In this document: positions 1-64,000 of the stretch, one piece after another
Layout of the letters: each line of letters opens with the position of its first letter
Position numbering within the stretch: the first letter of the stretch is position 1
Virus record (IMG/VR): IMGVR_UViG_3300032323_002779
Span: 9,241 to 73,240 of that record
Strand: one strand, 5' to 3'
From: a virus
DNA length: 64,000 nucleotides
Notes under the pieces: generated by a model
Seen by the model: the letters and a program-made list of their open reading frames with translations, nothing else
Databases searched by the model: none
What the model was told of the DNA's origin: nothing
Made by a program: the position numbers and the translations under genes

Positions 1-70
1 GGATTAAAGTATTGTGGACATTGTTTCCGCCAAGCCAATTTGGACTGCTGATGTCAAATGTTCCTTTCAT
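1..70 (-). CDS. 5' end of a divergently transcribed gene running off the window (MKGTFDISSPNWLGGNNVHNTLI...)
   Basis: ATG at 70 on the minus strand, open to the window edge, A-rich upstream context and its own promoter. Confidence 0.55.
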   Translation of the reverse strand, partial: MKGTFDISSPNWLGGNNVHNTLI

Positions 71-102
71 AATTTTTTAAATTAATTATTAATAATTAGA
101 CA

Positions 103-135
103 CAAATGTAATTAATAATTTTTTACATTTACAAA
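103..135 (-). promoter_or_regulatory. Bacteroidota sigma70 promoter (leftward)
   Basis: Minus strand TTTG(135-132)-N21-TACATTTG(110-103), matching the -33/-7 consensus. Confidence 0.6.
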
Positions 136-226
136 TTATTATCTCATTTATGCTTTAGTAATTAAAAAGTTACGAAAAAAAATCAAACTAACGACTATCC
201 TAAATTATTATTATTTAAGATAAGAT

Positions 227-257
227 TTTGATAATTCGTTTCGGTTTATTATATTTG
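227..257 (+). promoter_or_regulatory. Bacteroidota sigma70 promoter (rightward)
   Basis: TTTG(227-230)-N19-TATATTTG(250-257), 19 nt upstream of ATG 277. Confidence 0.75.
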
Positions 258-276
258 GCACTTAATCCTTAATGCA

Positions 277-1224
277 ATGAAAGACAGTCATATAGATTAT
301 TCAGATTACTACGAAAATGGTGGAAAAGTAGATACCAAAATACCTTTAAGAATTAGAAAAGAAATTTATGATGCGGACGGCGAAAGACGCATCGATGAAA
401 GAGCGATAGAGGTTTTAACAGACTACGCTGAAAATTTACCACAAACCAAAGACTTAAATACCAACTCAAGAACAGGAAGTTATTTTCCTGAAAGACAAAG
501 GCTTCATCGGAAAATTATGGATTCTTTTAAAAAGGATTTGGTTTGTATTGAAAATGACGAACCAATCGCTATTCTTATGGGAGGTTCTCCTGCGAGTGGA
601 AAAAGCACATTCTTGAGAAAATACGCCCCGTATTTGCTAAAAGAAGAAATTTTAAAAGTTGATGCTGACGAGATTAGAGCAAAACTTCCTGAATACAGAG
701 GTTGGAACGCAACCCAAACACATCAAGAAACCAAAGATATTGTTAATACACTTTTGAGTGATAGAACTATTGGAATTCCTTGTAAGTACGATGTTATTTA
801 TGATGGAACTATGAATAGCACCAAGAGTTATTATCCGCTAATTGCCCTATTGAAAAAATTAGGGTACAAAATCTTTATCGTTTATATCGATAAGGTTGAA
901 GAAGAAGTTATTAAAAAACGTGCTTTAGAAAGGTACAAAAAGAGTGGTCGCTTCGTCCCTATGGCGGTAATAGATGATTTCTTTACAAGGGGCAAAAGCG
1001 CACTTAACGAACTAAAAGACAAAGCGGACGGTTATATGATTGTTGACGGGTCAGGCGGAGATTACAAAGTAATTGAGCGTGGGGGAATGAGATTGCCTAA
1101 ACGCCGTGCTTACTCGAAATTGGGAGTTCCTATTGCGCAGTTAGAGAAAGAAAGTAAAATGGAAAGTGGTGGGGCTACTGAAAGCAGAACGCCTGACTAT
1201 TTAAGAATGTTTTTGGGGAAATAA
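277..1224 (+). CDS. Zeta-toxin-family P-loop kinase with C-terminal PDYLRMFLGK tag
   Basis: GGSPASGKST Walker A, VDADEIR, YDGT and R..KSGRFVP motifs; bracketed by YYENGG and KMESGG. Confidence 0.75.
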   Translation: MKDSHIDYSDYYENGGKVDTKIPLRIRKEIYDADGERRIDERAIEVLTDYAENLPQTKDLNTNSRTGSYFPERQRLHRKIMDSFKKDLVCIENDEPIAILMGGSPASGKSTFLRKYAPYLLKEEILKVDADEIRAKLPEYRGWNATQTHQETKDIVNTLLSDRTIGIPCKYDVIYDGTMNSTKSYYPLIALLKKLGYKIFIVYIDKVEEEVIKKRALERYKKSGRFVPMAVIDDFFTRGKSALNELKDKADGYMIVDGSGGDYKVIERGGMRLPKRRAYSKLGVPIAQLEKESKMESGGATESRTPDYLRMFLGK

Positions 1225-1225
1225 A

Positions 1226-2122
1226 ATGAAAAACTTCGCCTTTATATTGGTAATAGAAAACATAAAAAACCCAAACTTAATTTCAAGTGATGGGGTTAAA
1301 AACAAGTATAAAGGTGCTTACAAAAAGATTTTTGATATTTTAAATGAAGATTTTGTATTTGTTGAATTTGAAAGCGAAGACGAAGAGTTGATTGGAAACG
1401 ATTTTTACTTGTATTTCAATCTCACTCCTGATTTAGAAAAATTACAACGAATAAGTAAAATTCCAAATGTGAAAATAATTAGTCAAAGATATGGGTTAGG
1501 CGGAAGAACGATAGCCCAAACTCCTGCTCCCAAGAAAGACCGTGTTTATGGAAGCGATTTGAACAAGAGTGATTCGTCAAAAGATTTGTCAAGCGCAAAA
1601 CTAATCAAGTTTGACGAAAAGACGCTTGAGGCTATTAAAAATAAGGTTCGGGAGCATAATGAGGAACACCCTGATAAGAAAATAAACTTGTCAAGTGCTA
1701 AAGCGGTTGTTCGTAGAGGAATGGGGGCTTATTCTAAATCCCACAGACCGACTATCAAGGGCGGTAAACCGAACAGTAGAGTTGCTTGGGGATTAGCAAG
1801 ATTAAACGCCTTTACATACAAAATTGTGAACGGCAAAAGTAAGTCGGGAAAATATAACCAAGACGATGATTTGATTGAGGAATTAGGTTTTAAAGTTGCT
1901 AATTATAAAAACGGCGGAGAAATGAAAAAAGACATACGTTGTATCAACTGCGGTTGGGAATGGAATAAAAAGGATTCCGAGTTATGGGATATGTATGTTT
2001 GTCACAAGTGCGGTTTTGACAACACAACTTTCTATACTTCTATTCCTGTTAATAATTATAGCAAGGGAGGTAAAGTAGAATCGAAAAACCCTGACTATTT
2101 AAGAATGTTTTTAGGAAAATAA
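1226..2122 (+). CDS. Modular hypothetical protein (RGMGAY..SHRP..WGLARLNAF module, CxxC...CxxC zinc ribbon) with PDYLRMFLGK tag
   Basis: ORF; modules separated by YGLGG, YKNGG and YSKGG. Confidence 0.7.
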   Translation: MKNFAFILVIENIKNPNLISSDGVKNKYKGAYKKIFDILNEDFVFVEFESEDEELIGNDFYLYFNLTPDLEKLQRISKIPNVKIISQRYGLGGRTIAQTPAPKKDRVYGSDLNKSDSSKDLSSAKLIKFDEKTLEAIKNKVREHNEEHPDKKINLSSAKAVVRRGMGAYSKSHRPTIKGGKPNSRVAWGLARLNAFTYKIVNGKSKSGKYNQDDDLIEELGFKVANYKNGGEMKKDIRCINCGWEWNKKDSELWDMYVCHKCGFDNTTFYTSIPVNNYSKGGKVESKNPDYLRMFLGK

Positions 2123-2126
2123 AGAT

Positions 2127-3119
2127 ATGAGCAACAAGTTATTAGCACCTAACGGCAAACCAACCAACCTAAATGCTATGCAGTACGAATTAGTTCGTAC
2201 CCCTGCGTTTAAAAAGTGGTTTGGGGATTGGGAAAACGACCCTGCTAATGCGAGTAAAGTTGTTGATGAAAATGGAGAGCCTTTGGTTGTTTATCACGGA
2301 ACTAATAGCGATTTTACAAAATTCAGTTTAGAAAGAGTTGGTTCAAATGTTGATTACGGAATGTGGGGAAGTGGATTTTACTTTTCTCCCTTGAGGTCAT
2401 TTAGCAAATATTACGGAAGTAAGATTTTAAAATTATTTTTGAATATTAGAAATCCGTTTGTTAGGAATCCAAATATTCAAGGAAGTACTGTTCAATTCAA
2501 GCCTGTATATGGTAAAGAAGCATCTCTTAATTTAAGAAATCAAATATTATCATATAACTATGATGGTGTTTTTCAATACGAATCGGGTCAAAAAAATCCG
2601 CTTATTCAAATTGTTGCGTTTCAGCCAAACCAAATAAAACTTGCTGACGGAACTAATAGGTTGTTTGATGCTAATTCAGACGACATTAGATTTGTAAAAG
2701 GAGGAAAAGTTAAAGGGGATTGTTATTTAGTTGCAGGTCAAATTGCAATGGAAATAAGAAGTAAAAAAATTGACTACAAAGGAACGCCTTATTTGGTTCA
2801 CGCAGAAGTTAAGCATAGTACTTTAGACGGAGTTCGTTTTGGACACGCTTTTATTGAGGACGATGAAAACGTTTATGATTTTTCAAACAACAGAGAAATT
2901 ATAATGCCAAAGCAATTATACTACTATTTTGGGGACATAAACCCAAAAGACAAAAAGAAGTATAGAAAATATACTTTCAAACAGGCAAGAGAAAAAATGT
3001 TAAGTACAGGCAATTATGGTTGTTGGGATATAGATGTTGAGTTTAATAGCGGAGGGGAAATAGTTAAGTCGTACAAAATGGAAATCCCCGATTATTTAAA
3101 AATGTTTTTAGGATTTTAG
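2127..3119 (+). CDS. ART-PolyVal-like ADP-ribosyltransferase domain plus Cys-His-Asp (transglutaminase/papain-like) domain, with PDYLKMFLGF tag
   Basis: FKKWFGDW..SKVVDENGEPLVVYHGT..GFYFS..YDG..F.PNQIK; then GDCY..GHAFIE..VYD after FVKGG. Confidence 0.7.
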   Translation: MSNKLLAPNGKPTNLNAMQYELVRTPAFKKWFGDWENDPANASKVVDENGEPLVVYHGTNSDFTKFSLERVGSNVDYGMWGSGFYFSPLRSFSKYYGSKILKLFLNIRNPFVRNPNIQGSTVQFKPVYGKEASLNLRNQILSYNYDGVFQYESGQKNPLIQIVAFQPNQIKLADGTNRLFDANSDDIRFVKGGKVKGDCYLVAGQIAMEIRSKKIDYKGTPYLVHAEVKHSTLDGVRFGHAFIEDDENVYDFSNNREIIMPKQLYYYFGDINPKDKKKYRKYTFKQAREKMLSTGNYGCWDIDVEFNSGGEIVKSYKMEIPDYLKMFLGF

Positions 3120-3122
3120 GTT

Positions 3123-3674
3123 ATGGAAAATTTAGAAATTTGGAAAGACATATCCGAATATGAGGGACGCTATCAAGTATCTAATATTGGTAGAGTAAAG
3201 TCTGTTGCAAGAATAGTTGAAAGTAGAAAAGGTGTTTTCGGTAATAAAAAAGAGATTGTTTTAAAGCCAACTAAAACTAAAAAAGGATATTTAAGAATTA
3301 AACTATGTAAAGTTTTTTGCGAAAAATCTATTGAGAATAATTTTTACATACATACTTTAGTTGCTAAATCATTTTTAGAAAACCCTTTAAAAAAACCTCA
3401 AGTTAATCACATTAACGGAGTTAAAGACGATAATAGAATTGAGAATTTGGAGTGGGTTACGGGTTCTGAAAATGTAATACATTCTCTTAATAATAATTTA
3501 AAAATACCACAGAAAGGTTCTGAACACGGAATGTCAAAACTTACGGAAAAGGAGGTTTTAGAAATAAGAGCAATAGGGAGGTCAAAAACATTAAAAGAAG
3601 TTTCTTTAAAATACAATGTTGACCAATCTTTGATTAGTTCAATCTTGTTAAATAAAATTTGGAATCACGTTTAA
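3123..3674 (+). CDS. NUMOD4-HNH homing endonuclease with C-terminal HTH
   Basis: EIWKDI..YEGRYQVSNIGRVKS (NUMOD4); VNHINGVKDDNRIENLEWVT..EN (HNH). Confidence 0.9.
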   Translation: MENLEIWKDISEYEGRYQVSNIGRVKSVARIVESRKGVFGNKKEIVLKPTKTKKGYLRIKLCKVFCEKSIENNFYIHTLVAKSFLENPLKKPQVNHINGVKDDNRIENLEWVTGSENVIHSLNNNLKIPQKGSEHGMSKLTEKEVLEIRAIGRSKTLKEVSLKYNVDQSLISSILLNKIWNHV

Positions 3675-3688
3675 AAAAACAATTTAAA

Positions 3689-6600
3689 ATGCGAAAAGGC
3701 AAAATAAAATTAACTCAAAAAGAAGCAGAAAACACACCCGCAGGAGGTGTTGTTGTTGGTAAAAGAGATGGTCAAACAATGATTTATGATGACGCTTCTC
3801 TTGGAGGGTATTTTGTAGGTAAACTACATCGTGACGGGGGTATCAAAATGATTAATAAATCAACGGGACAACCTTTGGAAGTTCAAGGTTCGGAGGTCAT
3901 TATTACCGCTCCTGCCGTAAACGACCCTACTAAAAAAGAGTTTGAGGGCAAGATGATGACTAATCGTGAAATACTTTCTAAAATTAATTCGGACGGTGGT
4001 GGCGTGTCTTTTGCGGACGGAGGCGATATTCCCGCTAAAATCCATACAACTGATTGCGAATACAAATTTGGCGGAAAGTTGGTTAAAGACACCGACATAG
4101 CGCACTCTTTAGGTATGAACTCTACCTTGAAAAAAGGAAAACAACAATTTTCTTCAGGAGATACAACTTATGACGTAGATGGTATTTATAATGCTATTAA
4201 AAAGGGCAAACTTCGCTTAAAAACTAAAGAGATTGAAACTTTCCCGATGAAGTACCCTGTGTATGACAAAAATTACGCAGAAAACCACAAAATTGATTTC
4301 AGAAAACCAAACGGGATTACTGTTCGCACAGAAAGTGGCGAAGAGGTTTTGATTGACGGTAATCATAGAATGAATGATGCCTACCTAAAGGGCAGAAAAA
4401 CTATGAAAACTTATTACATCGAAGACCCAAAACAAATAGCCAAGTTTGCCAAAAAGAACAAATTTGAGTTAGGCGGGGAAAATAAAGTTGGCGGTCATTT
4501 ATCAAAAAACAAATCATTGAAGCAAATTGCTGAAATGCACAATGTTTCTTTGGCTCACATTAACGAAGAACTTGCGAAAGGTTTGGAGGTAGAGAAAGAA
4601 CATTTTTCTGATTTTAAAGAGCGCACAAGGGTTGCTAAAGACCATTTAGTAGAAAACCCTAACTATTACACTATTCTTGCTAAAGCAGGGCTTAAAATGG
4701 GTGGACGTGTTCAAAGACAAGAGTTGGTTGAGAAATCGAAAAAAGGCGATACCCCTGCAAGAGATTTGAATAATTACAATGACATTATGGATTTAGAAGC
4801 AGACGGAGCGGTAGGTGGAGATAGTGGTTTGGCTTTTGCTGATGGTGGACAGGTATCTGATTTGAAAATAGGAGATGTTCTTGAAATAGATTCAAATAGC
4901 AAGTATAGCGGACTGTCGTTGTATGTGCCGAGTGAAAACAACACTTATTTTTTTAACAACGGAACTCAATTAAAATTAGTTAAGTTAAATAGCGGGGGAG
5001 ATGAAGATTATAAGTCTTTTAGTTTAGAACAAGCGGGAGAAAAAATAATTGTTTCAATCGCAAACATAAGTTTGCAAAAAATGATTAATGAAAAATCCTT
5101 AAAAAAGGTTTCTTTTGCTGATGGCGGAATAACGCCGTATGATGCTAATGAAGAGGGGGATTCAGTTGATATTGTTGAAGACGAATTCGCAAAAGGCGGG
5201 GTGGTTTATGATACCACAAAACCAAAAATTGAAAAAGTAACTATAAAAGAAACAAGGTTTGATGCGAGTTCTCCTGTTTATTCAGGTAGCCGACAAAACA
5301 TCGTAGGTAAAATTGCTAACAATGTTTCTGAATTGCAACAAATTGTTTCTGACTACATAGGTTCAAGTCCTAAAGAAGAATACGATTGGATTAGTTTTTA
5401 TGTGAATGATGCCTCAAGAGGTAAATATTATGTAGATTTAAACAAAGACAAGAAAAACACGGTAAAAAATGTAAACCCCGAAACGCTTAATTCTGTAAAC
5501 TTTAAAAGAGTAATAGATGCTAAAGATTATTTAGTGAAAAACTACGATTGGACTGACTTTTTTGAGGGCGCAAGTAATATACCTGCTCGTAGAGGCAAAA
5601 CTGTTGAAGGAGTTAACGTGGTTTACTTTGATGTTGACGGAAAAACACGTCTAATTCAAGATGTCAGAAATCCATTTCAACTTTATAATTTTTTAAAGAA
5701 GTTATATAATGACGGTAGTCGTTATGTAGAATTACAACCAAGCGGTTATGGAATTGTTAAACAATTCCCTAAAATTATTCCAATCACTAATTCTGCTTGG
5801 CAAGACATACTTTTTGTAAAACCTGAAAAAGAGGCGGTTGAAGCAATTATGAACACACTTGCTTTTGCTCTTTTCCCTAAATTAGATTTTTCTAAATTTA
5901 ATAATAGGTCTAATATCCCTGCTTCAACTTCTGCTTACAAAGCAGACAAAGAGGTTCAGTCAGTTTTGATTAAATACGGAAAAGGCAACGAATATACCGC
6001 ATTGAACGGGGAATCTCTTTTATCTATGATGCAAGATATTTGGAACTCAAATGGCAAAACAGTAAGAACGATTCAGATACAACCTAAAGGCAGGATAGCG
6101 CAGTTGTCTGTTTTAAAAATAATTGACTTGGTTGAAAAACCTTTTAATATTGAGTATGAAATTAATCCTGATAAAATTACACTTAATGAATTAAGAGATA
6201 AATTATCAAAAGGAGAAGAATGGTACAATGACTTGGATTGGACGAGTTTCTTTAAAGAAAACACTCCTGCCTCTTCAACTTCTGTTTCATCTCCAAAAAA
6301 AGAAAATGTTGTTCAATCAGTAAGGTTAAATTTTGAAAAACAAGACGGAACGCCATATAATAAGATAACGGCAAATTCGGGCAGAGAACTCTTTAAAGAA
6401 CTTGAATATGCTGAAAATAATTGGTTGACTGCTGAAGATGATTTTTTCAGATTTCAGTTCATTGCTTATTATACGGATAGTAATGGCATTGGTAAATCTA
6501 TGTCCGAACAATTTAATTTTGGAGATAAATTTTTTCTTCCAAGTAATTGGTCTTACGACAGTTTTAGAAGATTAGTCTATTATGATTGGTTTGGTAATAA

Positions 6601-9352
6601 GTTAGATTTTAGCGAGTTTTTCCATAAAACATACATTGCTTCGAGCGAAAGAGAAGTTAGCAAAGTTACGTTGACTTACGATACAGGTGTTTTACTTAAA
6701 GAAATTTGCTATAACGGGTCTGAATTGTTTGAGGCTTACAAATTAATTGAAGAAATGGCAGAGGGCGGTTCTTTGGAGGTTAATGTTACTTTAAGCGGAA
6801 AAGATAAAAGCGGACAATTTTTTGAAACTCAAGGTACTCCTCAAGAAGTTGGTCAGGGAGGTTTTGAGCCAAGTCAAATTTATTCTTTTGAGGAATTTGA
6901 AAAATATTTTAAAAGTTTGTATAGGCGGTTTGATTTTAATAATTTCTTTAGCGGAATTACAGTTCCCAATAGTAGTGGAAATTCTGCTCAATCAACCGTA
7001 AATAGTTCGCCAATAGCAAATGCCAATAAAATATTAGGTCAAGACTTATATAACTCTAAAATTTGGATTGGAAATGATTTAAAATTAAGAGATAAGGTTT
7101 TTGAAAAACTTGTGGATTTAGGATTTGTAATTGACCGCCAATATGACGGGGATTTTGACGTGGTTGTAACTATTGACGATTACAATTTCTATGTAAGTCA
7201 AGTTTCAAGAGAGGATTTTGAAAAAAACAAATTGTTAAAAGAAATATTTCCGTCAGATTTAGGGATTGATGTTCCTGCTTCTGCTAAAGGCAAACCAATA
7301 GTTGAAAAGTTATACACCGCTAATGGAGATGTTTTTTCTAATATCGAACAGGTTAGATATTTCCTCGATAACAGAACTGCTTTTGTTGATAAAGTGTTCT
7401 TTAACGTAAATTCTTTAAATAGTCAAGATGTTTTTAGGGTTGAACTAAACGATGTAAATAGTGATTATTACTATAACAAAAGTGCAGGTTTAGAGCCTAA
7501 ATATAGAAAACTGCAAGATATATTTGAGTTGAATCCTGCTTTTAAAAATTATGATTGGGAGGAATTCTTTTCGTTTTTTTCAAATACACAAACGCCTACA
7601 ACGTCAAGTAATCCTAATAACATAGAACCTTATGATGCTTACCGAATTACTCTTATTTGGAAAGATAATTCAGGAAAGGAAATTATAGACTCTATGGATA
7701 TTTTTAATGGAGTTAGTGGAGCATTTTTCATATCTCGATTAAAAGAAATAGAAGAGCAGTCACAAGGTAAAGATGTAGAGGTTATAATAAGAGCATTTGC
7801 TAATGATGACGAGGGCAATCAATTTGAAAAAAATGATTATTTTACTATTGGAGAAATTTGGTTTAAGCCAAGCACAAGAACAAATGAGGAAATAAAATCA
7901 GTTGTTGAAGAATGGATTGACGGAGTTAATTTTGACAAGTATTTTGCAGATGTGATTCCTTTAAGCGGAAGCCAATCATCTGCTACTCAATACAAGCCTA
8001 TCGACTTATCTCAAACTAAAATTTGGATTGGAGATAATAGAGATGTTAGCAAACAGATACAGGAAAGAGTGTTTGAACTTGGTTGGTCTTGGAAAAATTT
8101 AGCATTGCCTACAAGTCCAAATTATATGTTTCAACCTGCTCTTTATTTTCATAGCGACAAAGACATAAGTTACGGAGATGATAAGCAGTTGTTTGATAGC
8201 AATAAAGATTTCAAGGAAATTACTTTAGAAGACTTGTTTGCTAAAATCGAACCTGCACAAATCACACAAACGCCTACTGTAAGTGGTGTGTCAGGCTCGG
8301 TTAAGGAAATTAACAATTTGAAAGAAGCCGTTGATGTTTTAGAGGGAATCGCTTCACAAGCATCTCAAAAATACAATACCAAAAAATATGAGGAAAGTTT
8401 AGAGTTGTTAAAACAAGTAAAAGAGGAATACGCACTTGCTTTAAGTTTTACTCCTGAAAGTTCATTTATGTATGAGCGAATTGAGTTGATGAAGAAAATA
8501 ACCGAAATCCAAAAGGAAATCACAAGGATTACCGAGTTGAAAAACGGCGGAGCGTACTATATTTTGTCCAAAGTAATTGAAAGATTGAACAGAGGGGAAA
8601 ATTGGAAAGAACTTGGAAACGGCGAGATAATGGTTAATGAAGTTCCTCAACAAGAAATCGATACGGTTATTTATACCGAAAAATTCAAAAATTGGTTTGG
8701 AGATTGGGAACAAGCATTAATTACAAAAGAGTATGATTATGTGAGTAAAGCATTAACCGAAAGTGGAAAGCCTTGTGTGATGTATCACGGAGCGAAACGT
8801 ATTAAATTCTCTTATCGACAAGTTAGCAACGGGGTTGTTTATTTGGCTGAAAACAGAAGTTATGCGGAATGGTTTAGCGCAAATGAAAGTCCTTATCAAA
8901 AGCAGGGGGATTATTTAACGCAATGTTTCGTAAATCTTAAAAATCCGATTGATTTAACTCCTTTTGGGGTAGAGGAAGTTGATTTAAGAGATATTATACA
9001 ATACATTGATGCTTTATACCCACTTGCTAAAATCTATGATGTGTTGCCTCCAAATACGGCTATGGCAATTATGAATAATCAGTTGATTGGAAGAAACTTT
9101 AGGGCTTGGTACATAATTAGACAATTCCCTGAATTAAACAAGCACATAAGAGATAATACAACTTATGATGGATTTATTTATTATGAGAACAACCCAAGCG
9201 ATATGATTAGGACTGAATCAGGGGAGTTTGTAGAGAACGTAACCAAAGCAACTGCCGTGTTTAATTCAAACCAAGTAAAATTGGTAGATGCGATGTTGTT
9301 TGACAGTTCTTTAGACGATTGGAGATTTGAAACAGGAGGAAAAGTAAATTAA
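3689..9352 (+). CDS. Large polyvalent protein (~1887 aa): ParB-like, DUF5661-like, internal repeats and C-terminal ART-PolyVal-like domain
   Basis: ATG 3689 preferred over TTG 3659; LIDGNHR; GLEVEKEH..AKDHLVENPNYY; FKNWFGDW..MYHG; about 9 GG motifs. Confidence 0.75.
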   Translation: MRKGKIKLTQKEAENTPAGGVVVGKRDGQTMIYDDASLGGYFVGKLHRDGGIKMINKSTGQPLEVQGSEVIITAPAVNDPTKKEFEGKMMTNREILSKINSDGGGVSFADGGDIPAKIHTTDCEYKFGGKLVKDTDIAHSLGMNSTLKKGKQQFSSGDTTYDVDGIYNAIKKGKLRLKTKEIETFPMKYPVYDKNYAENHKIDFRKPNGITVRTESGEEVLIDGNHRMNDAYLKGRKTMKTYYIEDPKQIAKFAKKNKFELGGENKVGGHLSKNKSLKQIAEMHNVSLAHINEELAKGLEVEKEHFSDFKERTRVAKDHLVENPNYYTILAKAGLKMGGRVQRQELVEKSKKGDTPARDLNNYNDIMDLEADGAVGGDSGLAFADGGQVSDLKIGDVLEIDSNSKYSGLSLYVPSENNTYFFNNGTQLKLVKLNSGGDEDYKSFSLEQAGEKIIVSIANISLQKMINEKSLKKVSFADGGITPYDANEEGDSVDIVEDEFAKGGVVYDTTKPKIEKVTIKETRFDASSPVYSGSRQNIVGKIANNVSELQQIVSDYIGSSPKEEYDWISFYVNDASRGKYYVDLNKDKKNTVKNVNPETLNSVNFKRVIDAKDYLVKNYDWTDFFEGASNIPARRGKTVEGVNVVYFDVDGKTRLIQDVRNPFQLYNFLKKLYNDGSRYVELQPSGYGIVKQFPKIIPITNSAWQDILFVKPEKEAVEAIMNTLAFALFPKLDFSKFNNRSNIPASTSAYKADKEVQSVLIKYGKGNEYTALNGESLLSMMQDIWNSNGKTVRTIQIQPKGRIAQLSVLKIIDLVEKPFNIEYEINPDKITLNELRDKLSKGEEWYNDLDWTSFFKENTPASSTSVSSPKKENVVQSVRLNFEKQDGTPYNKITANSGRELFKELEYAENNWLTAEDDFFRFQFIAYYTDSNGIGKSMSEQFNFGDKFFLPSNWSYDSFRRLVYYDWFGNKLDFSEFFHKTYIASSEREVSKVTLTYDTGVLLKEICYNGSELFEAYKLIEEMAEGGSLEVNVTLSGKDKSGQFFETQGTPQEVGQGGFEPSQIYSFEEFEKYFKSLYRRFDFNNFFSGITVPNSSGNSAQSTVNSSPIANANKILGQDLYNSKIWIGNDLKLRDKVFEKLVDLGFVIDRQYDGDFDVVVTIDDYNFYVSQVSREDFEKNKLLKEIFPSDLGIDVPASAKGKPIVEKLYTANGDVFSNIEQVRYFLDNRTAFVDKVFFNVNSLNSQDVFRVELNDVNSDYYYNKSAGLEPKYRKLQDIFELNPAFKNYDWEEFFSFFSNTQTPTTSSNPNNIEPYDAYRITLIWKDNSGKEIIDSMDIFNGVSGAFFISRLKEIEEQSQGKDVEVIIRAFANDDEGNQFEKNDYFTIGEIWFKPSTRTNEEIKSVVEEWIDGVNFDKYFADVIPLSGSQSSATQYKPIDLSQTKIWIGDNRDVSKQIQERVFELGWSWKNLALPTSPNYMFQPALYFHSDKDISYGDDKQLFDSNKDFKEITLEDLFAKIEPAQITQTPTVSGVSGSVKEINNLKEAVDVLEGIASQASQKYNTKKYEESLELLKQVKEEYALALSFTPESSFMYERIELMKKITEIQKEITRITELKNGGAYYILSKVIERLNRGENWKELGNGEIMVNEVPQQEIDTVIYTEKFKNWFGDWEQALITKEYDYVSKALTESGKPCVMYHGAKRIKFSYRQVSNGVVYLAENRSYAEWFSANESPYQKQGDYLTQCFVNLKNPIDLTPFGVEEVDLRDIIQYIDALYPLAKIYDVLPPNTAMAIMNNQLIGRNFRAWYIIRQFPELNKHIRDNTTYDGFIYYENNPSDMIRTESGEFVENVTKATAVFNSNQVKLVDAMLFDSSLDDWRFETGGKVN

Positions 9353-9358
9353 AAAAAA

Positions 9359-10705
9359 ATGGAACAAGAAAAACAGTTATTAGCGAGTTTATTAGCGTAT
9401 AATCAAATTCCTTTTGGAGATTACAAAAATTATGTAACTACCGATAGAGCAGTTGATTTATTTGTTCAGGGGACACCTAAACAGGAAATTGACAAAATGT
9501 TCGTTTCGGCAGGTTTACCCGTACCAAAAGACGAATACCAAGCGTCACAAATATTTCAAAGAATTTATAATGAAATTTCTAACGTAGATAAAACTTCCTA
9601 TTCGGGAACTTATCGTCAAGAGAAAGAGGAGGAACAACTACACAATCTATTAAATTCTTTACACGAAAACCCGCACACAATACAGGTGGGCGGAAGCGGA
9701 GTAAATATGCCTAATAGTGGAAATAGTTTCTCTAATATTTTAAATCAAATTGAAAGTGGCTTTGTTTCAGGTCAAGGTCAAGGTCAAGGACAAGGACAAG
9801 GTCAAGGTCAAGGTCAAGGTCAGGGACAAGGACAAGGTCAGGGTCAAGGTCAAGGACAAGGTCAGGGTCAAGGTCAAGGTCAGGGTCAAGGTCAAGGTCA
9901 AGGACAAGAACAGGGTCAGGGTCAAGGAGAAAGCGGAGGAGAAGAGGGAGGAGAAAGAGAGCAAGAGCAAGGTCAAGGGCAGGGTCAAAGTCAGCAGGAG
10001 CAAGAGCAAGAGCAACGGGAAAATGATTTAGAAAGAGAAATCAGACTTTGTAGTGAGCAGATTGCATCTTTGCAAATCACTTTAGCGGAACTTGAGGCTA
10101 AAAAGAAAAAAACACAAGCCGAACAAGACAATATTGAAAGTTTGGTAAAGCAAATAGCCGATTTAGAGAACCAAATTTATATAATGATGGGGGCTTTGAA
10201 TAATACTGAAGTATTGCAGGTTAACGACCAACAAGACTACGAATTGCCTTTGTATATGTTTGCCAATGTCAATAAACAATTAGGCGATTTAAAGTTTCAA
10301 ATAGCAAAAAAATCTAATGATATTGAAAATCCTTATTTGAACGAAGTTGAAGATAAAAAAAGACGCAACGATTTAATTATCGATGTGGTGCTAACTAACT
10401 TAAAATATTACACTTACCAAAAATTAAAAAACGAAAATAAATTGTTAGATTTGTACCTTACGGAAAAAGATTTAAAAGACCTTTTGATTAAATTCGGTAA
10501 AGGAAATTCAGTCGATAAAGTCGTTTTGAAAGTCAATGTGGCAGGTGCAGATGATTTAGTTATTGACAACGAAACAAGTATAGATTCTTTAGTTTATCAG
10601 TTGAACACAATTGAGAAAAACGTAGAAACTCTAAATAAAGATAAAAACATAGAACTTATTTTTACTGAAATGAAAAACGAATTACTAAATAAATTTATTA
10701 TATAA
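9359..10705 (+). CDS. Hypothetical protein with (GQ)n linker and coiled coil
   Basis: 448-aa ORF; stop overlaps the AAA+ start (TAATG). Confidence 0.75.
   Translation: MEQEKQLLASLLAYNQIPFGDYKNYVTTDRAVDLFVQGTPKQEIDKMFVSAGLPVPKDEYQASQIFQRIYNEISNVDKTSYSGTYRQEKEEEQLHNLLNSLHENPHTIQVGGSGVNMPNSGNSFSNILNQIESGFVSGQGQGQGQGQGQGQGQGQGQGQGQGQGQGQGQGQGQGQGQGQGQGQEQGQGQGESGGEEGGEREQEQGQGQGQSQQEQEQEQRENDLEREIRLCSEQIASLQITLAELEAKKKKTQAEQDNIESLVKQIADLENQIYIMMGALNNTEVLQVNDQQDYELPLYMFANVNKQLGDLKFQIAKKSNDIENPYLNEVEDKKRRNDLIIDVVLTNLKYYTYQKLKNENKLLDLYLTEKDLKDLLIKFGKGNSVDKVVLKVNVAGADDLVIDNETSIDSLVYQLNTIEKNVETLNKDKNIELIFTEMKNELLNKFII
9770..9928 (+). repeat. 6-nt tandem repeat encoding (GQ)n, about 23 uninterrupted units
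   Basis: GGTCAA/GGACAA/GGTCAG units with synonymous variation. Confidence 0.95.
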
Positions 10706-12117
10706 TGGAAGATAATACAAGAGAAATAGAAAAATACCAAAGAATCATCGACAACAACGACCCCGATAGTGTTGCGGTCAAAGTTGCGAAAGAACGGTTA
10801 GCCCAAATTCAACAACGTAAAAAAGTCGATGTTGACAAAGATTTTTCAGGAGTAGTTACTTCTATAAACACCTTAATCGATAAGGTTTACAATAGTAATG
10901 CGAGTTTGTCTAATAGAGATATTGACAATGCTATTAACGAAAGACTTAAAAAGTTCAAGATTAAAGAAACCAATCTTTCTCCTGAACTTCAAAAGTTAAT
11001 TGGGGAAACGAAAACTATTGAGGTAAAAGTAAATAACGTAAAAACTTTTGGTGGTAAAACAGGCGAAGACCGAAGATTAATCGATGTTTTATTATCTGAC
11101 TATGAGGCGCAAAACAACGTGTATTTGTACGGGGAGGCGGGAACAGGTAAAACTTTCGTAGCAGGTATTATTGCTGACAGAATTAACTACAAGTTGATTA
11201 CCTTGAACTGTAACCAATATACTTCTCCTTTGGATATTTTAGGGGGACAAACAATTGACGGTTATCAAGAGGGTAGGTTGACCGAAGCGTGGGGGAATAT
11301 CGATTTAGGATTAAATGCCAAAAATCAGCCTTACGAGGGTGCTTTATTGCTTTTGGACGAGTTGCCTAAAATCGACCCTAACACCGCAGGTTTATTGAAT
11401 GACGCTTTAGCGAAAATCAAAGATGCCGTCAAAGTAGTTGAATTGGCTAACGGAAGCAAAATAGAAGTTCAACCTACAATATCAAACGGTAGAGGGCAAA
11501 GAATTTCAAGAGCAAAGATTTTCATTATTGCCACAGGTAACTCTTTGCTGAACGAAGCAAACAAAGACTACGAGGCGAATTTTAAACAGGACTTGTCGTT
11601 GCAAGACCGTTTTGCGGGAAGTTGTTACAGAATTACATACAACTACAAATTTGAGTATGAAAAAATAATGACAAACATATCTTCTGACAGTTTCCCTGAC
11701 GGAACTATTATCGATATGACCTTTGCGTTTAACTTCTTGGCTCAATTGCGTATGAAAATTGTAGAGAAGAAATTGACAGGTATTGCTTTCGTTTCAACTC
11801 GTTTAATGATTGTAGCGAGAGATACTTTTATTGCTTACCTTGTGAACAGAGAGCAAACACCAAACGTTATACCAAGACCTAAAAAGTTAAGCGAGGTTGT
11901 TAAGTCGTTCTTGTCTTTGTTTTCACAACAACAAAAAGAAACAATTGAGCAGGAATTGTCGGCAGAATTTAAAGCGTTTTACGACACCTGTGACGTCAAA
12001 GATGTAACGCCTTTGGCGCAATTAAATACGGCGACTGACGAAGAAAAAGAAACTGCTAAACTGATTATTGAAGAAGCAGAAAAAAAATACGCTGACATTA
12101 GCGCAATTCCGTTATAA
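10705..12117 (+). CDS. MoxR/CbbQ/CobS-type AAA+ ATPase
   Basis: LYGEAGTGKT Walker A, LLLLDE Walker B, IATGN sensor I, QDLSLQDRF arginine finger, VSTR sensor II. Confidence 0.85.
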   Translation: MEDNTREIEKYQRIIDNNDPDSVAVKVAKERLAQIQQRKKVDVDKDFSGVVTSINTLIDKVYNSNASLSNRDIDNAINERLKKFKIKETNLSPELQKLIGETKTIEVKVNNVKTFGGKTGEDRRLIDVLLSDYEAQNNVYLYGEAGTGKTFVAGIIADRINYKLITLNCNQYTSPLDILGGQTIDGYQEGRLTEAWGNIDLGLNAKNQPYEGALLLLDELPKIDPNTAGLLNDALAKIKDAVKVVELANGSKIEVQPTISNGRGQRISRAKIFIIATGNSLLNEANKDYEANFKQDLSLQDRFAGSCYRITYNYKFEYEKIMTNISSDSFPDGTIIDMTFAFNFLAQLRMKIVEKKLTGIAFVSTRLMIVARDTFIAYLVNREQTPNVIPRPKKLSEVVKSFLSLFSQQQKETIEQELSAEFKAFYDTCDVKDVTPLAQLNTATDEEKETAKLIIEEAEKKYADISAIPL

Positions 12118-12120
12118 GAT

Positions 12121-13710
12121 ATGATAAATGCAACTCTTGCAAATAGATTAGAATTTTACTTCTACAATTCTCAAAGAGATTTGTTAAAAGAAGTTGAAGA
12201 CTATTGGTTGAATAATCCAACAGAGGTGGATTCAATCAATAGTTATTCTACATCTGATAGAGATATTCGGAATTCTCCAAGTTTTTACGGCTACGACCCT
12301 AATAGCCCTAAAACTCTTGCGGAGCAGTTTTCTTATGACGAGATTAAAGCATTTAGCGATATGCCTTTGTTGGAAAGCACTTTAAATAGTTTTTCTGATA
12401 TTAGAAAAAACTTGGACTTGGGAGGCGATTTTGATTCAGCAAGAATGAAGTTTACTTCCTTGCCTAAAGGGGTTTTTAATTTTGGCGTTGCCTCAAAAGG
12501 TTTGTACAGAAAAGTTGAGTATTATGACGAAGCAAACGATGTTGTAGTCGATAGCAACCTTGTTTTGCAAAGCGAAATAAATAATACCCCGTATTACATC
12601 TTTAAAGGAAACAGAGTTTATTTAAGAAAGCAACAAGAGGGTACTTCTTTGATTGAAAAATATTGCAAAGACGTAAAAGTTGAATATTCAGAGGTTCATA
12701 AATTGAGTTTGCCTTTTAAAGACGGTAAAATTTATAATGGTTGTGGATTTGAGGTAGATAAAGAAAAAGGTATTTACGCAAAATTGAAGTACGCTACCAC
12801 TACCAAAAAAGTCTTTATGTATAGAGAGAAACTTGGTGGCGGAATTTCGCCTTACGTTGATTTATTCATAGTTGTAGGAGGTCTTGGAGATGTTGATACA
12901 GAGAATATGTTGGCTAAAAACTTACCGACATTTATCGTTGCTGACATTTTGGAAAAAGCGGGTGTTAAGGTTAGGATATATGGGGTTAGAGGGTATGATA
13001 CACCTGAAAACACATTGGTTTTTTTACCTTTTGCTATAAAAGAGTACGGAGAAACGCTCGACTTTGGAAATCTTGCCTCTTTTACTTCTGACATACGTTT
13101 TTTCAGGGTAAATCTTTGGCGCAGTTTGGCTACTGTTAGAAGAATGGCTCAAAAGGCAAATGACCCAAATAGCACGAATTATCCTTACGGGTATGGTTCT
13201 ACTTTATATGGGTTTAAAAACGGTCAGCGTGATGACTTATACGATGCTTTTCAAATGTTTAAAAATTGGGTTTTTAATCAAAAAGGCTCTGTAAGAAATA
13301 CAACAAAAATTAACGACAAAGGATTAATGATTCTTGGTGGTTTAAGAAATTTGAGCAGTACCGATAGGTTGACAAGTACAAATCAAGCACAGACTTTTCA
13401 AAAAATAAAAGAAGAGGTTTATAGAATTTTGGATTATGTAGGTATGTTGTTGACTAACAACCCCTCAAAATTCATTCAAAATATTTACATCAGGGAGAAA
13501 GAAGACCCTAAATACGCAAATTTATCCGATGCTTATGTAAAGCAGGTAATTACAGGATATTTGTCAGGTTTAATAAGGGATAATCTTCAAATCGTTCCAA
13601 ATTTAGGCGACCCAAGATTAAAGGTTTACGAAACGCCTACTGATGAAGTTTTAAGAATCAAAGAAAGAACAGACGACTTGATTAAGGCAATCGAAAAAAC
13701 ATTAAGGTAA
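12121..13710 (+). CDS. Hypothetical protein, probable vWA-like partner of the AAA+ ATPase
   Basis: Position directly after a MoxR-type ATPase; alpha/beta C-terminal half (VDLFIVVGG..ADILEKAGVKVRIYG); no clear MIDAS motif. Confidence 0.45.
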   Translation: MINATLANRLEFYFYNSQRDLLKEVEDYWLNNPTEVDSINSYSTSDRDIRNSPSFYGYDPNSPKTLAEQFSYDEIKAFSDMPLLESTLNSFSDIRKNLDLGGDFDSARMKFTSLPKGVFNFGVASKGLYRKVEYYDEANDVVVDSNLVLQSEINNTPYYIFKGNRVYLRKQQEGTSLIEKYCKDVKVEYSEVHKLSLPFKDGKIYNGCGFEVDKEKGIYAKLKYATTTKKVFMYREKLGGGISPYVDLFIVVGGLGDVDTENMLAKNLPTFIVADILEKAGVKVRIYGVRGYDTPENTLVFLPFAIKEYGETLDFGNLASFTSDIRFFRVNLWRSLATVRRMAQKANDPNSTNYPYGYGSTLYGFKNGQRDDLYDAFQMFKNWVFNQKGSVRNTTKINDKGLMILGGLRNLSSTDRLTSTNQAQTFQKIKEEVYRILDYVGMLLTNNPSKFIQNIYIREKEDPKYANLSDAYVKQVITGYLSGLIRDNLQIVPNLGDPRLKVYETPTDEVLRIKERTDDLIKAIEKTLR

Positions 13711-13711
13711 G

Positions 13712-13987
13712 ATGATAGAAGAAGTAACAAAGCGGAAAAAATATTACCAAGATTTTGGTAAACATAAAAACGTGTCTTTAAGTAAAGTTGAGGTGTTGAA
13801 GCACCCTGAAATTCCAAACACTTTTTTTATTCACGTCAATTACCATATTGGAGAGGGCGGTATTTACAAGGAAACAGAGATACTTGAAACATACATTCCT
13901 GAAAAGGGTTGGCAAAGTTTAGAAGACGGAATGACAAGGTTGGAATACGGTGCTTTTTTAGGCGATTTAAAGCCAACAGAAATTTAA
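13712..13987 (+). CDS. Hypothetical protein
   Basis: 91-aa ORF tightly packed in the operon. Confidence 0.7.
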   Translation: MIEEVTKRKKYYQDFGKHKNVSLSKVEVLKHPEIPNTFFIHVNYHIGEGGIYKETEILETYIPEKGWQSLEDGMTRLEYGAFLGDLKPTEI

Positions 13988-14003
13988 TTTTAAAAGGTAA
14001 GAG

Positions 14004-15134
14004 ATGGAATTAATAATGGATTATAAAGAGGGTGGTTTAATATATGATTGGCGAGGCAATATGTACTTGGTTTCATTTAAGACCCTTTACAACTTGGTTT
14101 TGATAGAGTTTCAAAACGAAATTAAAAATGACAATCCGTATTCTCAATGGCAAGGTAATTTGCCTTTGTTCACTTGGAAAAATTATAATTTAACCAATTT
14201 GGACGATATTCGTGAACTAAATACAAAATTTGATGGTTCAGGTATGGTAACTGCCCCTGTGGGAGATTATAAAAAGGTTTATGGGGTTGAAATAGGTTCT
14301 GTTGTTGAGTTCGATTATAAGCAAATGATGTTGGTCGGACAAACAGACAGAAAGATTTTAAGTTTCACGCTAAAAAGACCTGTTTTATTTGATTTTAATA
14401 AGGTAAAAGAAAAATACATAGTATTTGATAGGTTGAACAAATTAAGCGATTTGCAGAGAGAATTTGATGCTAATTGGTCTGAATATCTAATAACTCCTTT
14501 TGCTTCAAAAGAAAACATTGATTGGACTGTTGTTAGAGATAGATTGCCTTTTGAAGAAGTTTTTACTAAATCGTTGATTATCGACACTTTTAAATATGCA
14601 ACAACTTCGGACATAACTTTAGATGAATTTTATAGTGTAATTGACACTAAAAAGTTAAATCAGATTAAAGACGAAAGCATTAAAAATGAGATTGTAGAAC
14701 TCATAAAACAAACTTTGGTTCTTGCAAAAGAAAACAACAGTATCGGTGTTAAGGCAGAACCTAAAAAGACTGTCGAACCAATAAATGTAGTTGATGATGA
14801 AAATGCGGGTAAAACTCTTTACAGGATAAATGTTGTTGTTTCAGCAATGGAAAAAGACGGCGGGACTAAATATCCTAAAATCTATGATGTTTATGCTGAT
14901 AACGAAACGGAAGCATTAGAGAAAATAAGGCAGGATTTTAAAGACGATGAAGATTTTAGATTAGGCGATTTGTACTATGACTATGATGAAATTGTAGAAG
15001 TAATTCCTCCGACTAAAAAAGAGCCTGTTTTAGAAAAACCGATTGAAGAAACAGATAATCTTGATGATTTGTTGGCACTTTATCAAATTGAAGAAACCGA
15101 AAATCTTGACGACTTATTAAAACTATACGAATAA
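14004..15134 (+). CDS. Hypothetical protein with N-terminal YKEGG and duplicated C-terminal NLDDLL.LY helix
   Basis: 376-aa ORF. Confidence 0.75.
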   Translation: MELIMDYKEGGLIYDWRGNMYLVSFKTLYNLVLIEFQNEIKNDNPYSQWQGNLPLFTWKNYNLTNLDDIRELNTKFDGSGMVTAPVGDYKKVYGVEIGSVVEFDYKQMMLVGQTDRKILSFTLKRPVLFDFNKVKEKYIVFDRLNKLSDLQREFDANWSEYLITPFASKENIDWTVVRDRLPFEEVFTKSLIIDTFKYATTSDITLDEFYSVIDTKKLNQIKDESIKNEIVELIKQTLVLAKENNSIGVKAEPKKTVEPINVVDDENAGKTLYRINVVVSAMEKDGGTKYPKIYDVYADNETEALEKIRQDFKDDEDFRLGDLYYDYDEIVEVIPPTKKEPVLEKPIEETDNLDDLLALYQIEETENLDDLLKLYE

Positions 15135-15149
15135 TTAAAAATTAAAAAT

Positions 15150-18100
15150 ATGAACGCTACTTTATTAAAAAAATACGAAACGATTGACCAATCTAAAGTG
15201 TCTGAAAAAGACAAAAAAGTATTGGAGCAAGTGAAAAAACTTACCAATAGTTTCGAGGAAACCGATGAAGCAAAAAACAAAGTTGCTGAAAAGATATTAG
15301 ACCAAATTACAATGCTTAATCCTGATGCCGTAAAAAAGCCACAGGTGGTTGCTCAAAAAGTAGCCAAAGCGAAGAAAGTTGCTAAAGCAAAAAAACCTGC
15401 CACTACGTCAACCGCTAAAGGTTCAGGAAACAACATTATGTCTGTTGCCAAAGAAATCCAAAAAGCAGGAGAGTCTTGGAAAGATGCTATGGAACGTGCC
15501 AAACAAGTTCTTAAAGAGCGTAGAGAAAAAGTTGTTGAACAAAAGAAAACAGAATTAGAAAAACTTTATGCTCTTGTTAAAACTAAAAAAGAGTTGCAGG
15601 GTTTTGCGAAATCTGATATTCAACGTGACGCAGTTCGTGATGCTAAACCGAGAGGAGCGAGAGTTGTAACAAAAGCAGGTAAAACTTATAATCAATACGG
15701 AGAGTGGGATAACAAGATTGGAAGAAAGTATTGGGAAACTCGTGACCGCCACTCTGACCGTTTAGCACCTAACTACCCAAAAGATATGCCTAAATTGGCA
15801 AGTGGGGGTGCGGTAAGCGATGCTCCTTTTTCCGTTGAGGTTTTTAAAACTAAATTGAGATTCGATAATCAACTTCCAAGTTCCTCAAAAGGCGACTTCC
15901 CAACATTTGCTAAAGCAAAAGAGTTTGCTATTGATATGATTGACAACGGTAATTACTACGCTTACATAAACAGTAAAAATGGTTACTTATGGGGGGTTGA
16001 TTCTAAAGGTGTAGAGCAATTTGCTGACGGCGGAATGTTCAACACAAATGTTCATAGCGGTACTGCTTTTATGGATAATGCCTACTTCGCAGATGGCGGA
16101 GAATTAGATGATGAAATGCTTAAAAGCATATATTCTATAACTGAATTGACAAGTAAAAGGGAGCATAAGGCTTACATTGCTCTTCAAAATAAAAACAATA
16201 AATACGATATTATATTTGAGCCGTATGAGAAATACATAAACAATAGAGAGGATTATAAGGACTATAAAAAACTTTATCAAGCAGGAGTACGCCATTTAGA
16301 CGGAACTCCTTATTATGATAACGGTGGTAATGTAGGTCAAAAGAAATACCAAGTACAATATAATGTTGGAAACGTTAAGTATTTGGTTAGTTTCCACGAT
16401 GGTATTCAGAAACATAAAGACGGTAGTAATTTTTATGAAATTAGGACTTTTAATAACAAAAAAGACCTTGAGGATTTCTTAAACAAATTATCAAAACAGG
16501 GTTACAGAGAAATGGGTTATAATACTGCTTTTGATAATGGCGGAATGTTTGAAGCCCCTATCGCAAAAATGAAAGAGGTTAAAGGCAAAACTGTTAGTGT
16601 GCCTGTAAGTGAAGAAATATACAGTTCAGAGATTAACGAGTTCGTTAACTATGTAGATTCTTTTTATGGTAAAAAAGGAATTTACGCAGAAGATTTGAAC
16701 GGTGGTTTTACAAAAGCGGAAATTAGAAAAGCGGTCAATAAATACATTGAAAACTTAAACTCTAATGGAACTTGGGGTGGTGGAGATTCTTTGGACAGAG
16801 AGCGTGTTAGACAGATATTGCAACCGTCATATAGTTTGTTAGAAAACGGAGGTGGAATTGATGGCGGAATGAACAAATTAACAATTCAGGACGTTTCTTT
16901 CGCAAACGGCGGTGGCGTTGGTAAAATGCCTGAATGGTCTGTATCTATTACAAGCGAAGATGGAGATACTTATGATTGGGTAGGTTTTGCTAAAAACGAA
17001 GACGATGCTTTATATAAAGCGGAACAAGAGGCGGGTTTTGAAAGCGTTGAATCGGGTATTAACGAAATTACCGATGCAGACGGTAATAAAATTGAATATG
17101 CAAACGGCGGTTCGCTTCCGTTTATGACAGACCCGAACTTTGGTAATTTCCAAGATACAGGTATGTTTGAGAGTGGTGGTAGTATGGCAAACTTAACCGA
17201 GCAAGAATTTTTGAAACAATACTTTGGCGTGAATGTATTTACTGAAAACCCGTCACAATACTTTGAAATTAAAAAAATGTCAAGTTCTAATGATGACAAA
17301 ATAGATGCTTTTGTAAAAGAGTTAAAAGCGGACGGCTTTACTGTTAAGAAAAGAGCGTACTCTGATTTTACCTCTGTAATGGGTGTTAAAAAGAAAGGTT
17401 CTTACGAACTTGGCGGTGCGTTTGTGATGACTGATTTAGCAGGTCACACGGGAGGTTCTGACGGTTTGGGTAATCCAATGCCTTTAAGCGGTACTTCAGG
17501 GACTTATTACACGGGTCTTGTAGGAGAAACAGGTGCTATGTCAAGCGGAGAGTTGTTTGCAAGAGGTGGTGCAGTTGGAGATAATGTTTTAGGATTGAAA
17601 AAAGGAGATATTTATAAAATTATAGATACATTCCATACCGCAAGTTATGATACAACAATGTCAGTATTTACTTTTATAGACTACGAAGACAAATACGGCG
17701 AAATCGTATTAAAGTCTATACCTTTTCCTCCAAACCCAAAACGAAAAAATGATTTTATTTATGTTTCTGATGTTTCAAGTGACGGAATAAAAATTTTAAA
17801 TGACGAAGAGATTGGTCAAGTAATTTCGAGAAAATATAAAAATTTCGTTCAAAATAATTACGAAGCAGGTGGAGTTATGGCTCAAAACCAACAAGTAATC
17901 AACGATGCTTCTCAACCTTATGTAATTACCGAAGCATTTGGAAATCCTGCTCAACAACTTGGTATGTTGGCTAAAGGAGGGTCAATAGAAAATCAATATG
18001 AGGGTAGAACTCCTGAAGATGTTTGGGATAATTGGACGGAAAAACAAAAAATACATTTTTTATTAGACCATATATCGAACAAAGAGATTGTTAAATCTTC

Positions 18101-21100
18101 TAATTTAGAAGAAATATGTAAATTAACAGGAAGCGAGTTAATGGATTTTGAAAATCGTAAAATTATTGATGGTATTAAAGTTGTAGATATTAGAAATGCT
18201 TTAGTCATTCACGTTAGAGAGGGTCAATACGCTAAAGGTGGTTCAATCCCTAATAATTATGAGGGAAGAGAACCTGAAGATATTTGGAATAATTGGGATT
18301 TATCACAAAAATTACATTTTTTAAGTGACCATACCGAAGAAGTTTATGGAAGAATATCAGTAAAAGGAGAAACAAATGATGAAATAAACGAGTTTTTCGG
18401 AAAATTGATTTATAAAAAATATGAGGACTTACCTCTAAACACAAAATTTGCTTTAGTTATGCACACAACTCGTGGTCAATACGCAAGTGGCGGTTCATTA
18501 GGCGAAGAGTTAATGGGAGGTCAATCTAACGCAACTTTAAAACCAAGTGGTTATCATTTAGTTTCTGCAAAAGGTAGAGAAATAATCGTTTCTGATGACG
18601 GAGGAAACTCTAAAGAGAGATGGGTTAAAAATAACGGATTTAGTGGTTATAGACTTGTTTACAAAGGAAACGACTATGAGTTTACAGATAGTTTTGAGGG
18701 AGGCGGAATGTTCGACCCAAACGTTTCTGACGGAACTCAATTTATGAATGGGGTTTATGCTAACGGCGGTTCGATTGAAGAGGGCGATAAAGTTACAATA
18801 ACAACGAGTTCTTTAGGAAAAGACTATGTAGGTATGTCAGGAACTATAACTTCAAGAAAGTTGTTGAATGACAAATATTCTGTTAGATTATCAAATGGAC
18901 TTGAAATGGCTTTTAGCAAAGACGAATTCAAACATAATTCTATAAATCCAAGATTTGCCAAAGGCGGATTTGTAGGAACAGTTGAATTTAATGCAGGAGA
19001 TATTGTTTGGCAAAAAGACGAAAAACGATACGCTTTTGTAATGAATAATTACGGCGACCCTATTAACGGAAGTAGCGGAGAGATTAGACTTGACACAACA
19101 GGGAATACGCCTATTTTTACTTATAATAAAAATTTTACAAAGGAAACAGGTTACAACCTTGTTAAATTAGGAGAAAAAGGCGATACAGGAAAATTTACTC
19201 CTGAAGTTCTCGCTGAAATGAAAGAACAAGGAAAAAAGTATTTAGATTCTGCAAAAAGTAATAAAGGAAGCCAACAAAAAGAAAATATCGCTTACATCGA
19301 AAAAGTTGTAAGAAGAACTCTTGACGGAGAGTTTGACGATATGGTTAAACCAACTATCTCAAGTGAAACTACTTATGTTCCAAACGCAGACGTAAAGGAA
19401 TTAAGTGTGGTTGTTAAGGGGGAATTGAAAAATTTAACGGGTTCTGATATTGTAAACGGAGTTTATATCAAAAATACAGGCAAATCTACTCCCAAAGCAG
19501 ATGCCAATGCCGTGTTTGCTAAAATCCTTAAAGATGCTAAAGAAGCAAAGGTTGGAAAGTCTAAAAAATTCGATGCTACTGATTTGAAGAAAATAAATCT
19601 TGAAATGGTGCAAAAACTTGTTGAAGCAGGTTATACAGAACAACAAATAAGAAATATTATTTTCGGCTACGCTTTTGATAACGAAATTATTGCTGATAAC
19701 GAACTTGAATACGATAATGGTATTTTTTCTTATGAAGAAAGTTATGTTGCTCAAAAAGTAGATGGTTTGGTTCAGGCTAAAAAAGAGAATGAGTTTGTAT
19801 TAGGAATTGAATATCCTGATTTTGATTGGCAAGGTATTATTAAAAAATACAAAATATCTTCTAAACCAAAAGATTTGGTTCGCAAATTAAGAGCGGGAAG
19901 TTGGGGTCATACTGAATATTTCTACGAAGTGTTCGTAGGGGAAAATATTGTGTTAGGTCACAATTACGGATACAAAAATTTTGATGCTGACGGAAAAGTG
20001 AAAGACGACTATATTGAGAAAGGTAAAAAAGTTTCAGACCCTACTAAACAAAATGCTTGGCAAAAAGAAAGAGAGTATAGAGCAGGTTTTAATGGTGGTT
20101 ATTGGTATATCGTTTCTTCAAAAATCGAGATTATCGATGATGTTTTGAAAACCTTACTTGCTCAAAAAGGAGGGTATTGCAAAGAAATATCGTTTTATGA
20201 TGATAATTTTGCTGAAACATTAACTGAAAACAAAATTTCTTTTGCTGATGGTGGCGCAATCGGAATCGGTAAAAATGGATATGTAGCCTTTTACAAAGGA
20301 AAACGTATTGAAGTTTATGCTGACACTATGTATGAAGCACAAAAGACCGCTTCTCAACATTTTAAAGCACGAAAAGATTACGATGTAAACGTTGTATTGG
20401 CAGAGGTTGACGGTAAGCCTTATATTAACTCTACTATGTTTGCTGACGGTGGCTCTATGTCGGAAGACGTGTCGGAGTGTAAGAAACTTGTTTCTGCTTT
20501 CTGTAAAGAATTTGGAGATAAATTTGGTCTTAATGAAGAAGCGATTTTAGAAAAAGTTAAGTTTAGAGATTATCTTGGATATGGCGCAAGTGTTTTTGTT
20601 AGTCTTTCAGTTTCTTCAAATGTTACAGATTTAAAAGTAGGAGAAACAAGACCGACAGGAGGTTATATAATTTTTACAAGTGACATTAATCCAAATGGAG
20701 TTACAGGTAAAGACGATATAGCAAGAACTTACACTATTGATATTGAAATAAAAGGAAGTAAAAGATATACCCAAAGAAGAACGGAAGAGGGTAGATACTT
20801 TAAGTCTTACAATTACGGAAGAACAATTGAGGAGGCTATGGATAAAACCGATACTAAAATAATTTACGACCTATATCCTTTAGAGAAAAAAGATGATTTA
20901 AAATTTAAAATGAGTCATCTATTTGCTGACGGCGGAGGTGTTTCAGGAAAATTAGAAAGCGGTGTTTATAGAGTTGGTAAACCAACAAAAGTTTCGGCTA
21001 ATTTGTACGAACAAAAAATTGCTGAAATTTTTGATAATGGAGATATTTCAACTGCAAGTGATTACGGAAGAAAGTTGGGCGATTTTAAATCTCAAAAATA

Positions 21101-23495
21101 TCCAATAATTACCAAAGAGCAATTAGAGAATCAATACAAAATGGCTGACGGCGGAAGTACAGGTTCAGGTTTAGACCCTGTAAAAGTAAAAGTAGTTATG
21201 GCGGTAGGTCTTGATAGCGCAATTGAGTTCTATGATGCTGACTACCCAATCAGACCTTATCAGTTACTTGAAAGAGCAGTAAGAGCAGGTTATATTACTC
21301 TTGACGAAATAAACGAAAGAGTTGTTGATTCTGCTATGGAAACTGCTCAAGATAGCGAAGATATGGAGGAAGTCGGAAGTAGTGATTTTGGGGCTTATTT
21401 GCGTGATTTTTTAGACGAAGCAGGTTTTAAAGTTGGATATGTAAATGGTCGATTGACACGAGAGTATGCTAACGGCGGATTTATGAATGATGTTTATGCT
21501 AAAGGTGGTATATTTAATGACAATAACGCAAGTGTTTTTGGTTCTATTTTCCCGATTGGAACTGAATTTAAAAGCGGAATTTACAGAACAAATATTGGAA
21601 TAATAGGTGTTACCGATGTAAAAAACATTAATGGGTACGATTGGCATATTGTAACAAAATTACCTTACTACGAGGGTGGTCTAACTACTTACGCTTATGC
21701 AGGTAAGTTTGTAAATGCAGGTAAATTACGTCCGCTTAATAACTACCATTATAAAAGCAAAGGCGACCCTATGATTAAATTATATAAGGATAAAAAAGAA
21801 CCATTAAGAAATTCTGTAAAAAAGGTTGAAAAACAACATCTTTTGGCATTAGAAATTTTTAAAGAAAAAATGGAAAAAGGGGACTTTTCAGATAATAGTT
21901 TTGAAAATGATGTTTATGCTGACGGCGGATTTATGAATAATGTTTATGCTGACGGCGGTGGTGTTGATATGTTTTCAGAATTTGAATTAGACAAAAACGG
22001 AAATTTTTCTTCAACAATAAACGGTAAAAATTATGAAATAATTTACCGAGATGATAAAAGCCAATTGTATGACCTTTTTGAAAATGGAAAAAAAATAAGA
22101 AGCAGTAAATCTCTCCGTGATTTAATGAAATTTCAAAAATTTGCTGACGGCGGATTTATGAACGATGTTTATGCTGACGGTGGAGATTTAAGTGGTGTAG
22201 AACTGAATTTTACATTTGATACAGAGGGAGATGCTGAATATGAATATCCGCAAGAAGTTGAAAAAATTAGACTTTTGAGAGAAAGAATTAATTTTGATGA
22301 AGTTAGAGGTTCTATTGATTACGGAAAGACCAAAGACAATACTAATTTGGAGTTTTATAAAAACGGTAAATTGGTTATGACTTTGAAAGGAGATTACGAT
22401 ACCGCTTCTGAAATTTTAGATACTGATGTTGAAATTTTAGGTTCTAAACACAAAATTAACTACCACCCTTACGATGGTATGGGAGGTGTAGATTACTACG
22501 CTCTTAAAAGCCAATTAGAAAAAACGGTTTTTGCTGACGGCGGAAGTACCGAGCAAAATAATTGGTTAGAAAACCTACCTTATAAATTTGCTATTGATTT
22601 CGCTAATAAATTAGCAAAAAAAACACATAAAGACGTATTTGTTTACTACTATAAGCACGATGATTCTTATGCGATAGACACAAAACCTTTAACTAATGAA
22701 AGAAAACACTATGAGTTAAAAGAAATCGTAAAATATTCGGACGGCGGTTTTATGAATGATGTTTATGCTAAAGGTGGTTCAGCAGATAGTCTTTCTGTAA
22801 ATAAAGCAAGTATTCTTTCTGCGACAAAAAAATGTACTGACGGAGATTCTGATAGAAGCACTTGTCAAAGCGGAAATTTTGAAGTAACTATGGTTTATGA
22901 TTACGGTACATTAGATTTAGATTTTGTTTATTTGGACTATAATAATCCAAGATTTAATCCGTCTAAAGAGCATTACGCTTCTTATAGTTTTACAAAAGGA
23001 GGTAAAGGAGTTTTAACTGATTTTGACCAAACTGTATATACTAAACAAGGAAGAAGAACAGATGCGAAAACAATTATTTCAAAAACTATTGATGTGTTAA
23101 AATCTTTAGGCTATCCTGTTGATTTAATTGTAGATTCAGATGGAGAGGAAATACAAGATGCTAAATATGCTAACGGCGGAATTTTTGACGACAATGACGG
23201 GTTTATGAGAGCAGACAATAATAGAAATTTCAGATACCCTGAAATGGAAGTTTATGTAGAAACTTTTGAAGAACCGATTGATTTGACGAGCAATATTAGT
23301 GTTCAAACAAATGAGGTTGTTGTTAGACCTCTTGACGAAGACATCGATTTAAGCGATGATGGTAGAATAAGAGCAAGAATGACACAATCACATAGAGGTT
23401 CTGCTGAAAGTTTTTCTAAAATAAATCCAAGAGCATTTGAGTTTATTGGCGAAGAATTACCAATGCCTATATCTCACACACATAAAAACGATTAA
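15150..23495 (+). CDS. Giant modular polyprotein (2781 aa) with about 30 [FYML]xxGG motifs
   Basis: Long ORF; repeated YADGG/FADGG/YAKGG/YANGG between unrelated modules. Confidence 0.85.
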   Translation: MNATLLKKYETIDQSKVSEKDKKVLEQVKKLTNSFEETDEAKNKVAEKILDQITMLNPDAVKKPQVVAQKVAKAKKVAKAKKPATTSTAKGSGNNIMSVAKEIQKAGESWKDAMERAKQVLKERREKVVEQKKTELEKLYALVKTKKELQGFAKSDIQRDAVRDAKPRGARVVTKAGKTYNQYGEWDNKIGRKYWETRDRHSDRLAPNYPKDMPKLASGGAVSDAPFSVEVFKTKLRFDNQLPSSSKGDFPTFAKAKEFAIDMIDNGNYYAYINSKNGYLWGVDSKGVEQFADGGMFNTNVHSGTAFMDNAYFADGGELDDEMLKSIYSITELTSKREHKAYIALQNKNNKYDIIFEPYEKYINNREDYKDYKKLYQAGVRHLDGTPYYDNGGNVGQKKYQVQYNVGNVKYLVSFHDGIQKHKDGSNFYEIRTFNNKKDLEDFLNKLSKQGYREMGYNTAFDNGGMFEAPIAKMKEVKGKTVSVPVSEEIYSSEINEFVNYVDSFYGKKGIYAEDLNGGFTKAEIRKAVNKYIENLNSNGTWGGGDSLDRERVRQILQPSYSLLENGGGIDGGMNKLTIQDVSFANGGGVGKMPEWSVSITSEDGDTYDWVGFAKNEDDALYKAEQEAGFESVESGINEITDADGNKIEYANGGSLPFMTDPNFGNFQDTGMFESGGSMANLTEQEFLKQYFGVNVFTENPSQYFEIKKMSSSNDDKIDAFVKELKADGFTVKKRAYSDFTSVMGVKKKGSYELGGAFVMTDLAGHTGGSDGLGNPMPLSGTSGTYYTGLVGETGAMSSGELFARGGAVGDNVLGLKKGDIYKIIDTFHTASYDTTMSVFTFIDYEDKYGEIVLKSIPFPPNPKRKNDFIYVSDVSSDGIKILNDEEIGQVISRKYKNFVQNNYEAGGVMAQNQQVINDASQPYVITEAFGNPAQQLGMLAKGGSIENQYEGRTPEDVWDNWTEKQKIHFLLDHISNKEIVKSSNLEEICKLTGSELMDFENRKIIDGIKVVDIRNALVIHVREGQYAKGGSIPNNYEGREPEDIWNNWDLSQKLHFLSDHTEEVYGRISVKGETNDEINEFFGKLIYKKYEDLPLNTKFALVMHTTRGQYASGGSLGEELMGGQSNATLKPSGYHLVSAKGREIIVSDDGGNSKERWVKNNGFSGYRLVYKGNDYEFTDSFEGGGMFDPNVSDGTQFMNGVYANGGSIEEGDKVTITTSSLGKDYVGMSGTITSRKLLNDKYSVRLSNGLEMAFSKDEFKHNSINPRFAKGGFVGTVEFNAGDIVWQKDEKRYAFVMNNYGDPINGSSGEIRLDTTGNTPIFTYNKNFTKETGYNLVKLGEKGDTGKFTPEVLAEMKEQGKKYLDSAKSNKGSQQKENIAYIEKVVRRTLDGEFDDMVKPTISSETTYVPNADVKELSVVVKGELKNLTGSDIVNGVYIKNTGKSTPKADANAVFAKILKDAKEAKVGKSKKFDATDLKKINLEMVQKLVEAGYTEQQIRNIIFGYAFDNEIIADNELEYDNGIFSYEESYVAQKVDGLVQAKKENEFVLGIEYPDFDWQGIIKKYKISSKPKDLVRKLRAGSWGHTEYFYEVFVGENIVLGHNYGYKNFDADGKVKDDYIEKGKKVSDPTKQNAWQKEREYRAGFNGGYWYIVSSKIEIIDDVLKTLLAQKGGYCKEISFYDDNFAETLTENKISFADGGAIGIGKNGYVAFYKGKRIEVYADTMYEAQKTASQHFKARKDYDVNVVLAEVDGKPYINSTMFADGGSMSEDVSECKKLVSAFCKEFGDKFGLNEEAILEKVKFRDYLGYGASVFVSLSVSSNVTDLKVGETRPTGGYIIFTSDINPNGVTGKDDIARTYTIDIEIKGSKRYTQRRTEEGRYFKSYNYGRTIEEAMDKTDTKIIYDLYPLEKKDDLKFKMSHLFADGGGVSGKLESGVYRVGKPTKVSANLYEQKIAEIFDNGDISTASDYGRKLGDFKSQKYPIITKEQLENQYKMADGGSTGSGLDPVKVKVVMAVGLDSAIEFYDADYPIRPYQLLERAVRAGYITLDEINERVVDSAMETAQDSEDMEEVGSSDFGAYLRDFLDEAGFKVGYVNGRLTREYANGGFMNDVYAKGGIFNDNNASVFGSIFPIGTEFKSGIYRTNIGIIGVTDVKNINGYDWHIVTKLPYYEGGLTTYAYAGKFVNAGKLRPLNNYHYKSKGDPMIKLYKDKKEPLRNSVKKVEKQHLLALEIFKEKMEKGDFSDNSFENDVYADGGFMNNVYADGGGVDMFSEFELDKNGNFSSTINGKNYEIIYRDDKSQLYDLFENGKKIRSSKSLRDLMKFQKFADGGFMNDVYADGGDLSGVELNFTFDTEGDAEYEYPQEVEKIRLLRERINFDEVRGSIDYGKTKDNTNLEFYKNGKLVMTLKGDYDTASEILDTDVEILGSKHKINYHPYDGMGGVDYYALKSQLEKTVFADGGSTEQNNWLENLPYKFAIDFANKLAKKTHKDVFVYYYKHDDSYAIDTKPLTNERKHYELKEIVKYSDGGFMNDVYAKGGSADSLSVNKASILSATKKCTDGDSDRSTCQSGNFEVTMVYDYGTLDLDFVYLDYNNPRFNPSKEHYASYSFTKGGKGVLTDFDQTVYTKQGRRTDAKTIISKTIDVLKSLGYPVDLIVDSDGEEIQDAKYANGGIFDDNDGFMRADNNRNFRYPEMEVYVETFEEPIDLTSNISVQTNEVVVRPLDEDIDLSDDGRIRARMTQSHRGSAESFSKINPRAFEFIGEELPMPISHTHKND

Positions 23496-23507
23496 TTTAG
23501 AAATACT

Positions 23508-26500
23508 ATGAAGTTATTTAATAAAACAATAGATAGACAATTATTTAGTCAATATTCACTTGGTAGCGACCTCTCTAAACAAGAGGTTGTTGTCAAGATA
23601 TTTAATCCTCAAGGCGCAGGGACGTGGTTTATATTAAATTCCGACCCTGAAGACCCTGATTACCTTTGGGCTATTGTTGATTTGGGGTATGGTGCTGAAG
23701 TTGGTTCGGTTAGCCGTAGTGACCTTGAAAATTATCGTGGTCGATTTGGATTAGGCTTTGAGCGTGATTTGTCTTTTGACCCTATAAACGCATTAGAACT
23801 TTATCAAGGGCTTCTTAATGGAGAATATTATGCTGACGGCGGAAACCTTTCAAGAGATAGAAAATTCTTGAATCATAGACAGAAATACGAAGTTCGTTAT
23901 TCAAAGGGTAAAAATCGAAAAGGTTATGGTTATGCTGACGGTGGGGATATTTCAAGCGAATTACAAGATTTGTTTTCTAAAATGAAAAACAGTTTAAGTA
24001 AAAAAGATTTTGATTCTTTTAATGAATTATCTAATCAAGTTCACGAAATATCTGATTCAAGGGGATTAAATGAAGAGGAGTACGATTTATGGGATTCTTT
24101 AAGAGAAGAAGAAAGAAACTTGCAAATGGAAAATTTTTTAAATAAATCTAAATATGCTGACGGTGGCGACATTGAAAGTTTTAGCGATAACCAACGTATG
24201 ATTATGAATCAAAACGTTGAGGTAGAGCATCATCACGAGGAATTAGAGGATATTTTAGAAGACGAAGTAGAAGTACCTGCTTGGGTTGTCGCAAAAATGG
24301 AAACCGCAACACAAAACCTTTCAGACATTACTCATTACCTTGACGGACAAAAAGAGATAATGGAAGACCAATTAGAGGGAGATGATGACGATGATGACGA
24401 TGATGACGATGATGATGAAATGACGGAAATCGAAAACAAAGAAGTTGTCGAACCAATAAATGTTTCTGCGGGAACAAAGGCAGAATTGACTAAAAAGTTT
24501 ACTGATGATGCTTGGGGGAACTTGAGAGGTTTCTTGAAAGGTATGGAGGGAATTGACCTGCGTGACGATTATACGTTTGATTACAAGGACGAACAGTTTG
24601 AAGTTGAGCCAATCATTAACTCTGATGAAAATGGTGTTTCTAATGCCGTGTTTACGATTTTTGACGGGGACGGAGAAGAACAAGGAGAGATTAGTTATAG
24701 CCGTGAGGGTGGAAAACAAAAGTTTACTGCTAACTCTGATTATTTTGAGTGGAGAAATGCGAAGTTTGAAGACGGCGGGTATTTTGACGGAACTATCCCG
24801 AATGTTTCAACCTATATGAGTACTTATGCTGATGGTGGAGAAATAAATCTTTGGAAGAGCGAACCAAATAACAAACCTGAAAAATTAAAAACTTTTAAAT
24901 CATTACGGGCTTTTAATGCGTATATGACTAAAAACGCTAAATCCTTTAGAGATGAACATTCTAAAAATGGTGCAGGATTTTATGGGTTTGAAGCAGATGC
25001 TACTCAACAAGAAGTTGAAAGAAGTTTAGAAAATTTATATACTTCTGAAAATCAATATGCTGACGGTGGATTTATGGCTAATGTTTACGCAAAAGGCGGA
25101 GAAATTGCCAAAGCAGAAATTCTTGGTTTGAGCAAAAACATAATGGGAACTACTGATATTGAAATGAAAATTTCAGGAATGAGAAAATCTCAAGACTTCA
25201 TTGTTTACCCAATTAGCAAAGACGATACAGATAAAATTATTACTATTCAATCTTCTACGAGAATTGGTAAAATTGATTTAAGTTCAGGTCGTGGATTAAT
25301 GAGCCAAAGCCATTCTAACGGTGCTTACTTTGTGCATTTCCAAATGGACAAACTTACTCCTTTTATGTTAAGTGAAAGTGATTTACAAGACCTAAAATCT
25401 CACATATTTAAAACTGCGGGAGATAATGTAGGTTCGAGAGGTATTGTTTCTGATAATTCAGGGGCTTCAAGAATATTTGCTGACGGAGGAGAAGTTACGC
25501 CAAAATTAAATATGGAAATAACAAAAAGAGCAGAAGAAATTTATGCTAAAAATGGCGGTAAAACAAAAAAAGACTTTGACATAGCGTATGATAAGGCAAT
25601 AAAAGAATTTGGCTACGACCCTGAATATTTCAAAAAAGAAATGCGGGAAATTGGTTCAGAATATGGGTCTGAAGATGATGATTTTTACGCAAAAGGCGGA
25701 GAAGTTTATTCGCACAAACATAGTAAAGGTTGGGGCGAGGACATAACTATTGAGTTGTTACAACCTACGGCTAAAGGTTGGAAAGTTAAGCAAACCACTA
25801 AAAAAGGAAGAAAAACATCAACCAAAACTGCCTTTTTCAGTAAAGAAGAAATAAGCGAACTATTTGAAAAACAATATGCAAAAGGGGGAATTACTTACTA
25901 CAAAAGCGAAAATGAACGTTTAAGCAGACCTAAAAGCGATATGGAGGAAGAGGTTTTTCAAAAAGTAAAAAACCAAATCAACCCTGAATTATTTGTTGGG
26001 AACTTTGGTTGGAAAACCCCGATGAACAAAACTACTTATGGGTATTTGTATTCGTTGGACGACTTCGACAAAGATTATGTGAAAGACGTAAAACTTAAAC
26101 AGGGAGAGGTAATTTTTAGATACGTCACTCGTATTACGGCTATTGGCGGAATGATGCCTTTTATTAAGATAAACATTGAAAAAGGGCTTTTGTATTTTCC
26201 TGTTTCAAACGATAATGATGATATAATTTTTGAAACAAAAGGCGTGACTCCGTTGTGGATAAGTTTAATCGAGGATAGTTTCGCTAAAGGCGGAATTGTT
26301 GTTACTTCAATCAAAGATATACCGAATTTTGAGGAAAGGTTGAATCAAGGTAAAATAACTTATCGTGGATTAGGTTTGGGCAAATTATTTGATGATTTCT
26401 ATGAATTAACAGGAACAACGGGAACAAGAATAAAAGTTGACGGAAAAGAATACTATATTACCGATGAAGAATTTAAAACTTTCTCAAGAGATGCTGACGG

Positions 26501-27761
26501 AAAATTGAGAGTCCGTTTTGATGCGCCTTATAGAAAAGGATATGCTAACGGTGGAGGGATAGGTTTTATTCCTATGGATTTAGAAGAAACTTTGCGTATT
26601 ACGGCTAAATGGGGCGGAACTGACATCAAGGGTGTTATTGGTATTTTAAATGCTATGATTGATTCAGGTTTGACAGACGAAGATTTACAACCAAAACCAA
26701 CAAAATCGGGTAGCGCATATCAAAACGCACTCGCAAAAAAGACAAAAGAAATTTGGGCTAAAATTGAGCCGAATTACAAAGGCGACTTCAAAGGCTATAT
26801 GTATTATAGCACTATTCTTCACTTGGTTGAAAGGTCAACAACTTCTGATAATACTTTGAAGCGATTTAAACCTTTCAGAAAGTATCAAAAAGATTCTTAT
26901 GCTGACGGTGGTTTTATGAATGATGTTTATGCTGACGGCGGACAAATCAGAGTTGGCGACAGATTTAAGTACGATTGGACTGACGGCAGAACAGGTGGTG
27001 TGAGAGGTTATGATGTTGTTGAGGTAATAAAAAGCAACGCCACAAGTAGCAGGGACTTCAAAACTAAAGTTATGGTTTTGAAAGTAATTGAAAGTTCAGA
27101 CCCAAGCAACGTTGGACGAATAGATGAAGACCTTAAACCAAGTTTCAAAAAAGCAATTAGATTAGGTATGATAGTGCCGTTGCAAGAAAGAAGAAGAAAA
27201 ATGGTTGACGAATTTTACGCTAAAGGAGGAATGTCAAAATTTGAGAAACTTTCTGCTAAAGTGGCTAAAGAGTACGAGGGTAAACCCGTAAAAAGCGAAT
27301 ATCAAGACGAATACGGTAAAGTTTATTCTAAAGCGGAGGCGCAAGAAGTGGGCGACAAAGTTGCAGGAAAAGTAAAGGCGATGCAAACTGATAAAAAATC
27401 ATTTGGAGGCTTTTTTAGCGGGGCGAAAAAGTTGGTAACTCCGAGCAAAAATTACCCTAATTTAAGAGGCAAACAGGTTATGCTAAAGTCAGGTAAATAT
27501 GTTCAGGTTTTTGAACAAATGGACAACAAAATAAGTATTGTAGAGTTGGGCAAAATAGGTTCAGGCGTAAGACCACATTATATTGACATTTCTGAAGTTG
27601 ATATGGATTCTTTTAAAGCAGGAGGTAAAATTGCAAGGAAAAGAGTGAACGGCGGAACTGAAACCCTAAAAAGAGCAAATGAATTGGCTAAAAAAATCCG
27701 TAAAGACGGAGAAAGTTGGTTAGACGCTAAAAAAAGAGCGTTTGCGCAATTGAAAAAATAA
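23508..27761 (+). CDS. Modular polyprotein (1417 aa) with N-terminal DUF2958-like domain and about 16 GG motifs
   Basis: VVKIFNPQGAGTWF..DLGYGAEVGSVS..L..GLGFERDLSF; repeated [YF]A[DK]GG. Confidence 0.85.
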   Translation: MKLFNKTIDRQLFSQYSLGSDLSKQEVVVKIFNPQGAGTWFILNSDPEDPDYLWAIVDLGYGAEVGSVSRSDLENYRGRFGLGFERDLSFDPINALELYQGLLNGEYYADGGNLSRDRKFLNHRQKYEVRYSKGKNRKGYGYADGGDISSELQDLFSKMKNSLSKKDFDSFNELSNQVHEISDSRGLNEEEYDLWDSLREEERNLQMENFLNKSKYADGGDIESFSDNQRMIMNQNVEVEHHHEELEDILEDEVEVPAWVVAKMETATQNLSDITHYLDGQKEIMEDQLEGDDDDDDDDDDDDEMTEIENKEVVEPINVSAGTKAELTKKFTDDAWGNLRGFLKGMEGIDLRDDYTFDYKDEQFEVEPIINSDENGVSNAVFTIFDGDGEEQGEISYSREGGKQKFTANSDYFEWRNAKFEDGGYFDGTIPNVSTYMSTYADGGEINLWKSEPNNKPEKLKTFKSLRAFNAYMTKNAKSFRDEHSKNGAGFYGFEADATQQEVERSLENLYTSENQYADGGFMANVYAKGGEIAKAEILGLSKNIMGTTDIEMKISGMRKSQDFIVYPISKDDTDKIITIQSSTRIGKIDLSSGRGLMSQSHSNGAYFVHFQMDKLTPFMLSESDLQDLKSHIFKTAGDNVGSRGIVSDNSGASRIFADGGEVTPKLNMEITKRAEEIYAKNGGKTKKDFDIAYDKAIKEFGYDPEYFKKEMREIGSEYGSEDDDFYAKGGEVYSHKHSKGWGEDITIELLQPTAKGWKVKQTTKKGRKTSTKTAFFSKEEISELFEKQYAKGGITYYKSENERLSRPKSDMEEEVFQKVKNQINPELFVGNFGWKTPMNKTTYGYLYSLDDFDKDYVKDVKLKQGEVIFRYVTRITAIGGMMPFIKINIEKGLLYFPVSNDNDDIIFETKGVTPLWISLIEDSFAKGGIVVTSIKDIPNFEERLNQGKITYRGLGLGKLFDDFYELTGTTGTRIKVDGKEYYITDEEFKTFSRDADGKLRVRFDAPYRKGYANGGGIGFIPMDLEETLRITAKWGGTDIKGVIGILNAMIDSGLTDEDLQPKPTKSGSAYQNALAKKTKEIWAKIEPNYKGDFKGYMYYSTILHLVERSTTSDNTLKRFKPFRKYQKDSYADGGFMNDVYADGGQIRVGDRFKYDWTDGRTGGVRGYDVVEVIKSNATSSRDFKTKVMVLKVIESSDPSNVGRIDEDLKPSFKKAIRLGMIVPLQERRRKMVDEFYAKGGMSKFEKLSAKVAKEYEGKPVKSEYQDEYGKVYSKAEAQEVGDKVAGKVKAMQTDKKSFGGFFSGAKKLVTPSKNYPNLRGKQVMLKSGKYVQVFEQMDNKISIVELGKIGSGVRPHYIDISEVDMDSFKAGGKIARKRVNGGTETLKRANELAKKIRKDGESWLDAKKRAFAQLKK
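24381..24416 (+). repeat. GAT/GAC repeat encoding poly-Asp (about 12 residues)
   Basis: gatgatgacgatgatgac... Confidence 0.9.
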
Positions 27762-27762
27762 T

Positions 27763-28443
27763 ATGAACAAGAAATTATTTTATACCGTAACCACATTGAT
27801 TGGGATTACTATAATTTATTTTACAGTTAAGAAATTCTTCGGCAAAAAGGCGCAACCTGTTGGTAGCGTTCTTTTTGTTGGGGATTCTATTACTGCAATC
27901 GAACACGATGGAAAACCTGTTACCACTACATATCCAAACATCATAAAAAAAGAGTTAGAACCTAAAGGGGTCAAAGTTGATGTTGTGGCGCAGGGCGGTA
28001 AAAGAACTGATTGGATATTGGCTAATTTAATTGAAAAATTAAAAACTAACACTTACGACAGAGTTTATATCTACGGAGGGGTTAACGATATGTTTAGTGC
28101 GGTTTCCAAACAAAGAGCATTGCAAAACGTTCAGAAAATGGTTGATTTAATAAAAAGCAAGGGCGCAGAGCCGTTTGTAATTATTGGATATGATGCAGAA
28201 ACTTTTATGGACAATGACAAGTTAAAACCAACAAGTTATGTTCCCACTAAAGCAGGAATGATAGAATTAAAAAAGAAATATGTTGATTACCAAAATTCGA
28301 TAGCAGACACTATTAAGGGGGCTACTATTGTTGAAAAGTTCAACATACCAAGCAGTATGACCACCGATGCAATACACCCGACACCAAGAGGGCAAAAAAT
28401 CATCGCAGAAAAACTTTTAGAAAACTTGAGTAAAAGCGTGTAA
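27763..28443 (+). CDS. Membrane-anchored SGNH/GDSL hydrolase
   Basis: N-terminal TM; FVGDSIT, GGVND and DAIHP blocks. Confidence 0.88.
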   Translation: MNKKLFYTVTTLIGITIIYFTVKKFFGKKAQPVGSVLFVGDSITAIEHDGKPVTTTYPNIIKKELEPKGVKVDVVAQGGKRTDWILANLIEKLKTNTYDRVYIYGGVNDMFSAVSKQRALQNVQKMVDLIKSKGAEPFVIIGYDAETFMDNDKLKPTSYVPTKAGMIELKKKYVDYQNSIADTIKGATIVEKFNIPSSMTTDAIHPTPRGQKIIAEKLLENLSKSV

Positions 28444-28465
28444 AACAAAAAGAATGTAATAATTA

Positions 28466-28494
28466 TTTGCATATCTAATAATTTTTTATATTTG
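28466..28494 (+). promoter_or_regulatory. Bacteroidota sigma70 promoter
   Basis: TTTG-N17-TATATTTG in the intergenic gap before 28529. Confidence 0.6.
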
Positions 28495-28528
28495 TAAATT
28501 AAATTAACTTTATTAAGTTCAAAACACT

Positions 28529-29023
28529 ATGGAAACAATTAATGATTTATTAAGAGCGTTGGACAACAAAGTACCTGCTTCAATTGCTAAAAGATTAGAC
28601 GGTTTAAGTAAACTGAATGATAAATTAGTATTAGCAAGACAGGAAAATAGTGAAAATCCAACAGAGGAATCGCAAGAGAAATTAGAACAGATTATTGAAT
28701 TCATCTCGGACACCCAAGAGGATTTAAGAGAAGATTTGGCTGAACTTGTTGCTAAAAAAAGAGAGGCGGACGCAAAAGCCCGTCAAATTGCTAAAAACAA
28801 AGCAGATGCAGAGGCTAAAAAATTAGAGGAAGCAGAAGCCCTTAAAGCAAAGGAAAAAGAAGAATTAGAGCAGAAAGAATTATTGGAAAAACAAGCACTT
28901 GAGGCTACTCCAACAACTGACCCAAAAAAGAAGTCAGGAATTGGTTGGGGAGGTTTAGTTTTAGGAGGTGCGTTATTAATTCTTTCCGCAGGTGCAATAA
29001 ACTATTTTGGAAAAAAACGATAA
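28529..29023 (+). CDS. Coiled-coil protein with C-terminal TM anchor
   Basis: K/E/A-rich helix, then GIGWGGLVLGGALLILSAGAINYFGKKR. Confidence 0.8.
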   Translation: METINDLLRALDNKVPASIAKRLDGLSKLNDKLVLARQENSENPTEESQEKLEQIIEFISDTQEDLREDLAELVAKKREADAKARQIAKNKADAEAKKLEEAEALKAKEKEELEQKELLEKQALEATPTTDPKKKSGIGWGGLVLGGALLILSAGAINYFGKKR

Positions 29024-29191
29024 ATGACAAAAGCGCAAAAAATTTTATTAGTAGTAGGCATTATAGGTGTTGGAATCGGAGGCTTTGTTCTCACGAAATA
29101 CCTTACTCGTAACGTTAGAAAAATTCGAGGAGGAACTATTACGTTACAAACGTATGATACTCCTCCAAGTGAAGAACCTTTAAGCGAATAA
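29024..29191 (+). CDS. Small membrane protein (55 aa, MTKAQKILLVVGIIGVG...), not in the ORF track
   Basis: Fills the gap exactly; N-terminal TM. Confidence 0.75.
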   Translation: MTKAQKILLVVGIIGVGIGGFVLTKYLTRNVRKIRGGTITLQTYDTPPSEEPLSE

Positions 29192-29193
29192 TT

Positions 29194-29904
29194 ATGGGAA
29201 AGTACACGAAAATAGAGTTTAAAGTACCTGATGTTAATAGAAGTTTTGCGCAGGGAAGTTATAAATATTCAAACCAAAGTGTGATTACGGCAAATACTGC
29301 TTTATTAAAAAAAATAGTCAGCACCTATTCACGCCAAATAAACACTTGGGGAGAAGAATTTGAAATTGATAATTCTATAATTGCGAGTTTTATTGCAACC
29401 GAAAGCGGAGGCAAAAACTCTCCTCCAAATAAATTCGATGCAACAGGTCTTATGCAAGTTACCCCAAATGCAGTTTGGGAAACTATTGCTAAATGGAGAG
29501 TAATGGTAGATTCTCCGTTATCCGAAAAAGCAAAATCTTTTTTCAACAAAGTTATTCCGTCAAGCAAAAATTATAGTCCAAATAAATTGCCAACTTCTGC
29601 TATTAGAAGTGAAATACTTTTGGCATTACAAAAAAATCCTGAATTTAATATCGCAATAGGTACTGCGCTTTTAAGATGGCTTTTAGAAGCATTTAAAGAC
29701 GGAAACACTACTCACTTAAATAAAGTAATGGTTTCTTATAACGCAGGTTACTACTCTATGAGAAATAAAGTCAAAGGCAAATTGACTACGGCAGAATTGC
29801 TTAACAACAAGTCAATTCCTTTTGAAAGCAGAGCGTATCTTTTAAAGATGTTAGGTATAAATGGATTTTTAGATTTGTGGTTTAAGAGTAATATAAACGT
29901 TTAA
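29194..29904 (+). CDS. Lytic transglycosylase (SLT family)
   Basis: IATESGG catalytic Glu, GLMQV and SYNAG motifs. Confidence 0.88.
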   Translation: MGKYTKIEFKVPDVNRSFAQGSYKYSNQSVITANTALLKKIVSTYSRQINTWGEEFEIDNSIIASFIATESGGKNSPPNKFDATGLMQVTPNAVWETIAKWRVMVDSPLSEKAKSFFNKVIPSSKNYSPNKLPTSAIRSEILLALQKNPEFNIAIGTALLRWLLEAFKDGNTTHLNKVMVSYNAGYYSMRNKVKGKLTTAELLNNKSIPFESRAYLLKMLGINGFLDLWFKSNINV

Positions 29905-29914
29905 AATTAAAAAT

Positions 29915-30046
29915 ATGAAAAAAGAGTATGTTATTGGAGGTTTGGCATTAGTAGGCGTTATTGCCTTGTTTGCTTGGTACAGTAAGCCGAAAAAGAACAA
30001 AGAGGGGTTTTATAGCGCAAGTGGTTGCGGTTGTGGAGCAAAATAA
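29915..30046 (+). CDS. MKKEY-leader family peptide 1 (43 aa, ends EGFYSASGCGCGAK), not in the ORF track
   Basis: Translated manually; paralog of 30065 and 42568-43542. Confidence 0.8.
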   Translation: MKKEYVIGGLALVGVIALFAWYSKPKKNKEGFYSASGCGCGAK

Positions 30047-30064
30047 TCATTAAAATCGAATAAA

Positions 30065-30196
30065 ATGAAAAAAGAGTATATCATCGGAGGTTTAGCATTA
30101 GTTGGCATTATTGCCTTGTTTGCTTTTTATACAAAACCAAAAAAGAACAAAGACGGGTTTTATAGCGCAAGTGGTTGCGGTTATGGAGCAAAATAA
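30065..30196 (+). CDS. MKKEY-leader family peptide 2 (43 aa, ends DGFYSASGCGYGAK), not in the ORF track
   Basis: Tandem duplicate of 29915; TAATG overlap with the next gene. Confidence 0.8.
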   Translation: MKKEYIIGGLALVGIIALFAFYTKPKKNKDGFYSASGCGYGAK

Positions 30197-30489
30197 TGGC
30201 TTATAAAATTTTACCATATTCAAAAGCACAGGCGAACAAGTTGGGGGTTGAAATAAAACCCTCAACGAATTCGCTAAAAAAAATTGATGTTTTTAAGAAT
30301 GGTAAAAAAGTCGCTACAATAGGGGCTTTGGGTATGAATGATTATCCAACCTATTTAGAGAAAGAAAAAAAAGGATATTTCCCAAAAGGGTATGCCAAAG
30401 AAAGACGCAGGTTGTATAAACAACGCCACGAAAAAGACCGTCATAAAAGAGGGACAAATGGTTGGTATGCAGACAAAATATTGTGGTAA
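30196..30489 (+). CDS. Basic viral protein, DUF5754-like
   Basis: IG..GMNDY..RR.LY..RH..GWYA..ILW pattern; ATG 30196. Confidence 0.55.
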   Translation: MAYKILPYSKAQANKLGVEIKPSTNSLKKIDVFKNGKKVATIGALGMNDYPTYLEKEKKGYFPKGYAKERRRLYKQRHEKDRHKRGTNGWYADKILW

Positions 30490-31131
30490 ATGGCTTTAAT
30501 ATACGAAGATAAAGTACCCGCTTCTTATAGAAGTGGTTTTGTAAAAAAAGTATCTGAAATTTCAGATAAGATAGGTATTAACCCTAATTGGTTAATGGCT
30601 ATTATGTATTTTGAAAGCGCAAGAACGTTTAGTCCGTCAAAAGGCAATGATATTGGTTGTTACGGTCTTATTCAGTTTTGTCCTGATAGGGGTAAAAATT
30701 ACAAAACTGTCAACGGTAAGCGATACTTAATGTCGGATATTGCTAAAATGGATTATTCCGAGCAATTAGACTTGGTTTACGAATATTACAAGCCATATAC
30801 AGGAAAACTAAAAAGTTACACCGATACATATTTTGTAACATTTTTTCCTTTGGCTATCGGTAAGCCTGATGATTGGATTATTCAGGGCGGAGGTTTTACC
30901 GCAAGACAAATATACAATTCAAACCCTGCTTTTCATCAAGTAAAAGATGGTAAAATTAGGGTTTGGGAAGTAAAGAAAAAGATATTAGAAAAACTACCAA
31001 GCGAATGGGTTAATGAGGGGAGCGTTGGTTTAGCGGTTAAAGCATACAAAAATTATATTGCAGTTGGTATTTTGTCAATTGTAGCGGGGTTAACATTATT
31101 TTATTACACTTATGATAGACGCAGTAAATAA
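30490..31131 (+). CDS. Lysozyme-fold/SLT-like enzyme with C-terminal TM anchor
   Basis: WLMAIMYFES..F.P, GLIQF, EQLD.V..Y; hydrophobic tail. Confidence 0.75.
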   Translation: MALIYEDKVPASYRSGFVKKVSEISDKIGINPNWLMAIMYFESARTFSPSKGNDIGCYGLIQFCPDRGKNYKTVNGKRYLMSDIAKMDYSEQLDLVYEYYKPYTGKLKSYTDTYFVTFFPLAIGKPDDWIIQGGGFTARQIYNSNPAFHQVKDGKIRVWEVKKKILEKLPSEWVNEGSVGLAVKAYKNYIAVGILSIVAGLTLFYYTYDRRSK

Positions 31132-31306
31132 TAGTCAAGGTGCATCTAAAAATGGTCAAATTGACGAAAAAATACAAAAGGACGTAAATAAACAAATCCA
31201 TCAACACTTATCTACAATTTTTGTAGTAGTAGGTATTGTTTCTTTTACATTAGGTGCTATCGTAAATTGGTACACAATCAAAAGGATTAAAGCAGGTAAG
31301 TCGTAA
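31112..31306 (+). CDS. Small membrane protein
   Basis: C-terminal TM followed by basic residues. Confidence 0.7.
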   Translation: MIDAVNNSQGASKNGQIDEKIQKDVNKQIHQHLSTIFVVVGIVSFTLGAIVNWYTIKRIKAGKS

Positions 31307-31731
31307 TGAAAATATTCGGACAGGTTTTAGATGTAGACGGTTTGCCAATGAGTTTGGCTAACATAACTATTACAACAGGGGATAAAGCAGGAAAATTTGG
31401 CGATGAAGCCGACTTGGACGGTAACTTTGTGATAGACGATGCTTCTATTACTCCTGATTCTGAATTTAAAATTTCATACATTGGATATGTCCCTCAATTT
31501 TTCAAAGCGAGTGAACTTCAAGGTAAAAAAATAAAACTAAAGGAGGATATATTTGCTCTTGACGAAGTAATAATTACTTCGGGCGGAGGTAAGCCTAAAG
31601 GCAATTATCCTCAAGTAGTCGCCTCTAAAAAGAACAAATTCGTTCAGCACTTACAAGACCATAAATTTATTTATGCAGGATTAGGTGGTTTAGCAGGTAT
31701 ATTGCTAATTGTTAGAGCGTTAAAAAAATAA
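31306..31731 (+). CDS. CarboxypepD_reg-like domain protein with C-terminal TM
   Basis: I.GQVLD.DG.P...ANI...DLDGNF..ISYIGY..LDEVII, like the SusC N-terminal domain of Bacteroidota. Confidence 0.75.
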   Translation: MKIFGQVLDVDGLPMSLANITITTGDKAGKFGDEADLDGNFVIDDASITPDSEFKISYIGYVPQFFKASELQGKKIKLKEDIFALDEVIITSGGGKPKGNYPQVVASKKNKFVQHLQDHKFIYAGLGGLAGILLIVRALKK

Positions 31732-31737
31732 AAATTT

Positions 31738-32082
31738 ATGGAAAAATATAAATTAAAAGAAGATATAGTTTGGGGTGTTTTACAAAATGGCGAACCAAAT
31801 ATAATTTTCAAAAAAGGAGATGTAATACAAGGCGTAGAAATCGAAAAATTTATTTTTAATAAAATTACTAAAGGAGTTGAGTCAAAACCTACTGTTACAA
31901 GCGCAAAAGTAGAAACATCAGATGGTTTAGCCTTTGTTCCGTTATCAAGTATTGAAAAAATAACTGATACTTCAATCGCAGACGTTCCACCGCAAACATT
32001 TTTACAAAAAAATAAAACCAATTTACTAATAATAGGAGTATTGGTTTTAGGATATTTAGCATATAAAAAATTTAATAAATAA
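31738..32082 (+). CDS. Tail-anchored protein, FKKG/SH3-like family
   Basis: KYKLKED..FKKGDVI..VPLSSIEK; C-terminal TM plus KKFNK. Confidence 0.75.
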   Translation: MEKYKLKEDIVWGVLQNGEPNIIFKKGDVIQGVEIEKFIFNKITKGVESKPTVTSAKVETSDGLAFVPLSSIEKITDTSIADVPPQTFLQKNKTNLLIIGVLVLGYLAYKKFNK

Positions 32083-32088
32083 AATATT

Positions 32089-32421
32089 ATGGAAGCAGAA
32101 GTGGCAGTAGCACCCGTAGCACCCGCACCCGTAGCACCCGCACCCGTAGCACCCGCACCCGTAGCACCGACATCAGGTGGAGGCGGAGATGACGTGTTTG
32201 AAAGTATGGGGTCACAAAAACCAATGGATTTAAAAAGTTTGCTTGTGTTCGGGCTTTTGATTGCATTTTCAATATATGGAATTACATATTATAGAAAGGC
32301 AATTGCCAAACTGAATGACGACAAAAAGCCAAACGAAGATTTCCTTAATTTGGTAGATGACGTAGAGGAAGTGAAATACAATGTTAAAAAAGCATTGGGG
32401 AAAAGATACTCAACAACTTAA
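32089..32421 (+). CDS. Membrane protein with (PVAPA)n N-terminus
   Basis: 15-nt repeat at about 32104-32170; central TM. Confidence 0.75.
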   Translation: MEAEVAVAPVAPAPVAPAPVAPAPVAPTSGGGGDDVFESMGSQKPMDLKSLLVFGLLIAFSIYGITYYRKAIAKLNDDKKPNEDFLNLVDDVEEVKYNVKKALGKRYSTT

Positions 32422-32430
32422 TAAGTAGTT

Positions 32431-32634
32431 ATGGCAACTGAATCAAATAACGGCAAAGCAGTTTTGTTAGCAGTCCCTTTGGGATTTGCCATCTACTCTT
32501 ATTCCAAAGGTTTTAGCATCGGCAAAGGAATATTAGTAACTGTTTTGGGAAGTTTAGCAGTAGGCGTTGCGTTAGGTGTAACAACTGTTGTTTACGGCAC
32601 TTATAAAATTGCCAATAAAGATTATACAAAATAA
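32431..32634 (+). CDS. Small two-TM protein
   Basis: Two hydrophobic segments. Confidence 0.7.
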   Translation: MATESNNGKAVLLAVPLGFAIYSYSKGFSIGKGILVTVLGSLAVGVALGVTTVVYGTYKIANKDYTK

Positions 32635-32658
32635 ACCAAGAAATAACAACAAAGGACT

Positions 32659-32841
32659 ATGGAAAAGAGCAAAGGGTTAGGCGATACCGTAGCAAAAATT
32701 ACTAAATTTACAGGAATTAAAATGATTGTAGATGCGGTAACAGAAGATTGTGGTTGCGAAGCAAGACAAGAGTGGTTAAACGGCAAAGTGCCTTATGACG
32801 GAAAGAACGTTCAGAGAATTTTGAAGTTATTTAAAAAATAA
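32659..32841 (+). CDS. Small phage protein (SKGLGDT..DCGC..RQE.LN)
   Basis: Pattern resembles a common small phage ORF of unknown function. Confidence 0.7.
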   Translation: MEKSKGLGDTVAKITKFTGIKMIVDAVTEDCGCEARQEWLNGKVPYDGKNVQRILKLFKK

Positions 32842-32855
32842 AAACTTTTAAAAAA

Positions 32856-33071
32856 GTGAAAATAAACGAAGTTAGGACAGAAACAATACAAGAATTTCAA
32901 AAAAGCCAAGCGATTAGAATTATTGATGTTTTTGTTATCGCTCCAATTTGCGTTTATGCAGGATTAAAAGGTAAAACTCTGCCAAAACTAATACAATACA
33001 GTTTGATTATTATTGGCATTTCTACTTTTTATTACAATGGGAAAAACTATTTAAAAAACAAAAAAAAATAA
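32856..33071 (+). CDS. Small two-TM protein
   Basis: GTG start; two hydrophobic helices. Confidence 0.65.
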   Translation: MKINEVRTETIQEFQKSQAIRIIDVFVIAPICVYAGLKGKTLPKLIQYSLIIIGISTFYYNGKNYLKNKKK

Positions 33072-33082
33072 AAATAGAAATT

Positions 33083-33220
33083 ATGGCAAAAAAATTAAAC
33101 GGGTATTTCAAGGCAATGTTGGAAGCCAAAAAGAGTAATAAGGCATCATTTACCTACAACGGTAAAACGTATGTAGCATTAAAAACCAAAACAGGTATGA
33201 CTGTTTACAAAGCAAAATAA
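33083..33220 (+). CDS. Small basic protein (45 aa, MAKKLNGYFKAMLEAKK...), possible DNA-binding; not in the ORF track
   Basis: Fills the gap; Lys-rich. Confidence 0.7.
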   Translation: MAKKLNGYFKAMLEAKKSNKASFTYNGKTYVALKTKTGMTVYKAK

Positions 33221-33222
33221 TT

Positions 33223-33477
33223 ATGAAGACAAGAGATTTAGTATTAGTAGGAGCAGGATTGTTAGTAGGCTACCTTTTAGTGGGGTATTTGAATAAATCA
33301 AAAGACAACGCTCAAGGAACAATGGGTTCATCAGATTCAACAGTTGACCAAGCAAAAATTGACGCTTGTAATAAACAAGTAGCGGATTTTATGGCTACTG
33401 CTAAATTTGGGGCAGGTGCAGATTTAGACGCAATTAGAAAAGAGCAGTTTGATGCTTGTATGGCGAAAACCGCTTAA
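33223..33477 (+). CDS. Signal-anchored protein with C-terminal Cys pair
   Basis: N-terminal TM; KID.C...F..CM; paralog of 33490. Confidence 0.75.
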   Translation: MKTRDLVLVGAGLLVGYLLVGYLNKSKDNAQGTMGSSDSTVDQAKIDACNKQVADFMATAKFGAGADLDAIRKEQFDACMAKTA

Positions 33478-33489
33478 TTAAAAAAAAAT

Positions 33490-33819
33490 ATGAACAATAG
33501 AGAGGTAATTTTATTTGGAGTTGGTTTTTTAGTCGGGTATATGGTTATAAGAGCAACAAAAAACAATGTTGTTCTTAATCCTGCAACTCAAAGTCTTCCG
33601 AACACTTATGCTGAAACAATTCCACCTGCAACGGCAGGGACGGTGGCAGGTACTACTCAAATTCAAGAACCTGAAATTGTGGAAACATTAGAAGACCCTA
33701 AAATCGCAGATTGTAAAGAAAAATGGATTAAATTCGCAGAAACAAGAAAATTTGCTTCTGCGGAACAAGAACAAGCGACATACGATAACTTTATGACAAG
33801 TTGCGTAGCGCAATCTTAA
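33490..33819 (+). CDS. Signal-anchored protein with C-terminal Cys pair
   Basis: N-terminal TM; KIADC...KF...FM.SC. Confidence 0.75.
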   Translation: MNNREVILFGVGFLVGYMVIRATKNNVVLNPATQSLPNTYAETIPPATAGTVAGTTQIQEPEIVETLEDPKIADCKEKWIKFAETRKFASAEQEQATYDNFMTSCVAQS

Positions 33820-33829
33820 AAAAACGTAT

Positions 33830-34474
33830 ATGGAGTTTAATGATTTGACATACGGAAATCCTACTCACGACCAATTACAGTTCGTCAAAGAGGCTTGTTT
33901 GGTCGATAATCTATTTGAAACTTTTAAGGATTCGGTTATACCTAAAAATGATTCGGAATTAGTTAAAGAAGAACTTAACGAAATTGCTGACTGTTTAGCG
34001 GTTATTTCTCAACCTGAAAACCAAAATTACCTCAAAAGATATTTGGCTTACGACAGGAATTTAATTCAAGCGTTGTCAAGTATTTTTAAGCAAAAAGATA
34101 TTGAGGTTGAGGAACTAATCACGGAGGTTGTAAAGGATATTCAGAATTTGATTTACAAATTAAAGTTTCACTTTCAAAGACCAAGACCTTTTCAATTGGC
34201 GCAGTATTACAAACTCAAACTTTTTCCTTATAAAAGTTTCTCTGCTCATACACCGTCATACCCGTCAGGGCATACGATTCAAGCAATTGTAATACTTAAT
34301 GTCATCGGAAATAAATATCCAACAGAATACCAATATTGCAAAGAATTAATAGAAGATATTATTTATAGCAGGGTGTATTTAGGGCATCATTTCCCAAGCG
34401 ATAATGACGGCGGAAGAGAAATAGGCAAGGCGATATTAAAAGACCCTGAATTTACCAAGAAATACGGAATTTAA
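33830..34474 (+). CDS. PAP2/haloperoxidase-family phosphatase
   Basis: K..F.RPRP, PSYPSGH and SR...G.HFPSD motifs. Confidence 0.88.
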   Translation: MEFNDLTYGNPTHDQLQFVKEACLVDNLFETFKDSVIPKNDSELVKEELNEIADCLAVISQPENQNYLKRYLAYDRNLIQALSSIFKQKDIEVEELITEVVKDIQNLIYKLKFHFQRPRPFQLAQYYKLKLFPYKSFSAHTPSYPSGHTIQAIVILNVIGNKYPTEYQYCKELIEDIIYSRVYLGHHFPSDNDGGREIGKAILKDPEFTKKYGI

Positions 34475-34497
34475 CAACCAAGAACAAAACAACAACA

Positions 34498-34884
34498 ATG
34501 AAACACGAGGAATATGAATTACAAAAATCGGTAGCCCGTTATTTATCTTACCAATATCCTGACGTTGATTTTTTATCAGATACAATCGCATCTATAAAAC
34601 TAACGGAAAGACAGGCGGGGAGAAATAAACTCATTCAAAAGAACGGGTTTAAATGTCCTGATGTTTTAATTCTTGAACCACGAAAAAACTACTGTGGCTT
34701 ATTTATAGAACTTAAAACAGAAAGCCCTTTTAAAAAAGACGGCACAATTAAGGCTTCTCAAAAAGACCACTTAAAATTACAACACGAATCTTTGCAAAGA
34801 CTATCTTCAAAAGGTTATTGCGCAGAATTTTCGTGGAGTTTTGATATGACCAAAAAAATTATTGACGAATACTTAACAGATTAG
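34498..34884 (+). CDS. VRR-NUC (PD-(D/E)xK) nuclease
   Basis: E..LQ, PDVLI..GLFIELK, Q...L..L...GY. Confidence 0.8.
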   Translation: MKHEEYELQKSVARYLSYQYPDVDFLSDTIASIKLTERQAGRNKLIQKNGFKCPDVLILEPRKNYCGLFIELKTESPFKKDGTIKASQKDHLKLQHESLQRLSSKGYCAEFSWSFDMTKKIIDEYLTD

Positions 34885-34886
34885 AT

Positions 34887-35330
34887 ATGAAACAGGAAAC
34901 TGACAACGTGTCTATGGTCTTTAAGGAATTAGATAAGACGATACAGATTATTGGTGCTGAAAAACTAATTGAAATTTTGAAGTACTCAAGAAAAAATCCC
35001 CCAACACTAAATCAAGAGCAAATTGAAAAAGCGTTGAAATTAGTTCAGGTGGTGTGTGATGAATTTAAAATTTCTTTGGACGACATTTTCGATATGAAGC
35101 GAAAAAACAACCGAAGAATTTCAATAGGCATTTGCGCCTTTGTAATACAGAAACAATTGAATCTTGACAACTCCAACATATCCTATATTTTGAAGAAATC
35201 AGATACTTTAGTATCTTTGTATAAGCAAGAAATTTTACGTTTAAATTCAAACCACCCGTCAGATAGACAAATATTAGAAAAAATTGACAACATTAATGCT
35301 AACATAGATAAATTATTTAAAAATGGTTAA
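34887..35330 (+). CDS. Hypothetical protein with DnaA-C-terminal-like HTH
   Basis: VC.EF.IS..DI...R...R...I...L.K..T.V pattern. Confidence 0.5.
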   Translation: MKQETDNVSMVFKELDKTIQIIGAEKLIEILKYSRKNPPTLNQEQIEKALKLVQVVCDEFKISLDDIFDMKRKNNRRISIGICAFVIQKQLNLDNSNISYILKKSDTLVSLYKQEILRLNSNHPSDRQILEKIDNINANIDKLFKNG

Positions 35331-36417
35331 CCAAGAAAACTTTGAAACAATTGAGGACGCACAAATTATTAATGATGATTTTTCTCCTTTAGACGCACCT
35401 GTAAAACAAAGGTCGTACACACAACACAAAATGGACGATGCTCAATATATGGGCGAATTAGAAGAGCCGTCTTTTGAAAGACCGAGTTTTGCCGACCTTG
35501 ATGGTAGTGCTGAAGAAGAAGCCTCTGAACCCGAAAGACCATTCAACCCGTCTTACAACGAGTTAGACGGTAAAGAGAAAACTATGGGGGCAGAAATGAT
35601 GGCTGAAATGACTTTAGACATCTACGAGAAAGGTTGCTTCTATTTAGGTAAAATCCCTGAAATAAGTGAGGGTAAAATCGATAAGTTAATTGCGGAGGGG
35701 GAAATAGACCCGTCAATCCAACTTCAAACTGAAGCAGGAGCAATGCCAATCAAAGAATTTGCAGTAGAATTTAACGACAGTATAAAAGAAGCGTTTCTTG
35801 TAAGTGATGAATTTAAAGAAAAGGTAAAACCGCCTTTAATTCGTGTGTTCAAAAAGCGTGGTATCGGAATGACTGACGAACAGTTGTTGGCATACTACTT
35901 TGTTACGGATTTAGGCGCAAAGGGCGCACAAGCATTTATGTTGCGTAAAACAACAAATAGCATTATAGATTCTTTAAGAGAGAACACTATGGCTATGAGA
36001 GAAAACCAAATGAATAGCGAAAGACCTCAACCACAGGGTCAGCCTCAACAACAATATCAGGAAAGACCTCCTGTTTATTCAGAACCGTCAACAGATGACG
36101 TTTCCTACACAGATAATATAGCGGAAGTTGTAGAAGAACCTGTAAGCAGAACTCGAAGAAGACCACAAAGAAGTGAACCTAAAACTAATTTAGACGAACA
36201 GTTGGCTTATTTTGAACCTGAAGAACAAGGCGTTTATAGCAACCTTAAAGATAATGGAGGCTTTACAGATGACTTTACAGACGTAGCAGGTATGCCAAAG
36301 TTCGGCGACCCTACAATTCTTTCGGAATTAGAAAGATTAAGTGGCAACGAGCCGACCAAGCCTGTGAGAAAGAGAAGAACTACCGCAGTAAAAAAACCAA
36401 GAGGAGGTAAAAAATAA
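35323..36417 (+). CDS. Acidic/disordered hypothetical protein upstream of the packaging ATPase
   Basis: 364-aa ORF with a basic C-terminus. Confidence 0.75.
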   Translation: MVNQENFETIEDAQIINDDFSPLDAPVKQRSYTQHKMDDAQYMGELEEPSFERPSFADLDGSAEEEASEPERPFNPSYNELDGKEKTMGAEMMAEMTLDIYEKGCFYLGKIPEISEGKIDKLIAEGEIDPSIQLQTEAGAMPIKEFAVEFNDSIKEAFLVSDEFKEKVKPPLIRVFKKRGIGMTDEQLLAYYFVTDLGAKGAQAFMLRKTTNSIIDSLRENTMAMRENQMNSERPQPQGQPQQQYQERPPVYSEPSTDDVSYTDNIAEVVEEPVSRTRRRPQRSEPKTNLDEQLAYFEPEEQGVYSNLKDNGGFTDDFTDVAGMPKFGDPTILSELERLSGNEPTKPVRKRRTTAVKKPRGGKK

Positions 36418-36419
36418 TT

Positions 36420-36536
36420 ATGGCTACCAATTTGACGAATAATAAAAACAACAATAACAACTCTTTGTGGGTTGTTTTGTTGGTATTCGTGATTTGGTTT
36501 ATTGTATTTATTTTTAAACTAAAACAACAAATGTAA
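36420..36536 (+). CDS. Small membrane protein (38 aa), not in the ORF track
   Basis: MATNLTNNKNNNNNSLWVVLLVFVIWFIVFIFKLKQQM fills the gap before the ATPase. Confidence 0.6.
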   Translation: MATNLTNNKNNNNNSLWVVLLVFVIWFIVFIFKLKQQM

Positions 36537-36537
36537 T

Positions 36538-37353
36538 ATGGAGATTAGAGAACCAAAATTAGGAGTTGCGGTAGGTAGGAAAGGTTGCGGAAAGACCTAC
36601 ACTACTACTAAAATGATTAAACAATACGTTTTAGGAAATCCCTCAAGAGGTGTTCCTGCAAGACGTGCATTAATTCTTGATGTTAATGATGAATTTGAAG
36701 ACATTAAAGCATTAAAACAATCGGACATAGTTAGATTTTCGGCGCACCCTAAAATTGAAGCGAGAAGAATTAGACCGTTTCACGACAACGGTGTTAGAAT
36801 GACTTTAAGAGAAATACAAGAAGTACTATTTAAAATATTAAACGATTACAGGGGTGGATTATTACTTATCGAAGACATTAACCGCTACGTTAGTGACTAC
36901 TTACCGAATGACCTTGTTGGTGCAATCTGTACTAACAGACACACGGACACAGACATTATTCTTCACTTTCAGTCCATAGGGCGTATTTCGCCTAAAATTT
37001 GGCAGAATTTGAATTGGATTAGATTTCATAAAATCACAGATGATGTAATCAAGCACAGGAATAAGTTTGAGGAAAAATTAGAGTTACTGCTATTGGTTGA
37101 GGCATACATCAACACACAATACGAAGAGGGCGATAAAAGGGTTTTTACCTACGTTGATATTGATGACGAAAAGGTTTTGGTAAAAGACAAGGCGAGGTTT
37201 CAAAAAATAATTGAAAACTACCTTATTGCCAATCAAAAGAAATTATTAGTACCTTTAACGGTTAAAAATCCGCTTATCTCTGCGAAGCCTATGACGCTTG
37301 AGGGTGCTTTAAAACACAAAACACAATTGCTTATGAAGCAATATGTCGGATAA
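36538..37353 (+). CDS. FtsK-HerA superfamily genome-packaging ATPase (A32/PRD1 P9-like)
   Basis: VAVGRKGCGKT Walker A near the N-terminus, LILD.N.E, LLLIED Walker B, NRH arginine finger, hhhQ motif; about 270 aa with no nuclease domain. Confidence 0.75.
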   Translation: MEIREPKLGVAVGRKGCGKTYTTTKMIKQYVLGNPSRGVPARRALILDVNDEFEDIKALKQSDIVRFSAHPKIEARRIRPFHDNGVRMTLREIQEVLFKILNDYRGGLLLIEDINRYVSDYLPNDLVGAICTNRHTDTDIILHFQSIGRISPKIWQNLNWIRFHKITDDVIKHRNKFEEKLELLLLVEAYINTQYEEGDKRVFTYVDIDDEKVLVKDKARFQKIIENYLIANQKKLLVPLTVKNPLISAKPMTLEGALKHKTQLLMKQYVG

Positions 37354-37378
37354 ACATTAACCATTAAATTAACAGACT

Positions 37379-37741
37379 ATGAGAAAGTTTTTAGTTAAAA
37401 ATTTTGTGCTTGACTACCAAATCAAGTTATTTGGAAAATGCTACAACGCTCCGAGAGCAAGTAGAATAATTTTTCCGCTTTTTGTAATTACGGGAACGGC
37501 AAACGCTTTAAACGACAACTTTCCTACGCCAACAACCTTAATATGGGTTTTATATGCTCTAACTGTTTTGGCTTTGTTTTTCGGGTTTGTTTATTTCCAT
37601 ATTTATCCTGTAAAATTTTCAGAACTTGACAATTATCAAAAATTGCTTTACGGTTTTGTTGCTTTTGAACGGCTTACAAAAGACGAAATCAAAGAATGGG
37701 AAGAAATAAGAAAAGAATACGAATTAACGACTAATTGTTAA
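37379..37741 (+). CDS. Two-TM membrane protein
   Basis: Two hydrophobic helices. Confidence 0.7.
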   Translation: MRKFLVKNFVLDYQIKLFGKCYNAPRASRIIFPLFVITGTANALNDNFPTPTTLIWVLYALTVLALFFGFVYFHIYPVKFSELDNYQKLLYGFVAFERLTKDEIKEWEEIRKEYELTTNC

Positions 37742-37822
37742 TATTTTTTTTATTTTTGAAAAATAATATTTCCAAACCAAGAAACTTTAATTAACTGAAT
37801 ATTAATCAATAAAATTAAAGTT

Positions 37823-38098
37823 ATGGAAAAAAATAAACAAGAAAGATGGTTTTTGACAAAGTTTTTTTGTGAAAAATCAGAGCCAAGTTCCAAAAGACTT
37901 GTTGGTATAGTTGGGGCTTTTACATTATTCGCAACACTTTTTGCAAATAGTTTTACTCACGTTGATAATGCGCCAAGCGACACTTTAGTTCAAGCAGTCG
38001 CATTTTTATCTTTTGGAGCATTAGGTATTACAGGTTTTGAAAGGATATTTTCAAAAAAAGAGCCTGTTTCTAAAAACGAAGAAAACTCTCCTGAATAA
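37823..38098 (+). CDS. Putative holin
   Basis: SSKRL followed by two TMs, directly upstream of the endolysin. Confidence 0.6.
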   Translation: MEKNKQERWFLTKFFCEKSEPSSKRLVGIVGAFTLFATLFANSFTHVDNAPSDTLVQAVAFLSFGALGITGFERIFSKKEPVSKNEENSPE

Positions 38099-38126
38099 TA
38101 AAAAAAACAACTAAAAAATAAAAATT

Positions 38127-38591
38127 ATGAAATTATCAGAGCATTTATCATTGTCAGAAGTTACTCGAAGCGATATGGCAAAAAGAAAGGGCATTAGCAA
38201 TATGCCGACACCTGAACACATTGAGAACTTTAAAAAATTGGCAGAAAATATTTTTGAGCCAATTCGTAAACATTTTGGAGTTCCAATATTTGTATCGTCA
38301 GGGTACAGAAGCAAGGCACTCAATACTGCTATCGGCGGAAGTTTGTCAAGCCAACATTGTCAGGGCGAAGCAATTGACATCGATATGGACGGTAGCGCAA
38401 ATGGAGTTACAAACAAAATGGTTTTTGATTACATCAAAGCCCATTTAAACTTTGACCAATTAATTTGGGAGTTTGGAACTAAAGACAATCCTGATTGGGT
38501 ACACGTTTCTTACGAATCCACAGGAAAGCAACGTAAACAAGTTTTAAGAGCAATAAAAAGCGGAGGAAAAACTACTTATCAGCCTTATTAG
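38127..38591 (+). CDS. Peptidase M15 endolysin
   Basis: SSGYRS..LN..IGG...SQH..GEA.D and WVHVSY zinc-binding motifs. Confidence 0.9.
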   Translation: MKLSEHLSLSEVTRSDMAKRKGISNMPTPEHIENFKKLAENIFEPIRKHFGVPIFVSSGYRSKALNTAIGGSLSSQHCQGEAIDIDMDGSANGVTNKMVFDYIKAHLNFDQLIWEFGTKDNPDWVHVSYESTGKQRKQVLRAIKSGGKTTYQPY

Positions 38592-38593
38592 TA

Positions 38594-38989
38594 ATGGAAA
38601 ACGTAAAAAACGTCCTGTCAAATAAGATGACATTATTAATGATAATGATTTGTCTTGTTTTTTGCTTTCAAGTATTCAACTTGTTTAGTAACGGTACTGA
38701 ATCTGTAAAGGTAGATTATATCAAAAAGGAAATAAACGGCTTAAAAGATGACGTAAACGAAATCCATAAGTCGGAAAAGGCTTTAGACAAAAAAATAGAT
38801 ACTTTTAATTATCAAATTAAAAACATACACGAAGCAGTTACCATAAATAACACGAAAATTGAAAACCTTAAAAAATATGAAAAAGTTCAAAATGATAAGT
38901 TTAAGTCTTATGATGCTCGTATGTGGGAGAAGTATTTCGCAGACCGTTACGCCTCAAAAATTACCAACTCCACAGAAACAAGAGAATAG
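38594..38989 (+). CDS. Putative spanin-like protein (N-terminal TM plus coiled coil)
   Basis: Follows the endolysin and overlaps the next gene. Confidence 0.5.
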   Translation: MENVKNVLSNKMTLLMIMICLVFCFQVFNLFSNGTESVKVDYIKKEINGLKDDVNEIHKSEKALDKKIDTFNYQIKNIHEAVTINNTKIENLKKYEKVQNDKFKSYDARMWEKYFADRYASKITNSTETRE

Positions 38990-39320
38990 TGTTGTCATAG
39001 ACACGACTGTCGCAAGACTAATAGCCAAAGACCTTGTTAGCGGAGATGTTTGTAAGCAGGAAATAAAGTTAGTTAGGAGCAATTTGGCTTTAACCAAGAA
39101 AGAAGTTGTTTTCAAAGACAGTATTATTAACACGTTAAGTATTCAAAAAGATAAACTTAATTTGATTATCTCAAAGAAAGACGAAATGTTTACCAAGCAA
39201 GAGGAAATTTCTAATACATACAAAAAGGCACTTTCAAAGCAAAAGACAACAACCTTTCTTTACAAAGCATTATCCTTGTTAGGTGTAATTTCCACCACAC
39301 TACTTATAATTAAACCATAA
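38877..39320 (+). CDS. Putative second spanin-like component (signal peptide, coiled coil, C-terminal TM)
   Basis: Overlaps 38594 in another frame; ATG 38877 gives MKKFKMISLSLMMLVCGRSISQ; lipobox weak. Confidence 0.45.
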   Translation: MKKFKMISLSLMMLVCGRSISQTVTPQKLPTPQKQENSVVIDTTVARLIAKDLVSGDVCKQEIKLVRSNLALTKKEVVFKDSIINTLSIQKDKLNLIISKKDEMFTKQEEISNTYKKALSKQKTTTFLYKALSLLGVISTTLLIIKP

Positions 39321-39325
39321 AAACG

Positions 39326-39354
39326 AAGCGCACCAATACGGTGCGTTTTTTTTT
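39326..39354 (+). terminator. Rho-independent terminator
   Basis: aagcgcacc-aatac-ggtgcgttt hairpin followed by a T-run. Confidence 0.85.
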
Positions 39355-39436
39355 GCGCAATTAATTTAAAATAGTTTAAAAAAAATTTGTTTAAGATAAA
39401 GTAGGCATTAACTTATCATCAATGTAGTTTATATTA

Positions 39437-39444
39437 TAAATTTG
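39437..39444 (+). promoter_or_regulatory. Bacteroidota -7 promoter element for the capsid-candidate unit
   Basis: TAAATTTG in the intergenic region; -33 element unclear. Confidence 0.5.
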
Positions 39445-39508
39445 GCTTGATATTATTTCTGTAAATAATTATCATTAAAAATAAGTTTAATCGAAAAATC
39501 ATTCTGTA

Positions 39509-39637
39509 ATGAAAAACGAAATTGTTCCTTTACTAAAAAGTGTTGCCGTAGTTGTTGTAGGTGTGTTAATTGCGAATTATGTTCAGACAACATTGTTAGC
39601 AAAGAAAGTTGACGCTCCTGCTGATGCAAAAATGTAA
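39509..39637 (+). CDS. Small membrane protein (42 aa, MKNEIVPLLKSVAVVVVGVLIANYVQ...), not in the ORF track
   Basis: Single TM; lies between the promoter element and the capsid candidate. Confidence 0.75.
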   Translation: MKNEIVPLLKSVAVVVVGVLIANYVQTTLLAKKVDAPADAKM

Positions 39638-39692
39638 TTTGGTGTCAAACCGAGTTTAGAAAAAAGTTATTAAATCATAAAAATTAATCAAA

Positions 39693-40394
39693 ATGTCAAA
39701 CGTAAGAAGATATTTAAGCAACGCACGTCAGAGTGCAATGGAATCTTTCTCAAATGCTGACGGATTCATCGACCAAGACTTGTCTTTCACAGGCGATGAT
39801 TTCTTCCGTGCAGATGGAGGAATGTCTATGGGTGGAGATATTCAAACATCTCAACCGTATATTATCAACGTGACTTCTACTTCAGGGTCAGCAGTTGCTA
39901 ATTTTGACGTATTAGGTTCATACCAATACATCAACAACGCAGGTTTCCAAACAAACGGAAACTTGATTATCGGTTCTGTAACTATTAGTTCAGGAATCCC
40001 TAACATTACATACCAAGAGATGTTGTATCAGTTTATGAACAACCCGTATTCTGTTGGTTTAACTTACATTCAATCTGCTACTGCTAACCAAGTGTTACAA
40101 ACATTGGCGGTTAACACACGAGATGCGAATGGTAACTTGGCGCAAAAGACTTTAGTGCCTACAATCGACCCATATCAGCAACAAACTACAATTATTGCGA
40201 TGAAGTATGCTTACAGAATTGATGGTTTCACAAAAATCACAATTGCTCAAGTGTTAGCAAATGCTACTGTATCGTTATACTTCTATCCTGCTGATAACAT
40301 CAACCTTGCGAGAGCATTAGGTGGACAACCTGTAAGCAGACAATTCGGTACGCCTCCTGTAACTAATGGTCAAACCATTAAGTTAAGAGCGTAA
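39693..40394 (+). CDS. Candidate major capsid protein (beta-rich, possibly jelly-roll) with N-terminal extension ending FFRADGG
   Basis: Bounded by two terminators; C-ending codons (TTC/ATC/AAC/TAC) enriched against the AT-rich background; beta-strand-rich, no TM; near the packaging ATPase. Confidence 0.55.
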   Translation: MSNVRRYLSNARQSAMESFSNADGFIDQDLSFTGDDFFRADGGMSMGGDIQTSQPYIINVTSTSGSAVANFDVLGSYQYINNAGFQTNGNLIIGSVTISSGIPNITYQEMLYQFMNNPYSVGLTYIQSATANQVLQTLAVNTRDANGNLAQKTLVPTIDPYQQQTTIIAMKYAYRIDGFTKITIAQVLANATVSLYFYPADNINLARALGGQPVSRQFGTPPVTNGQTIKLRA

Positions 40395-40432
40395 TTATCA
40401 GCAATGATATAACGAATTAATGTATAATTTAG

Positions 40433-40470
40433 AAAGAGAGCAAGTGATTCATTTCTACTTGCTCTTTTTT
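40433..40470 (+). terminator. Rho-independent terminator
   Basis: agagcaagt...acttgctct hairpin followed by a T-run. Confidence 0.8.
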
Positions 40471-40488
40471 GCTTAAAAACAAAAAATT

Positions 40489-40917
40489 ATGAACGTATTC
40501 AGATATGTTGCAGAGTCTAATCCAAATGGCGCAGTACAGATAATCAATTCTTTCGGTTATGATGTTACAAGCACCTCTGATTTAGGTAAAAGTTTGAGTG
40601 AGTTAGTAGCCGAAGTAGGAGAACCTGCTTTCAAAAAGGTTATGGACAACCACCCTGACAAAGATGTTATTTTAGAATTATACGGAAGCGATATTACCAA
40701 AGATAAAGAAGAGAAAACTTGCGGTTGCGACTTTTGTCGAAATAGGTATAGAGCCGTAGAGCATTTACAGTATCTTAACGCCACAGGTAGTGGTACTTTC
40801 GCAGACGAAAAACCAAGTGGTTCTAACACAAATACACATTTATTGGCTAACCAAACAAACGTTATTTTAGTCGTTTCTGCTTTGTTCATAGCAACTGCAT
40901 TAATCTTAAAAAAATAA
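40489..40917 (+). CDS. Helical-domain protein with CGCDFC, YLNATG motif and C-terminal TM
   Basis: ORF; tail anchor plus KK. Confidence 0.8.
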   Translation: MNVFRYVAESNPNGAVQIINSFGYDVTSTSDLGKSLSELVAEVGEPAFKKVMDNHPDKDVILELYGSDITKDKEEKTCGCDFCRNRYRAVEHLQYLNATGSGTFADEKPSGSNTNTHLLANQTNVILVVSALFIATALILKK

Positions 40918-40922
40918 AAAAA

Positions 40923-41642
40923 ATGGCAAAAACAGTCAAACCAACGATTGAAACGGGAGCAATGACTTTAGTCTTGCTTGTTAAGTATTACAAAAGCCAA
41001 ATGATTGCTTTATTGTTGAAGAATGGAGTTACTGTACCAAGAGGGGCTTCTGACCAACAAATCGCAATGCTTATGGCTAATTTATTAAAAGTGTCAAAAT
41101 CATTTTTTGTTGATTTGAACAATTTTATTCAAAATCCAAAAGTTATTGAAACTCTTGCGGGAGGAATGACGCAAACCGCCGAATACTTTAAAATGAGTGG
41201 AAACGCTCAATATTTTAGAATGAGTGGAAATGCTCAATATTTTAAAATGAGCGGAAAGGGCTATATGAATAGCACAGGCGGAGAAGACGGTTTTACAGAC
41301 ACAGGAGAACCTGCACCGTCAGGAACGCCAATAAAAGATAAAGAGGGTTTTTGGTCAAACCTTAATTTCGGAAATTTATTTTCTCAAGCATTAGGTGCTT
41401 TTGGACAGTTTAACACTAACCAAGCCAACGTTGCTATTGCTAATGCTCACGCACAATCACAACAAGCAGGTTCAGACGTAGGTTCAGGTGGAGTCACAGG
41501 TGGAGGCGCAGGTGGAAGCACAAGTTCAGGGAAAAAAACTCCTGAAAAGGGAATGTCAACAACTACAATTGTAGTATTGAGTTTGTTGGGTGTTGCCGTA
41601 ATAGGAACAATTATCTACTTCGTAGCAAAACCTAAAGAATAA
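40923..41642 (+). CDS. Helical domain, (YF[KR]MSG)x3, Q/N/A/G-rich segment and C-terminal TM
   Basis: ORF with an internal 27-nt repeat. Confidence 0.8.
   Translation: MAKTVKPTIETGAMTLVLLVKYYKSQMIALLLKNGVTVPRGASDQQIAMLMANLLKVSKSFFVDLNNFIQNPKVIETLAGGMTQTAEYFKMSGNAQYFRMSGNAQYFKMSGKGYMNSTGGEDGFTDTGEPAPSGTPIKDKEGFWSNLNFGNLFSQALGAFGQFNTNQANVAIANAHAQSQQAGSDVGSGGVTGGGAGGSTSSGKKTPEKGMSTTTIVVLSLLGVAVIGTIIYFVAKPKE
41184..41255 (+). repeat. 27-nt repeat (three copies, the last partial) encoding YF[KR]MSG(NAQ)
   Basis: tactttaaaatgagtggaaacgctcaa / tattttagaatgagtggaaatgctcaa / tattttaaaatgagcgga. Confidence 0.9.
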
Positions 41643-41654
41643 AAACAAACAGTT

Positions 41655-41882
41655 ATGGTTATTGATGAACAAATGTTGTCAAAAATAATTGGGTCTTCTG
41701 TTGGAATGTACCCAAATGATGTAGCGGATATGCTTGTTCGTAATAACGTACTTGCACCCGCACCTGATTACACGCTAAACCAATTGGTAGAGGGTGTTTT
41801 TGTTGGTTTAAATCAAAACCCAAGTTTTACTCAAGAGTATGGTTCTTGGTTAGAGCAAATCGTAACTACATTAACTTTTTAA
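41655..41882 (+). CDS. Stand-alone helical domain resembling the N-terminus of 40923
   Basis: V.D.L.RN.V.....L...V...L.....F pattern. Confidence 0.7.
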   Translation: MVIDEQMLSKIIGSSVGMYPNDVADMLVRNNVLAPAPDYTLNQLVEGVFVGLNQNPSFTQEYGSWLEQIVTTLTF

Positions 41883-41892
41883 ATATATAGAT

Positions 41893-42201
41893 ATGGCTTG
41901 GGATTGGGGAGGAATAGTTAAGTCGATAGCACCTGCTCTTGTAGGTTTTGGGACAAGTATGATTGTCAATAATCAAAACGTCAAAAACGCACAAGGTCAA
42001 GCAAACGCAACTCAAAATGCACTTAATCAGCAATATCAAATTGCTTTGCAAAATCAGCAAAACATAAAATTGATGCAACAGGCAGGTCAAGCACCTCCTG
42101 AAAAAGAAAAAAGCAATTTACCTCTTTACATAGGTTTAGGTGTTGGCGGAGTAGTATTACTTGGAGTTGTAATATTTGCGGTCACACGGAGGTCTAATTA
42201 A
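41893..42201 (+). CDS. Q/N/A-rich tail-anchored protein
   Basis: Amphipathic N-terminus, Q-rich coil, C-terminal TM. Confidence 0.8.
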   Translation: MAWDWGGIVKSIAPALVGFGTSMIVNNQNVKNAQGQANATQNALNQQYQIALQNQQNIKLMQQAGQAPPEKEKSNLPLYIGLGVGGVVLLGVVIFAVTRRSN

Positions 42202-42214
42202 TTAAACATCTATT

Positions 42215-42430
42215 ATGCAAAATTTTATAGCGGAAGCAAAGGCAATTGCGAGTAAAGACAAAAGAGAAGTTCTTATGGTAACTACAAGAGCATCAGTTAA
42301 TGGTGCGGTTACGGGACTTGTTTTAGGTCTTATGCTTGGATATTGGAAAAACAAAAACGTTTATGTAACGGGTCTTGTGGGTGCTATTATTGGTGGCGTT
42401 GCTACAAGCATTATAGTTAACAAAAAATAA
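42215..42430 (+). CDS. Small two-TM glycine-zipper protein
   Basis: GxxxG-rich helices. Confidence 0.75.
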   Translation: MQNFIAEAKAIASKDKREVLMVTTRASVNGAVTGLVLGLMLGYWKNKNVYVTGLVGAIIGGVATSIIVNKK

Positions 42431-42437
42431 ATCAAAA

Positions 42438-42548
42438 ATGAAAAAACCAAATATTTTAATGGCGGTAGTAGGATTAGTAGTTTCTATTGGAGTTATTTAT
42501 GGCTACACATACGTTATAGGAAAGTCTTGGAAAGCAAGTCAAAAATAA
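42438..42548 (+). CDS. Small membrane protein (36 aa, ends GKSWKASQK), not in the ORF track
   Basis: TM; resembles 43587 (GRAWKKSQ). Confidence 0.7.
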   Translation: MKKPNILMAVVGLVVSIGVIYGYTYVIGKSWKASQK

Positions 42549-42567
42549 TCTAACTTTTTAAATCAAA

Positions 42568-42990
42568 ATGAAAAAAGAGTATATCATCGGAGGTTTAGCA
42601 CTATTAGGCGTTATTGGGGTTATTTCTTATTTGAGAAAACCAAAGAGAAATTCAGAGGGCTTTTATAATGCGGTAGGAACAAAAACGGCAGGAAATATTC
42701 GACCGTTCCCGACAAAACAAGAGGTTTGTAATTTGCCTAATAATTTTGTTAGACAAGTAGTTACTAATAACAATGGCGTGACTAAAACTTTTTGTGGTAG
42801 ATACGATAGGGTTGTAACTATGACTCCAACAGGTAAAGGGTTTCAATATAGATTACGACCTGAAATTCCAAATGCAACTTTTGTGAATGGTGGTTTTGTA
42901 AATTCAAACGGAACAAGTATTGTTACAACATTTCAAATAATTAGTGGTTCTGATTATGAATCCGCATTTATAAATGGACAATACTGTTAA
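42568..42990 (+). CDS. MKKEY-leader family protein 3
   Basis: Constant leader to EGFYNAVG, then a variable domain with 3 Cys. Confidence 0.8.
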   Translation: MKKEYIIGGLALLGVIGVISYLRKPKRNSEGFYNAVGTKTAGNIRPFPTKQEVCNLPNNFVRQVVTNNNGVTKTFCGRYDRVVTMTPTGKGFQYRLRPEIPNATFVNGGFVNSNGTSIVTTFQIISGSDYESAFINGQYC

Positions 42991-43017
42991 AAAACATTAA
43001 TCAATAAATCAAAAAAA

Positions 43018-43278
43018 ATGAAGAAAGAGTATATCATCGGAGGTTTAGCACTATTAGGCGTTATTGGGGTTGTTTCTTATTTGAGAAAACCAAAGAGAAA
43101 TTCAGAGGGTTTTTTCGGAGCGTCAGGTAGAGGCAGTTCGATAAGAAGAGTTTCAAGTCAAAATTGCGCTTGGTGCAAAACGAATGACGGAACTATTTAT
43201 CACACAGGAGGCGACAGAAATTGTAGCGCAGGAGATAGATGTATCACAAGATACGCTTTTTCTAAAGGCATTAATTAA
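43018..43278 (+). CDS. MKKEY-leader family protein 4
   Basis: Leader to EGFFGASG, then CxxC...C...GDRC. Confidence 0.8.
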   Translation: MKKEYIIGGLALLGVIGVVSYLRKPKRNSEGFFGASGRGSSIRRVSSQNCAWCKTNDGTIYHTGGDRNCSAGDRCITRYAFSKGIN

Positions 43279-43296
43279 TCATTAAAATCAAATAAA

Positions 43297-43542
43297 ATGA
43301 AAAAAGAGTATATCATCGGAGGTTTAGCCTTGTTAGGCATTATTGGGGTTGTTTCTTATTTAAGAAAACCAAAAAGAAATTCAGAGGGCTTCTTTGGAGC
43401 AAGTGGAAGAACGAGTACAGGAGGTTGTAGAGTTTGTGAGGGCGGAAGCAGTAATTATTTTGCCGTTTATGGTCAATGCAGACGAGGCGACAGATGTTTA
43501 CAAACTGTAAAACAGTTTACTCAAGCGCAAAGTATGGATTAA
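43297..43542 (+). CDS. MKKEY-leader family protein 5
   Basis: Leader to EGFFGASG, then CxxC...C..GDRC. Confidence 0.8.
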   Translation: MKKEYIIGGLALLGIIGVVSYLRKPKRNSEGFFGASGRTSTGGCRVCEGGSSNYFAVYGQCRRGDRCLQTVKQFTQAQSMD

Positions 43543-43586
43543 GAACTTTTGTTAAAAAAAACATTAATAAAATAAAATTTAAGAAT

Positions 43587-43721
43587 ATGGACAATTTTTA
43601 TGACAATCAAAAAAAGGCGAGTACAACAGATAAATTGATTTACATTGGGGTATCAGCGGTAGTTGTATTTGGATTGGTTTATCTTGTAGGTCGTGCTTGG
43701 AAAAAAAGTCAAACTGCATAA
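43587..43721 (+). CDS. Small membrane protein (44 aa)
   Basis: ATG 43587 preferred over the 43476 track start; TM. Confidence 0.7.
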   Translation: MDNFYDNQKKASTTDKLIYIGVSAVVVFGLVYLVGRAWKKSQTA

Positions 43722-43727
43722 TTAATT

Positions 43728-44135
43728 ATGGTTTCTGTTCCGCACCCTAAATATAAATTTAAGGAGGATTTTACTGCGAAGTTATGTACTAACTACATAG
43801 AGTCTTACACCACTAAAACACCTTGTAAATCTTACGAGGATTTAGTGTTTAAAAAGGGGAATGTTTTTGAGGCGGTAAAAAACATCAATATAACTGACCC
43901 AAATGTAATTGTTGGGTTGGCTAAAATGACACCTTTTCAAGTCCCTTTAAATGTTTTAGAAAAAGTTGACGATTCAACACCAATTACAGACATTATTCAA
44001 GGCGACCCTTTGGTTAACAAAGCGAAAAAACAAGCGGAAACAGATGCGGAAGAAAAAAAAGTAAAAATGATGTTTATTGTACCTACAATCGCTATATTAG
44101 CAATTGTTTGGATATACGGCATTAAAAAACTTTAA
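43728..44135 (+). CDS. Tail-anchored FKKG/SH3-like family protein
   Basis: KYKFKEDF..FKKGNVF..VPLNVLEKV; C-terminal TM. Confidence 0.75.
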   Translation: MVSVPHPKYKFKEDFTAKLCTNYIESYTTKTPCKSYEDLVFKKGNVFEAVKNINITDPNVIVGLAKMTPFQVPLNVLEKVDDSTPITDIIQGDPLVNKAKKQAETDAEEKKVKMMFIVPTIAILAIVWIYGIKKL

Positions 44136-44138
44136 ATT

Positions 44139-44315
44139 ATGCAAAAAGTTATAAAAGTAGGAGCGTTATTAGTAGTATCTACGGGTATTATTTACGCCTC
44201 TTACATTATGTACGATAACTATGTTAAGAAGCATAAAAAGCCACAAGAGGTTCAACCTTTATTTTCAGGAGGTACAATGGGTAACATTGGTTGCATACAA
44301 CCTCCCTGTTTTTAA
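44139..44315 (+). CDS. Small membrane protein (58 aa, ends LFSGGTMGNIGCIQPPCF), not in the ORF track
   Basis: N-terminal TM; fills the gap. Confidence 0.7.
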   Translation: MQKVIKVGALLVVSTGIIYASYIMYDNYVKKHKKPQEVQPLFSGGTMGNIGCIQPPCF

Positions 44316-44329
44316 GAAAAAAAATTATT

Positions 44330-44632
44330 ATGAGTAAAAATACAATGCTTTACGGATTATTGATTGCAGGGGGTTTACTTGCTTACTTCGCTTGGAAAAA
44401 AAAGAGCGCAGAATCGGCAAAATCTTCTGAAACCGCATCTAATTCTACTTCAGGGACTTTTGTAGATGACGTTCCTGTTTCACAAGAAGTTGCTAATGAG
44501 TTGTTGCAGGGTACAGGCGGTATTAGACCTCCAAAAACCATAAAAAACACGTTAAGTCAAATTGCCGAGCCTTTAATCGGGACAAAGCAACAAGTGGAAT
44601 TATCAGGCAAGGGTCAATTCCTTGAATCATAA
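44330..44632 (+). CDS. Signal-anchored membrane protein
   Basis: ATG 44330; TM plus WKKK. Confidence 0.75.
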   Translation: MSKNTMLYGLLIAGGLLAYFAWKKKSAESAKSSETASNSTSGTFVDDVPVSQEVANELLQGTGGIRPPKTIKNTLSQIAEPLIGTKQQVELSGKGQFLES

Positions 44633-44644
44633 AAACGAAACCTT

Positions 44645-44791
44645 ATGGAAACTAAAAAAATCATAGGAATAGTAATGTTAGGTGCTTCTGTGGGGCTATT
44701 AGTTTTTCTCTACAAGGGCTATTTACAACCAAGAATAGAAGTTGATAACGAGGCAAAAGACGGTAAGACTTCTCCAACAACAACAAAATAA
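44645..44791 (+). CDS. Small membrane protein (48 aa, METKKIIGIVMLG...), not in the ORF track
   Basis: N-terminal TM; fills the gap. Confidence 0.7.
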   Translation: METKKIIGIVMLGASVGLLVFLYKGYLQPRIEVDNEAKDGKTSPTTTK

Positions 44792-44797
44792 CAAGAT

Positions 44798-45130
44798 ATG
44801 GAAGCAGAAAAGAAAAGTCCTAATAAACTTTGGAGAGAAAGTGGAACTTCATTAAGTTTTGCTGATTGGATTCAAAGAGAAAAAGACAAAGGTGCTTTTT
44901 TAGCCAATAAAAAATTCGAGAACTTCGCAAGTGTTGAGGGAGGAATCGACTATATGGATTGGATTGAAAAAATTAAGGCGCAAAACAGACTTGATTTAGG
45001 GATTGATAAGGTTATTGACCCAAACAAAAAAGACAATACGTTTTTAGGTTTAAGCAAACCTGTATTGATTGTGTCGGGGTTATTGATACTTGGGGCAATA
45101 GGGTATAAGATTTATCAAAATAGAAAGTAG
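44798..45130 (+). CDS. Tail-anchored protein
   Basis: C-terminal TM; internal FASVEGG. Confidence 0.75.
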   Translation: MEAEKKSPNKLWRESGTSLSFADWIQREKDKGAFLANKKFENFASVEGGIDYMDWIEKIKAQNRLDLGIDKVIDPNKKDNTFLGLSKPVLIVSGLLILGAIGYKIYQNRK

Positions 45131-45131
45131 T

Positions 45132-45917
45132 ATGAATTTAAGGTTAGATACACGATACGAAGAAATGTGCTTGGTGGTAAAAGTAGCAGTTACAATGCCT
45201 ACTAAAGTCAGAATTAGAATTTTTGACGAGCAAAAGCCGAAAATCGTTTTTACCGACAGATATAAAACCGTTACTTCTGACTACACTTTTTATGTTCGTA
45301 TGCCAATTACTTCCAAAAGCATTATAGTTTCTGTTTACGATGATAAAAAAGGGAATACGCCTCAAGAACAAGAAAAAAACGTAAGGGTGGTTTCGGTTGA
45401 CAAAACTCCTTTACAAAAAAGAATTGACGTAGTTGATATTCACAATCCGACCATAGCGTATTTCGTTGATTTTGCGCAAAGATTTTGTTTTAATGCACCT
45501 TATCTACAAGCAAACAAGTCTTATCAGTCAGATAACGGAAATTTTATGATTGAGTACTTGCCAACGATAGTGGATTCAAGAGGAAAGGAACTTACAACAC
45601 CTGCGAGAATATCAAGAATTTCAGGTCGTATTCAAGTTTCAAAGAAACAGTTTGACGAATACACAGTACCAATGAGATTTGCCATTCTTTGTCACGAGTT
45701 CGCTCATTTCTACGTTAACGAAGATATGACCGATGAAAGTGAGGCTGACATAAATGGATTGTTGATTTATTTAGGGCTTGGTTATCCAAGAATCGAAGCG
45801 TTTGAAGCGTTTTTAGAAGTTTTTGAGCATTACCCAAGTCAAGAGAACAAAAGACGTTACGATAAGATTAAAAATTTTATCGACAACTTTGAAAAAAACA
45901 ATATTGTATTTAGATAA
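45132..45917 (+). CDS. Zincin-like metalloprotease
   Basis: ILCHEFAH (HExxH) followed by E.EAD third-ligand motif; soluble gene amid membrane genes. Confidence 0.7.
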   Translation: MNLRLDTRYEEMCLVVKVAVTMPTKVRIRIFDEQKPKIVFTDRYKTVTSDYTFYVRMPITSKSIIVSVYDDKKGNTPQEQEKNVRVVSVDKTPLQKRIDVVDIHNPTIAYFVDFAQRFCFNAPYLQANKSYQSDNGNFMIEYLPTIVDSRGKELTTPARISRISGRIQVSKKQFDEYTVPMRFAILCHEFAHFYVNEDMTDESEADINGLLIYLGLGYPRIEAFEAFLEVFEHYPSQENKRRYDKIKNFIDNFEKNNIVFR

Positions 45918-45928
45918 AATTTACAGTT

Positions 45929-46876
45929 ATGGAAAAAGACCAATCAATGATAAGACCAATTAAAGGAGGTGTTTCAGTTATAAATGAGAATCCGATAGGT
46001 GTTCTTGAGAAATTAGGTAAGTATGAATTTGTTTATGATTACAAAGTGCCTAATTATTGGGATAATTTAATGTCGGTGTCTTTTCCGAAACCTGTAAAGG
46101 TAAATTCAGACCCGCAAAGTGGACTTTTGTCGGGAGAATCTCTCCCGCAACCTGTTAAAATAAATTCAGAGGCGCAAGTTGGTTTTTTCTCAAAGGGTAA
46201 TATTGTAAATGTTCTTCGTTTTGACGGAAACAATGCTATTATCGAAAACATTAATTATAAAGCCCCTGACCCAACTGTCGTAAAGACTGTTTGGGGAGAA
46301 TTATTAGGGAGTGTCTTAAATAAAAAAGAATTTTCTGTTCCTAAAGATTATTTAAGAAAGGCAGACGATACTTTAGAGCCAACGCTTTTAACAGGAATTA
46401 ATTATGGGACTAATATGAAGCAACCAACTTTCATTATGCCTCCTGTAAAACCAATTCCTTATAGCCCTGTAACCCAAACTATTCTTGAAGAAAACGCAAG
46501 TTTTGTTTTAAATAGAGATTTTCAGTACGTTTCACATTATGGTTCAAGTTATTGTAGTCCTGACGGATTGTGTACTACGGATATGTCGCCTAAATTTTCT
46601 ACTCTTAAAGCAGGAACTAAAGTAACAGGTCGCTTATTTAGCGAAAGCCAAACATTCAAGACATCTATGGTTATAGTTGAGCCAAAACAATTTCTTGCCG
46701 TTAAAGGTTATGGAGATAAAGGCTCAATTAATATTCCAATAGAATTTTTAACAAAAGAAGTTCCAACAAATAGCGGTGCGGTTGTTCCCGCAAAAAATGA
46801 CAACAAAAATCTGTTGATGATAGTAGGTGCTTTTTTAGTAGGCTACGTTGTATTCAGCAAAGGAAAGAGCGAATAA
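45929..46876 (+). CDS. Tail-anchored protein with two SH3-like modules; paralog of 46892
   Basis: LGKYEF..DY, FSKGNIV, KNLLMI-TM-KSE. Confidence 0.75.
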   Translation: MEKDQSMIRPIKGGVSVINENPIGVLEKLGKYEFVYDYKVPNYWDNLMSVSFPKPVKVNSDPQSGLLSGESLPQPVKINSEAQVGFFSKGNIVNVLRFDGNNAIIENINYKAPDPTVVKTVWGELLGSVLNKKEFSVPKDYLRKADDTLEPTLLTGINYGTNMKQPTFIMPPVKPIPYSPVTQTILEENASFVLNRDFQYVSHYGSSYCSPDGLCTTDMSPKFSTLKAGTKVTGRLFSESQTFKTSMVIVEPKQFLAVKGYGDKGSINIPIEFLTKEVPTNSGAVVPAKNDNKNLLMIVGAFLVGYVVFSKGKSE

Positions 46877-46891
46877 TTAAAAAAGGAAGTT

Positions 46892-47566
46892 ATGGCACTT
46901 GCAAAAAAACAACTAATAAATACCCAATTTCTAACTCCTATGCAGGAAATAGAAGTTTTGGAAATACAACCAATTGTAAAAGAAAAACCGTTGGGTAAAT
47001 TTGTTTTTTTATTCGATTACGAAACAACAATCTATACTAACGAGGCAAAGACAATAATGGCTCAATCTAAAGGTAATTTTATTTTGCCTCCCAATTCATC
47101 ATTTAATTTAAGATACTCAAAAGGAGATGTTGTTGATGTTGTTGGGTTAGGGGTTAATAGCAATGGAATCGGAAGCACGATAAATAGTGATTTAAAAATT
47201 ATTGATGTTCCTAAATTTGTAAAACCGTTGTGTACGAGTTTAACACCTTATACGGAAACTTGTCCAACGCCCCAATCATATTCGCCAACAATAACAATTG
47301 ACAATAGTTTAGGGTTTTTACAAAAAGTAGCCGATTCAACACCTGCGACATTAAAATTAGGCAAAAACTTTGGAAGTAACCCAAATCCTAAAATCCAACC
47401 TGTAATGCCTATTCAAACAGATATAAAAACAGACGCTCCTGTTGTAGTCTATGGTGTTCAAAATGCAACAGAAACAGAAAGTTTTTTTGACGATAAAAAT
47501 AATTTACTAATGGTAGCGGGTATTCTTTTAATTGGGTACTTGTTACTGAACGATAAAAGCGAATAA
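46892..47566 (+). CDS. Tail-anchored protein; paralog of 45929
   Basis: LGKFVF..DY, YSKGDVV, KNNLLMV-TM-KSE. Confidence 0.75.
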   Translation: MALAKKQLINTQFLTPMQEIEVLEIQPIVKEKPLGKFVFLFDYETTIYTNEAKTIMAQSKGNFILPPNSSFNLRYSKGDVVDVVGLGVNSNGIGSTINSDLKIIDVPKFVKPLCTSLTPYTETCPTPQSYSPTITIDNSLGFLQKVADSTPATLKLGKNFGSNPNPKIQPVMPIQTDIKTDAPVVVYGVQNATETESFFDDKNNLLMVAGILLIGYLLLNDKSE

Positions 47567-47568
47567 TT

Positions 47569-48291
47569 ATGGCTAATAAACCTATTAATGTAAATAAAGC
47601 GATGACCGTTGTTTACTTCAATAATCTAATTCTTGGAGAATTAAGAAAAAACGGGATTGAAAGTTGGATTGCGGGTGGTGTTTTAAGGGATTACTTCTTG
47701 GATAAGCCCTTAAAATCTGATTGCGATATTTTCTTTCCTAACATTGAAGAGTTCAACAAAGCAAAAGCATATTTAACGTCAAAAGGAGCAAAAATAATTT
47801 GGGAAAGTGAAAACGGAATGAAAGTTACCTACAAGGGCAATACTTTTGATTTAGTTAAAATCTTTGCGCCAAATCCTTTGGCTACTATTGGTCGTTTTGA
47901 TTTTACGATTTCAATGTTGGCTACTGACGGAAAACAAGTTTTTTACGGAAATAATACCCTAAAAGACTTACAAGATAGAAAATTGGTAATCAATACTATT
48001 GTGAATCCATTAAGCACTCTTAAAAGAGTATTGAAGCACTATAAGAAAGGGTTCACTATGTCTGCGGAGGAAACCAAAAAACTATATGAGGCTTTAAATA
48101 GTATGCCTTATAACGATACTGACGATATGCTCAATGCAAGAGGGGTTTCAGGGGATAATTTTAGACCAACGGTTGTGGCAACGCAACCTGCGCCTGTGGC
48201 TAAACCTGATTATTTGAAGTACGCTATGATTGGCGTACTTGCGCTTTTGGTTGGGTATGTTGCTTATAAAAAATTTAATAAACCACAGTAA
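47569..48291 (+). CDS. Class II nucleotidyltransferase (CCA/poly(A) polymerase head domain) with C-terminal TM
   Basis: WIAGGVLRD, DCDIF and RFDFTI motifs; tail anchor. Confidence 0.75.
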   Translation: MANKPINVNKAMTVVYFNNLILGELRKNGIESWIAGGVLRDYFLDKPLKSDCDIFFPNIEEFNKAKAYLTSKGAKIIWESENGMKVTYKGNTFDLVKIFAPNPLATIGRFDFTISMLATDGKQVFYGNNTLKDLQDRKLVINTIVNPLSTLKRVLKHYKKGFTMSAEETKKLYEALNSMPYNDTDDMLNARGVSGDNFRPTVVATQPAPVAKPDYLKYAMIGVLALLVGYVAYKKFNKPQ

Positions 48292-48293
48292 TT

Positions 48294-48815
48294 ATGGGAA
48301 GTTTCGGAGGAGTAAAAATTGATGCGCAAAATTTCAATGAAACTGTTGCTTTGGCTCAAGAAAAAGCACTATTTCAGCAACAATTAATTGACCAAAATAG
48401 AGTGAATACTTTAGCACAGTCTTTACAAGATTATCGTGTTAATTTATTGAATTCTACATTTCCTGACGGGCAATATTATATCACGTCTGATTTCAATTCA
48501 ACTTTAGTTCAGTTTCAGGGAGGTAAATATAGCGCAAATGAAATAATCGCAGTTATGCCTGTTGTAAGGCAATTTAAAAGAGGCGAATTAGTTACCGTCA
48601 TTACAACGCCTACTAATATGGTAGGAGGCGTAGCAAAGGCAATTCAAACTGATTCAGGTAACTTTTATGCAGACCAAAACAGACTTTCTAAAACAAAGCC
48701 TGTTGACCCTGTAACGACTGAATCTTTAAGTGAAACGAGAGCGAAAAACGTAAATAAAACAACGGTAATGATTATAGGGGCTTTTATATTAGGGTTCTTG
48801 TTGAGTAATGATTAA
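48294..48815 (+). CDS. Tail-anchored protein with FKRG/SH3-like module
   Basis: FKRGELV; C-terminal TM. Confidence 0.7.
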   Translation: MGSFGGVKIDAQNFNETVALAQEKALFQQQLIDQNRVNTLAQSLQDYRVNLLNSTFPDGQYYITSDFNSTLVQFQGGKYSANEIIAVMPVVRQFKRGELVTVITTPTNMVGGVAKAIQTDSGNFYADQNRLSKTKPVDPVTTESLSETRAKNVNKTTVMIIGAFILGFLLSND

Positions 48816-48837
48816 AGTTTAATAAATAGAATTTAAA

Positions 48838-49278
48838 ATGGGGTTTTTTCGAGATTTGAGTTTTAATAACATAGAAGATTTTATTAAAGGTAATGTAAAA
48901 TCTGCCGTGAAAGATAGCGCACATTTAGTACAACAGTACATTAACAACCCTATAACAAGTGCTATTGCGCCAACTGCTTTATCTGCTTTTGGAGTGCCAC
49001 CTGAAGCCTACAATGTTGTAAAGAATTTACAAAACAAAGGATTAAATAGTCTTCAGGGGATAAAAGAAGCGGTTGCGGGTACTGAATACAGTCAAGAAAT
49101 TCAAGGCTTGAACGAAGTGCAGTTTCAGGCAATGTTAAGAATGATTGAAGAAGAAAAAAGACAGGAAGAAGAGAAAAAGAAAAAGGAGAATAGAAAGAAA
49201 CTATACATAGTGCTTGGTGGTGTATTTTTAATAGTGGCTACGTCTTTTGTGACATACAAAATATTAAAGAAAAAATAA
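48838..49278 (+). CDS. Tail-anchored protein
   Basis: C-terminal TM plus KKK. Confidence 0.75.
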   Translation: MGFFRDLSFNNIEDFIKGNVKSAVKDSAHLVQQYINNPITSAIAPTALSAFGVPPEAYNVVKNLQNKGLNSLQGIKEAVAGTEYSQEIQGLNEVQFQAMLRMIEEEKRQEEEKKKKENRKKLYIVLGGVFLIVATSFVTYKILKKK

Positions 49279-49284
49279 AAAAAT

Positions 49285-49587
49285 ATGAAAGGAAATAAAA
49301 TTTTAATTGCAGGTTTGGTTTTGGCGGGAGTTGGAACTGCTTTGTTTTTCGTTTTGAAAAAATCAAAAGAAAAGTCAAAAAAAGAATTTATACTTTTGAC
49401 TTTTGAAGAAAAAGGTGTAAATGATGACGAGTATAGCAACATAAGTTATGCTTTGGACAAAATGAGTTCAGAAGAATTAGGGGTTGTTTATGAATTTATG
49501 GTGTTTATTTCAAACGAGGAAAGTGCGCCTCAAAGTTTACAGAACAAAGCGTCAAGAATTTTCGATAGGTACTATTTTCCAAAATAA
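49285..49587 (+). CDS. Signal-anchored protein
   Basis: N-terminal TM plus KK. Confidence 0.75.
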   Translation: MKGNKILIAGLVLAGVGTALFFVLKKSKEKSKKEFILLTFEEKGVNDDEYSNISYALDKMSSEELGVVYEFMVFISNEESAPQSLQNKASRIFDRYYFPK

Positions 49588-49589
49588 TT

Positions 49590-49880
49590 ATGACTAATAC
49601 TAAAAAAGTGTTTTATGTTTTAGGAGGGGCTATTGCTATAACAGGCATAGTCTTGTTTTTGATACCGCCCAAAGCAAAAGTAGTAATAAGAAAGGACGGT
49701 ACAGGAACGGCTTCGTTAGGGGGTTCTACAAAAGAGTTCTCAATGGATAAAGGAGTTGACATTACAACTTTCAATGGGTATGAATTACACGTTTTTGGAG
49801 AGGATATTTGGTTAAGAAAATGGGGTAGAGATGTAAAAAATGCAGACGGTAGCCCTAAAGTAGAAATTGTAGCAGTATAA
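49590..49880 (+). CDS. Signal-anchored beta-rich protein (resembles 54443)
   Basis: N-terminal TM then PKAKV. Confidence 0.7.
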   Translation: MTNTKKVFYVLGGAIAITGIVLFLIPPKAKVVIRKDGTGTASLGGSTKEFSMDKGVDITTFNGYELHVFGEDIWLRKWGRDVKNADGSPKVEIVAV

Positions 49881-49884
49881 AATT

Positions 49885-50217
49885 ATGAATTTAGACGCAA
49901 AACAAAAAAAGTTTTTAATTATTGGCGGAGCAGTTGTGTTAGGTGTTTACTTAATTAGTAAATGGCTTCATAGTTTGCCTAAACCGCTTCCTGCTGATTT
50001 ACAAGCGGAAGTTTTAGATAAAGAAAAAGTTCTTAAAAAAGGCTCTCAAGGTGCGGAGGTTTCCGAACTGCAAAGAGTTCTAAAAAAAGACTATAACGCT
50101 GATTTGGGAAAAACAGGCGTTAATCAAGACGGTATTGACGGCGATTTTGGATTGCTGACAGAAGTTGCTTTAAAAAGCGCAAAAGGTGTAACAGAAATAT
50201 CATTAAAAGATTTGTAA
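49885..50217 (+). CDS. Membrane-anchored peptidoglycan-binding (PG_binding_1) protein
   Basis: TM; LKKGSQGAEVSELQ..L..GIDGDFG..TE.AL. Confidence 0.82.
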   Translation: MNLDAKQKKFLIIGGAVVLGVYLISKWLHSLPKPLPADLQAEVLDKEKVLKKGSQGAEVSELQRVLKKDYNADLGKTGVNQDGIDGDFGLLTEVALKSAKGVTEISLKDL

Positions 50218-50218
50218 T

Positions 50219-50575
50219 ATGAATTCAAAAGACAAAAAAACCGCTATGATTGTTGGCGGAATAGTTTTAGGTTTAGGAGTATTTATTTACTTTTTATTCA
50301 AAAATAAACCATTAGGTGTTGAGGTTAATAAAATTAATCCTGAAGACATAAATCCTCAACCTCAAAATAATTTGGATATGAATTTAGTTTTAAAACAAGG
50401 TTCAGAGGGCGCAGAAGTTGCTGAAATGCAAAGAATCTTAATCGAGAAATACGGTCAGGATTTAGGTACTTTCGGAGAGAATAAAGACGGTATTGACGGA
50501 ATATTTGGGACAGTTACTTTGGCAGGTTTGGTCAAAGCAAAACAAGTTTCTGAAATCGCATTAAAAGATTTGTAA
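50219..50575 (+). CDS. Membrane-anchored peptidoglycan-binding protein (paralog)
   Basis: TM; LKQGSEGAEVAEMQ..GIDGIFG..T. Confidence 0.82.
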   Translation: MNSKDKKTAMIVGGIVLGLGVFIYFLFKNKPLGVEVNKINPEDINPQPQNNLDMNLVLKQGSEGAEVAEMQRILIEKYGQDLGTFGENKDGIDGIFGTVTLAGLVKAKQVSEIALKDL

Positions 50576-50576
50576 A

Positions 50577-50786
50577 ATGGGAAAAGGATATTACATAGTT
50601 GGAGCAGTATTGCTTGGGGTTGGGGTGTATTTCTTGTATAGCAAAATCAAGAAAGGAAACTTGGGTTTTAACTTGAGAAACGAGTATGTGGCAGAATCGG
50701 AAGAGGGTAGTCATTTAGAACCGCCTATGGAAACAACTTCTAACACTCCGCCAATCGCAACACCGCCTTTTGTGCCAACAGTTTAA
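50577..50786 (+). CDS. Small signal-anchored protein
   Basis: N-terminal TM, Pro-rich tail. Confidence 0.7.
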   Translation: MGKGYYIVGAVLLGVGVYFLYSKIKKGNLGFNLRNEYVAESEEGSHLEPPMETTSNTPPIATPPFVPTV

Positions 50787-50797
50787 AAAAAAACGAT

Positions 50798-51124
50798 ATG
50801 ACTAACAATCAAAAAGTAATTATAGTATCGGCAGGTCTAATAATTTTAGGACTGTACTTCTTTTATAAGCAAAAAAAACAAGGTGCTGAACCTGCAAAAC
50901 AAGATGCTAATTCCGAAACAAGTATGCAAACTGAAAAAGCGGATTGGGATAAGGTTTTGAAAAAAGGCTCAAAAGGAGTTGAAGTTGGAATACTTCAAAA
51001 AGCATTGAAAAAATTAGAAGTCGATAATGATTTTGGCGATTTAACTGAAGCAAGGCTTAAAGAAGTTATGAAAGTAACTCAAACGTCATTAAACGAATAT
51101 AATAAGTTCATCAACAAAAAATAA
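50798..51124 (+). CDS. Membrane-anchored peptidoglycan-binding protein (paralog)
   Basis: TM; LKKGSKGVEVGILQ.AL..VD.DFG..TE. Confidence 0.8.
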   Translation: MTNNQKVIIVSAGLIILGLYFFYKQKKQGAEPAKQDANSETSMQTEKADWDKVLKKGSKGVEVGILQKALKKLEVDNDFGDLTEARLKEVMKVTQTSLNEYNKFINKK

Positions 51125-51128
51125 TATT

Positions 51129-51674
51129 ATGAATAAGAACGTAGTAATAATAGGAAGTATCGCTTTGTTAGGGGTTGGTGCGTACTTTTATTTTAAGCCA
51201 AAAGCAAAAGGAGCAACAGGCGCAGGATTAACGGGAACAGGACTAACAGGTACAGGGCTAACAGGCGCAGGATTAACGGGTGCAGGACTAACAGGCGCAG
51301 GACTAACAGGAGTAGGGACAATAGGTACAGGAGCAACAGGCGTAGGCGGAGGCTCTGTAAGCGTCCCACCAACAGGAACGGTTTTGGCTTCTCCTGAACA
51401 AGTCGCAGATATTGCTAAAAAAATTGCTGAAGCCAAAAGTTTAGCGACTAAAATATCGGATTTGAGAACTAAAAGAAATTCTTATTTGGTAATAAGTTTG
51501 AAAGACTATGCGGTTGCTTCGGGTAATGAGTTTTGGAGTAATAATGAGCGTATGTTAAAAACCTTAAAGGCAAACGATATTGCTAAATTTGAAAAAGAAA
51601 TCAAAGATTTAGACGAGAAATTAGGTATGTTAGGGTATATGGAAGTTAATGGTTCTATAAGCAAAATCGTGTAA
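51129..51674 (+). CDS. Signal-anchored protein with (TG[AT]GL)n stalk and helical head
   Basis: 15-nt repeat at about 51217-51310; paralog of 51693. Confidence 0.8.
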   Translation: MNKNVVIIGSIALLGVGAYFYFKPKAKGATGAGLTGTGLTGTGLTGAGLTGAGLTGAGLTGVGTIGTGATGVGGGSVSVPPTGTVLASPEQVADIAKKIAEAKSLATKISDLRTKRNSYLVISLKDYAVASGNEFWSNNERMLKTLKANDIAKFEKEIKDLDEKLGMLGYMEVNGSISKIV

Positions 51675-51692
51675 TTGTAAATTTAAAAAATT

Positions 51693-52178
51693 ATGAATAA
51701 GACCGTAGTAATAATAGGAAGTATCGCTTTGTTAGGAGTTGGTGCGTATTTTTATTTTAAGCCAAAAGCAAAAGGAGCAACAGGCGCAGGAGCAACAGAC
51801 GCAGGAACAACAGGTACAGGCGGAATGGGCGCACTTACAGGAACAACGGGTGCAATTATGCCACCTGCGGGAACTGTTTTTACGACACCTGAACAAGTAG
51901 AAGCAATTACTGTAAAAGTTTCAAACGCAAGAGATTTGACTAAAACCATTTGCGATTTGAAAAAACAGTACAAGATAACTGAAGACGAAATGAATGACTT
52001 TATGAATTTCACAAGTGTAAGCAACGACCTTATAAAAAGCAATATGACTACTGCTCAATCTCTTGCTCAAACTGCACTTGCAAGAAAAAATGCGGTTAAG
52101 ACAGTTGCGGATAGCATCAATAAACTAAAAGAATTGGGTTATAAAGAAGTTGATTGCAAAATGGTGCAAATTGCGTAA
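51693..52178 (+). CDS. Paralog of 51129
   Basis: Near-identical first ~33 aa; PP.GTV...PEQV; LGY.EV. Confidence 0.8.
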   Translation: MNKTVVIIGSIALLGVGAYFYFKPKAKGATGAGATDAGTTGTGGMGALTGTTGAIMPPAGTVFTTPEQVEAITVKVSNARDLTKTICDLKKQYKITEDEMNDFMNFTSVSNDLIKSNMTTAQSLAQTALARKNAVKTVADSINKLKELGYKEVDCKMVQIA

Positions 52179-52212
52179 TTTTTAATAAATTCGTATTTTA
52201 AATAATAATAAT

Positions 52213-52677
52213 ATGGCAGTAATTAATTGGAATACCGTCCCTGATTATGACGAATGGGGTTATGATACTTGGTGGGATTGCGAAGATTGGATAATGTGGC
52301 ATAAAAGGTTGGTTGAACATTTTAATAAACCAACTGCTAATGACATTTGGAATTACGCCTTTGCAAAGTCAGGAAGTTTAAGCGGAAATCTTGATTGCCG
52401 TACATTCAATTCTTCTTTTAGAAAATACGTTAAGGAAAATGGTTTGTCGCCTTATGACGGAGCGGGGGTATTTACTCCTGTTTTACAAGGGTATGGAACT
52501 GCGAGTGATATTGTAATAGGAGGTCTTGACACGACTTCAAATGTTGCGTCAGGTTTATTTGGAACTGTTGATAGTGTTTTTGGTGGTAAAAATTTGAAAA
52601 GAACATTAACCATTGCTTTGGTAGTAGGCGGTATTATAGGTGTTGCTTACGTTTACAAAGCATTTAAAAAAACATAG
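52213..52677 (+). CDS. Trp-rich tail-anchored protein
   Basis: PDYDEWG..WW.C.DW..WH; C-terminal TM; paralog of 52679. Confidence 0.8.
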   Translation: MAVINWNTVPDYDEWGYDTWWDCEDWIMWHKRLVEHFNKPTANDIWNYAFAKSGSLSGNLDCRTFNSSFRKYVKENGLSPYDGAGVFTPVLQGYGTASDIVIGGLDTTSNVASGLFGTVDSVFGGKNLKRTLTIALVVGGIIGVAYVYKAFKKT

Positions 52678-52678
52678 T

Positions 52679-53125
52679 ATGGCGGTAATAAATTGGAACA
52701 CAGTTCCTAATTATGACGAATGGGGTTGGGACGACTATTGGAAATGTGATGATTGGGTAACTTGGCATCAAAAATTGACAGAGCATTTTGGAGAAAAAAC
52801 GGCGACAGAAATATGGAATTACGCTTTTGAAAAGTCATCTTCGTTAAGTAACGTTTATAATTGCAGTTCATTTGACGCTTCTTTTAGGGCTTATTATAAA
52901 AAGCATAATTTAAGAGTAAACGAAGATGTCGCTACTGAAATTTGGGGTACGGCAACCGACATTAGTTTAGGTGCGCTTGGCACTACTTCAAATGTTGCTT
53001 CAGGGTTGTTAGGAACTGTTGATAGCGTATTTGGAGGTAATAATCTTAAAAGAACAATAAATATAGTTCTTATAGTGGGTGGTATTATTGGTGTCGCCTA
53101 TGTTTATAAAGCGTTTAAAAAGTAA
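52679..53125 (+). CDS. Trp-rich tail-anchored protein (tandem paralog)
   Basis: ATG 52679 gives the same MAVINWNTVP start. Confidence 0.8.
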   Translation: MAVINWNTVPNYDEWGWDDYWKCDDWVTWHQKLTEHFGEKTATEIWNYAFEKSSSLSNVYNCSSFDASFRAYYKKHNLRVNEDVATEIWGTATDISLGALGTTSNVASGLLGTVDSVFGGNNLKRTINIVLIVGGIIGVAYVYKAFKK

Positions 53126-53130
53126 AAGTT

Positions 53131-53295
53131 ATGAAAAATAAAAAATTGATAATAATAGGTGCTACGTCTGTAATAGTTTTGGGAATACTTTACTTTGCTT
53201 TCAAAAAAGCAAACCAAAAAGACATTACAAATGACCCTCAACTTAAAGCAGATTTTGATTCTGTAATCAAAGCAATTGATAACGCTGAAAAATAA
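53131..53295 (+). CDS. Small membrane protein (54 aa, MKNKKLIIIG...), not in the ORF track
   Basis: N-terminal TM; fills the gap. Confidence 0.75.
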   Translation: MKNKKLIIIGATSVIVLGILYFAFKKANQKDITNDPQLKADFDSVIKAIDNAEK

Positions 53296-53301
53296 AAAAA
53301 A

Positions 53302-53856
53302 ATGAACGGAGATAAAAAATTATACTTGTATTCAGGATTGGCTATCGCTTTAGCGGTAGTTGCTTATGTTGTTATCACAAAGAAAAAGCCTTTGCCTACT
53401 ACTTCCGCTGAAGAAGCCTCAACCGAAGAACAAGATGACGTGGTTGTTACTCCAAGTGGAGATACTATTACGACTGAACAGGCTATTATAGACCCTGCTT
53501 TAAGCGAAATTTTAAAGTTGCCTCTTGCCGAAATAAAGTTGAAAATGTTGAATAAGAAACTTTATACAAAAGTTGACAACGTTAACCCAAGACAAACTCC
53601 TTATGTGAATAATGGTTGGTTTGTAAATAACGGTGTTGGTGGTAAAATAACTAAAAAAGGCACTTTTGCGGGTACGGTAACAGATGTTGCAAAAGACAAA
53701 GGCTCAATGAGTAATGCTCAAGGCAGAGTTTATATTTGGTTTAAAGTTAAACCGTCTGCTGAAGCCGTAAAGCAAATAAAAGACGATGCAAACATACTTG
53801 TCCCAACAAAAACTGATACTTTTTGGTTGAGAGAAGATGTTGTAGTAAAAAAATAA
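53302..53856 (+). CDS. Signal-anchored protein with SH3b-like C-terminal domain
   Basis: TM; VN.R.TP.V....G.I..KG...G.V...W..V...W.RED.V. Confidence 0.65.
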   Translation: MNGDKKLYLYSGLAIALAVVAYVVITKKKPLPTTSAEEASTEEQDDVVVTPSGDTITTEQAIIDPALSEILKLPLAEIKLKMLNKKLYTKVDNVNPRQTPYVNNGWFVNNGVGGKITKKGTFAGTVTDVAKDKGSMSNAQGRVYIWFKVKPSAEAVKQIKDDANILVPTKTDTFWLREDVVVKK

Positions 53857-53863
53857 AATTATT

Positions 53864-54295
53864 ATGAGAACAAATGATATGCGAACCACTATGTTGGTAG
53901 CGGATTATGACAATCAAATAATGCCTGTTGATGAAAACTCAACATACACAGGGGGTGGTTCAAATATTGTTGAGCCTGAAATTGTAATTCCTGTAAACAA
54001 TGAAATTGCAACTCCGATTGGCGCAGGTTCGGCAAGTGCTGAACAAGTAGAAATATTAACTCAACAAGCAGGAAATACTTCTCAATCAGGTACAAGTACG
54101 GTTGTAGAGCCTAATATAGATGCAGAGCCAAGCGCAACTACTGACGAAACAAAAACATACGTTGGCGGAGGGACTACTCCTGATTCAAATATCATAATAG
54201 ACAAACCAAAACGTAATTATCTTATGTATGGTCTTATTGGTGTTGTTGGGGCGTATGTTATTTACAAAGTGTTTTTCAATAAAAAAAGCCAATAA
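53864..54295 (+). CDS. Acidic low-complexity tail-anchored protein
   Basis: C-terminal TM; YTGGG and YVGGG. Confidence 0.75.
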   Translation: MRTNDMRTTMLVADYDNQIMPVDENSTYTGGGSNIVEPEIVIPVNNEIATPIGAGSASAEQVEILTQQAGNTSQSGTSTVVEPNIDAEPSATTDETKTYVGGGTTPDSNIIIDKPKRNYLMYGLIGVVGAYVIYKVFFNKKSQ

Positions 54296-54306
54296 AATAA
54301 AAGATT

Positions 54307-54441
54307 ATGAGTCAGAATAAAGAGGGTTTGCAAGGCACTCAAAACAAACAGGTTTCTTTTTTAGAGAGCCACCCAAAACTTATAATGACGGTTTTTATTG
54401 CAGTTGGTCTTTACATAGGGTATAAAAAATTTATGAAGTAA
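54307..54441 (+). CDS. Small tail-anchored protein (44 aa), not in the ORF track
   Basis: ...LIMTVFIAVGLYIGYKKFMK. Confidence 0.7.
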   Translation: MSQNKEGLQGTQNKQVSFLESHPKLIMTVFIAVGLYIGYKKFMK

Positions 54442-54442
54442 T

Positions 54443-54826
54443 ATGGTTATAAATCCAAACACATCTTTTCAAAACACATCTTTTCAAAAAGAAAGCAAAT
54501 TCATTTTGAAAGTAGTTGCGGTTGCAAGTGTTATTACTGCTTTGGCGGGAGGATATTACTTTTTTGTAAACAACGTTTGGAAACCAAAGGTTAAGGTTTT
54601 AAGTGTTGATTTTACGAATGGTTTCGCAACAGTAGAAATGCCCTTTGGAAGAAAAGTAGATATTTATGGAGATTCACAGTTTTTGATTGGGGGAGATTGG
54701 GGTGTGAAATTCGGTACTGTGAATAGAGGAGGTAAAACATCATACGAAAATCTACAACTTTTGAAAAAAGGTTTGGTAGAGGAGTATTTAGACACATCGA
54801 AGTTTATTAAGCAAAAAACGGCGTAA
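54443..54826 (+). CDS. Membrane protein with beta-rich ectodomain
   Basis: TM then WKPKVKV; NTSFQ duplicated. Confidence 0.75.
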   Translation: MVINPNTSFQNTSFQKESKFILKVVAVASVITALAGGYYFFVNNVWKPKVKVLSVDFTNGFATVEMPFGRKVDIYGDSQFLIGGDWGVKFGTVNRGGKTSYENLQLLKKGLVEEYLDTSKFIKQKTA

Positions 54827-54829
54827 CAG

Positions 54830-55198
54830 ATGCAATTATACAAAGCAAAATCAGACGGAGTTATTACTCGTAAAAGTAAAGACCCTACTGTTAAGTCAGG
54901 GGAGGAAGTTGCACGGATTATAAAAAAAGGCGAGTTGATTTTAGTTACAAACGTAGAGAGTTTGACTGATAAAAACTTGTCTTTTCCTTATAATAAGTAC
55001 ACCCTTTGGAATGGTAATTATGCCATTTCGGTTTCGCCTCCAATTTCAGAGCAAGAGGCGTATGTTAAAGCAAGTTTTGCAGATGTTCCCGAACACTTGT
55101 TTGTTCAAATACAAAAGCCAAAGGTTTACATAACTTTAGGGCTTTTATTAGTGGGTTTAGCAACATACTCAATCATTAAAGAACGACAAAATAGTTAA
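54830..55198 (+). CDS. Tail-anchored IKKG/SH3-like family protein
   Basis: IKKGELI; C-terminal TM. Confidence 0.7.
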   Translation: MQLYKAKSDGVITRKSKDPTVKSGEEVARIIKKGELILVTNVESLTDKNLSFPYNKYTLWNGNYAISVSPPISEQEAYVKASFADVPEHLFVQIQKPKVYITLGLLLVGLATYSIIKERQNS

Positions 55199-55200
55199 TT

Positions 55201-55419
55201 ATGAGTTATACAGATACAGGTATCGGAAGTAGTGGTAGAATTTATGATGTTGCAGAGGGTGGTCGATTACAAGATGCTTTAAGTCAGCAAGAGCAAATAT
55301 TTTTAGGAATAGAAAAAACTATTGGGAAAGATAAAAAAATTATTAGATACGCAATTATTGGCGTTGGAAGTGTTTTGATATTAGGGTTGTTAATGATTGC
55401 GGTAAGGAAGAAAAAATAA
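55201..55419 (+). CDS. Small tail-anchored protein
   Basis: C-terminal TM plus RKKK. Confidence 0.75.
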   Translation: MSYTDTGIGSSGRIYDVAEGGRLQDALSQQEQIFLGIEKTIGKDKKIIRYAIIGVGSVLILGLLMIAVRKKK

Positions 55420-55424
55420 TCGGT

Positions 55425-55850
55425 ATGAAAAAAGAAAGTATAGGTGCGGTTGTTATGTTAGTAGGCATTGGTATAATTGGCTTCATTTGGTTTAAAAGAA
55501 ACAAGCCAACTATTGCTGACAAGCAATTGGCTGATTTACAAGCGCAGTCTAATGCTTTAAACACGGGTAGTGTTGAAAGTATTGACAAGCCATTTGAATA
55601 CAGTCAGGAAGTTATTAATAACGCAGGAAGCAATCCATACACTACTTCTACCGTAGGCAATATGTATTCAAATTTAACACCTGCTGAAGTTCAGGCTTTG
55701 TCAGTTGCGGTTAACGAGGCTTGTCCGAGTTGCGCAAGTCTTGGAAATCTTGGAGCAGGTCAGATAGCATTAAATATTGAAAACTCAAGTTTAAATCAGT
55801 TAAGCAATTATGATTTTTCTAATATTAATTGGTCTAACATAAAAATATAG
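55425..55850 (+). CDS. Signal-anchored protein; paralog of 56977
   Basis: RNKPT.ADKQLADL.AQSN.L..G...IDKPFEYSQ shared. Confidence 0.8.
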   Translation: MKKESIGAVVMLVGIGIIGFIWFKRNKPTIADKQLADLQAQSNALNTGSVESIDKPFEYSQEVINNAGSNPYTTSTVGNMYSNLTPAEVQALSVAVNEACPSCASLGNLGAGQIALNIENSSLNQLSNYDFSNINWSNIKI

Positions 55851-55856
55851 TGATTA

Positions 55857-56963
55857 GTGAAAAATTTGTCCAAAGAAGAGTTATTAAGTAGGCTTGAAGC
55901 AATTAATAGAAGCAATGCTATTATTTACTTTGACCTAAATGGAAATATATTGGGGGTCAATGATATTTTTTTGGAATCTATGGGTTACGGGGCAGGTAGC
56001 CACAAAGAACTTATTGGCAAACACCATAGTATTTTTGTATGCCAAGAGTACGCAAAATCAGTTGAATACGAAAAGTTTTGGGATATATTAAGAAGTGGTA
56101 AGTTTTATCAGGGGGAGTTTGAAAGAAGAAAAAAAGACGGAAGTCTAATTAATCTTCAGGCAACTTACAATCCTATTTTTGATGAAAATAATAAGATTAC
56201 CAAAATAATGAAAATTGCTACTGACATTACATCAATTGTCGATAGCAAAAAGCAAATAGATGCTATAAACAGAAGTACCGCTCTTGTTAGTTTTAACCCT
56301 GACGGGATTATAACTAACGCAAATTCCATATTTTTAGAAACTATGGGGTATAATTCTGATGAAAAAAATAAAGTTATAGGAAAGCATCATAGTATTTTTG
56401 TAACTTATGAGTACTCAAAGTCTGATGAATACATTAAGTTTTGGGAAAATCTAAAAAAAGGCGTTTTTTTTGACGGGGTATTTGAGAGGTTGAAAGTAGA
56501 TGGCTCTGTCGTTTATTTACAAGCGTCTTACAATCCTGTCGTTGATAGCAAAGGTAATATTACAGACGTGGTTAAAATCGCAACCGATATTACTGAATCT
56601 GTTAATGATAAGAAAAAAATTGATGAACTTACGAACAATTTGACAGTTGAATTAGAGAACTCGAAAAAACTTAAAGATTCAATAGAAATCGAAAAAAATA
56701 TGGCTCTTAATGATTTAGATGTGATGATAAAAAAGAGTCAAAGTGAATTAATAAAAGTAATCGTTAAATGCGCTTTAGCGGTAATAATAGGCGTTGGAAT
56801 TGTAACTACTGTGTTGTATTGGTTAGCGATTGTGACAGATAAGGAAACGCAAATAATTGGTTCGACTTGGAGTAATATGTTTAGCGTTTTGTTGACAAAC
56901 GCATTTTCCATAGTTGGTACAATTATGGGGATTAAATATGCTACGCAGGAAAAAAAGACATAA
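55857..56963 (+). CDS. Tandem PAS/PAC protein with coiled coil and two C-terminal TMs
   Basis: Two AINRS..F..DG.I..N..FL..MGY..IGKHHSIFV..FW..L..G.F.R..KDGS..LQA.YNP..KIATDIT repeats; GTG start. Confidence 0.85.
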   Translation: MKNLSKEELLSRLEAINRSNAIIYFDLNGNILGVNDIFLESMGYGAGSHKELIGKHHSIFVCQEYAKSVEYEKFWDILRSGKFYQGEFERRKKDGSLINLQATYNPIFDENNKITKIMKIATDITSIVDSKKQIDAINRSTALVSFNPDGIITNANSIFLETMGYNSDEKNKVIGKHHSIFVTYEYSKSDEYIKFWENLKKGVFFDGVFERLKVDGSVVYLQASYNPVVDSKGNITDVVKIATDITESVNDKKKIDELTNNLTVELENSKKLKDSIEIEKNMALNDLDVMIKKSQSELIKVIVKCALAVIIGVGIVTTVLYWLAIVTDKETQIIGSTWSNMFSVLLTNAFSIVGTIMGIKYATQEKKT

Positions 56964-56976
56964 ATAAAAAGCGGGT

Positions 56977-57672
56977 ATGAAAAAAAGTAGTTTGGGTGCT
57001 TTAGTTATTTTGGGCGGTATTGCTATAATAGGTTTTGTTTGGTTTAGAAGAAATAAGCCAACTACGGCTGATAAGCAATTGGCTGACTTAACTGCGCAAT
57101 CAAATAGCCTACAAGCGGGTGCTGATACAATTGACAAGCCTTTTGAATATAGTCAAGACACTATAAATAATCAAGGTCAAAATCCGTACTCTTCATCTAT
57201 TTTATCTCCTGCGGAACAACAACAGGTTAATCAAGCCGTAACGGAGAATATAGATTGTGGCTTGGGCTTGGCTTGGTCAACAGGAACAGACTGCACCAAT
57301 TATAACATTCGACACCAACAACAGGCTAACCCAAATAATATTGCTACAAGCGGTTGTAATCCGCCGAAACTTTTGATTACTAATGTGAAGCGATTTAATG
57401 CAAACTTTCCGTTGCCAAGTGGTAGTGGTAGTCTTTGGAATGTGTATTATAGTCTTTGCGGTGCTAATATAAGTGAATTGCTTCCGATAAGTTTTAAGGT
57501 AACAGTTATTGATTCTATTGGTTCTCAAGAGATATTTGTAGATAAGCATTATTTTGTTTTTGACAGTCTTGGAGGAAATTTGCCAAGAAGACCAAAAACC
57601 GCAGTTATAACCCTGTCCATAACGGATAATAAGGGTAAAAATTATATTCAAACATTTAATTATAAAGAATAA
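56977..57672 (+). CDS. Signal-anchored protein with an extra beta-rich C-terminal domain; paralog of 55425
   Basis: Shared N-terminal ~75 aa. Confidence 0.8.
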   Translation: MKKSSLGALVILGGIAIIGFVWFRRNKPTTADKQLADLTAQSNSLQAGADTIDKPFEYSQDTINNQGQNPYSSSILSPAEQQQVNQAVTENIDCGLGLAWSTGTDCTNYNIRHQQQANPNNIATSGCNPPKLLITNVKRFNANFPLPSGSGSLWNVYYSLCGANISELLPISFKVTVIDSIGSQEIFVDKHYFVFDSLGGNLPRRPKTAVITLSITDNKGKNYIQTFNYKE

Positions 57673-57677
57673 AAGTT

Positions 57678-58100
57678 ATGGTTAGTGCAAACTTATTTGG
57701 AAACACGGAATGGGGTAGAGCGCAGGAATTGGCTTATGAAAAGGTTCAAAATGAATTTGGTTCTCTGCCTTATAATTGCGTTTCTTTAGATAAAGACATA
57801 AAGAGAATAAGCGATAGACTTGTTGATGAAAGAAAAAAAAGCCCGTTGCCTAATTTGCAACAAAAGGCTTATTTGGAAGCACTTGAGTTAAAAAAAAGTG
57901 GTTGGGAGAGTACTTTCGCTACAAGAGGTTGTAGAGATATTATTGAAAACATAAGACTTACTACGGGTGCGGTAGAAACAAGTAAATTTGCAATCAGAGC
58001 AGAGCAACAAGTTTTACCTGTCAATCAAAAAGACCAAAGTATTTACATTGGATTAGGAGCGGTTGTGATGTTGATAGGTTTGTATATTGTTCTAAAATAA
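57678..58100 (+). CDS. Helical tail-anchored protein with Cys pair
   Basis: C..L...I.....F...GC; C-terminal TM. Confidence 0.75.
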   Translation: MVSANLFGNTEWGRAQELAYEKVQNEFGSLPYNCVSLDKDIKRISDRLVDERKKSPLPNLQQKAYLEALELKKSGWESTFATRGCRDIIENIRLTTGAVETSKFAIRAEQQVLPVNQKDQSIYIGLGAVVMLIGLYIVLK

Positions 58101-58107
58101 AAAAAAT

Positions 58108-58653
58108 ATGGTTTTTACAAATACAATTCAGGGTACTGCTTACAGTTGCCAATCAGACAAAAGCATTATTGAGATAAAGAAAAATGCTTTAGATTACCAT
58201 ACTAAAAATATCGGTAATCCTGCTAAATCAACTGTGACTCCTGCTCAACTAAAAATTATGGAACTTGATTATGAAACTTCAAAAAAGAAGTATGACGAAT
58301 CTCCTTGTGGAAAAGACCCTGAAACAGATGTCTGTATTGCTTTGCAGGGACAGATAACGTCTATGCAATCAACAATTCAATATTTCCGTAGTAAAGGAGA
58401 TATTCAAACGGCAAATTCAAGAACCAAGCAATTAGAGGAAATGGTTAAGAAATTTGACGATAATAAATGCGGGGAAAAAGTAGGTGGCTTTAGAGCAGGA
58501 GTTATTCGGGAAATTTCAGAAACTTTTCAGGCTTTAGATAAAAAAAGAATTGAAGAGGAAAGCAAGTATCAGGCAAAACAAAAAATATTTTTTGGAGCAA
58601 TAATTTTGGTAGGAGCAGTATTAATTATTACAATGTTCGGTAAAAGACAATAA
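58108..58653 (+). CDS. Helical tail-anchored protein with two Cys-bounded repeats
   Basis: C..L..QI...F...KC; C-terminal TM; resembles 57678. Confidence 0.75.
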   Translation: MVFTNTIQGTAYSCQSDKSIIEIKKNALDYHTKNIGNPAKSTVTPAQLKIMELDYETSKKKYDESPCGKDPETDVCIALQGQITSMQSTIQYFRSKGDIQTANSRTKQLEEMVKKFDDNKCGEKVGGFRAGVIREISETFQALDKKRIEEESKYQAKQKIFFGAIILVGAVLIITMFGKRQ

Positions 58654-58654
58654 G

Positions 58655-59215
58655 ATGAAAAAAGTATTATTATTTGGCGGAATAGCCATAGCGGGTTTCG
58701 GGTTGTATAGATATTTCAAATACCAAATTGATTTGGCTTTAAATTACGATTATAAGTTAAAAGATTTTAAAGTAATAGGTCAGCAAGGGGACTTGCTCAA
58801 AGTTTCTGCTACTTTTGAAATTACTAATAAGTCGTCTTTTAAAGTAGATGTTACAGGATATGAGTTAGAATTGTTTTTCAAAGATGTTCCTTTTGCATTG
58901 ACAAAATCTTCTGAAAAAATAACAATTCAGCCAAACTCTTCATTTCAAATAATTGGTTATGGAGAAATTAATATTAAAACTGCAAAAATCGTAATCGTGC
59001 CTTTCTTAAAAGATGTTTTAGAAAGAAAGCCGATTGATGTTTCGGTTTCAGGTGTTATTAACGTTGTGTTCTTGGGAATACCTACAACTTTGAAATTTGA
59101 CAAGCAAAAGTTCAATTATAGTCTTGATTTGATTGAAGACTATAAATTGGGTAATGCTTATGAAAAATTAAAGGATAAATACCCAAAAATATTTGCTCTT
59201 TTAGGAATTAGATAA
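58655..59215 (+). CDS. LEA_2/WHy-like membrane-anchored protein
   Basis: TM; ITNKSSF.V.V..Y..............I.PNS pattern. Confidence 0.65.
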   Translation: MKKVLLFGGIAIAGFGLYRYFKYQIDLALNYDYKLKDFKVIGQQGDLLKVSATFEITNKSSFKVDVTGYELELFFKDVPFALTKSSEKITIQPNSSFQIIGYGEINIKTAKIVIVPFLKDVLERKPIDVSVSGVINVVFLGIPTTLKFDKQKFNYSLDLIEDYKLGNAYEKLKDKYPKIFALLGIR

Positions 59216-59379
59216 ACTAAAGATATATGGAATGGTTTTTTGGTTGTAGTTGGTATTTTTTTAGTGCGAAAAAAATAAAAAAAGGCATTTTGCAAAATAA
59301 TAAAAAAATTGCTTTTCCTTAAAAAAAAAGATATTATTTTACTATTTTTGACACAAGAAACTATTTAAACTAAAGCATT

Positions 59380-59775
59380 ATGGTTGAGGGTATTGTTAAA
59401 AAAATTATGATGACGGGCATTAACAAATACGCAAAAGCGTATGGCACGTCAAATGAAAACGTTCAAATTAAAGTTACTGACGACATTGACGGGAATGTTT
59501 TTTACACTATGTGTAATGACTTCAAAGATGTTGAACAAGTTACTTTTTTGAATATTATGGATAAGCGAATGGATTTCTTCGGGTATGAGGGTTTGTCATC
59601 GCCTTTCCTTAAAAAAGCATTAGCGATTTTTGCAACCGAAGCAGGTTGTGATGTTTCAAATGTAAACTGTTTTATAATGAAACATAAAGAAACCGTTGGA
59701 TTGGCTTTTTATAACGGATTTAAAAATGGTAAAAACATTCTTCTTGCGAAGCAATTAGAACAGTTAGGATTGTAA
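59380..59775 (+). CDS. Hypothetical protein
   Basis: 131-aa ORF preceded by TATTTTTG (59343-59350). Confidence 0.7.
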   Translation: MVEGIVKKIMMTGINKYAKAYGTSNENVQIKVTDDIDGNVFYTMCNDFKDVEQVTFLNIMDKRMDFFGYEGLSSPFLKKALAIFATEAGCDVSNVNCFIMKHKETVGLAFYNGFKNGKNILLAKQLEQLGL

Positions 59776-59787
59776 AAACATTTAATT

Positions 59788-60090
59788 ATGGCAGTTCAGA
59801 GAAAACCGAGAGAAACTATAACAGTAAACGCAAAAGACATACATTGGATAAAAGAAACGTTAGGTAGTTTAACAGGTAAGGTTGACACAATTGAAAAAAC
59901 AACAACGAAGTTAAATACAACTATCGTTGGAGATGATGCTTATGGACAAGTTGGATTGGTCACTAAAGTCAAAGAACACGCCGATTACATAGAGCAGGAC
60001 AAAGGATTTAAAGCAAAACTTATTGGAGGCAGTATCGTTTTGGGAGGACTTTGGACATTGCTGATAAAGTTTTGGGATAAAATTTTTTAA
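59788..60090 (+). CDS. Coiled-coil protein with C-terminal TM
   Basis: ORF. Confidence 0.7.
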   Translation: MAVQRKPRETITVNAKDIHWIKETLGSLTGKVDTIEKTTTKLNTTIVGDDAYGQVGLVTKVKEHADYIEQDKGFKAKLIGGSIVLGGLWTLLIKFWDKIF

Positions 60091-60102
60091 TAAAAATAAA
60101 AT

Positions 60103-62163
60103 ATGGGAGTTACATCATCACAGGCGCAAAACATTACTTCTCCTAACGGAAACTCATTAGCCGTATTTATTGATGGTGTAACGGGTATTTTGCTATTAAA
60201 AGACATTAATGGCGCAACAGAGCCTTTGTCAAATTATATTTGCGGTGGCGGTGGCGGTGGCACAAGTCCTTTTGAGTACGGAACTACGGGTGGTGGAACA
60301 TCTTCAATACAACCTGTTGTCGGAAGTAATGTAGCGTTTGGAGAAAATGATACAGTAAGTGGTGGTAGTTTTAATACTGCTAATGGAGGTCAATCTACCG
60401 TAAGCGGAGGTATTTATAACGATGCAAGTGGAGATGCTTCTGTTGTTGGTGGCGGGATTTGCAATACTGCTTCGGGATTAAGGTCAATAGTTGCGGGTGG
60501 TCGCTCCAACACCTCTTCGGGTTGTTATTCAATAATCGGAGGCGGTAATTCTAATACCTCTACAAACGATTATTCAGTAGTGGGTGGCGGGAGTACTAAT
60601 ACGGCTTCAGGTATTTACGCAACCGTTGCGGGGGGATATTATAATAACGCTATTTGTGATAGCGCAACAGTTGGAGGCGGGAGATGTAATACTGCTTCAG
60701 AGGCTTGTTCAATAGTTGGAGGGGGTTTTTGTAATATTGCTTCAGGATATACTTCAGCAATTGGAGGTGGTTTTTCTAATACTGCTTCAGGCACTTATTC
60801 AACAATAGGAGGAGGCTCTCTAAATATCACTTCTTGTAATTTGGCAACAGTCGGAGGTGGTAAATATAATACGGTTTCTAATTGTTTTGGTAATATTTCA
60901 GGCGGATTATGTAATACCGTTTCAGGTAAATATAGCAATGTGTCGGGAGGTGTTTGCAATACTGCTTCAGGGGTATATGCTTCGTCTGTTGGTGGCGGAT
61001 TTTCAAATATTTCTTCTTGTTGGTACGCTAATGTTGGTGGGGGTTATCAGAATGAGGCGACCAACTTTAACTCCGTTGTAGGAGGTGGTGCTTTGAATTG
61101 TTCAAGAGGGAATAGCAGTACTGTTGCAGGAGGTTGTAATAATTTGGCGTGTTGTTTTTTTACAAGTATTGGAGGCGGTAGGGCAAATACCGCATCACAA
61201 AATAACGCTACAATAGGAGGAGGTCAATGCAATACTGCTTCGGCTTTATGTTCGACTGTTGGCGGTGGTAGTACAAATATCGCTTCGGGTAATTGCTCGG
61301 TAGTTGGAGGAGGTCAATGCAATAGTGCTTCGGGTGTTTGTTCATCTATTTTAGGCGGTTGCGGAAATACGGCTTCATTTTTAGGCGCAGTAACCATAGG
61401 AGGTTCTGTCAACTGTTCATCAAACGAGCATAGTGTAATTGTTGGAGGGCAATGCAATTGCTCTTTAGGCAAATTTTCTTTCGTTGGAGGAGGTCTTCGT
61501 AATGTAGCGAGATGTTGTAATGCAACAATTGTGGGAGGTCAATACAATGACACCTGTACGTTTTGTAATGTTGTAATTGTAGGAAGCGATTTGTGTGCAA
61601 CGCAAAATTGTACTGCTTTTATGAACTGCGCTTCTATTGCTAATTTAACGGTTGGGTGCGCAGTTGTTGTTGGTGCTAATAAAGTCCTTGTTAATGCTAC
61701 GCCTAAAATTGGTAGTTTCTTCAGTACGGTAACTCAATGCGCTACAACTATTAATACTCCAAAAGCAATGACTTTAAGTAATACTGATGCTATTACTTCG
61801 GGCGTTAGTATAGTTTCAAACTCTCAAATTACAGTTGACACGGCAGGTATTTATAATTTACAATTTTCCGCTCAAGTAGATAGAGTAAGCACTTCGGGAG
61901 TTGACTTAATAGAAATTTGGTTTAGAAAGCAAGGAGTAGATATACCTAATTCAACTACTAAAGTAACTGTGTCGGGAAGTGCTAATCAAGCAAAAGTGGT
62001 TGCGAGTTGGAATTTTTATTTGTCATTAACGGCGGGGCAATATGTGGAATTAATGTATTCTGTGACTGACTTGAACGTTCAACTTGTTGCGGAGGCGGAG
62101 AATTTAGTTGTCCCCTATCCTGCAACACCGTCTTTAATAGTGACAATTCAAAAAATAAATTAA
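60103..62163 (+). CDS. Fibre/spike protein: ~14-aa GG.xN.AS repeats (beta-helix-like) plus C1q/TNF-like C-terminal head
   Basis: About 29 [VI]GGG.xN.AS[GC]..[SA] repeats; ITV..AG.Y.LQFSAQ...L..GQYVEL head. Confidence 0.7.
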   Translation: MGVTSSQAQNITSPNGNSLAVFIDGVTGILLLKDINGATEPLSNYICGGGGGGTSPFEYGTTGGGTSSIQPVVGSNVAFGENDTVSGGSFNTANGGQSTVSGGIYNDASGDASVVGGGICNTASGLRSIVAGGRSNTSSGCYSIIGGGNSNTSTNDYSVVGGGSTNTASGIYATVAGGYYNNAICDSATVGGGRCNTASEACSIVGGGFCNIASGYTSAIGGGFSNTASGTYSTIGGGSLNITSCNLATVGGGKYNTVSNCFGNISGGLCNTVSGKYSNVSGGVCNTASGVYASSVGGGFSNISSCWYANVGGGYQNEATNFNSVVGGGALNCSRGNSSTVAGGCNNLACCFFTSIGGGRANTASQNNATIGGGQCNTASALCSTVGGGSTNIASGNCSVVGGGQCNSASGVCSSILGGCGNTASFLGAVTIGGSVNCSSNEHSVIVGGQCNCSLGKFSFVGGGLRNVARCCNATIVGGQYNDTCTFCNVVIVGSDLCATQNCTAFMNCASIANLTVGCAVVVGANKVLVNATPKIGSFFSTVTQCATTINTPKAMTLSNTDAITSGVSIVSNSQITVDTAGIYNLQFSAQVDRVSTSGVDLIEIWFRKQGVDIPNSTTKVTVSGSANQAKVVASWNFYLSLTAGQYVELMYSVTDLNVQLVAEAENLVVPYPATPSLIVTIQKIN

Positions 62164-62174
62164 ATTTAAAAAAA

Positions 62175-64000
62175 ATGAGTTTAACTAAATCACAATCTCA
62201 AAATATAACTTCTCCTGACGGTAATTCTTTAGCGGTCTTTATTGACGGCGTTACAGGGATTATTACCTTAAAGGACGTTAACGGGAAAACCGAACCTTTA
62301 TCAAACTATGTTTGCGGAGGCGGTGGCGGAGGGACAAGTCCTTTTGAATATAACGCAAACGCAACGGGTATTCAGCCCGTGTTAGGAACAAATGATGCGA
62401 GTGGAGATTACGCCGTAATAGGTGGGGGTCAAAATAATACTGCTTCTTGTAATTGTTCATTTATTGGAGGAGGGGAATATAATAATGTTTCTGAACAATT
62501 ATCAACAATAGGGGGTGGTACTAATAACACGGCATCAGGCAATTCAGCCATAATTGGAGGAGGGCGTTATAACACCACTTCTGATTACGCAACTACTGTT
62601 GGTGGAGGTATATATAATACTGCTTCAAGTTATTACGCAACCGTTGGAGGTGGTAGATGTAACATTGCTTCAAACGAAAGGGCAACTATTGGAGGCGGGG
62701 ATAATAATATATCTTCGGGTTACAGGTCAACAGTAGGGGGTGGTTATGAAAATATCGCTTCTTGCAATGAAGCAACAGTTGCGGGTGGTCGTAGCAATAA
62801 TGCTTGTCATAGTTATACAACAATTGGTGGTGGAGCGAATAATACTGCTTCTTGCAATTTTTCAACAATTTCGGGTGGTCAATGCAATACCGCATCTAAT
62901 ATTTGCACTTTTATAGGAGGCGGATTTTGTAATACTGCTTCGGGTCAATTCTCAAAAATTGGAGCAGGTAGTTGTAATAATGCCTCTTGTTATCACTCAA
63001 TAATTGTAGCAGGTTGTGGAAATTCCGCTTCACAGGCTTTCTCATTTGTAGGAGGTGGTAAATGCAATAATGCTTCAGGCGACTATGGAATAATAGTAGG
63101 TGGTCGTGGCAATACCGCTTCAAATTATTACGCAACGGTTGGTGGCGGTTATTGTAATACTGCTTCGGGTTGTTATGCAACCGTTGGAGGTGGTCGTTGT
63201 AATATTGCTTCGGGCGAATATAGTGCGACAATAAGTGGGGGTCAAAAAAATACTGCTTCCTGTAATTACGCAACAATTGGAGGTGGTTATCGTAATACGG
63301 CTTCTGCTTCTTACACAACGATTGGGGGCGGATATTGCAACACAGTATCAGGACGTCGTTCTACAATTAGTGGTGGTGCGTTTAGTAATGTTTCAGGGTG
63401 TTACGCAACAATAAATGGAGGTTTTGGAAATTTAAACAAATCTAATCTTGGTTTTATTGGTGGCGGTAGTGTAAATGCAAATTCGTCCACGCCTATTTTT
63501 TCCCCTTGTTGCGTAAATAGTAATTGCTTTATATTGGTTGGCAACCAAACTGCAAACTTTGCAATCGGAAATAAAATCGTTGCATCTAATTACAATAATG
63601 ACACTTGTGAATTTAATAACTATGTAGGGGAAGTAGATAATGTTGTTTTTTCGGGTGGTAACACTACTTTACAATTAAGCACAGAGTTTATTTGTAATAA
63701 TCAAATACCAAAATTAATAAACATAACAACCGCACAAGCGGGGTGCGTGTCATCAACAATAGGTGGTGGTTTTGCTAACAGAACTAACGGTTCTTTTGCG
63801 ACAATTGGAGGCGGTAAGGAGAATATTGCATCTTGTTCGTATGCAACCGTTGGAGGAGGTCAAAATAATACTGCATCGGGTCTTTGCTCAACGGTTGGTG
63901 GCGGATTTTGTAACACGGCATCGGGTGTTTGCGCAACAATAAGCGGAGGTCAATGCAATATTGCTTGTGGAGAACTCCCTACTATTTCAGGTGGTAGGGA
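62175..64000 (+). CDS. Second fibre/spike paralog, truncated by the window end (absent from the ORF track)
   Basis: ATG 62175 gives MSLTKSQSQNITSPDGNSLAVFIDGVTG, near-identical to the 60103 N-terminus; same repeats, open to 64000. Confidence 0.85.
   Translation, partial: MSLTKSQSQNITSPDGNSLAVFIDGVTGIITLKDVNGKTEPLSNYVCGGGGGGTSPFEYNANATGIQPVLGTNDASGDYAVIGGGQNNTASCNCSFIGGGEYNNVSEQLSTIGGGTNNTASGNSAIIGGGRYNTTSDYATTVGGGIYNTASSYYATVGGGRCNIASNERATIGGGDNNISSGYRSTVGGGYENIASCNEATVAGGRSNNACHSYTTIGGGANNTASCNFSTISGGQCNTASNICTFIGGGFCNTASGQFSKIGAGSCNNASCYHSIIVAGCGNSASQAFSFVGGGKCNNASGDYGIIVGGRGNTASNYYATVGGGYCNTASGCYATVGGGRCNIASGEYSATISGGQKNTASCNYATIGGGYRNTASASYTTIGGGYCNTVSGRRSTISGGAFSNVSGCYATINGGFGNLNKSNLGFIGGGSVNANSSTPIFSPCCVNSNCFILVGNQTANFAIGNKIVASNYNNDTCEFNNYVGEVDNVVFSGGNTTLQLSTEFICNNQIPKLINITTAQAGCVSSTIGGGFANRTNGSFATIGGGKENIASCSYATVGGGQNNTASGLCSTVGGGFCNTASGVCATISGGQCNIACGELPTISGGR

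Follow-up and report, generated by a model that had tools for sequence, protein, structure and literature searches.

At this locus, a virus joins one constant protein front end to several different backs. The window, which is the whole stretch of 64,000 nucleotides analysed here, comes from an uncultured freshwater bacterial virus and holds five open reading frames (ORFs) of this design (Table 1). An earlier note on this DNA had described a five-gene family with a common front end, an abrupt divergence after a constant part of 37 residues (the leader) and endings that included CGCGAK, CGYGAK, a domain of about 100 aa and two C-x2-C ... C-x3-D-x-C minidomains. All of these features were recovered, the five ORFs being found on the + strand at the positions given and the similarity in the alignment ending at G37.

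Table 1. Genes of the five-member family and neighbouring genes discussed in the text; positions are those of the window.
Feature	Position	Strand	Length	Remarks
Family member 1, upstream site	29915-30046	+	43 aa	Leader and CGCGAK tail; leader-profile E 1.8e-22
Family member 2, upstream site	30065-30196	+	43 aa	Leader and CGYGAK tail; leader-profile E 9e-22
Jelly-roll capsid candidate	39693-40394	+	233 aa	SFSNADG at residues 19-24, DDFFRADG at 35-42
p142	40489-40917	+	142 aa	C-terminal transmembrane segment; QYLNATG at residue 95
p239	40923-41642	+	239 aa	C-terminal transmembrane segment; three tandem YF[KR]MSG repeats and YMNSTG
Family member 3, downstream site	42568-42990	+	140 aa	Leader and Cys-bracketed domain of ~100 aa, core cluster 6
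Family member 4	43018-43278	+	86 aa	Leader, Ser/Arg-rich linker, four-Cys minidomain, core cluster 0
Family member 5	43297-43542	+	81 aa	Leader, short linker, four-Cys minidomain, core cluster 1
Conserved HExxH protein	45132-45917	+	261 aa	Candidate motif reader or cutter

Twenty-one of the 37 leader positions were invariant in the protein alignment of the five members (M1, K2, K3, E4, Y5, I7, G8, G9, L10, A11, L12, G14, I16, K24, P25, K26, N28, G31, F32, A35 and G37). In the five-gene DNA alignment, the leader together with the 30 nt upstream reached a mean column identity of 78%, and the leaders of members 1 and 2 were 87% identical in DNA. A leader profile was run against all ORFs of at least 25 aa in the window and the related loci and recovered the five members at E-values of about 9e-22 to 5e-26; on these values, the likeness of the five leaders lies far beyond chance. 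The whole record of 73,240 bp contained the five members and one marginal profile match (E 0.013, window 33241-33345). The leaders of members 4 and 5 (the 43018 and 43297 genes) differed at 15 of 111 nt, with 11 codons changed synonymously only against 1 changed non-synonymously, and the five ORFs look like real genes kept in related viruses.

Database searches gave the family no name. PHROG returned zero matches for any of the five members, none of the three members scanned against Pfam (member 3 among them) matched above the cut-off, member 3 had no usable match in the ESM Atlas, and 50,697 phage records searched by megablast with window 28000-45000 yielded no match. The leader profile matched 78 cluster representatives among 1.84 billion (E<=1e-3), with the leader at the N-terminus in every case except three off-family matches. 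Neither such a family nor viruses of this size and type were found described in the portions of the literature available.

The layout of the leader was that of an anchor followed by a short motif: a predicted transmembrane helix (residues 4-22), the basic stretch KPK[KR]N (directly after the helix, [RSTK]KPK[KR]N) and the motif GF[FY]-x-A-x-G. A hydrophobic window of 17 residues was present in 5/5 members (Kyte-Doolittle mean 2.2-2.5), and the AF2 model of member 4 consisted of a helix at 4-22, disorder at 23-49 and three strands at 50-78. Direct reading of residues 18-30 revealed no Cys or small-x-small site of a Sec or lipoprotein signal. In the 183 unique family members collected, the helix flanks carried mean charges of +1.1 on the N side and +2.5 on the C side. 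With one helix and charged flanks, the family members are predicted to be single-pass (bitopic) membrane proteins; between 27.7 and 46.9 kb, 29 of the 46 ORFs had one predicted transmembrane segment.

This anchor bears on the analogy with RiPP or bacteriocin precursors drawn in the earlier note, according to which the leader would be recognised by maturation enzymes and removed at G-x-A-x-G, freeing modified Cys-rich peptides. The constant leader, the sharp junction ending in Gly, the small Cys- or Tyr-rich ends (CGCGAK, SYYK, AYYKR) and the two junction motifs of some relatives (P0075, P0136, P0147), which resemble multi-core precursors, would all suit such a role. However, the leader is not soluble, being a hydrophobic transmembrane helix followed by four basic residues, the junction ends in A-x-G and not as a double-glycine bacteriocin leader, and the longest cores, relatives included, reach about 170 aa. 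Moreover, the genes always lie within the particle-building block, and their motif is common to structural proteins. Radical SAM, YcaO and Peptidase_C39 were not found in Pfam scans of the ORFs of the record, nor on the four virus records G000, G002, G004 and G005 or on contig C9 of G001, the related contig of 132 kb; these records may be fragments. Given the membrane helix, the length of the cores and these searches for maturase and exporter genes, the analogy was not upheld, and we consider it extremely improbable.

Single-helix proteins of 41-86 aa with a charged C-terminal side and muralytic genes nearby (SLT at 29194, M15 peptidase at 38127) could also be lysis or membrane-perturbing peptides (holin-, antiholin- or pinholin-like) that were duplicated and diverged. 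Nevertheless, no PHROG lysis family was matched, and the genes, whose unrelated modules can be as long as 170 aa, occur in as many as seven copies. The capsid candidate carries the motif too, and the conservation of the helix far exceeds the need of a generic pore-former. A function in lysis is accordingly judged highly unlikely.

The likeness noticed earlier between the junction and the FSNADG of the capsid candidate was confirmed both by motif enrichment and by conservation in relatives. The pattern [FY]-x-[NGS]-A-x-G occurred 8 times in the 90 ORFs of the window, where shuffles gave 2.1. For [DE]-x-F-[FY]-x-A-x-G the count was 6 against 0.06 in shuffles, its sites being those of the five members and the capsid candidate. 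Since only one to three more sites lie outside the family in the window, the significance of the motif rests on its conservation in relatives. Relatives of the capsid candidate were present in 37 viral loci, and both of its motif sites were invariant or nearly so in 18 relatives. Of 34 distinct relatives of p142, 24 had a motif in the corresponding position, and motif-like repeats, varying in number, were found in 25 of 28 relatives of p239 among the matches listed. The same short tag, with a looser consensus of aromatic-x-G/N/S-A/M-x-G, is therefore carried by several structural proteins: the five members, the capsid candidate (two sites), p142 and p239, the last two bearing it in the bulk domain that precedes the C-terminal anchor.

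In the AF2 model of the capsid candidate, a beta sandwich (54-200) was preceded by the motif-bearing N-terminal arm (pLDDT <50), and the motif lay in low-confidence, unstructured segments of both this model and that of member 4. The capsid candidate gave weak jelly-roll matches (Z 5-6), and its search in BFVD (Foldseek) was uninformative, with TM-scores <=0.3. No solved structure matched by sequence below E 0.4, whether the query was the capsid candidate, the HExxH profile or the P-loop ATPase (36538-37353).

Past the motif, the C-termini formed discrete module classes: the GCGCGA(K) tail, a beta-hairpin minidomain with four or two Cys, a domain of ~100 aa and helical domains of ~150 aa, the last seen in relatives. 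The earlier note had called these C-termini hypervariable and had named in advance continued homology in relatives as the sign against it. The term does not fit, because such homology was found to run through the C-termini: the first 30 matches to the 86-aa protein spanned 92-100% of its length and reached the C-terminus, and the GCGCGA(K) tail class was likewise kept in relatives. Cores of at least 12 aa numbered 145 and fell into 18 clusters once four junction residues, which otherwise merge everything, had been trimmed. The minidomains of members 4 and 5, which are homologous through their Cys and Asp columns, aligned with each other and with 40 relatives; C50, C53, C69, D73 and C75 were invariant, as was the pattern C-x2-C ... 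C-x5-C in the 42 sequences. For comparison with zinc-ribbon or zinc-knuckle minidomains, in which two knuckles of four Cys on a small beta sheet bind zinc, the member 4 minidomain was modelled as three strands at a pLDDT of about 80 (AF2), and among 48,161 chains searched by fold the 86-aa model had a single weak row (Z 2.1). A comparison of constraint agreed in part with a conserved leader and a freer core, pN/pS being 0.23-0.49 in leaders and 0.52-0.70 in cores but 0.09 in the CGCG tail; these values are rough, since pS was near saturation (0.36-0.66).

The Cys content of the cores bears on which side of the membrane the modules face. The count was even in 168 of the 183 members, and whole classes retained just two Cys, the inner pair of the four-Cys pattern, which points to disulfide pairs and is easier to reconcile with export of the module than with a zinc site in the cytoplasm. 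The leader would then be an uncleaved signal-anchor with its N-terminus inside, and disulfide-stapled modules would be located in the periplasm or, on the viral membrane, at its outer or lumenal face. They would take part in entry, in contacts with the host surface or in keeping out rival phages. The Cys near both ends of the ~100-aa domains, the stalk-like linkers rich in Ser/Thr/Arg, the upstream site between two muralytic-type genes (SLT 29194-29904 and 30490-31131) and the fast turnover between close relatives are consistent with this, and the displayed variable peptides proposed in the earlier note are possible. Export is nevertheless disfavoured by the basic cluster directly after the helix, the C-side flank being more positive than the N-side in 170 of the 183 members, and on the positive-inside rule the modules would lie on the cytoplasmic, capsid-facing side, as with the other motif copies. 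Furthermore, the same motif is present on proteins without a signal peptide, both on the capsid candidate and on p142 and p239, where it lies in the bulk domains, and one reader could not reach both membrane sides. Export therefore seems rather unlikely to us.

We lean towards the explanation that the five genes, within the particle-building block, encode single-pass membrane proteins of the virion, each made of a constant anchor-and-address and an exchangeable module. The 37 constant residues would be the working handle, comprising the anchoring helix, the basic juxtamembrane stretch and the short linear motif, and a flexible linker and then the module would follow. The motif is probably read by one common viral factor, which would either dock the proteins into the assembling particle or cut them there. 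A candidate for this factor is the HExxH protein encoded a few genes downstream, whose position and conservation suggest that it possibly reads the motif. Its HEF[AS]H and E-x-EAD were kept in 34/34 matches in the loci and were invariant in A6. All of its Pfam matches were sub-threshold (SprT-like in 5/14, M48 in 2/14), and in the ESM Atlas it matched only unnamed viral clusters, with leads <0.85 to DUF4344 and M48. A complex predicted between this protein and residues 22-86 of member 4 scored 0.00 in two runs made without controls.

Recombination at the junction, for which the repeated leader DNA would serve as a handle, would create new combinations of leader and module, and the comparison of genomes indicates that variation does arise by cassette swapping, DNA homology breaking at the junction. 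Collinear homology with L022, L024, L025, L027 and L059 stopped at window 42664-42669 and restarted at 43552-43573, and L028 and L029 additionally carried the core of member 3 (77-78% nt identity). Apart from a few longer, weaker HSPs, the only stretches of the array that cross-matched widely were spacer plus leader (about 60-140 nt). Copy number varied among close relatives, L059 having one short member against three in the window, and P0004 combined the 86-aa core of the window, unchanged, with a different leader. Neighbouring genes of different core class often had a common leader type; leader identity was 0.73 within a class on different contigs versus 0.66 between classes on the same contig. 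Leaders thus track core class, and modules are not exchanged freely. RVT_1 (DGR-type reverse transcriptase) was absent from the four virus records, the sole match in G001 being on another contig (C41). Only 11 of the 37 capsid-candidate loci carried a family member at E<=1e-8, so either this virus group does not generally need the family or its members have diverged beyond the profile.

Joints were also checked on 41800-44200 in contigs of four freshwater runs, which break at leader repeats. Two apparent joints were rejected as deletions, being best read as upstream-site cross-matches or short contigs. In one freshwater contig, other letters replace the leader of the 43018 gene; none of these contigs underlies a claim made here.

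Parts of this arrangement are known from other viruses. Internal proteins of phage T4 carry a capsid-targeting sequence that is removed by the prohead protease gp21, and this address is used together with coat-protein processing. The present family likewise sets a short common N-terminal address on unrelated, fast-evolving cargo, but the T4 tag is soluble, comprises ~10 residues and is proven to be cut, whereas the constant part of the present family contains a transmembrane helix with the motif placed behind it, and the cutting is putative. No known prohead protease family was found in Pfam or PHROG scans of this virus. In adenovirus, several virion precursors contain the protease consensus (M/I/L)-x-G-G↓x and (M/I/L)-x-G-x↓G. 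Common to both cases are a short Gly-containing motif in flexible parts of several structural proteins and a jelly-roll coat; the consensus differs, however, and the candidate enzyme here is the HExxH protein, a clan CE (C48) peptidase not being found in the virus records.

Small membrane proteins of the PRD1-, PM2- and Bam35-type membrane-containing phages have been reviewed (PMC6356626). As far as the available part of that review goes, these phages resemble the present virus in that a packaging-type ATPase and a jelly-roll coat gene are surrounded by numerous genes for very small single-pass proteins. The genome here is larger, no less than 73 kb and probably no less than 132 kb; a related contig of 132 kb was binned with a Sediminibacterium genome but has viral flanks too, and this link is one of binning only. 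We know of no shared-leader paralogous family with swappable ends, and of no common linear motif, described in phages of these types. Prochlorosin/Nif11-type RiPPs and cone-snail toxins also combine a conserved front with many Cys-rich backs in multigene families. RiPP leaders are soluble and require a cognate maturase, and the signal peptides of conotoxins are animal secretory signals that are cleaved off, whereas the front end here is an anchor that is seemingly retained.

A more far-reaching extension, which we regard as unlikely, sees in the leader a loading code of two parts, a membrane anchor and a cleavage tag. With it the virus would pack between membrane and shell a set of cargoes that can change, made up of larger modules and of small, basic peptides rich in Cys. 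The HExxH protein would cut the modules at the motif together with the arm of the coat protein, and the freed modules would pass into the host along with the DNA and serve there in takeover or against host defences. If true, this would be the membrane-virus counterpart of the targeting-sequence and internal-protein system of T4, with the cargo swapped at the tag by recombination.

The locus looks like a cassette system for setting different small modules on a putative virus membrane and not like an antibiotic-peptide factory. To our knowledge, how membrane-containing bacterial viruses choose their membrane proteins is an unsolved question, and an anchor-plus-motif handle that the family has in common with the coat candidate and with other membrane proteins offers a concrete, testable sorting or processing signal. 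The exchange of modules between near-identical viruses makes these modules likely players in virus-host conflict, in a lineage that is abundant, uncultured and freshwater.

The earlier note had described five ORFs that share a 37-residue leader and then diverge, and the alignment bore out this description: 21 of the first 37 residues were invariant, and the resemblance stopped past G37. The leader comprised M-K-K-E-Y, a hydrophobic run of 17 residues with many Gly and Ala, and [RST]-K-P-K-[KR]-N-[SK]-[ED]-G-F-[FY]-x-A-x-G. Because its hydropathy (17-residue window) was 2.2–2.5 in all five members, four basic residues lay directly C-terminal of the helix, no lipobox or small-x-small site followed the helix in any of the five when the sequences were read, and the AF2 model (42 aligned relatives) placed a helix at residues 4–22, an unstructured segment at 23–49 and a three-stranded sheet at 50–78, the leader looks like an uncleaved membrane anchor and not like a secretory signal or a soluble RiPP leader. 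The predicted anchor is regarded as established. The same note had seen in this design a likeness to RiPP or bacteriocin precursors. That reading fails because the leader is a predicted transmembrane helix and because of the sizes of the cores (the parts after the junction); furthermore, radical SAM, YcaO and C39 genes were not found in the virus records searched.

A leader-only profile, run against 1.84 billion representatives, matched 78 at E ≤ 1e-3, including 54 at E ≤ 1e-10. These proteins were 40–208 aa long and carried the leader at the N-terminus, except for three off-family repeat proteins. None of the five members matched a PHROG family, and Pfam gave nothing above its cut-off for the three longer ones, with a sub-threshold zf-CCCH match for the 81-aa protein only. 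The leaders of the 86-aa and 81-aa proteins differed at 15 of 111 nt with one amino acid changed, and the leader peptide itself is evidently under strong constraint. Two adjacent genes (33223–33477 and 33490–33819) had the same general plan of N-terminal helix, basic stretch, linker and Cys-bracketed helical end; the first matched the family leader marginally (E 0.013).

The downstream array was compared at the DNA level with seven close relatives (loci L022, L024, L025, L027, L028, L029, and L059). Coming from the left, collinear homology ended at 42664–42669, within codons 33–34 of the first leader, in five of them, and took in the first core as well, up to 43115, in L028 and L029. In all seven it restarted at 43552–43573, just beyond the last member. 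Multi-place matches inside the array were mostly stretches of about 60–140 nt with spacer and leader, and a few longer HSPs (66–79% identity) spanned one leader into the next. Locus L059 had one short member, ending GFYGMNGSYYR, in place of the three of the window, and a four-Cys member at the position of the first CGCGAK gene, while the related protein P0004 carried the unchanged core of the 86-aa protein behind a different leader. Across five related records, family matches (E ≤ 0.01) numbered from 0 to 7 per record. Discrete, exchangeable modules and recombination breakpoints at the junction are regarded as established. A second junction motif was present after the first core in P0075 and in P0038, the latter from a 529-nt contig that may be chimeric. 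Neighboring genes of unlike class often had one common leader type. Leaders followed core class in part: those sharing a class but not a contig had a mean identity of 0.73, those sharing a contig but not a class 0.66, and those sharing neither 0.61. A diversity-generating retroelement was ruled out, since no reverse transcriptase was found in the virus records searched.

To characterize the cores, 207 sequences were pooled (113 and 15 search matches plus ORFs of related loci), and 204 of them, 183 unique, were split at the junction by a pattern of our own making, which fixes part of the consensus later given. Once x-A-x-G had been trimmed off, 145 cores measured 12 aa or more, and these fell into 18 clusters, ten with at least two members and the biggest with 42, 35, 17, and 13. 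The 86-aa and 81-aa proteins belonged to the two biggest, which aligned to each other with invariant C50, C53, C69, D73, and C75. Several two-Cys classes had in common the pattern C-basic-basic-x-[DN]-G-[ST]-x-x-Y ... C and may, to judge from it, be pared-down forms of the same hairpin. Among the recurring short tails, (G)(G)CGCGA(K) with its near variants was by far the most frequent type; SYY[KR], KTI-x-AYY[KR]R, and MYGY came next. In the relatives P0144, P0154, P0163, P0170, and P0172, the family leader was joined to a helical domain of roughly 150 aa, a type absent from the window, and P0146 carried the Cys-bracketed domain twice. Within classes, cores changed about twice as much as leaders at the amino-acid level, yet core pN/pS stayed below 1 (0.52–0.70 vs. 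0.23–0.49 for leaders, with pS near saturation). Hence, "hypervariable," the word used earlier for these C-termini, is the wrong one: cores form discrete clusters, short tails recur, and the variety is one of modules. This diversity of modules also speaks against a role of the family in lysis, which had no PHROG support and is not supported.

The junction motif was then counted in the 90 non-overlapping + strand ORFs of the window. The pattern [DE]-x-F-[FY]-x-A-x-G had 6 sites vs. 0.06 in shuffles, namely one in each of the five members plus DDFFRADG in the arm of the capsid candidate. With [FY]-x-[NGS]-A-x-G, 8 sites were obtained vs. 2.1, the additions being SFSNADG in the same arm, QYLNATG in p142, and one site in a fiber-like protein. 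The suspected likeness of the junction to the FSNADG of the capsid candidate was thereby supported, both arm sites being invariant or near-invariant in relatives. Relatives of this candidate occurred on 37 viral loci (contigs of 7–102 kb). Its model, of modest pLDDT (55.6), had a disordered arm (about 53 residues) leading into a beta sandwich, and its best structural matches were nucleoplasmin cores and viral jelly rolls (Z 5–6.3); the jelly-roll likeness is suggestive only. By a looser pattern, 24 of the 34 distinct p142 relatives carried a motif at the corresponding position, and 25 of 28 p239 relatives among those listed had 1–4 copies. In p239 itself, three tandem YF[KR]MSG units come before a stretch rich in Gly and Ser and an anchor at the C-terminus, which ends KPKE. 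One linear motif in predicted flexible segments of several particle-block proteins can thus be taken as established. It may be a docking or a cutting site; either role would suit the tandem copies of p239 and the second motifs that some family members carry. A candidate reader or cutter is the one HExxH protein found in the block, with HEF[AS]H and E-x-EAD conserved in 34/34 matches of related loci. It reached no curated family threshold, and its Pfam zincin matches were sub-threshold only (SprT-like in 5/14 sequences, M48 in 2/14).

In the mechanism proposed, the leader would direct its protein to the viral membrane or the site of assembly, a single viral factor would read the junction motif, and the modules would face the cytoplasmic, capsid side. 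This orientation is suggested because the flank after the helix was more positive in 170/183 members and all other motif copies lay on proteins or domains without export signals. Both observations count against exported display, the serious rival, which differs mainly in topology. Nevertheless, the Cys count was even in 168/183 cores and whole classes had just two Cys, a pattern that suits disulfides, hence an exported module, and argues against the cytoplasmic side.

Regarding the gene setting, all sizeable ORFs of the window were on the + strand (GC about 34%), and 29 of 46 ORFs at 27.7–46.9 kb had one predicted transmembrane segment. Pfam put names to few genes: the Zeta-toxin-like kinase, ART-PolyVal, the PAP2 phosphatase and the three giant "polyvalent" proteins of the table and, beyond the table, two muralytic domains of SLT type, an M15 peptidase and, over the first 9 kb, enzymes that modify sugars. 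Tailed-phage head, portal, and tail families gave nothing significant in Pfam and PHROGs, bar one weak terminase-type match. The giant ORFs and their neighbors make up a set of "polyvalent" proteins; tail genes were not detected in this virus. The gene content agrees with a large tailless virus that may be lined by a membrane.

Coordinates of features in the window
Feature	Coordinates	Length	Description
Zeta-toxin-like kinase	277–1224		Pfam; beside giant ORFs
ART-PolyVal protein	2127–3119		Pfam; beside giant ORFs
Giant ORF	3659–9352	1897 aa	ART-PolyVal, DUF5661, DUF2958 pieces across the three giant ORFs (Pfam)
Giant ORF	15150–23495	2781 aa	As above
Giant ORF	23508–27761	1417 aa	As above
Family member	from 29915	43 aa	Upstream site
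Family member	from 30065	43 aa	Upstream site
Small membrane protein	32089–32421		Starts with run of (APV) repeats
PAP2-type lipid phosphatase	33830–34474		Pfam; in block of small membrane proteins
P-loop ATPase	36538–37353		Weak terminase-type PHROG match
Capsid candidate	39693–40394	233 aa	Jelly-roll likeness suggestive
p142	40489–40917		C-terminal transmembrane segment
p239	40923–41642		C-terminal transmembrane segment
Family member	from 42568	140 aa	Downstream array (42568–43542)
Family member	from 43018	86 aa	Downstream array
Family member	from 43297	81 aa	Downstream array
HExxH protein	45132–45917	261 aa	Candidate reader or cutter
Region of raised GC over two large ORFs	60001–64000	686 aa; 608 aa (open-ended)	Possibly fibers

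The two large ORFs at the right end had weak beta-roll and adhesin-repeat matches and are possibly fibers; GC there rose to 0.40, vs. about 0.34. The IMG/VR virus record (73,240 bp, bases 9241–73240 being the window) is probably a fragment of a much larger genome, because a related contig of 80–88% nt identity extends to 132 kb with extra flanks (45 and 21 kb; GC 31–32%) that are viral too (RecT, RNase_T exonuclease, HNH, DNA methylase, NT5C, DUF285). The 73-kb record nevertheless carries a 100% completeness rating; the loci concerned are L059 and L062–L067.

The virus lineage is undescribed, and no description of such a family was found in the portion of the literature open to full-text search. 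The design resembles the tag-plus-cargo logic known from the internal proteins of T4 and from adenovirus precursor sites. The present family differs from both in that its tag is joined to a transmembrane helix and lies in a multigene cassette array.

Follow-up and report, generated by a model that had tools for sequence, protein, structure and literature searches.

Organization of the two-gene unit

The sequence analyzed here, which we call the window, comprises 64,000 nucleotides (positions 9,241 to 73,240) of the virus record IMGVR_UViG_3300032323_002779, a contig of 73 kb. Between positions 39326 and 40470, the + strand carries two ORFs, one encoding a peptide of 42 amino acids (aa) and the other a protein of 233 aa, bounded by two intrinsic terminators (Table 1). 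This layout was retained among relatives with identities as low as 55%. The region had previously been described from its sequence as a self-contained unit with high expression, a proposal borne out by its conservation, the terminators, a promoter element, a leader hairpin, and the top codon bias presented below.

Table 1. Coordinates of the unit, the motifs, and the associated genes in the window.
Feature	Position	Strand	Description
Candidate packaging ATPase, 271 aa	36538..37353	+	FtsK/HerA superfamily, nearest STIV2 B204
Upstream intrinsic terminator	39325..39354	+	Hairpin 39325..39349 plus T9 to 39354; stem AGCGCACC / GGTGCG(T)T, loop AATAC; ends the upstream lysis cassette
Candidate promoter element	39437..39444	+	TAAATTTG (TAnnTTTG), 72 nt 5′ of the ATG of the 42-aa ORF
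Conserved stem-loop	39449..39473	+	Loop CUGU, close to the predicted transcript 5′ end
Single-pass membrane peptide, 42 aa	39509..39637	+	MKNEIVPLLKS, hydrophobic helix with GVL.AN, K-rich tail with AP
Major capsid protein candidate, 233 aa	39693..40394	+	Helix 3-17, flexible arm 18-50, β-sandwich 51-233 (predicted)
Motif copy 1	39747..39764	+	FSNADG, residues 19-24, class [FY]xNAxG
Motif copy 2	39801..39821	+	FFRADGG, residues 37-43, same class with R replacing N
Downstream intrinsic terminator	40436..40470	+	Hairpin 40436..40465 plus T6 to 40470; stem GAGAGCAAGT / ACTTGCTCT
Membrane protein, 142 aa	40489..40917	+	Soluble head, motif YLNATG, C-terminal membrane anchor
HExxH protein, 261 aa	45132..45917	+	Candidate zinc protease; invariant H188, E189, H192, E202, E204, D206

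All 19 related loci had the downstream terminator (hairpin and T-run), though with differing stem sequences; the upstream one had a clear counterpart in nine of them and a doubtful one in two more. A scan of the + strand of the whole 73-kb contig for hairpins with ΔG ≤ −9 immediately 5′ of at least five Ts yielded 12 candidates, nine within ORFs and three in intergenic positions, namely the two of the unit and one at position −77 relative to the window. The statement that only two clear terminators exist is thus true within the window, the third intergenic candidate being outside of it. The hairpin at 40436..40465 was overlooked by a consensus terminator scan because its loop size exceeds 8. 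Only 19 nt separate the downstream terminator from the next gene. The membrane-protein genes that follow lack the space for promoters and would depend on read-through, and we infer that the terminator attenuates transcription into them.

The octamer upstream of the small ORF has the form TAnnTTTG, which we take to be the −7 promoter consensus of the Bacteroidota type. A lone octamer in AT-rich DNA is no evidence of a promoter, and the assignment is made because its position is conserved: all 16 sequences examined carry an element of this form 51-98 nt 5′ of the small ORF, in agreement with the −7 element initially attributed to the unit. For the stem-loop that follows, a covariation analysis of 12 sequences revealed compensatory changes on both sides in six of the 10 predicted pairs, suggesting that this structure may act as an mRNA-stabilizing or regulatory hairpin.

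In one metatranscriptome run (share of words 0.07), contigs of a related strain cover the unit, which we consider only a hint. These RNA-library contigs span 39469-39699 (from the peptide ORF to the start of the capsid gene), 39645-40401, and a few other spots, and one of them, 40364-40721, crosses the downstream terminator. Contigs from such a library demonstrate neither that the unit is transcribed nor how strongly, and the run itself was identified by means of this same stretch.

The 42-aa peptide contains a single segment of strong hydrophobicity (highest Kyte-Doolittle mean over 17 residues, 2.64), as expected from its description as a membrane peptide. Its gene was found before the gene of the 233-aa protein in 17 of the 19 related loci (the version of locus L023 is disrupted by a repeat, and locus L032 has no ORF starting with ATG), and the dN/dS values of 0.05-0.55 in 18 of 21 pairs indicate purifying selection. 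The odds that this peptide is an abundant membrane component of the virion seem to us evenly balanced.

Codon usage and conservation of the 233-aa gene

The gene encoding the 233-aa protein showed a marked preference for TTC (9/11; genome, 0.20), ATC (8/19; 0.13), and AAC (15/20; 0.36), together with the absence of ATA (0/19; 0.31). The index of C-ending codons over F, I, N, and Y reached 38/63 = 0.60, rank 1 of 103 ORFs, against a background mean of 0.26 (sd 0.10) in the 85 ORFs with at least 15 such codons. A shift toward TTC, ATC, AAC, and TAC had been reported for this gene; we observed it for the first three codons but not for TAC, whose frequency (6/13) is close enough to that of the genome (0.39) that it is not truly shifted. 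The overall pattern (TTC, ATC, no ATA, GTA; not TAC) resembles that of EF-Tu (TTC 9/12, ATC 14/31, ATA 1/31, TAC 1/8) from the sole named genome bin of Bacteroidota in which a 97%-identical copy occurs.

With related loci collected by a search with the single 233-aa protein, its gene was the most conserved among the eight genes of the module in 22 of 29 loci, and its median identity was 79%, versus 66% for both the ATPase and the HExxH protein. Homology searches retrieved 2017 database proteins at E ≤ 0.01, which form 565 clusters at 50% identity and make up a large metagenomic family without a name.

Fold and putative function of the 233-aa protein

The AF2 model of the 233-aa protein (pLDDT 86.8, pTM 0.76) consists of an N-terminal helix, a low-confidence arm of about 33 residues, and a β-rich domain of 183 residues arranged as a sandwich, matching the domain of about 185 aa that had been anticipated behind the arm. 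Three structure searches with this model all returned jelly-roll-type sandwiches, many of them from viral capsid or penton proteins, including those of CPMV, picornavirus VP3, PR772/PRD1 P31, FLiP, phiCjT23, PBCV-1, and PM2. The structural Z values of the sandwich ranged from 4.8 to 6.7, all of them below the noise mark of the tool, about 8; in Foldseek, the model obtained an E value of 5.5e-4 and a TM of 0.35. The proposal of a capsid protein with the size of a single jelly roll is therefore sustained with respect to its size and to a jelly-roll-class sandwich, but the match (Z ≤ 6.7) is one of fold class only. According to the model, the sandwich likely belongs to the jelly-roll fold class, and kinship with any particular capsid lineage is unsupported. 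Several of the viral structures matched come from pentons or cement proteins instead of major capsid proteins.

At the sequence level, no Pfam match was obtained for the 233-aa protein at E ≤ 0.1, and in PHROGs only phrog_773 ('major head protein') appeared, with a non-significant E value of 0.011. A tblastn search against 50,697 phage records gave no match for this protein or for the ATPase, an 8-kb DNA query matched only an M15 peptidase gene, and the comparison of the family profile with PDB sequences was empty or weak.

The profile detected no second copy of the family in the six frames of the 73-kb contig (next E value, 0.9). A 102-kb relative has two extra paralogues, a tandem form of 397 aa and another of 154 aa, located outside the structural module, so this fold also serves something besides the main shell. 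We considered whether the tandem forms P0127 and P0162, which hold two domains, could be evidence of a double-barrel shell, and discarded this idea: a P0127-like gene and an ordinary gene of the 233-aa type share one 102-kb contig, and since the former lies outside the structural module, beside the ordinary copy, the tandem forms are accessory paralogues. Fused forms of at least 409 aa were not found, which is weak evidence by the tool's own note.

Considering the modeled fold together with the gene context, we favor, with moderate confidence, the 233-aa protein as the major shell protein of a tailless virus lineage. It could also be an abundant virion-associated protein with another role, such as decoration or cement, penton base, or spike knob, the true capsid protein being an unrecognized one that could have a very divergent HK97 fold. 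This would agree with the matches to the pentons of PR772 and PRD1 (P31; Z 6.2 and 4.9), to the cement/decoration proteins of KHP40 (7dou, Z 5.1) and Pam1 (7eel, Z 5.1), and to TNF/C1q-like trimeric knobs, and room for another capsid protein is provided by large ORFs of 448, 529, 376, and 315 aa without family match and by a contig that is probably incomplete. However, few copies of a penton or spike are needed, yet this gene is the most codon-biased and the most conserved; no stalk or collagen-like region precedes the sandwich in the model, and the packaging genes described in the next section also argue against this option, which we judge unlikely.

A non-structural unit, in which an abundant sugar-binding or host-surface protein is accompanied by a lysis or regulatory peptide, appears highly improbable. 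The top structural match is the carbohydrate-binding module of AlgX (Z 6.7), other carbohydrate-binding modules and lectins were listed, and the unit is placed directly after the lysis cassette; nevertheless, a terminator divides it from the lysis genes, the sequence of the 233-aa protein contains neither a signal peptide nor a membrane anchor, and the conservation of the protein goes together with that of the ATPase and the membrane-protein module and is above that of every enzyme of this module.

Packaging ATPase and genomic context

The gene of the 271-aa ATPase precedes the candidate capsid gene by 2.3 kb and was kept in 34 of 37 related loci. Its model (pLDDT 89.8) showed the best structural match with STIV2 B204 (4kfr_A; Z 16.6, rmsd 2.7 Å, 183/204 residues aligned, 18% identity), 1.9 Z units above the next matches (14.7). 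The protein matched phrog_2666 at E 2.7e-5, and the sequence and profile searches against the PDB produced only weak matches to HerA/ClpB P-loop proteins. It lacks a nuclease domain and is the only packaging-type ATPase on the contig. On the basis of the model, an ATPase of the A32/B204 type accompanies the capsid candidate.

The families of the HK97 capsid (PF05065), terminase (PF03237), and portal (PF04860) were each found in none of five records of 73-102 kb searched in six frames, and among the ORFs of at least 80 aa no head, portal, or terminase family was detected at E ≤ 0.001 in Pfam or PHROGs, except for phrog_2666 in the ATPase. The features of a tailed phage are thus absent from these sequence searches, in which a very divergent HK97 form may have escaped recognition. 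The four longer relatives were included since the contig is probably incomplete and the absence of a gene from it alone is weak evidence. Despite a completeness estimate of 100%, the genome is probably incomplete because the contig ends within an ORF, has no end overlap, and carries no recognizable replication genes; in a relative of 132 kb, modules with RecT, exonuclease, and methylase are present.

A hydrophobic helix was predicted in 49 of 108 ORFs, and PAP2 and GDSL lipase genes are present as well; an internal membrane is probable in these viruses. Beside the ATPase, just one further protein is of considerable size (364 aa); it is conserved, acidic, and of low complexity, with a basic tail. 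We examined it as a possible double jelly-roll capsid protein; its composition rules against this function, and its Atlas matches were only unnamed viral clusters.

Relatives of the contig reach 100-132 kb, those in virus collections up to 102 kb. The 97%-identical copy comes from the genome bin named Sediminibacterium, where it is flanked, on a contig of 132 kb, by RecT, exonucleases, a methylase, and Phg_2220_C. Since these flanks are of phage type and include no housekeeping genes, integration is not supported and the link to the host rests on binning alone. Further copies on short contigs of bins named Bathyarchaeia and Planktophila were taken as mis-binning, and the host group is probably Bacteroidota. 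Our literature search retrieved no description of this virus group or of the motif discussed below.

Motifs in the N-terminal arm and in other proteins of the virus

As originally noticed, two short motifs occur within the first 45 residues or so of the 233-aa protein (Table 1). The first conforms to F[SA]NADG[FQ] in the window and in 17 of 18 close relatives, the exception (L034) being LGADGF. The second varied among the 18 close relatives (FFNAGG, FFNAVG, FFNASG, FFNAQG, FFSANG, FFGADG), and its GG is restricted to this strain group. A tally of 101 family representatives with a recognizable arm showed that an exact A[DN]G is absent from the arm in 44 of them; the residue following A[DN]G in the arms was F in 16, G in 13, and D in 11 of 78 sites. 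A conserved GG, as in adenain-type sites, is therefore not a feature of the capsid arm. The density of A[DN]G in the family was nonetheless higher in the arm than in the body (1.44 versus 0.27 per 100 aa).

Three giant proteins, which carry ART-PolyVal, DUF5661, and DUF2958 domains, contain 22 [FYM]ADGG sites located between modules. Each of seven homologues of the giant proteins has 2-9 of these sites versus 0.01-0.02 expected, and the string ADG was observed 35 times compared with 6.0 ± 2.5 in shuffles. Some motifs of the giant proteins are in tandem, 10 residues apart, as in ADGGFMN[DN]VYADGG, which appears three times plus one variant. The class [FY]x[N/R]AxG of the capsid arm is also present in linkers of several membrane proteins of the virion module; in the 142-aa protein encoded downstream of the unit, the motif occupies the same place in 12 of 14 sequences, and in two 43-aa membrane peptides it is found six residues before the C-terminus. 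The initial proposal that the capsid protein matures at the same motif as the polyproteins was not upheld, given that the arm carries [FY]x[N/R]AxG, the giant proteins [FYM]ADGG, and the GG is not conserved in the arm. The two classes are related, and we consider it probable that they have one shared reader.

The best candidate for this reader would be the 261-aa HExxH protein, which is conserved within the virion module. Its SprT-like family match (E 0.043) was not significant, its comparison with the PDB by sequence and profile gave no significant match to any protease family, and the Atlas search provided leads only. No adenain/Ulp-type cysteine protease appeared among the Pfam and PHROG scan matches of the ORFs. 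Prohead proteases trim the capsid protein and cut internal proteins in T4, phiKZ, and adenovirus.

The motifs could alternatively be docking signals that are never cut and that link shell, membrane proteins, and giant cargo proteins with each other or with a scaffold, in analogy to the cargo-loading peptides of encapsulins and capsid-targeting sequences; the 233-aa protein would still be the capsid protein, with no propeptide. Copy 1 is nearly invariant, stricter than most protease sites, and the tandem copies of the giant proteins would be expected for avidity. In addition, with the motif so close to the C-terminus, cutting the 43-aa peptides would remove almost nothing; the HExxH protein has no protease family assignment, and the conserved acidic 364-aa protein beside the ATPase could be a scaffold. 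On the other hand, the sites lie in disordered interdomain linkers, a usual place for processing, and a conserved HExxH...E protein belongs to the same module. Furthermore, processing of packaged polyvalent phage proteins is established or has been suggested (Iyer et al. 2017, PMC5512222). We regard docking as a serious possibility, with chances somewhat below even, and actual cleavage of the capsid arm as doubtful.

A model for the expression of the unit and the assembly of the particle

From these observations, we propose that the unit acts as a short late transcription unit in which the TAnnTTTG promoter, the 5′ stem-loop, the 42-aa peptide gene, the capsid gene with host-like codons typical of high expression, and a strong terminator follow each other. 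The terminator would give far more of both products than of the approximately 20 downstream membrane-protein genes. The single jelly-roll-type sandwich would form the shell, preceded by the helix and the flexible arm with its two copies of [FY]x[N/R]AxG, and one viral factor would read both motif classes during particle assembly; if this factor is the HExxH protein, it would trim the capsid arm and cut the cargo proteins. The complete scenario, a Bacteroidota virus lineage of 70-130 kb, tailless and membrane-lined, with a shell of one jelly-roll protein and a zinc protease that reads a motif code on the arm, about ten membrane proteins, and the giant proteins, is rather unlikely to hold in every part. 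The lineage itself, one of large, uncultivated dsDNA viruses that appear tailless and probably contain a membrane, seems undescribed.

Genomes of 73 to more than 100 kb, frequent in metagenomes, here bear both the hallmark ATPase for packaging and a candidate coat protein of the jelly-roll type, and the unit represents a clean marker gene to find and count this virus group. Through the shared motifs, capsid maturation could be connected, directly and in a testable way, with how polyvalent anti-defense proteins are processed or loaded.

Comparison with known systems

In T7, the capsid gene 10 is immediately followed by a strong terminator, T-phi, that lets part of the transcription pass and thereby leaves capsid mRNA in excess over that of the structural genes downstream. 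The arrangement of the unit recalls this system, although T7 is tailed and has its own RNA polymerase, and read-through is deduced here only from the 19-nt gap.

Maturation at a consensus site is exemplified by the adenovirus protease AVP, which recognizes (M/I/L)xGG-x, and by the prohead proteases of T4 (gp21) and phiKZ/SPN3US. As proposed here, a short motif is common to the capsid precursor and internal proteins, and the protease gene lies in the virion module; in contrast, those enzymes are cysteine or serine proteases, whereas the candidate here is an HExxH protein and two motif classes are involved. For the polyvalent proteins of phages and conjugative elements, packaging in the virion and processing by metallopeptidase domains have been proposed (Iyer et al. 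2017, PMC5512222). The string ADGG is absent from the main text of that study, and the protease candidate here is a separate small protein; a connection between capsid maturation and polyvalent-protein processing or loading is, to date, a proposal (PMC5512222).

Regarding the particle, PRD1/PR772 (Tectiviridae), FLiP, phiCjT23, and PM2 are viruses with an internal membrane and numerous small membrane proteins whose lysis genes lie near the structural ones, and the jelly-roll matches of the 233-aa model included P31 (6q5u_O, Z 6.2; 1w8x_N, Z 4.9), FLiP (5.5), phiCjT23 (5.6), and PM2 P1 (5.2), all below the noise mark. Nevertheless, these viruses have genomes of 9-15 kb and build their shell from trimers of a double jelly-roll protein (coat protein P3 in PRD1/PR772), and our candidate is a single roll. 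STIV2 B204 is similar in size to the 271-aa ATPase and likewise lacks a nuclease domain; yet it comes from an archaeal virus with a double jelly roll, shares 18% identity, and was not matched at the sequence level in the PDB.

The vertical single-β-barrel viruses (P23-77, HCIV-1, HHIV-2, SH1; PMC6414509) cover an internal membrane with small capsid proteins of one jelly roll each and have an A32-like ATPase. Their shell uses two different capsid proteins, whereas no paralogue was found in the six frames of the 73-kb contig, and none of the four viruses was among the best 50 rows of the structure lists.

To our knowledge, only one described design would suit a capsid protein that consists of one jelly roll and has no paralogue, namely that of Sulfolobus polyhedral virus 1 (SPV1, Portogloboviridae). 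This virus has VP4 hexamers and VP10 pentamers, and its small single jelly roll alone makes the hexameric capsomers of an icosahedral shell placed over an inner lipid layer (PMC8459092). SPV1 is archaeal and has a circular genome of 20,222 bp; the genome described here is larger by a factor of 3.6 to 6.5 and encodes a B204-like ATPase. SPV1 was not among the best 50 rows of either VIA-align structure list.

Salisaeta icosahedral phage 1 (SSIP-1, JN880423; 43,788 bp), tailless and membrane-containing with a Bacteroidota-related host, encodes, according to its record annotation, a giant structural protein of 2319 aa beside small structural proteins, and giant proteins are found here too. We examined SSIP-1 as a possible relative and rejected it, given that the capsid, ATPase, and HExxH profiles matched nothing in its six frames; its giant protein contains no A[DN]GG. 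Cultured tailless membrane-containing phages are small, and SSIP-1, with 43.8 kb, is the largest that we checked. If the 233-aa protein is indeed the shell protein, a small single jelly roll would enclose a genome several times larger than any known for this design.

Organization of the proposed transcription unit

We found both ORFs of the unit to match the preliminary description, with the 42-aa membrane peptide preceding the 233-aa capsid candidate. A scan of the whole + strand for hairpins followed by a T-run (dG ≤ −9) returned 12 candidates, 9 inside ORFs and 3 intergenic; the latter were the two that flank the unit and one at −77, outside the window, so that the flanking pair are the window's sole intergenic structures of this kind on that strand, as had been claimed. 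The downstream hairpin with its T-run was present in 19/19 related loci (55–98% identity), with differing stem sequences, and the upstream one was clear in nine of the 19 and doubtful in two more. RNA-library contigs of a related strain, which by their nature cannot prove transcription, span the unit and both gene junctions.

The proposed −7 element, TAAATTTG, was also found; it matches TAnnTTTG, the consensus of Bacteroidota promoters. An element of this type occurs at a conserved place, 51–98 nt upstream of the small ORF, in 16/16 sequences examined, and this conserved position is what counts for the predicted promoter. The leader stem-loop showed compensatory changes in 6 of 10 pairs (12 sequences). 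The 233-aa gene ranked first among 103 ORFs in its C-ending codon index (0.60; mean 0.26, sd 0.10); the codon shift described earlier held for Phe, Ile and Asn, but was only marginal for Tyr. The EF-Tu gene of a bin named Sediminibacterium had the same pattern, including no TAC preference, in a comparison limited to a single gene from the sole named Bacteroidota bin with a 97%-identical copy, the host link being weak.

A membrane-peptide ORF of 37–57 aa precedes the capsid gene in 17/19 related loci; in one locus (L023) it is broken by a repeat, and in another (L032) none with an ATG start was found. The dN/dS values of the 42-aa peptide were 0.05–0.55 in 18 of 21 pairs, the other three being saturated; judged from these alignments, purifying selection acts on the peptide.

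Features of the unit, its surroundings and related contigs (window coordinates unless stated)
Feature	Position	Strand	Remarks
Upstream terminator	39325..39354		G+C-rich hairpin, then T9
Promoter element TAAATTTG	39437..39444		form TAnnTTTG
Leader stem-loop	39449..39473		between promoter element and 42-aa ORF
42-aa ORF	39509..39637	+	
233-aa ORF	39693..40394	+	
Downstream terminator	40436..40470		G+C-rich hairpin, then T6
Giant ORF	3659..9352	+	1897 aa
Giant ORF	15150..23495	+	2781 aa
Giant ORF	23508..27761	+	1417 aa
N-anchored small-protein family	29915..30046, 30065..30196, 42568..42990, 43018..43278, 43297..43542		
Membrane-protein ORFs	28529..58653		
364-aa protein	35323..36417		conserved, very acidic, low-complexity, basic C-terminal tail; directly before ATPase
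Packaging ATPase	36538..37353	+	271 aa; model pLDDT 89.8
Lysis cassette	37823..39320		directly upstream of unit, closed by 39325 terminator
Lysis: 91-aa membrane protein			holin-like by position only
Lysis: M15 endolysin	38127..38591		
Lysis: 131-aa protein			N-anchored coiled coil; weak Rz-like spanin matches
Lysis: 153-aa protein			starts inside 131-aa gene; overlapping spanin-like pair
261-aa protein			candidate motif reader; invariant HExxH, E202, E204, D206
368-aa protein	55857..56963		two PAS domains, C-terminal hydrophobic segments
Repeat protein	60103..62163		686 aa
Repeat protein	62175..63998		at least 608 aa, open at contig end
154-aa paralogue	L061 5424..5888		single-domain
397-aa paralogue	L061 8001..9194		tandem two-domain, without motif arm
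Sugar-modification block (L002)	genome 223..8573		upstream of window

Fold and conservation of the 233-aa protein

The AlphaFold2 model of the 233-aa protein, built on a 65-sequence alignment (pLDDT 86.8, pTM 0.76), consists of a helix (residues 3–17), a low-confidence arm (18–50) and a beta-rich domain (51–233). The top Foldseek match in the PDB was the cowpea mosaic virus small subunit (E 5.5e-4, TM 0.35); lower in the list came picornavirus VP3, TNF/C1q domains and carbohydrate-binding modules. With VIA-align against 48,161 representatives, the highest Z values were those of the AlgX CBM (6.7), the PR772 P31 penton (6.2) and grapevine fanleaf virus (6.1), then phiCjT23 (5.6), FLiP (5.5), PBCV-1 (5.5), PM2 P1 (5.2) and PRD1 P31 (4.9); none reached 8. 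The re-examined Foldseek list agreed with this picture, and a BFVD search added nothing specific. These searches make a jelly-roll-type sandwich very probable for the modelled domain, but none of them identified a specific structural relative; the proposed jelly roll is supported as a fold class, and kinship to any capsid lineage is not. The viral matches include pentons and cement proteins.

The database holds 2017 relatives at E ≤ 0.01, and the family forms 565 clusters at 50% identity. The best 120 of the 2017 share 82–98% identity over 229–236 aa, and none of these 120 is named beyond 'hypothetical protein'. Two family members (P0206 and P0213) carry loop insertions of 70–110 residues. The conserved set within 6 kb on either side comprises the acidic 364-aa protein, the ATPase, the 233-aa protein, several membrane proteins and the 261-aa HExxH protein; among eight module genes, that of the 233-aa protein is the most conserved in 22/29 loci. 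The 73,240-bp contig contains no paralogue of it. Since a 102-kb relative (L061; same contig as L010) has two extra paralogues outside the structural module, the fold has other uses in this virus group. These paralogues lie amid glycosyltransferase and polyvalent-protein genes and have no counterpart on the 73-kb contig.

Distribution of the motif

The proteome contains 35 ADG tripeptides, versus 6.0 ± 2.5 in shuffles. The three giant proteins, which have domains of polyvalent-protein type (ART-PolyVal, DUF5661, DUF2958), are divided by 22 [FYM]ADGG sites, and the double cassette ADGGFMN[DN]VYADGG is found in them in three copies plus one variant. Seven homologues of the 1417-aa protein have 2–9 such sites each, against 0.01–0.02 expected, and keep them across a length range of 1042–1857 aa.

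The capsid arm contains FSNADG and FFRADGG. Comparison of the window with 18 close relatives shows the first copy to be nearly invariant and the second variable (NAGG, NAVG, NASG, NAQG, SANG, GADG), so both fit the class [FY]x[N/R]AxG. This class is also represented in the 142-aa protein (12/14 sequences, between head and membrane anchor), in the 140-aa one and, as F[YF]xAxG after KPK.N.EG, in four short peptides with an N-terminal anchor. Members of the N-anchored family share KPK(R/K)N(S/K)(E/D)GF(Y/F)x(A)xG immediately C-terminal to their membrane helix; two of them, of only 43 aa, end 6 residues past the motif. An arm could be recognised in 101 family representatives, and in 57 of these it has one or more exact A[DN]G. 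The density is 1.44 per 100 aa in the arm and 0.27 in the body; of 78 sites, 69 have an aromatic residue or Met no more than 3 residues upstream, and the following residue is F in 16, G in 13 and D in 11. The GG motif supposed to link the polyproteins to a capsid propeptide is therefore real in the giant proteins, whereas the arm, with its variable residues, shows resemblance to it (aromatic ... A-D/x-G) and not identity.

The 261-aa HExxH protein, which yielded no significant family or structure match, is a candidate for reading these motifs. Metallopeptidase processing of packaged polyvalent proteins has been proposed (PMC5512222); the main text of that article does not contain the string ADGG. 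In our reading, the flexible arm would point to the inside, where it could contact the membrane or adjacent subunits, and would offer both copies of the motif to one common partner. That this partner cuts the arm is less likely than not; that it only binds the arm, without cutting, is slightly more probable, if also short of an even chance.

Gene set and virus type

The 271-aa ATPase best matched B204, the packaging NTPase of STIV2 (Z 16.6, rmsd 2.7 Å, 183 residues), with DndH-C, HerA and VirB4 as runners-up (Z 14.5–14.7). HK97 capsid, Terminase_6N and portal families were absent from six-frame searches of the 73,240-bp record and four 77–102-kb relatives, while the same searches were positive in control genomes. 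By a crude hydropathy test, 49 of 108 ORFs, about half, encode a hydrophobic helix. Together with the polyvalent giants and the lysis cassette, these sequence and model data suggest a gene set typical of tailless viruses with an internal membrane, here carried by an unusually large genome. The 364-aa protein could be a scaffold or genome-associated protein.

The membrane-protein ORFs have one hydrophobic helix each, in most cases at the N- or C-terminus, and form a set of small single-pass proteins unusually large for a phage. The 368-aa sensor-type protein is likewise unusual for a phage structural region. At its end the contig encodes two large repeat proteins, with elevated G+C (0.40), that look like fibre or spike proteins; the first has Gly/Asn/Ser repeats of ~15 residues, and the second gave weak matches to an ice-binding beta-roll and UspA1 repeats. 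The L002 block, whose products may glycosylate components of the virion or of the host surface, encodes an RgpF-like protein, a DegT-type aminotransferase fragment, a PglD-like acetyltransferase, a methyltransferase, and GT2 and GT1 glycosyltransferases. The same region also has genes for an HNH endonuclease and a RyR-domain protein.

The window (bases 9241–73240 of the 73,240-bp record) has a G+C of ~34% and all its sizeable ORFs on the + strand. The record is rated 100% complete; because its last ORF continues past the contig end, no overlap between its ends was found, no replication genes were recognised in it, and relatives are longer (77–102 kb among the records of the virus collection, and 132 kb for one from a genome bin), we regard it as nearly complete at best. 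The 132-kb contig, from the bin named Sediminibacterium (L041, L050, L051), bears the 97%-identical copy of the capsid gene, with flanks encoding RecT, exonucleases, a DNA methylase, a DUF285 repeat protein and Phg_2220_C, and no housekeeping genes. This contig is probably a larger relative's genome, not a provirus, and hints at a replication or recombination module missing from the 73-kb record.

Proposed function and comparison with known systems

We propose that the unit is a late, terminator-insulated capsid operon, in which the promoter, 5′ hairpin and codon usage would maximise output of the shell protein; the membrane peptide would be transcribed equally, its output being maximised too. 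The downstream terminator ends 19 nt before the next gene, leaving no room for a promoter, so the membrane-protein genes behind it would be expressed at a lower level. This arrangement resembles that of T7 gene 10 and its terminator T-phi.

Our literature search found no description of this virus group or of the motif, and we found no sequence relation to Salisaeta icosahedral phage 1 (SSIP-1), at 43,788 bp the largest cultured phage of tailless, membrane-containing build compared here. A single jelly-roll shell in which one capsid protein makes hexamers has been described for Sulfolobus polyhedral virus 1 (PMC8459092).
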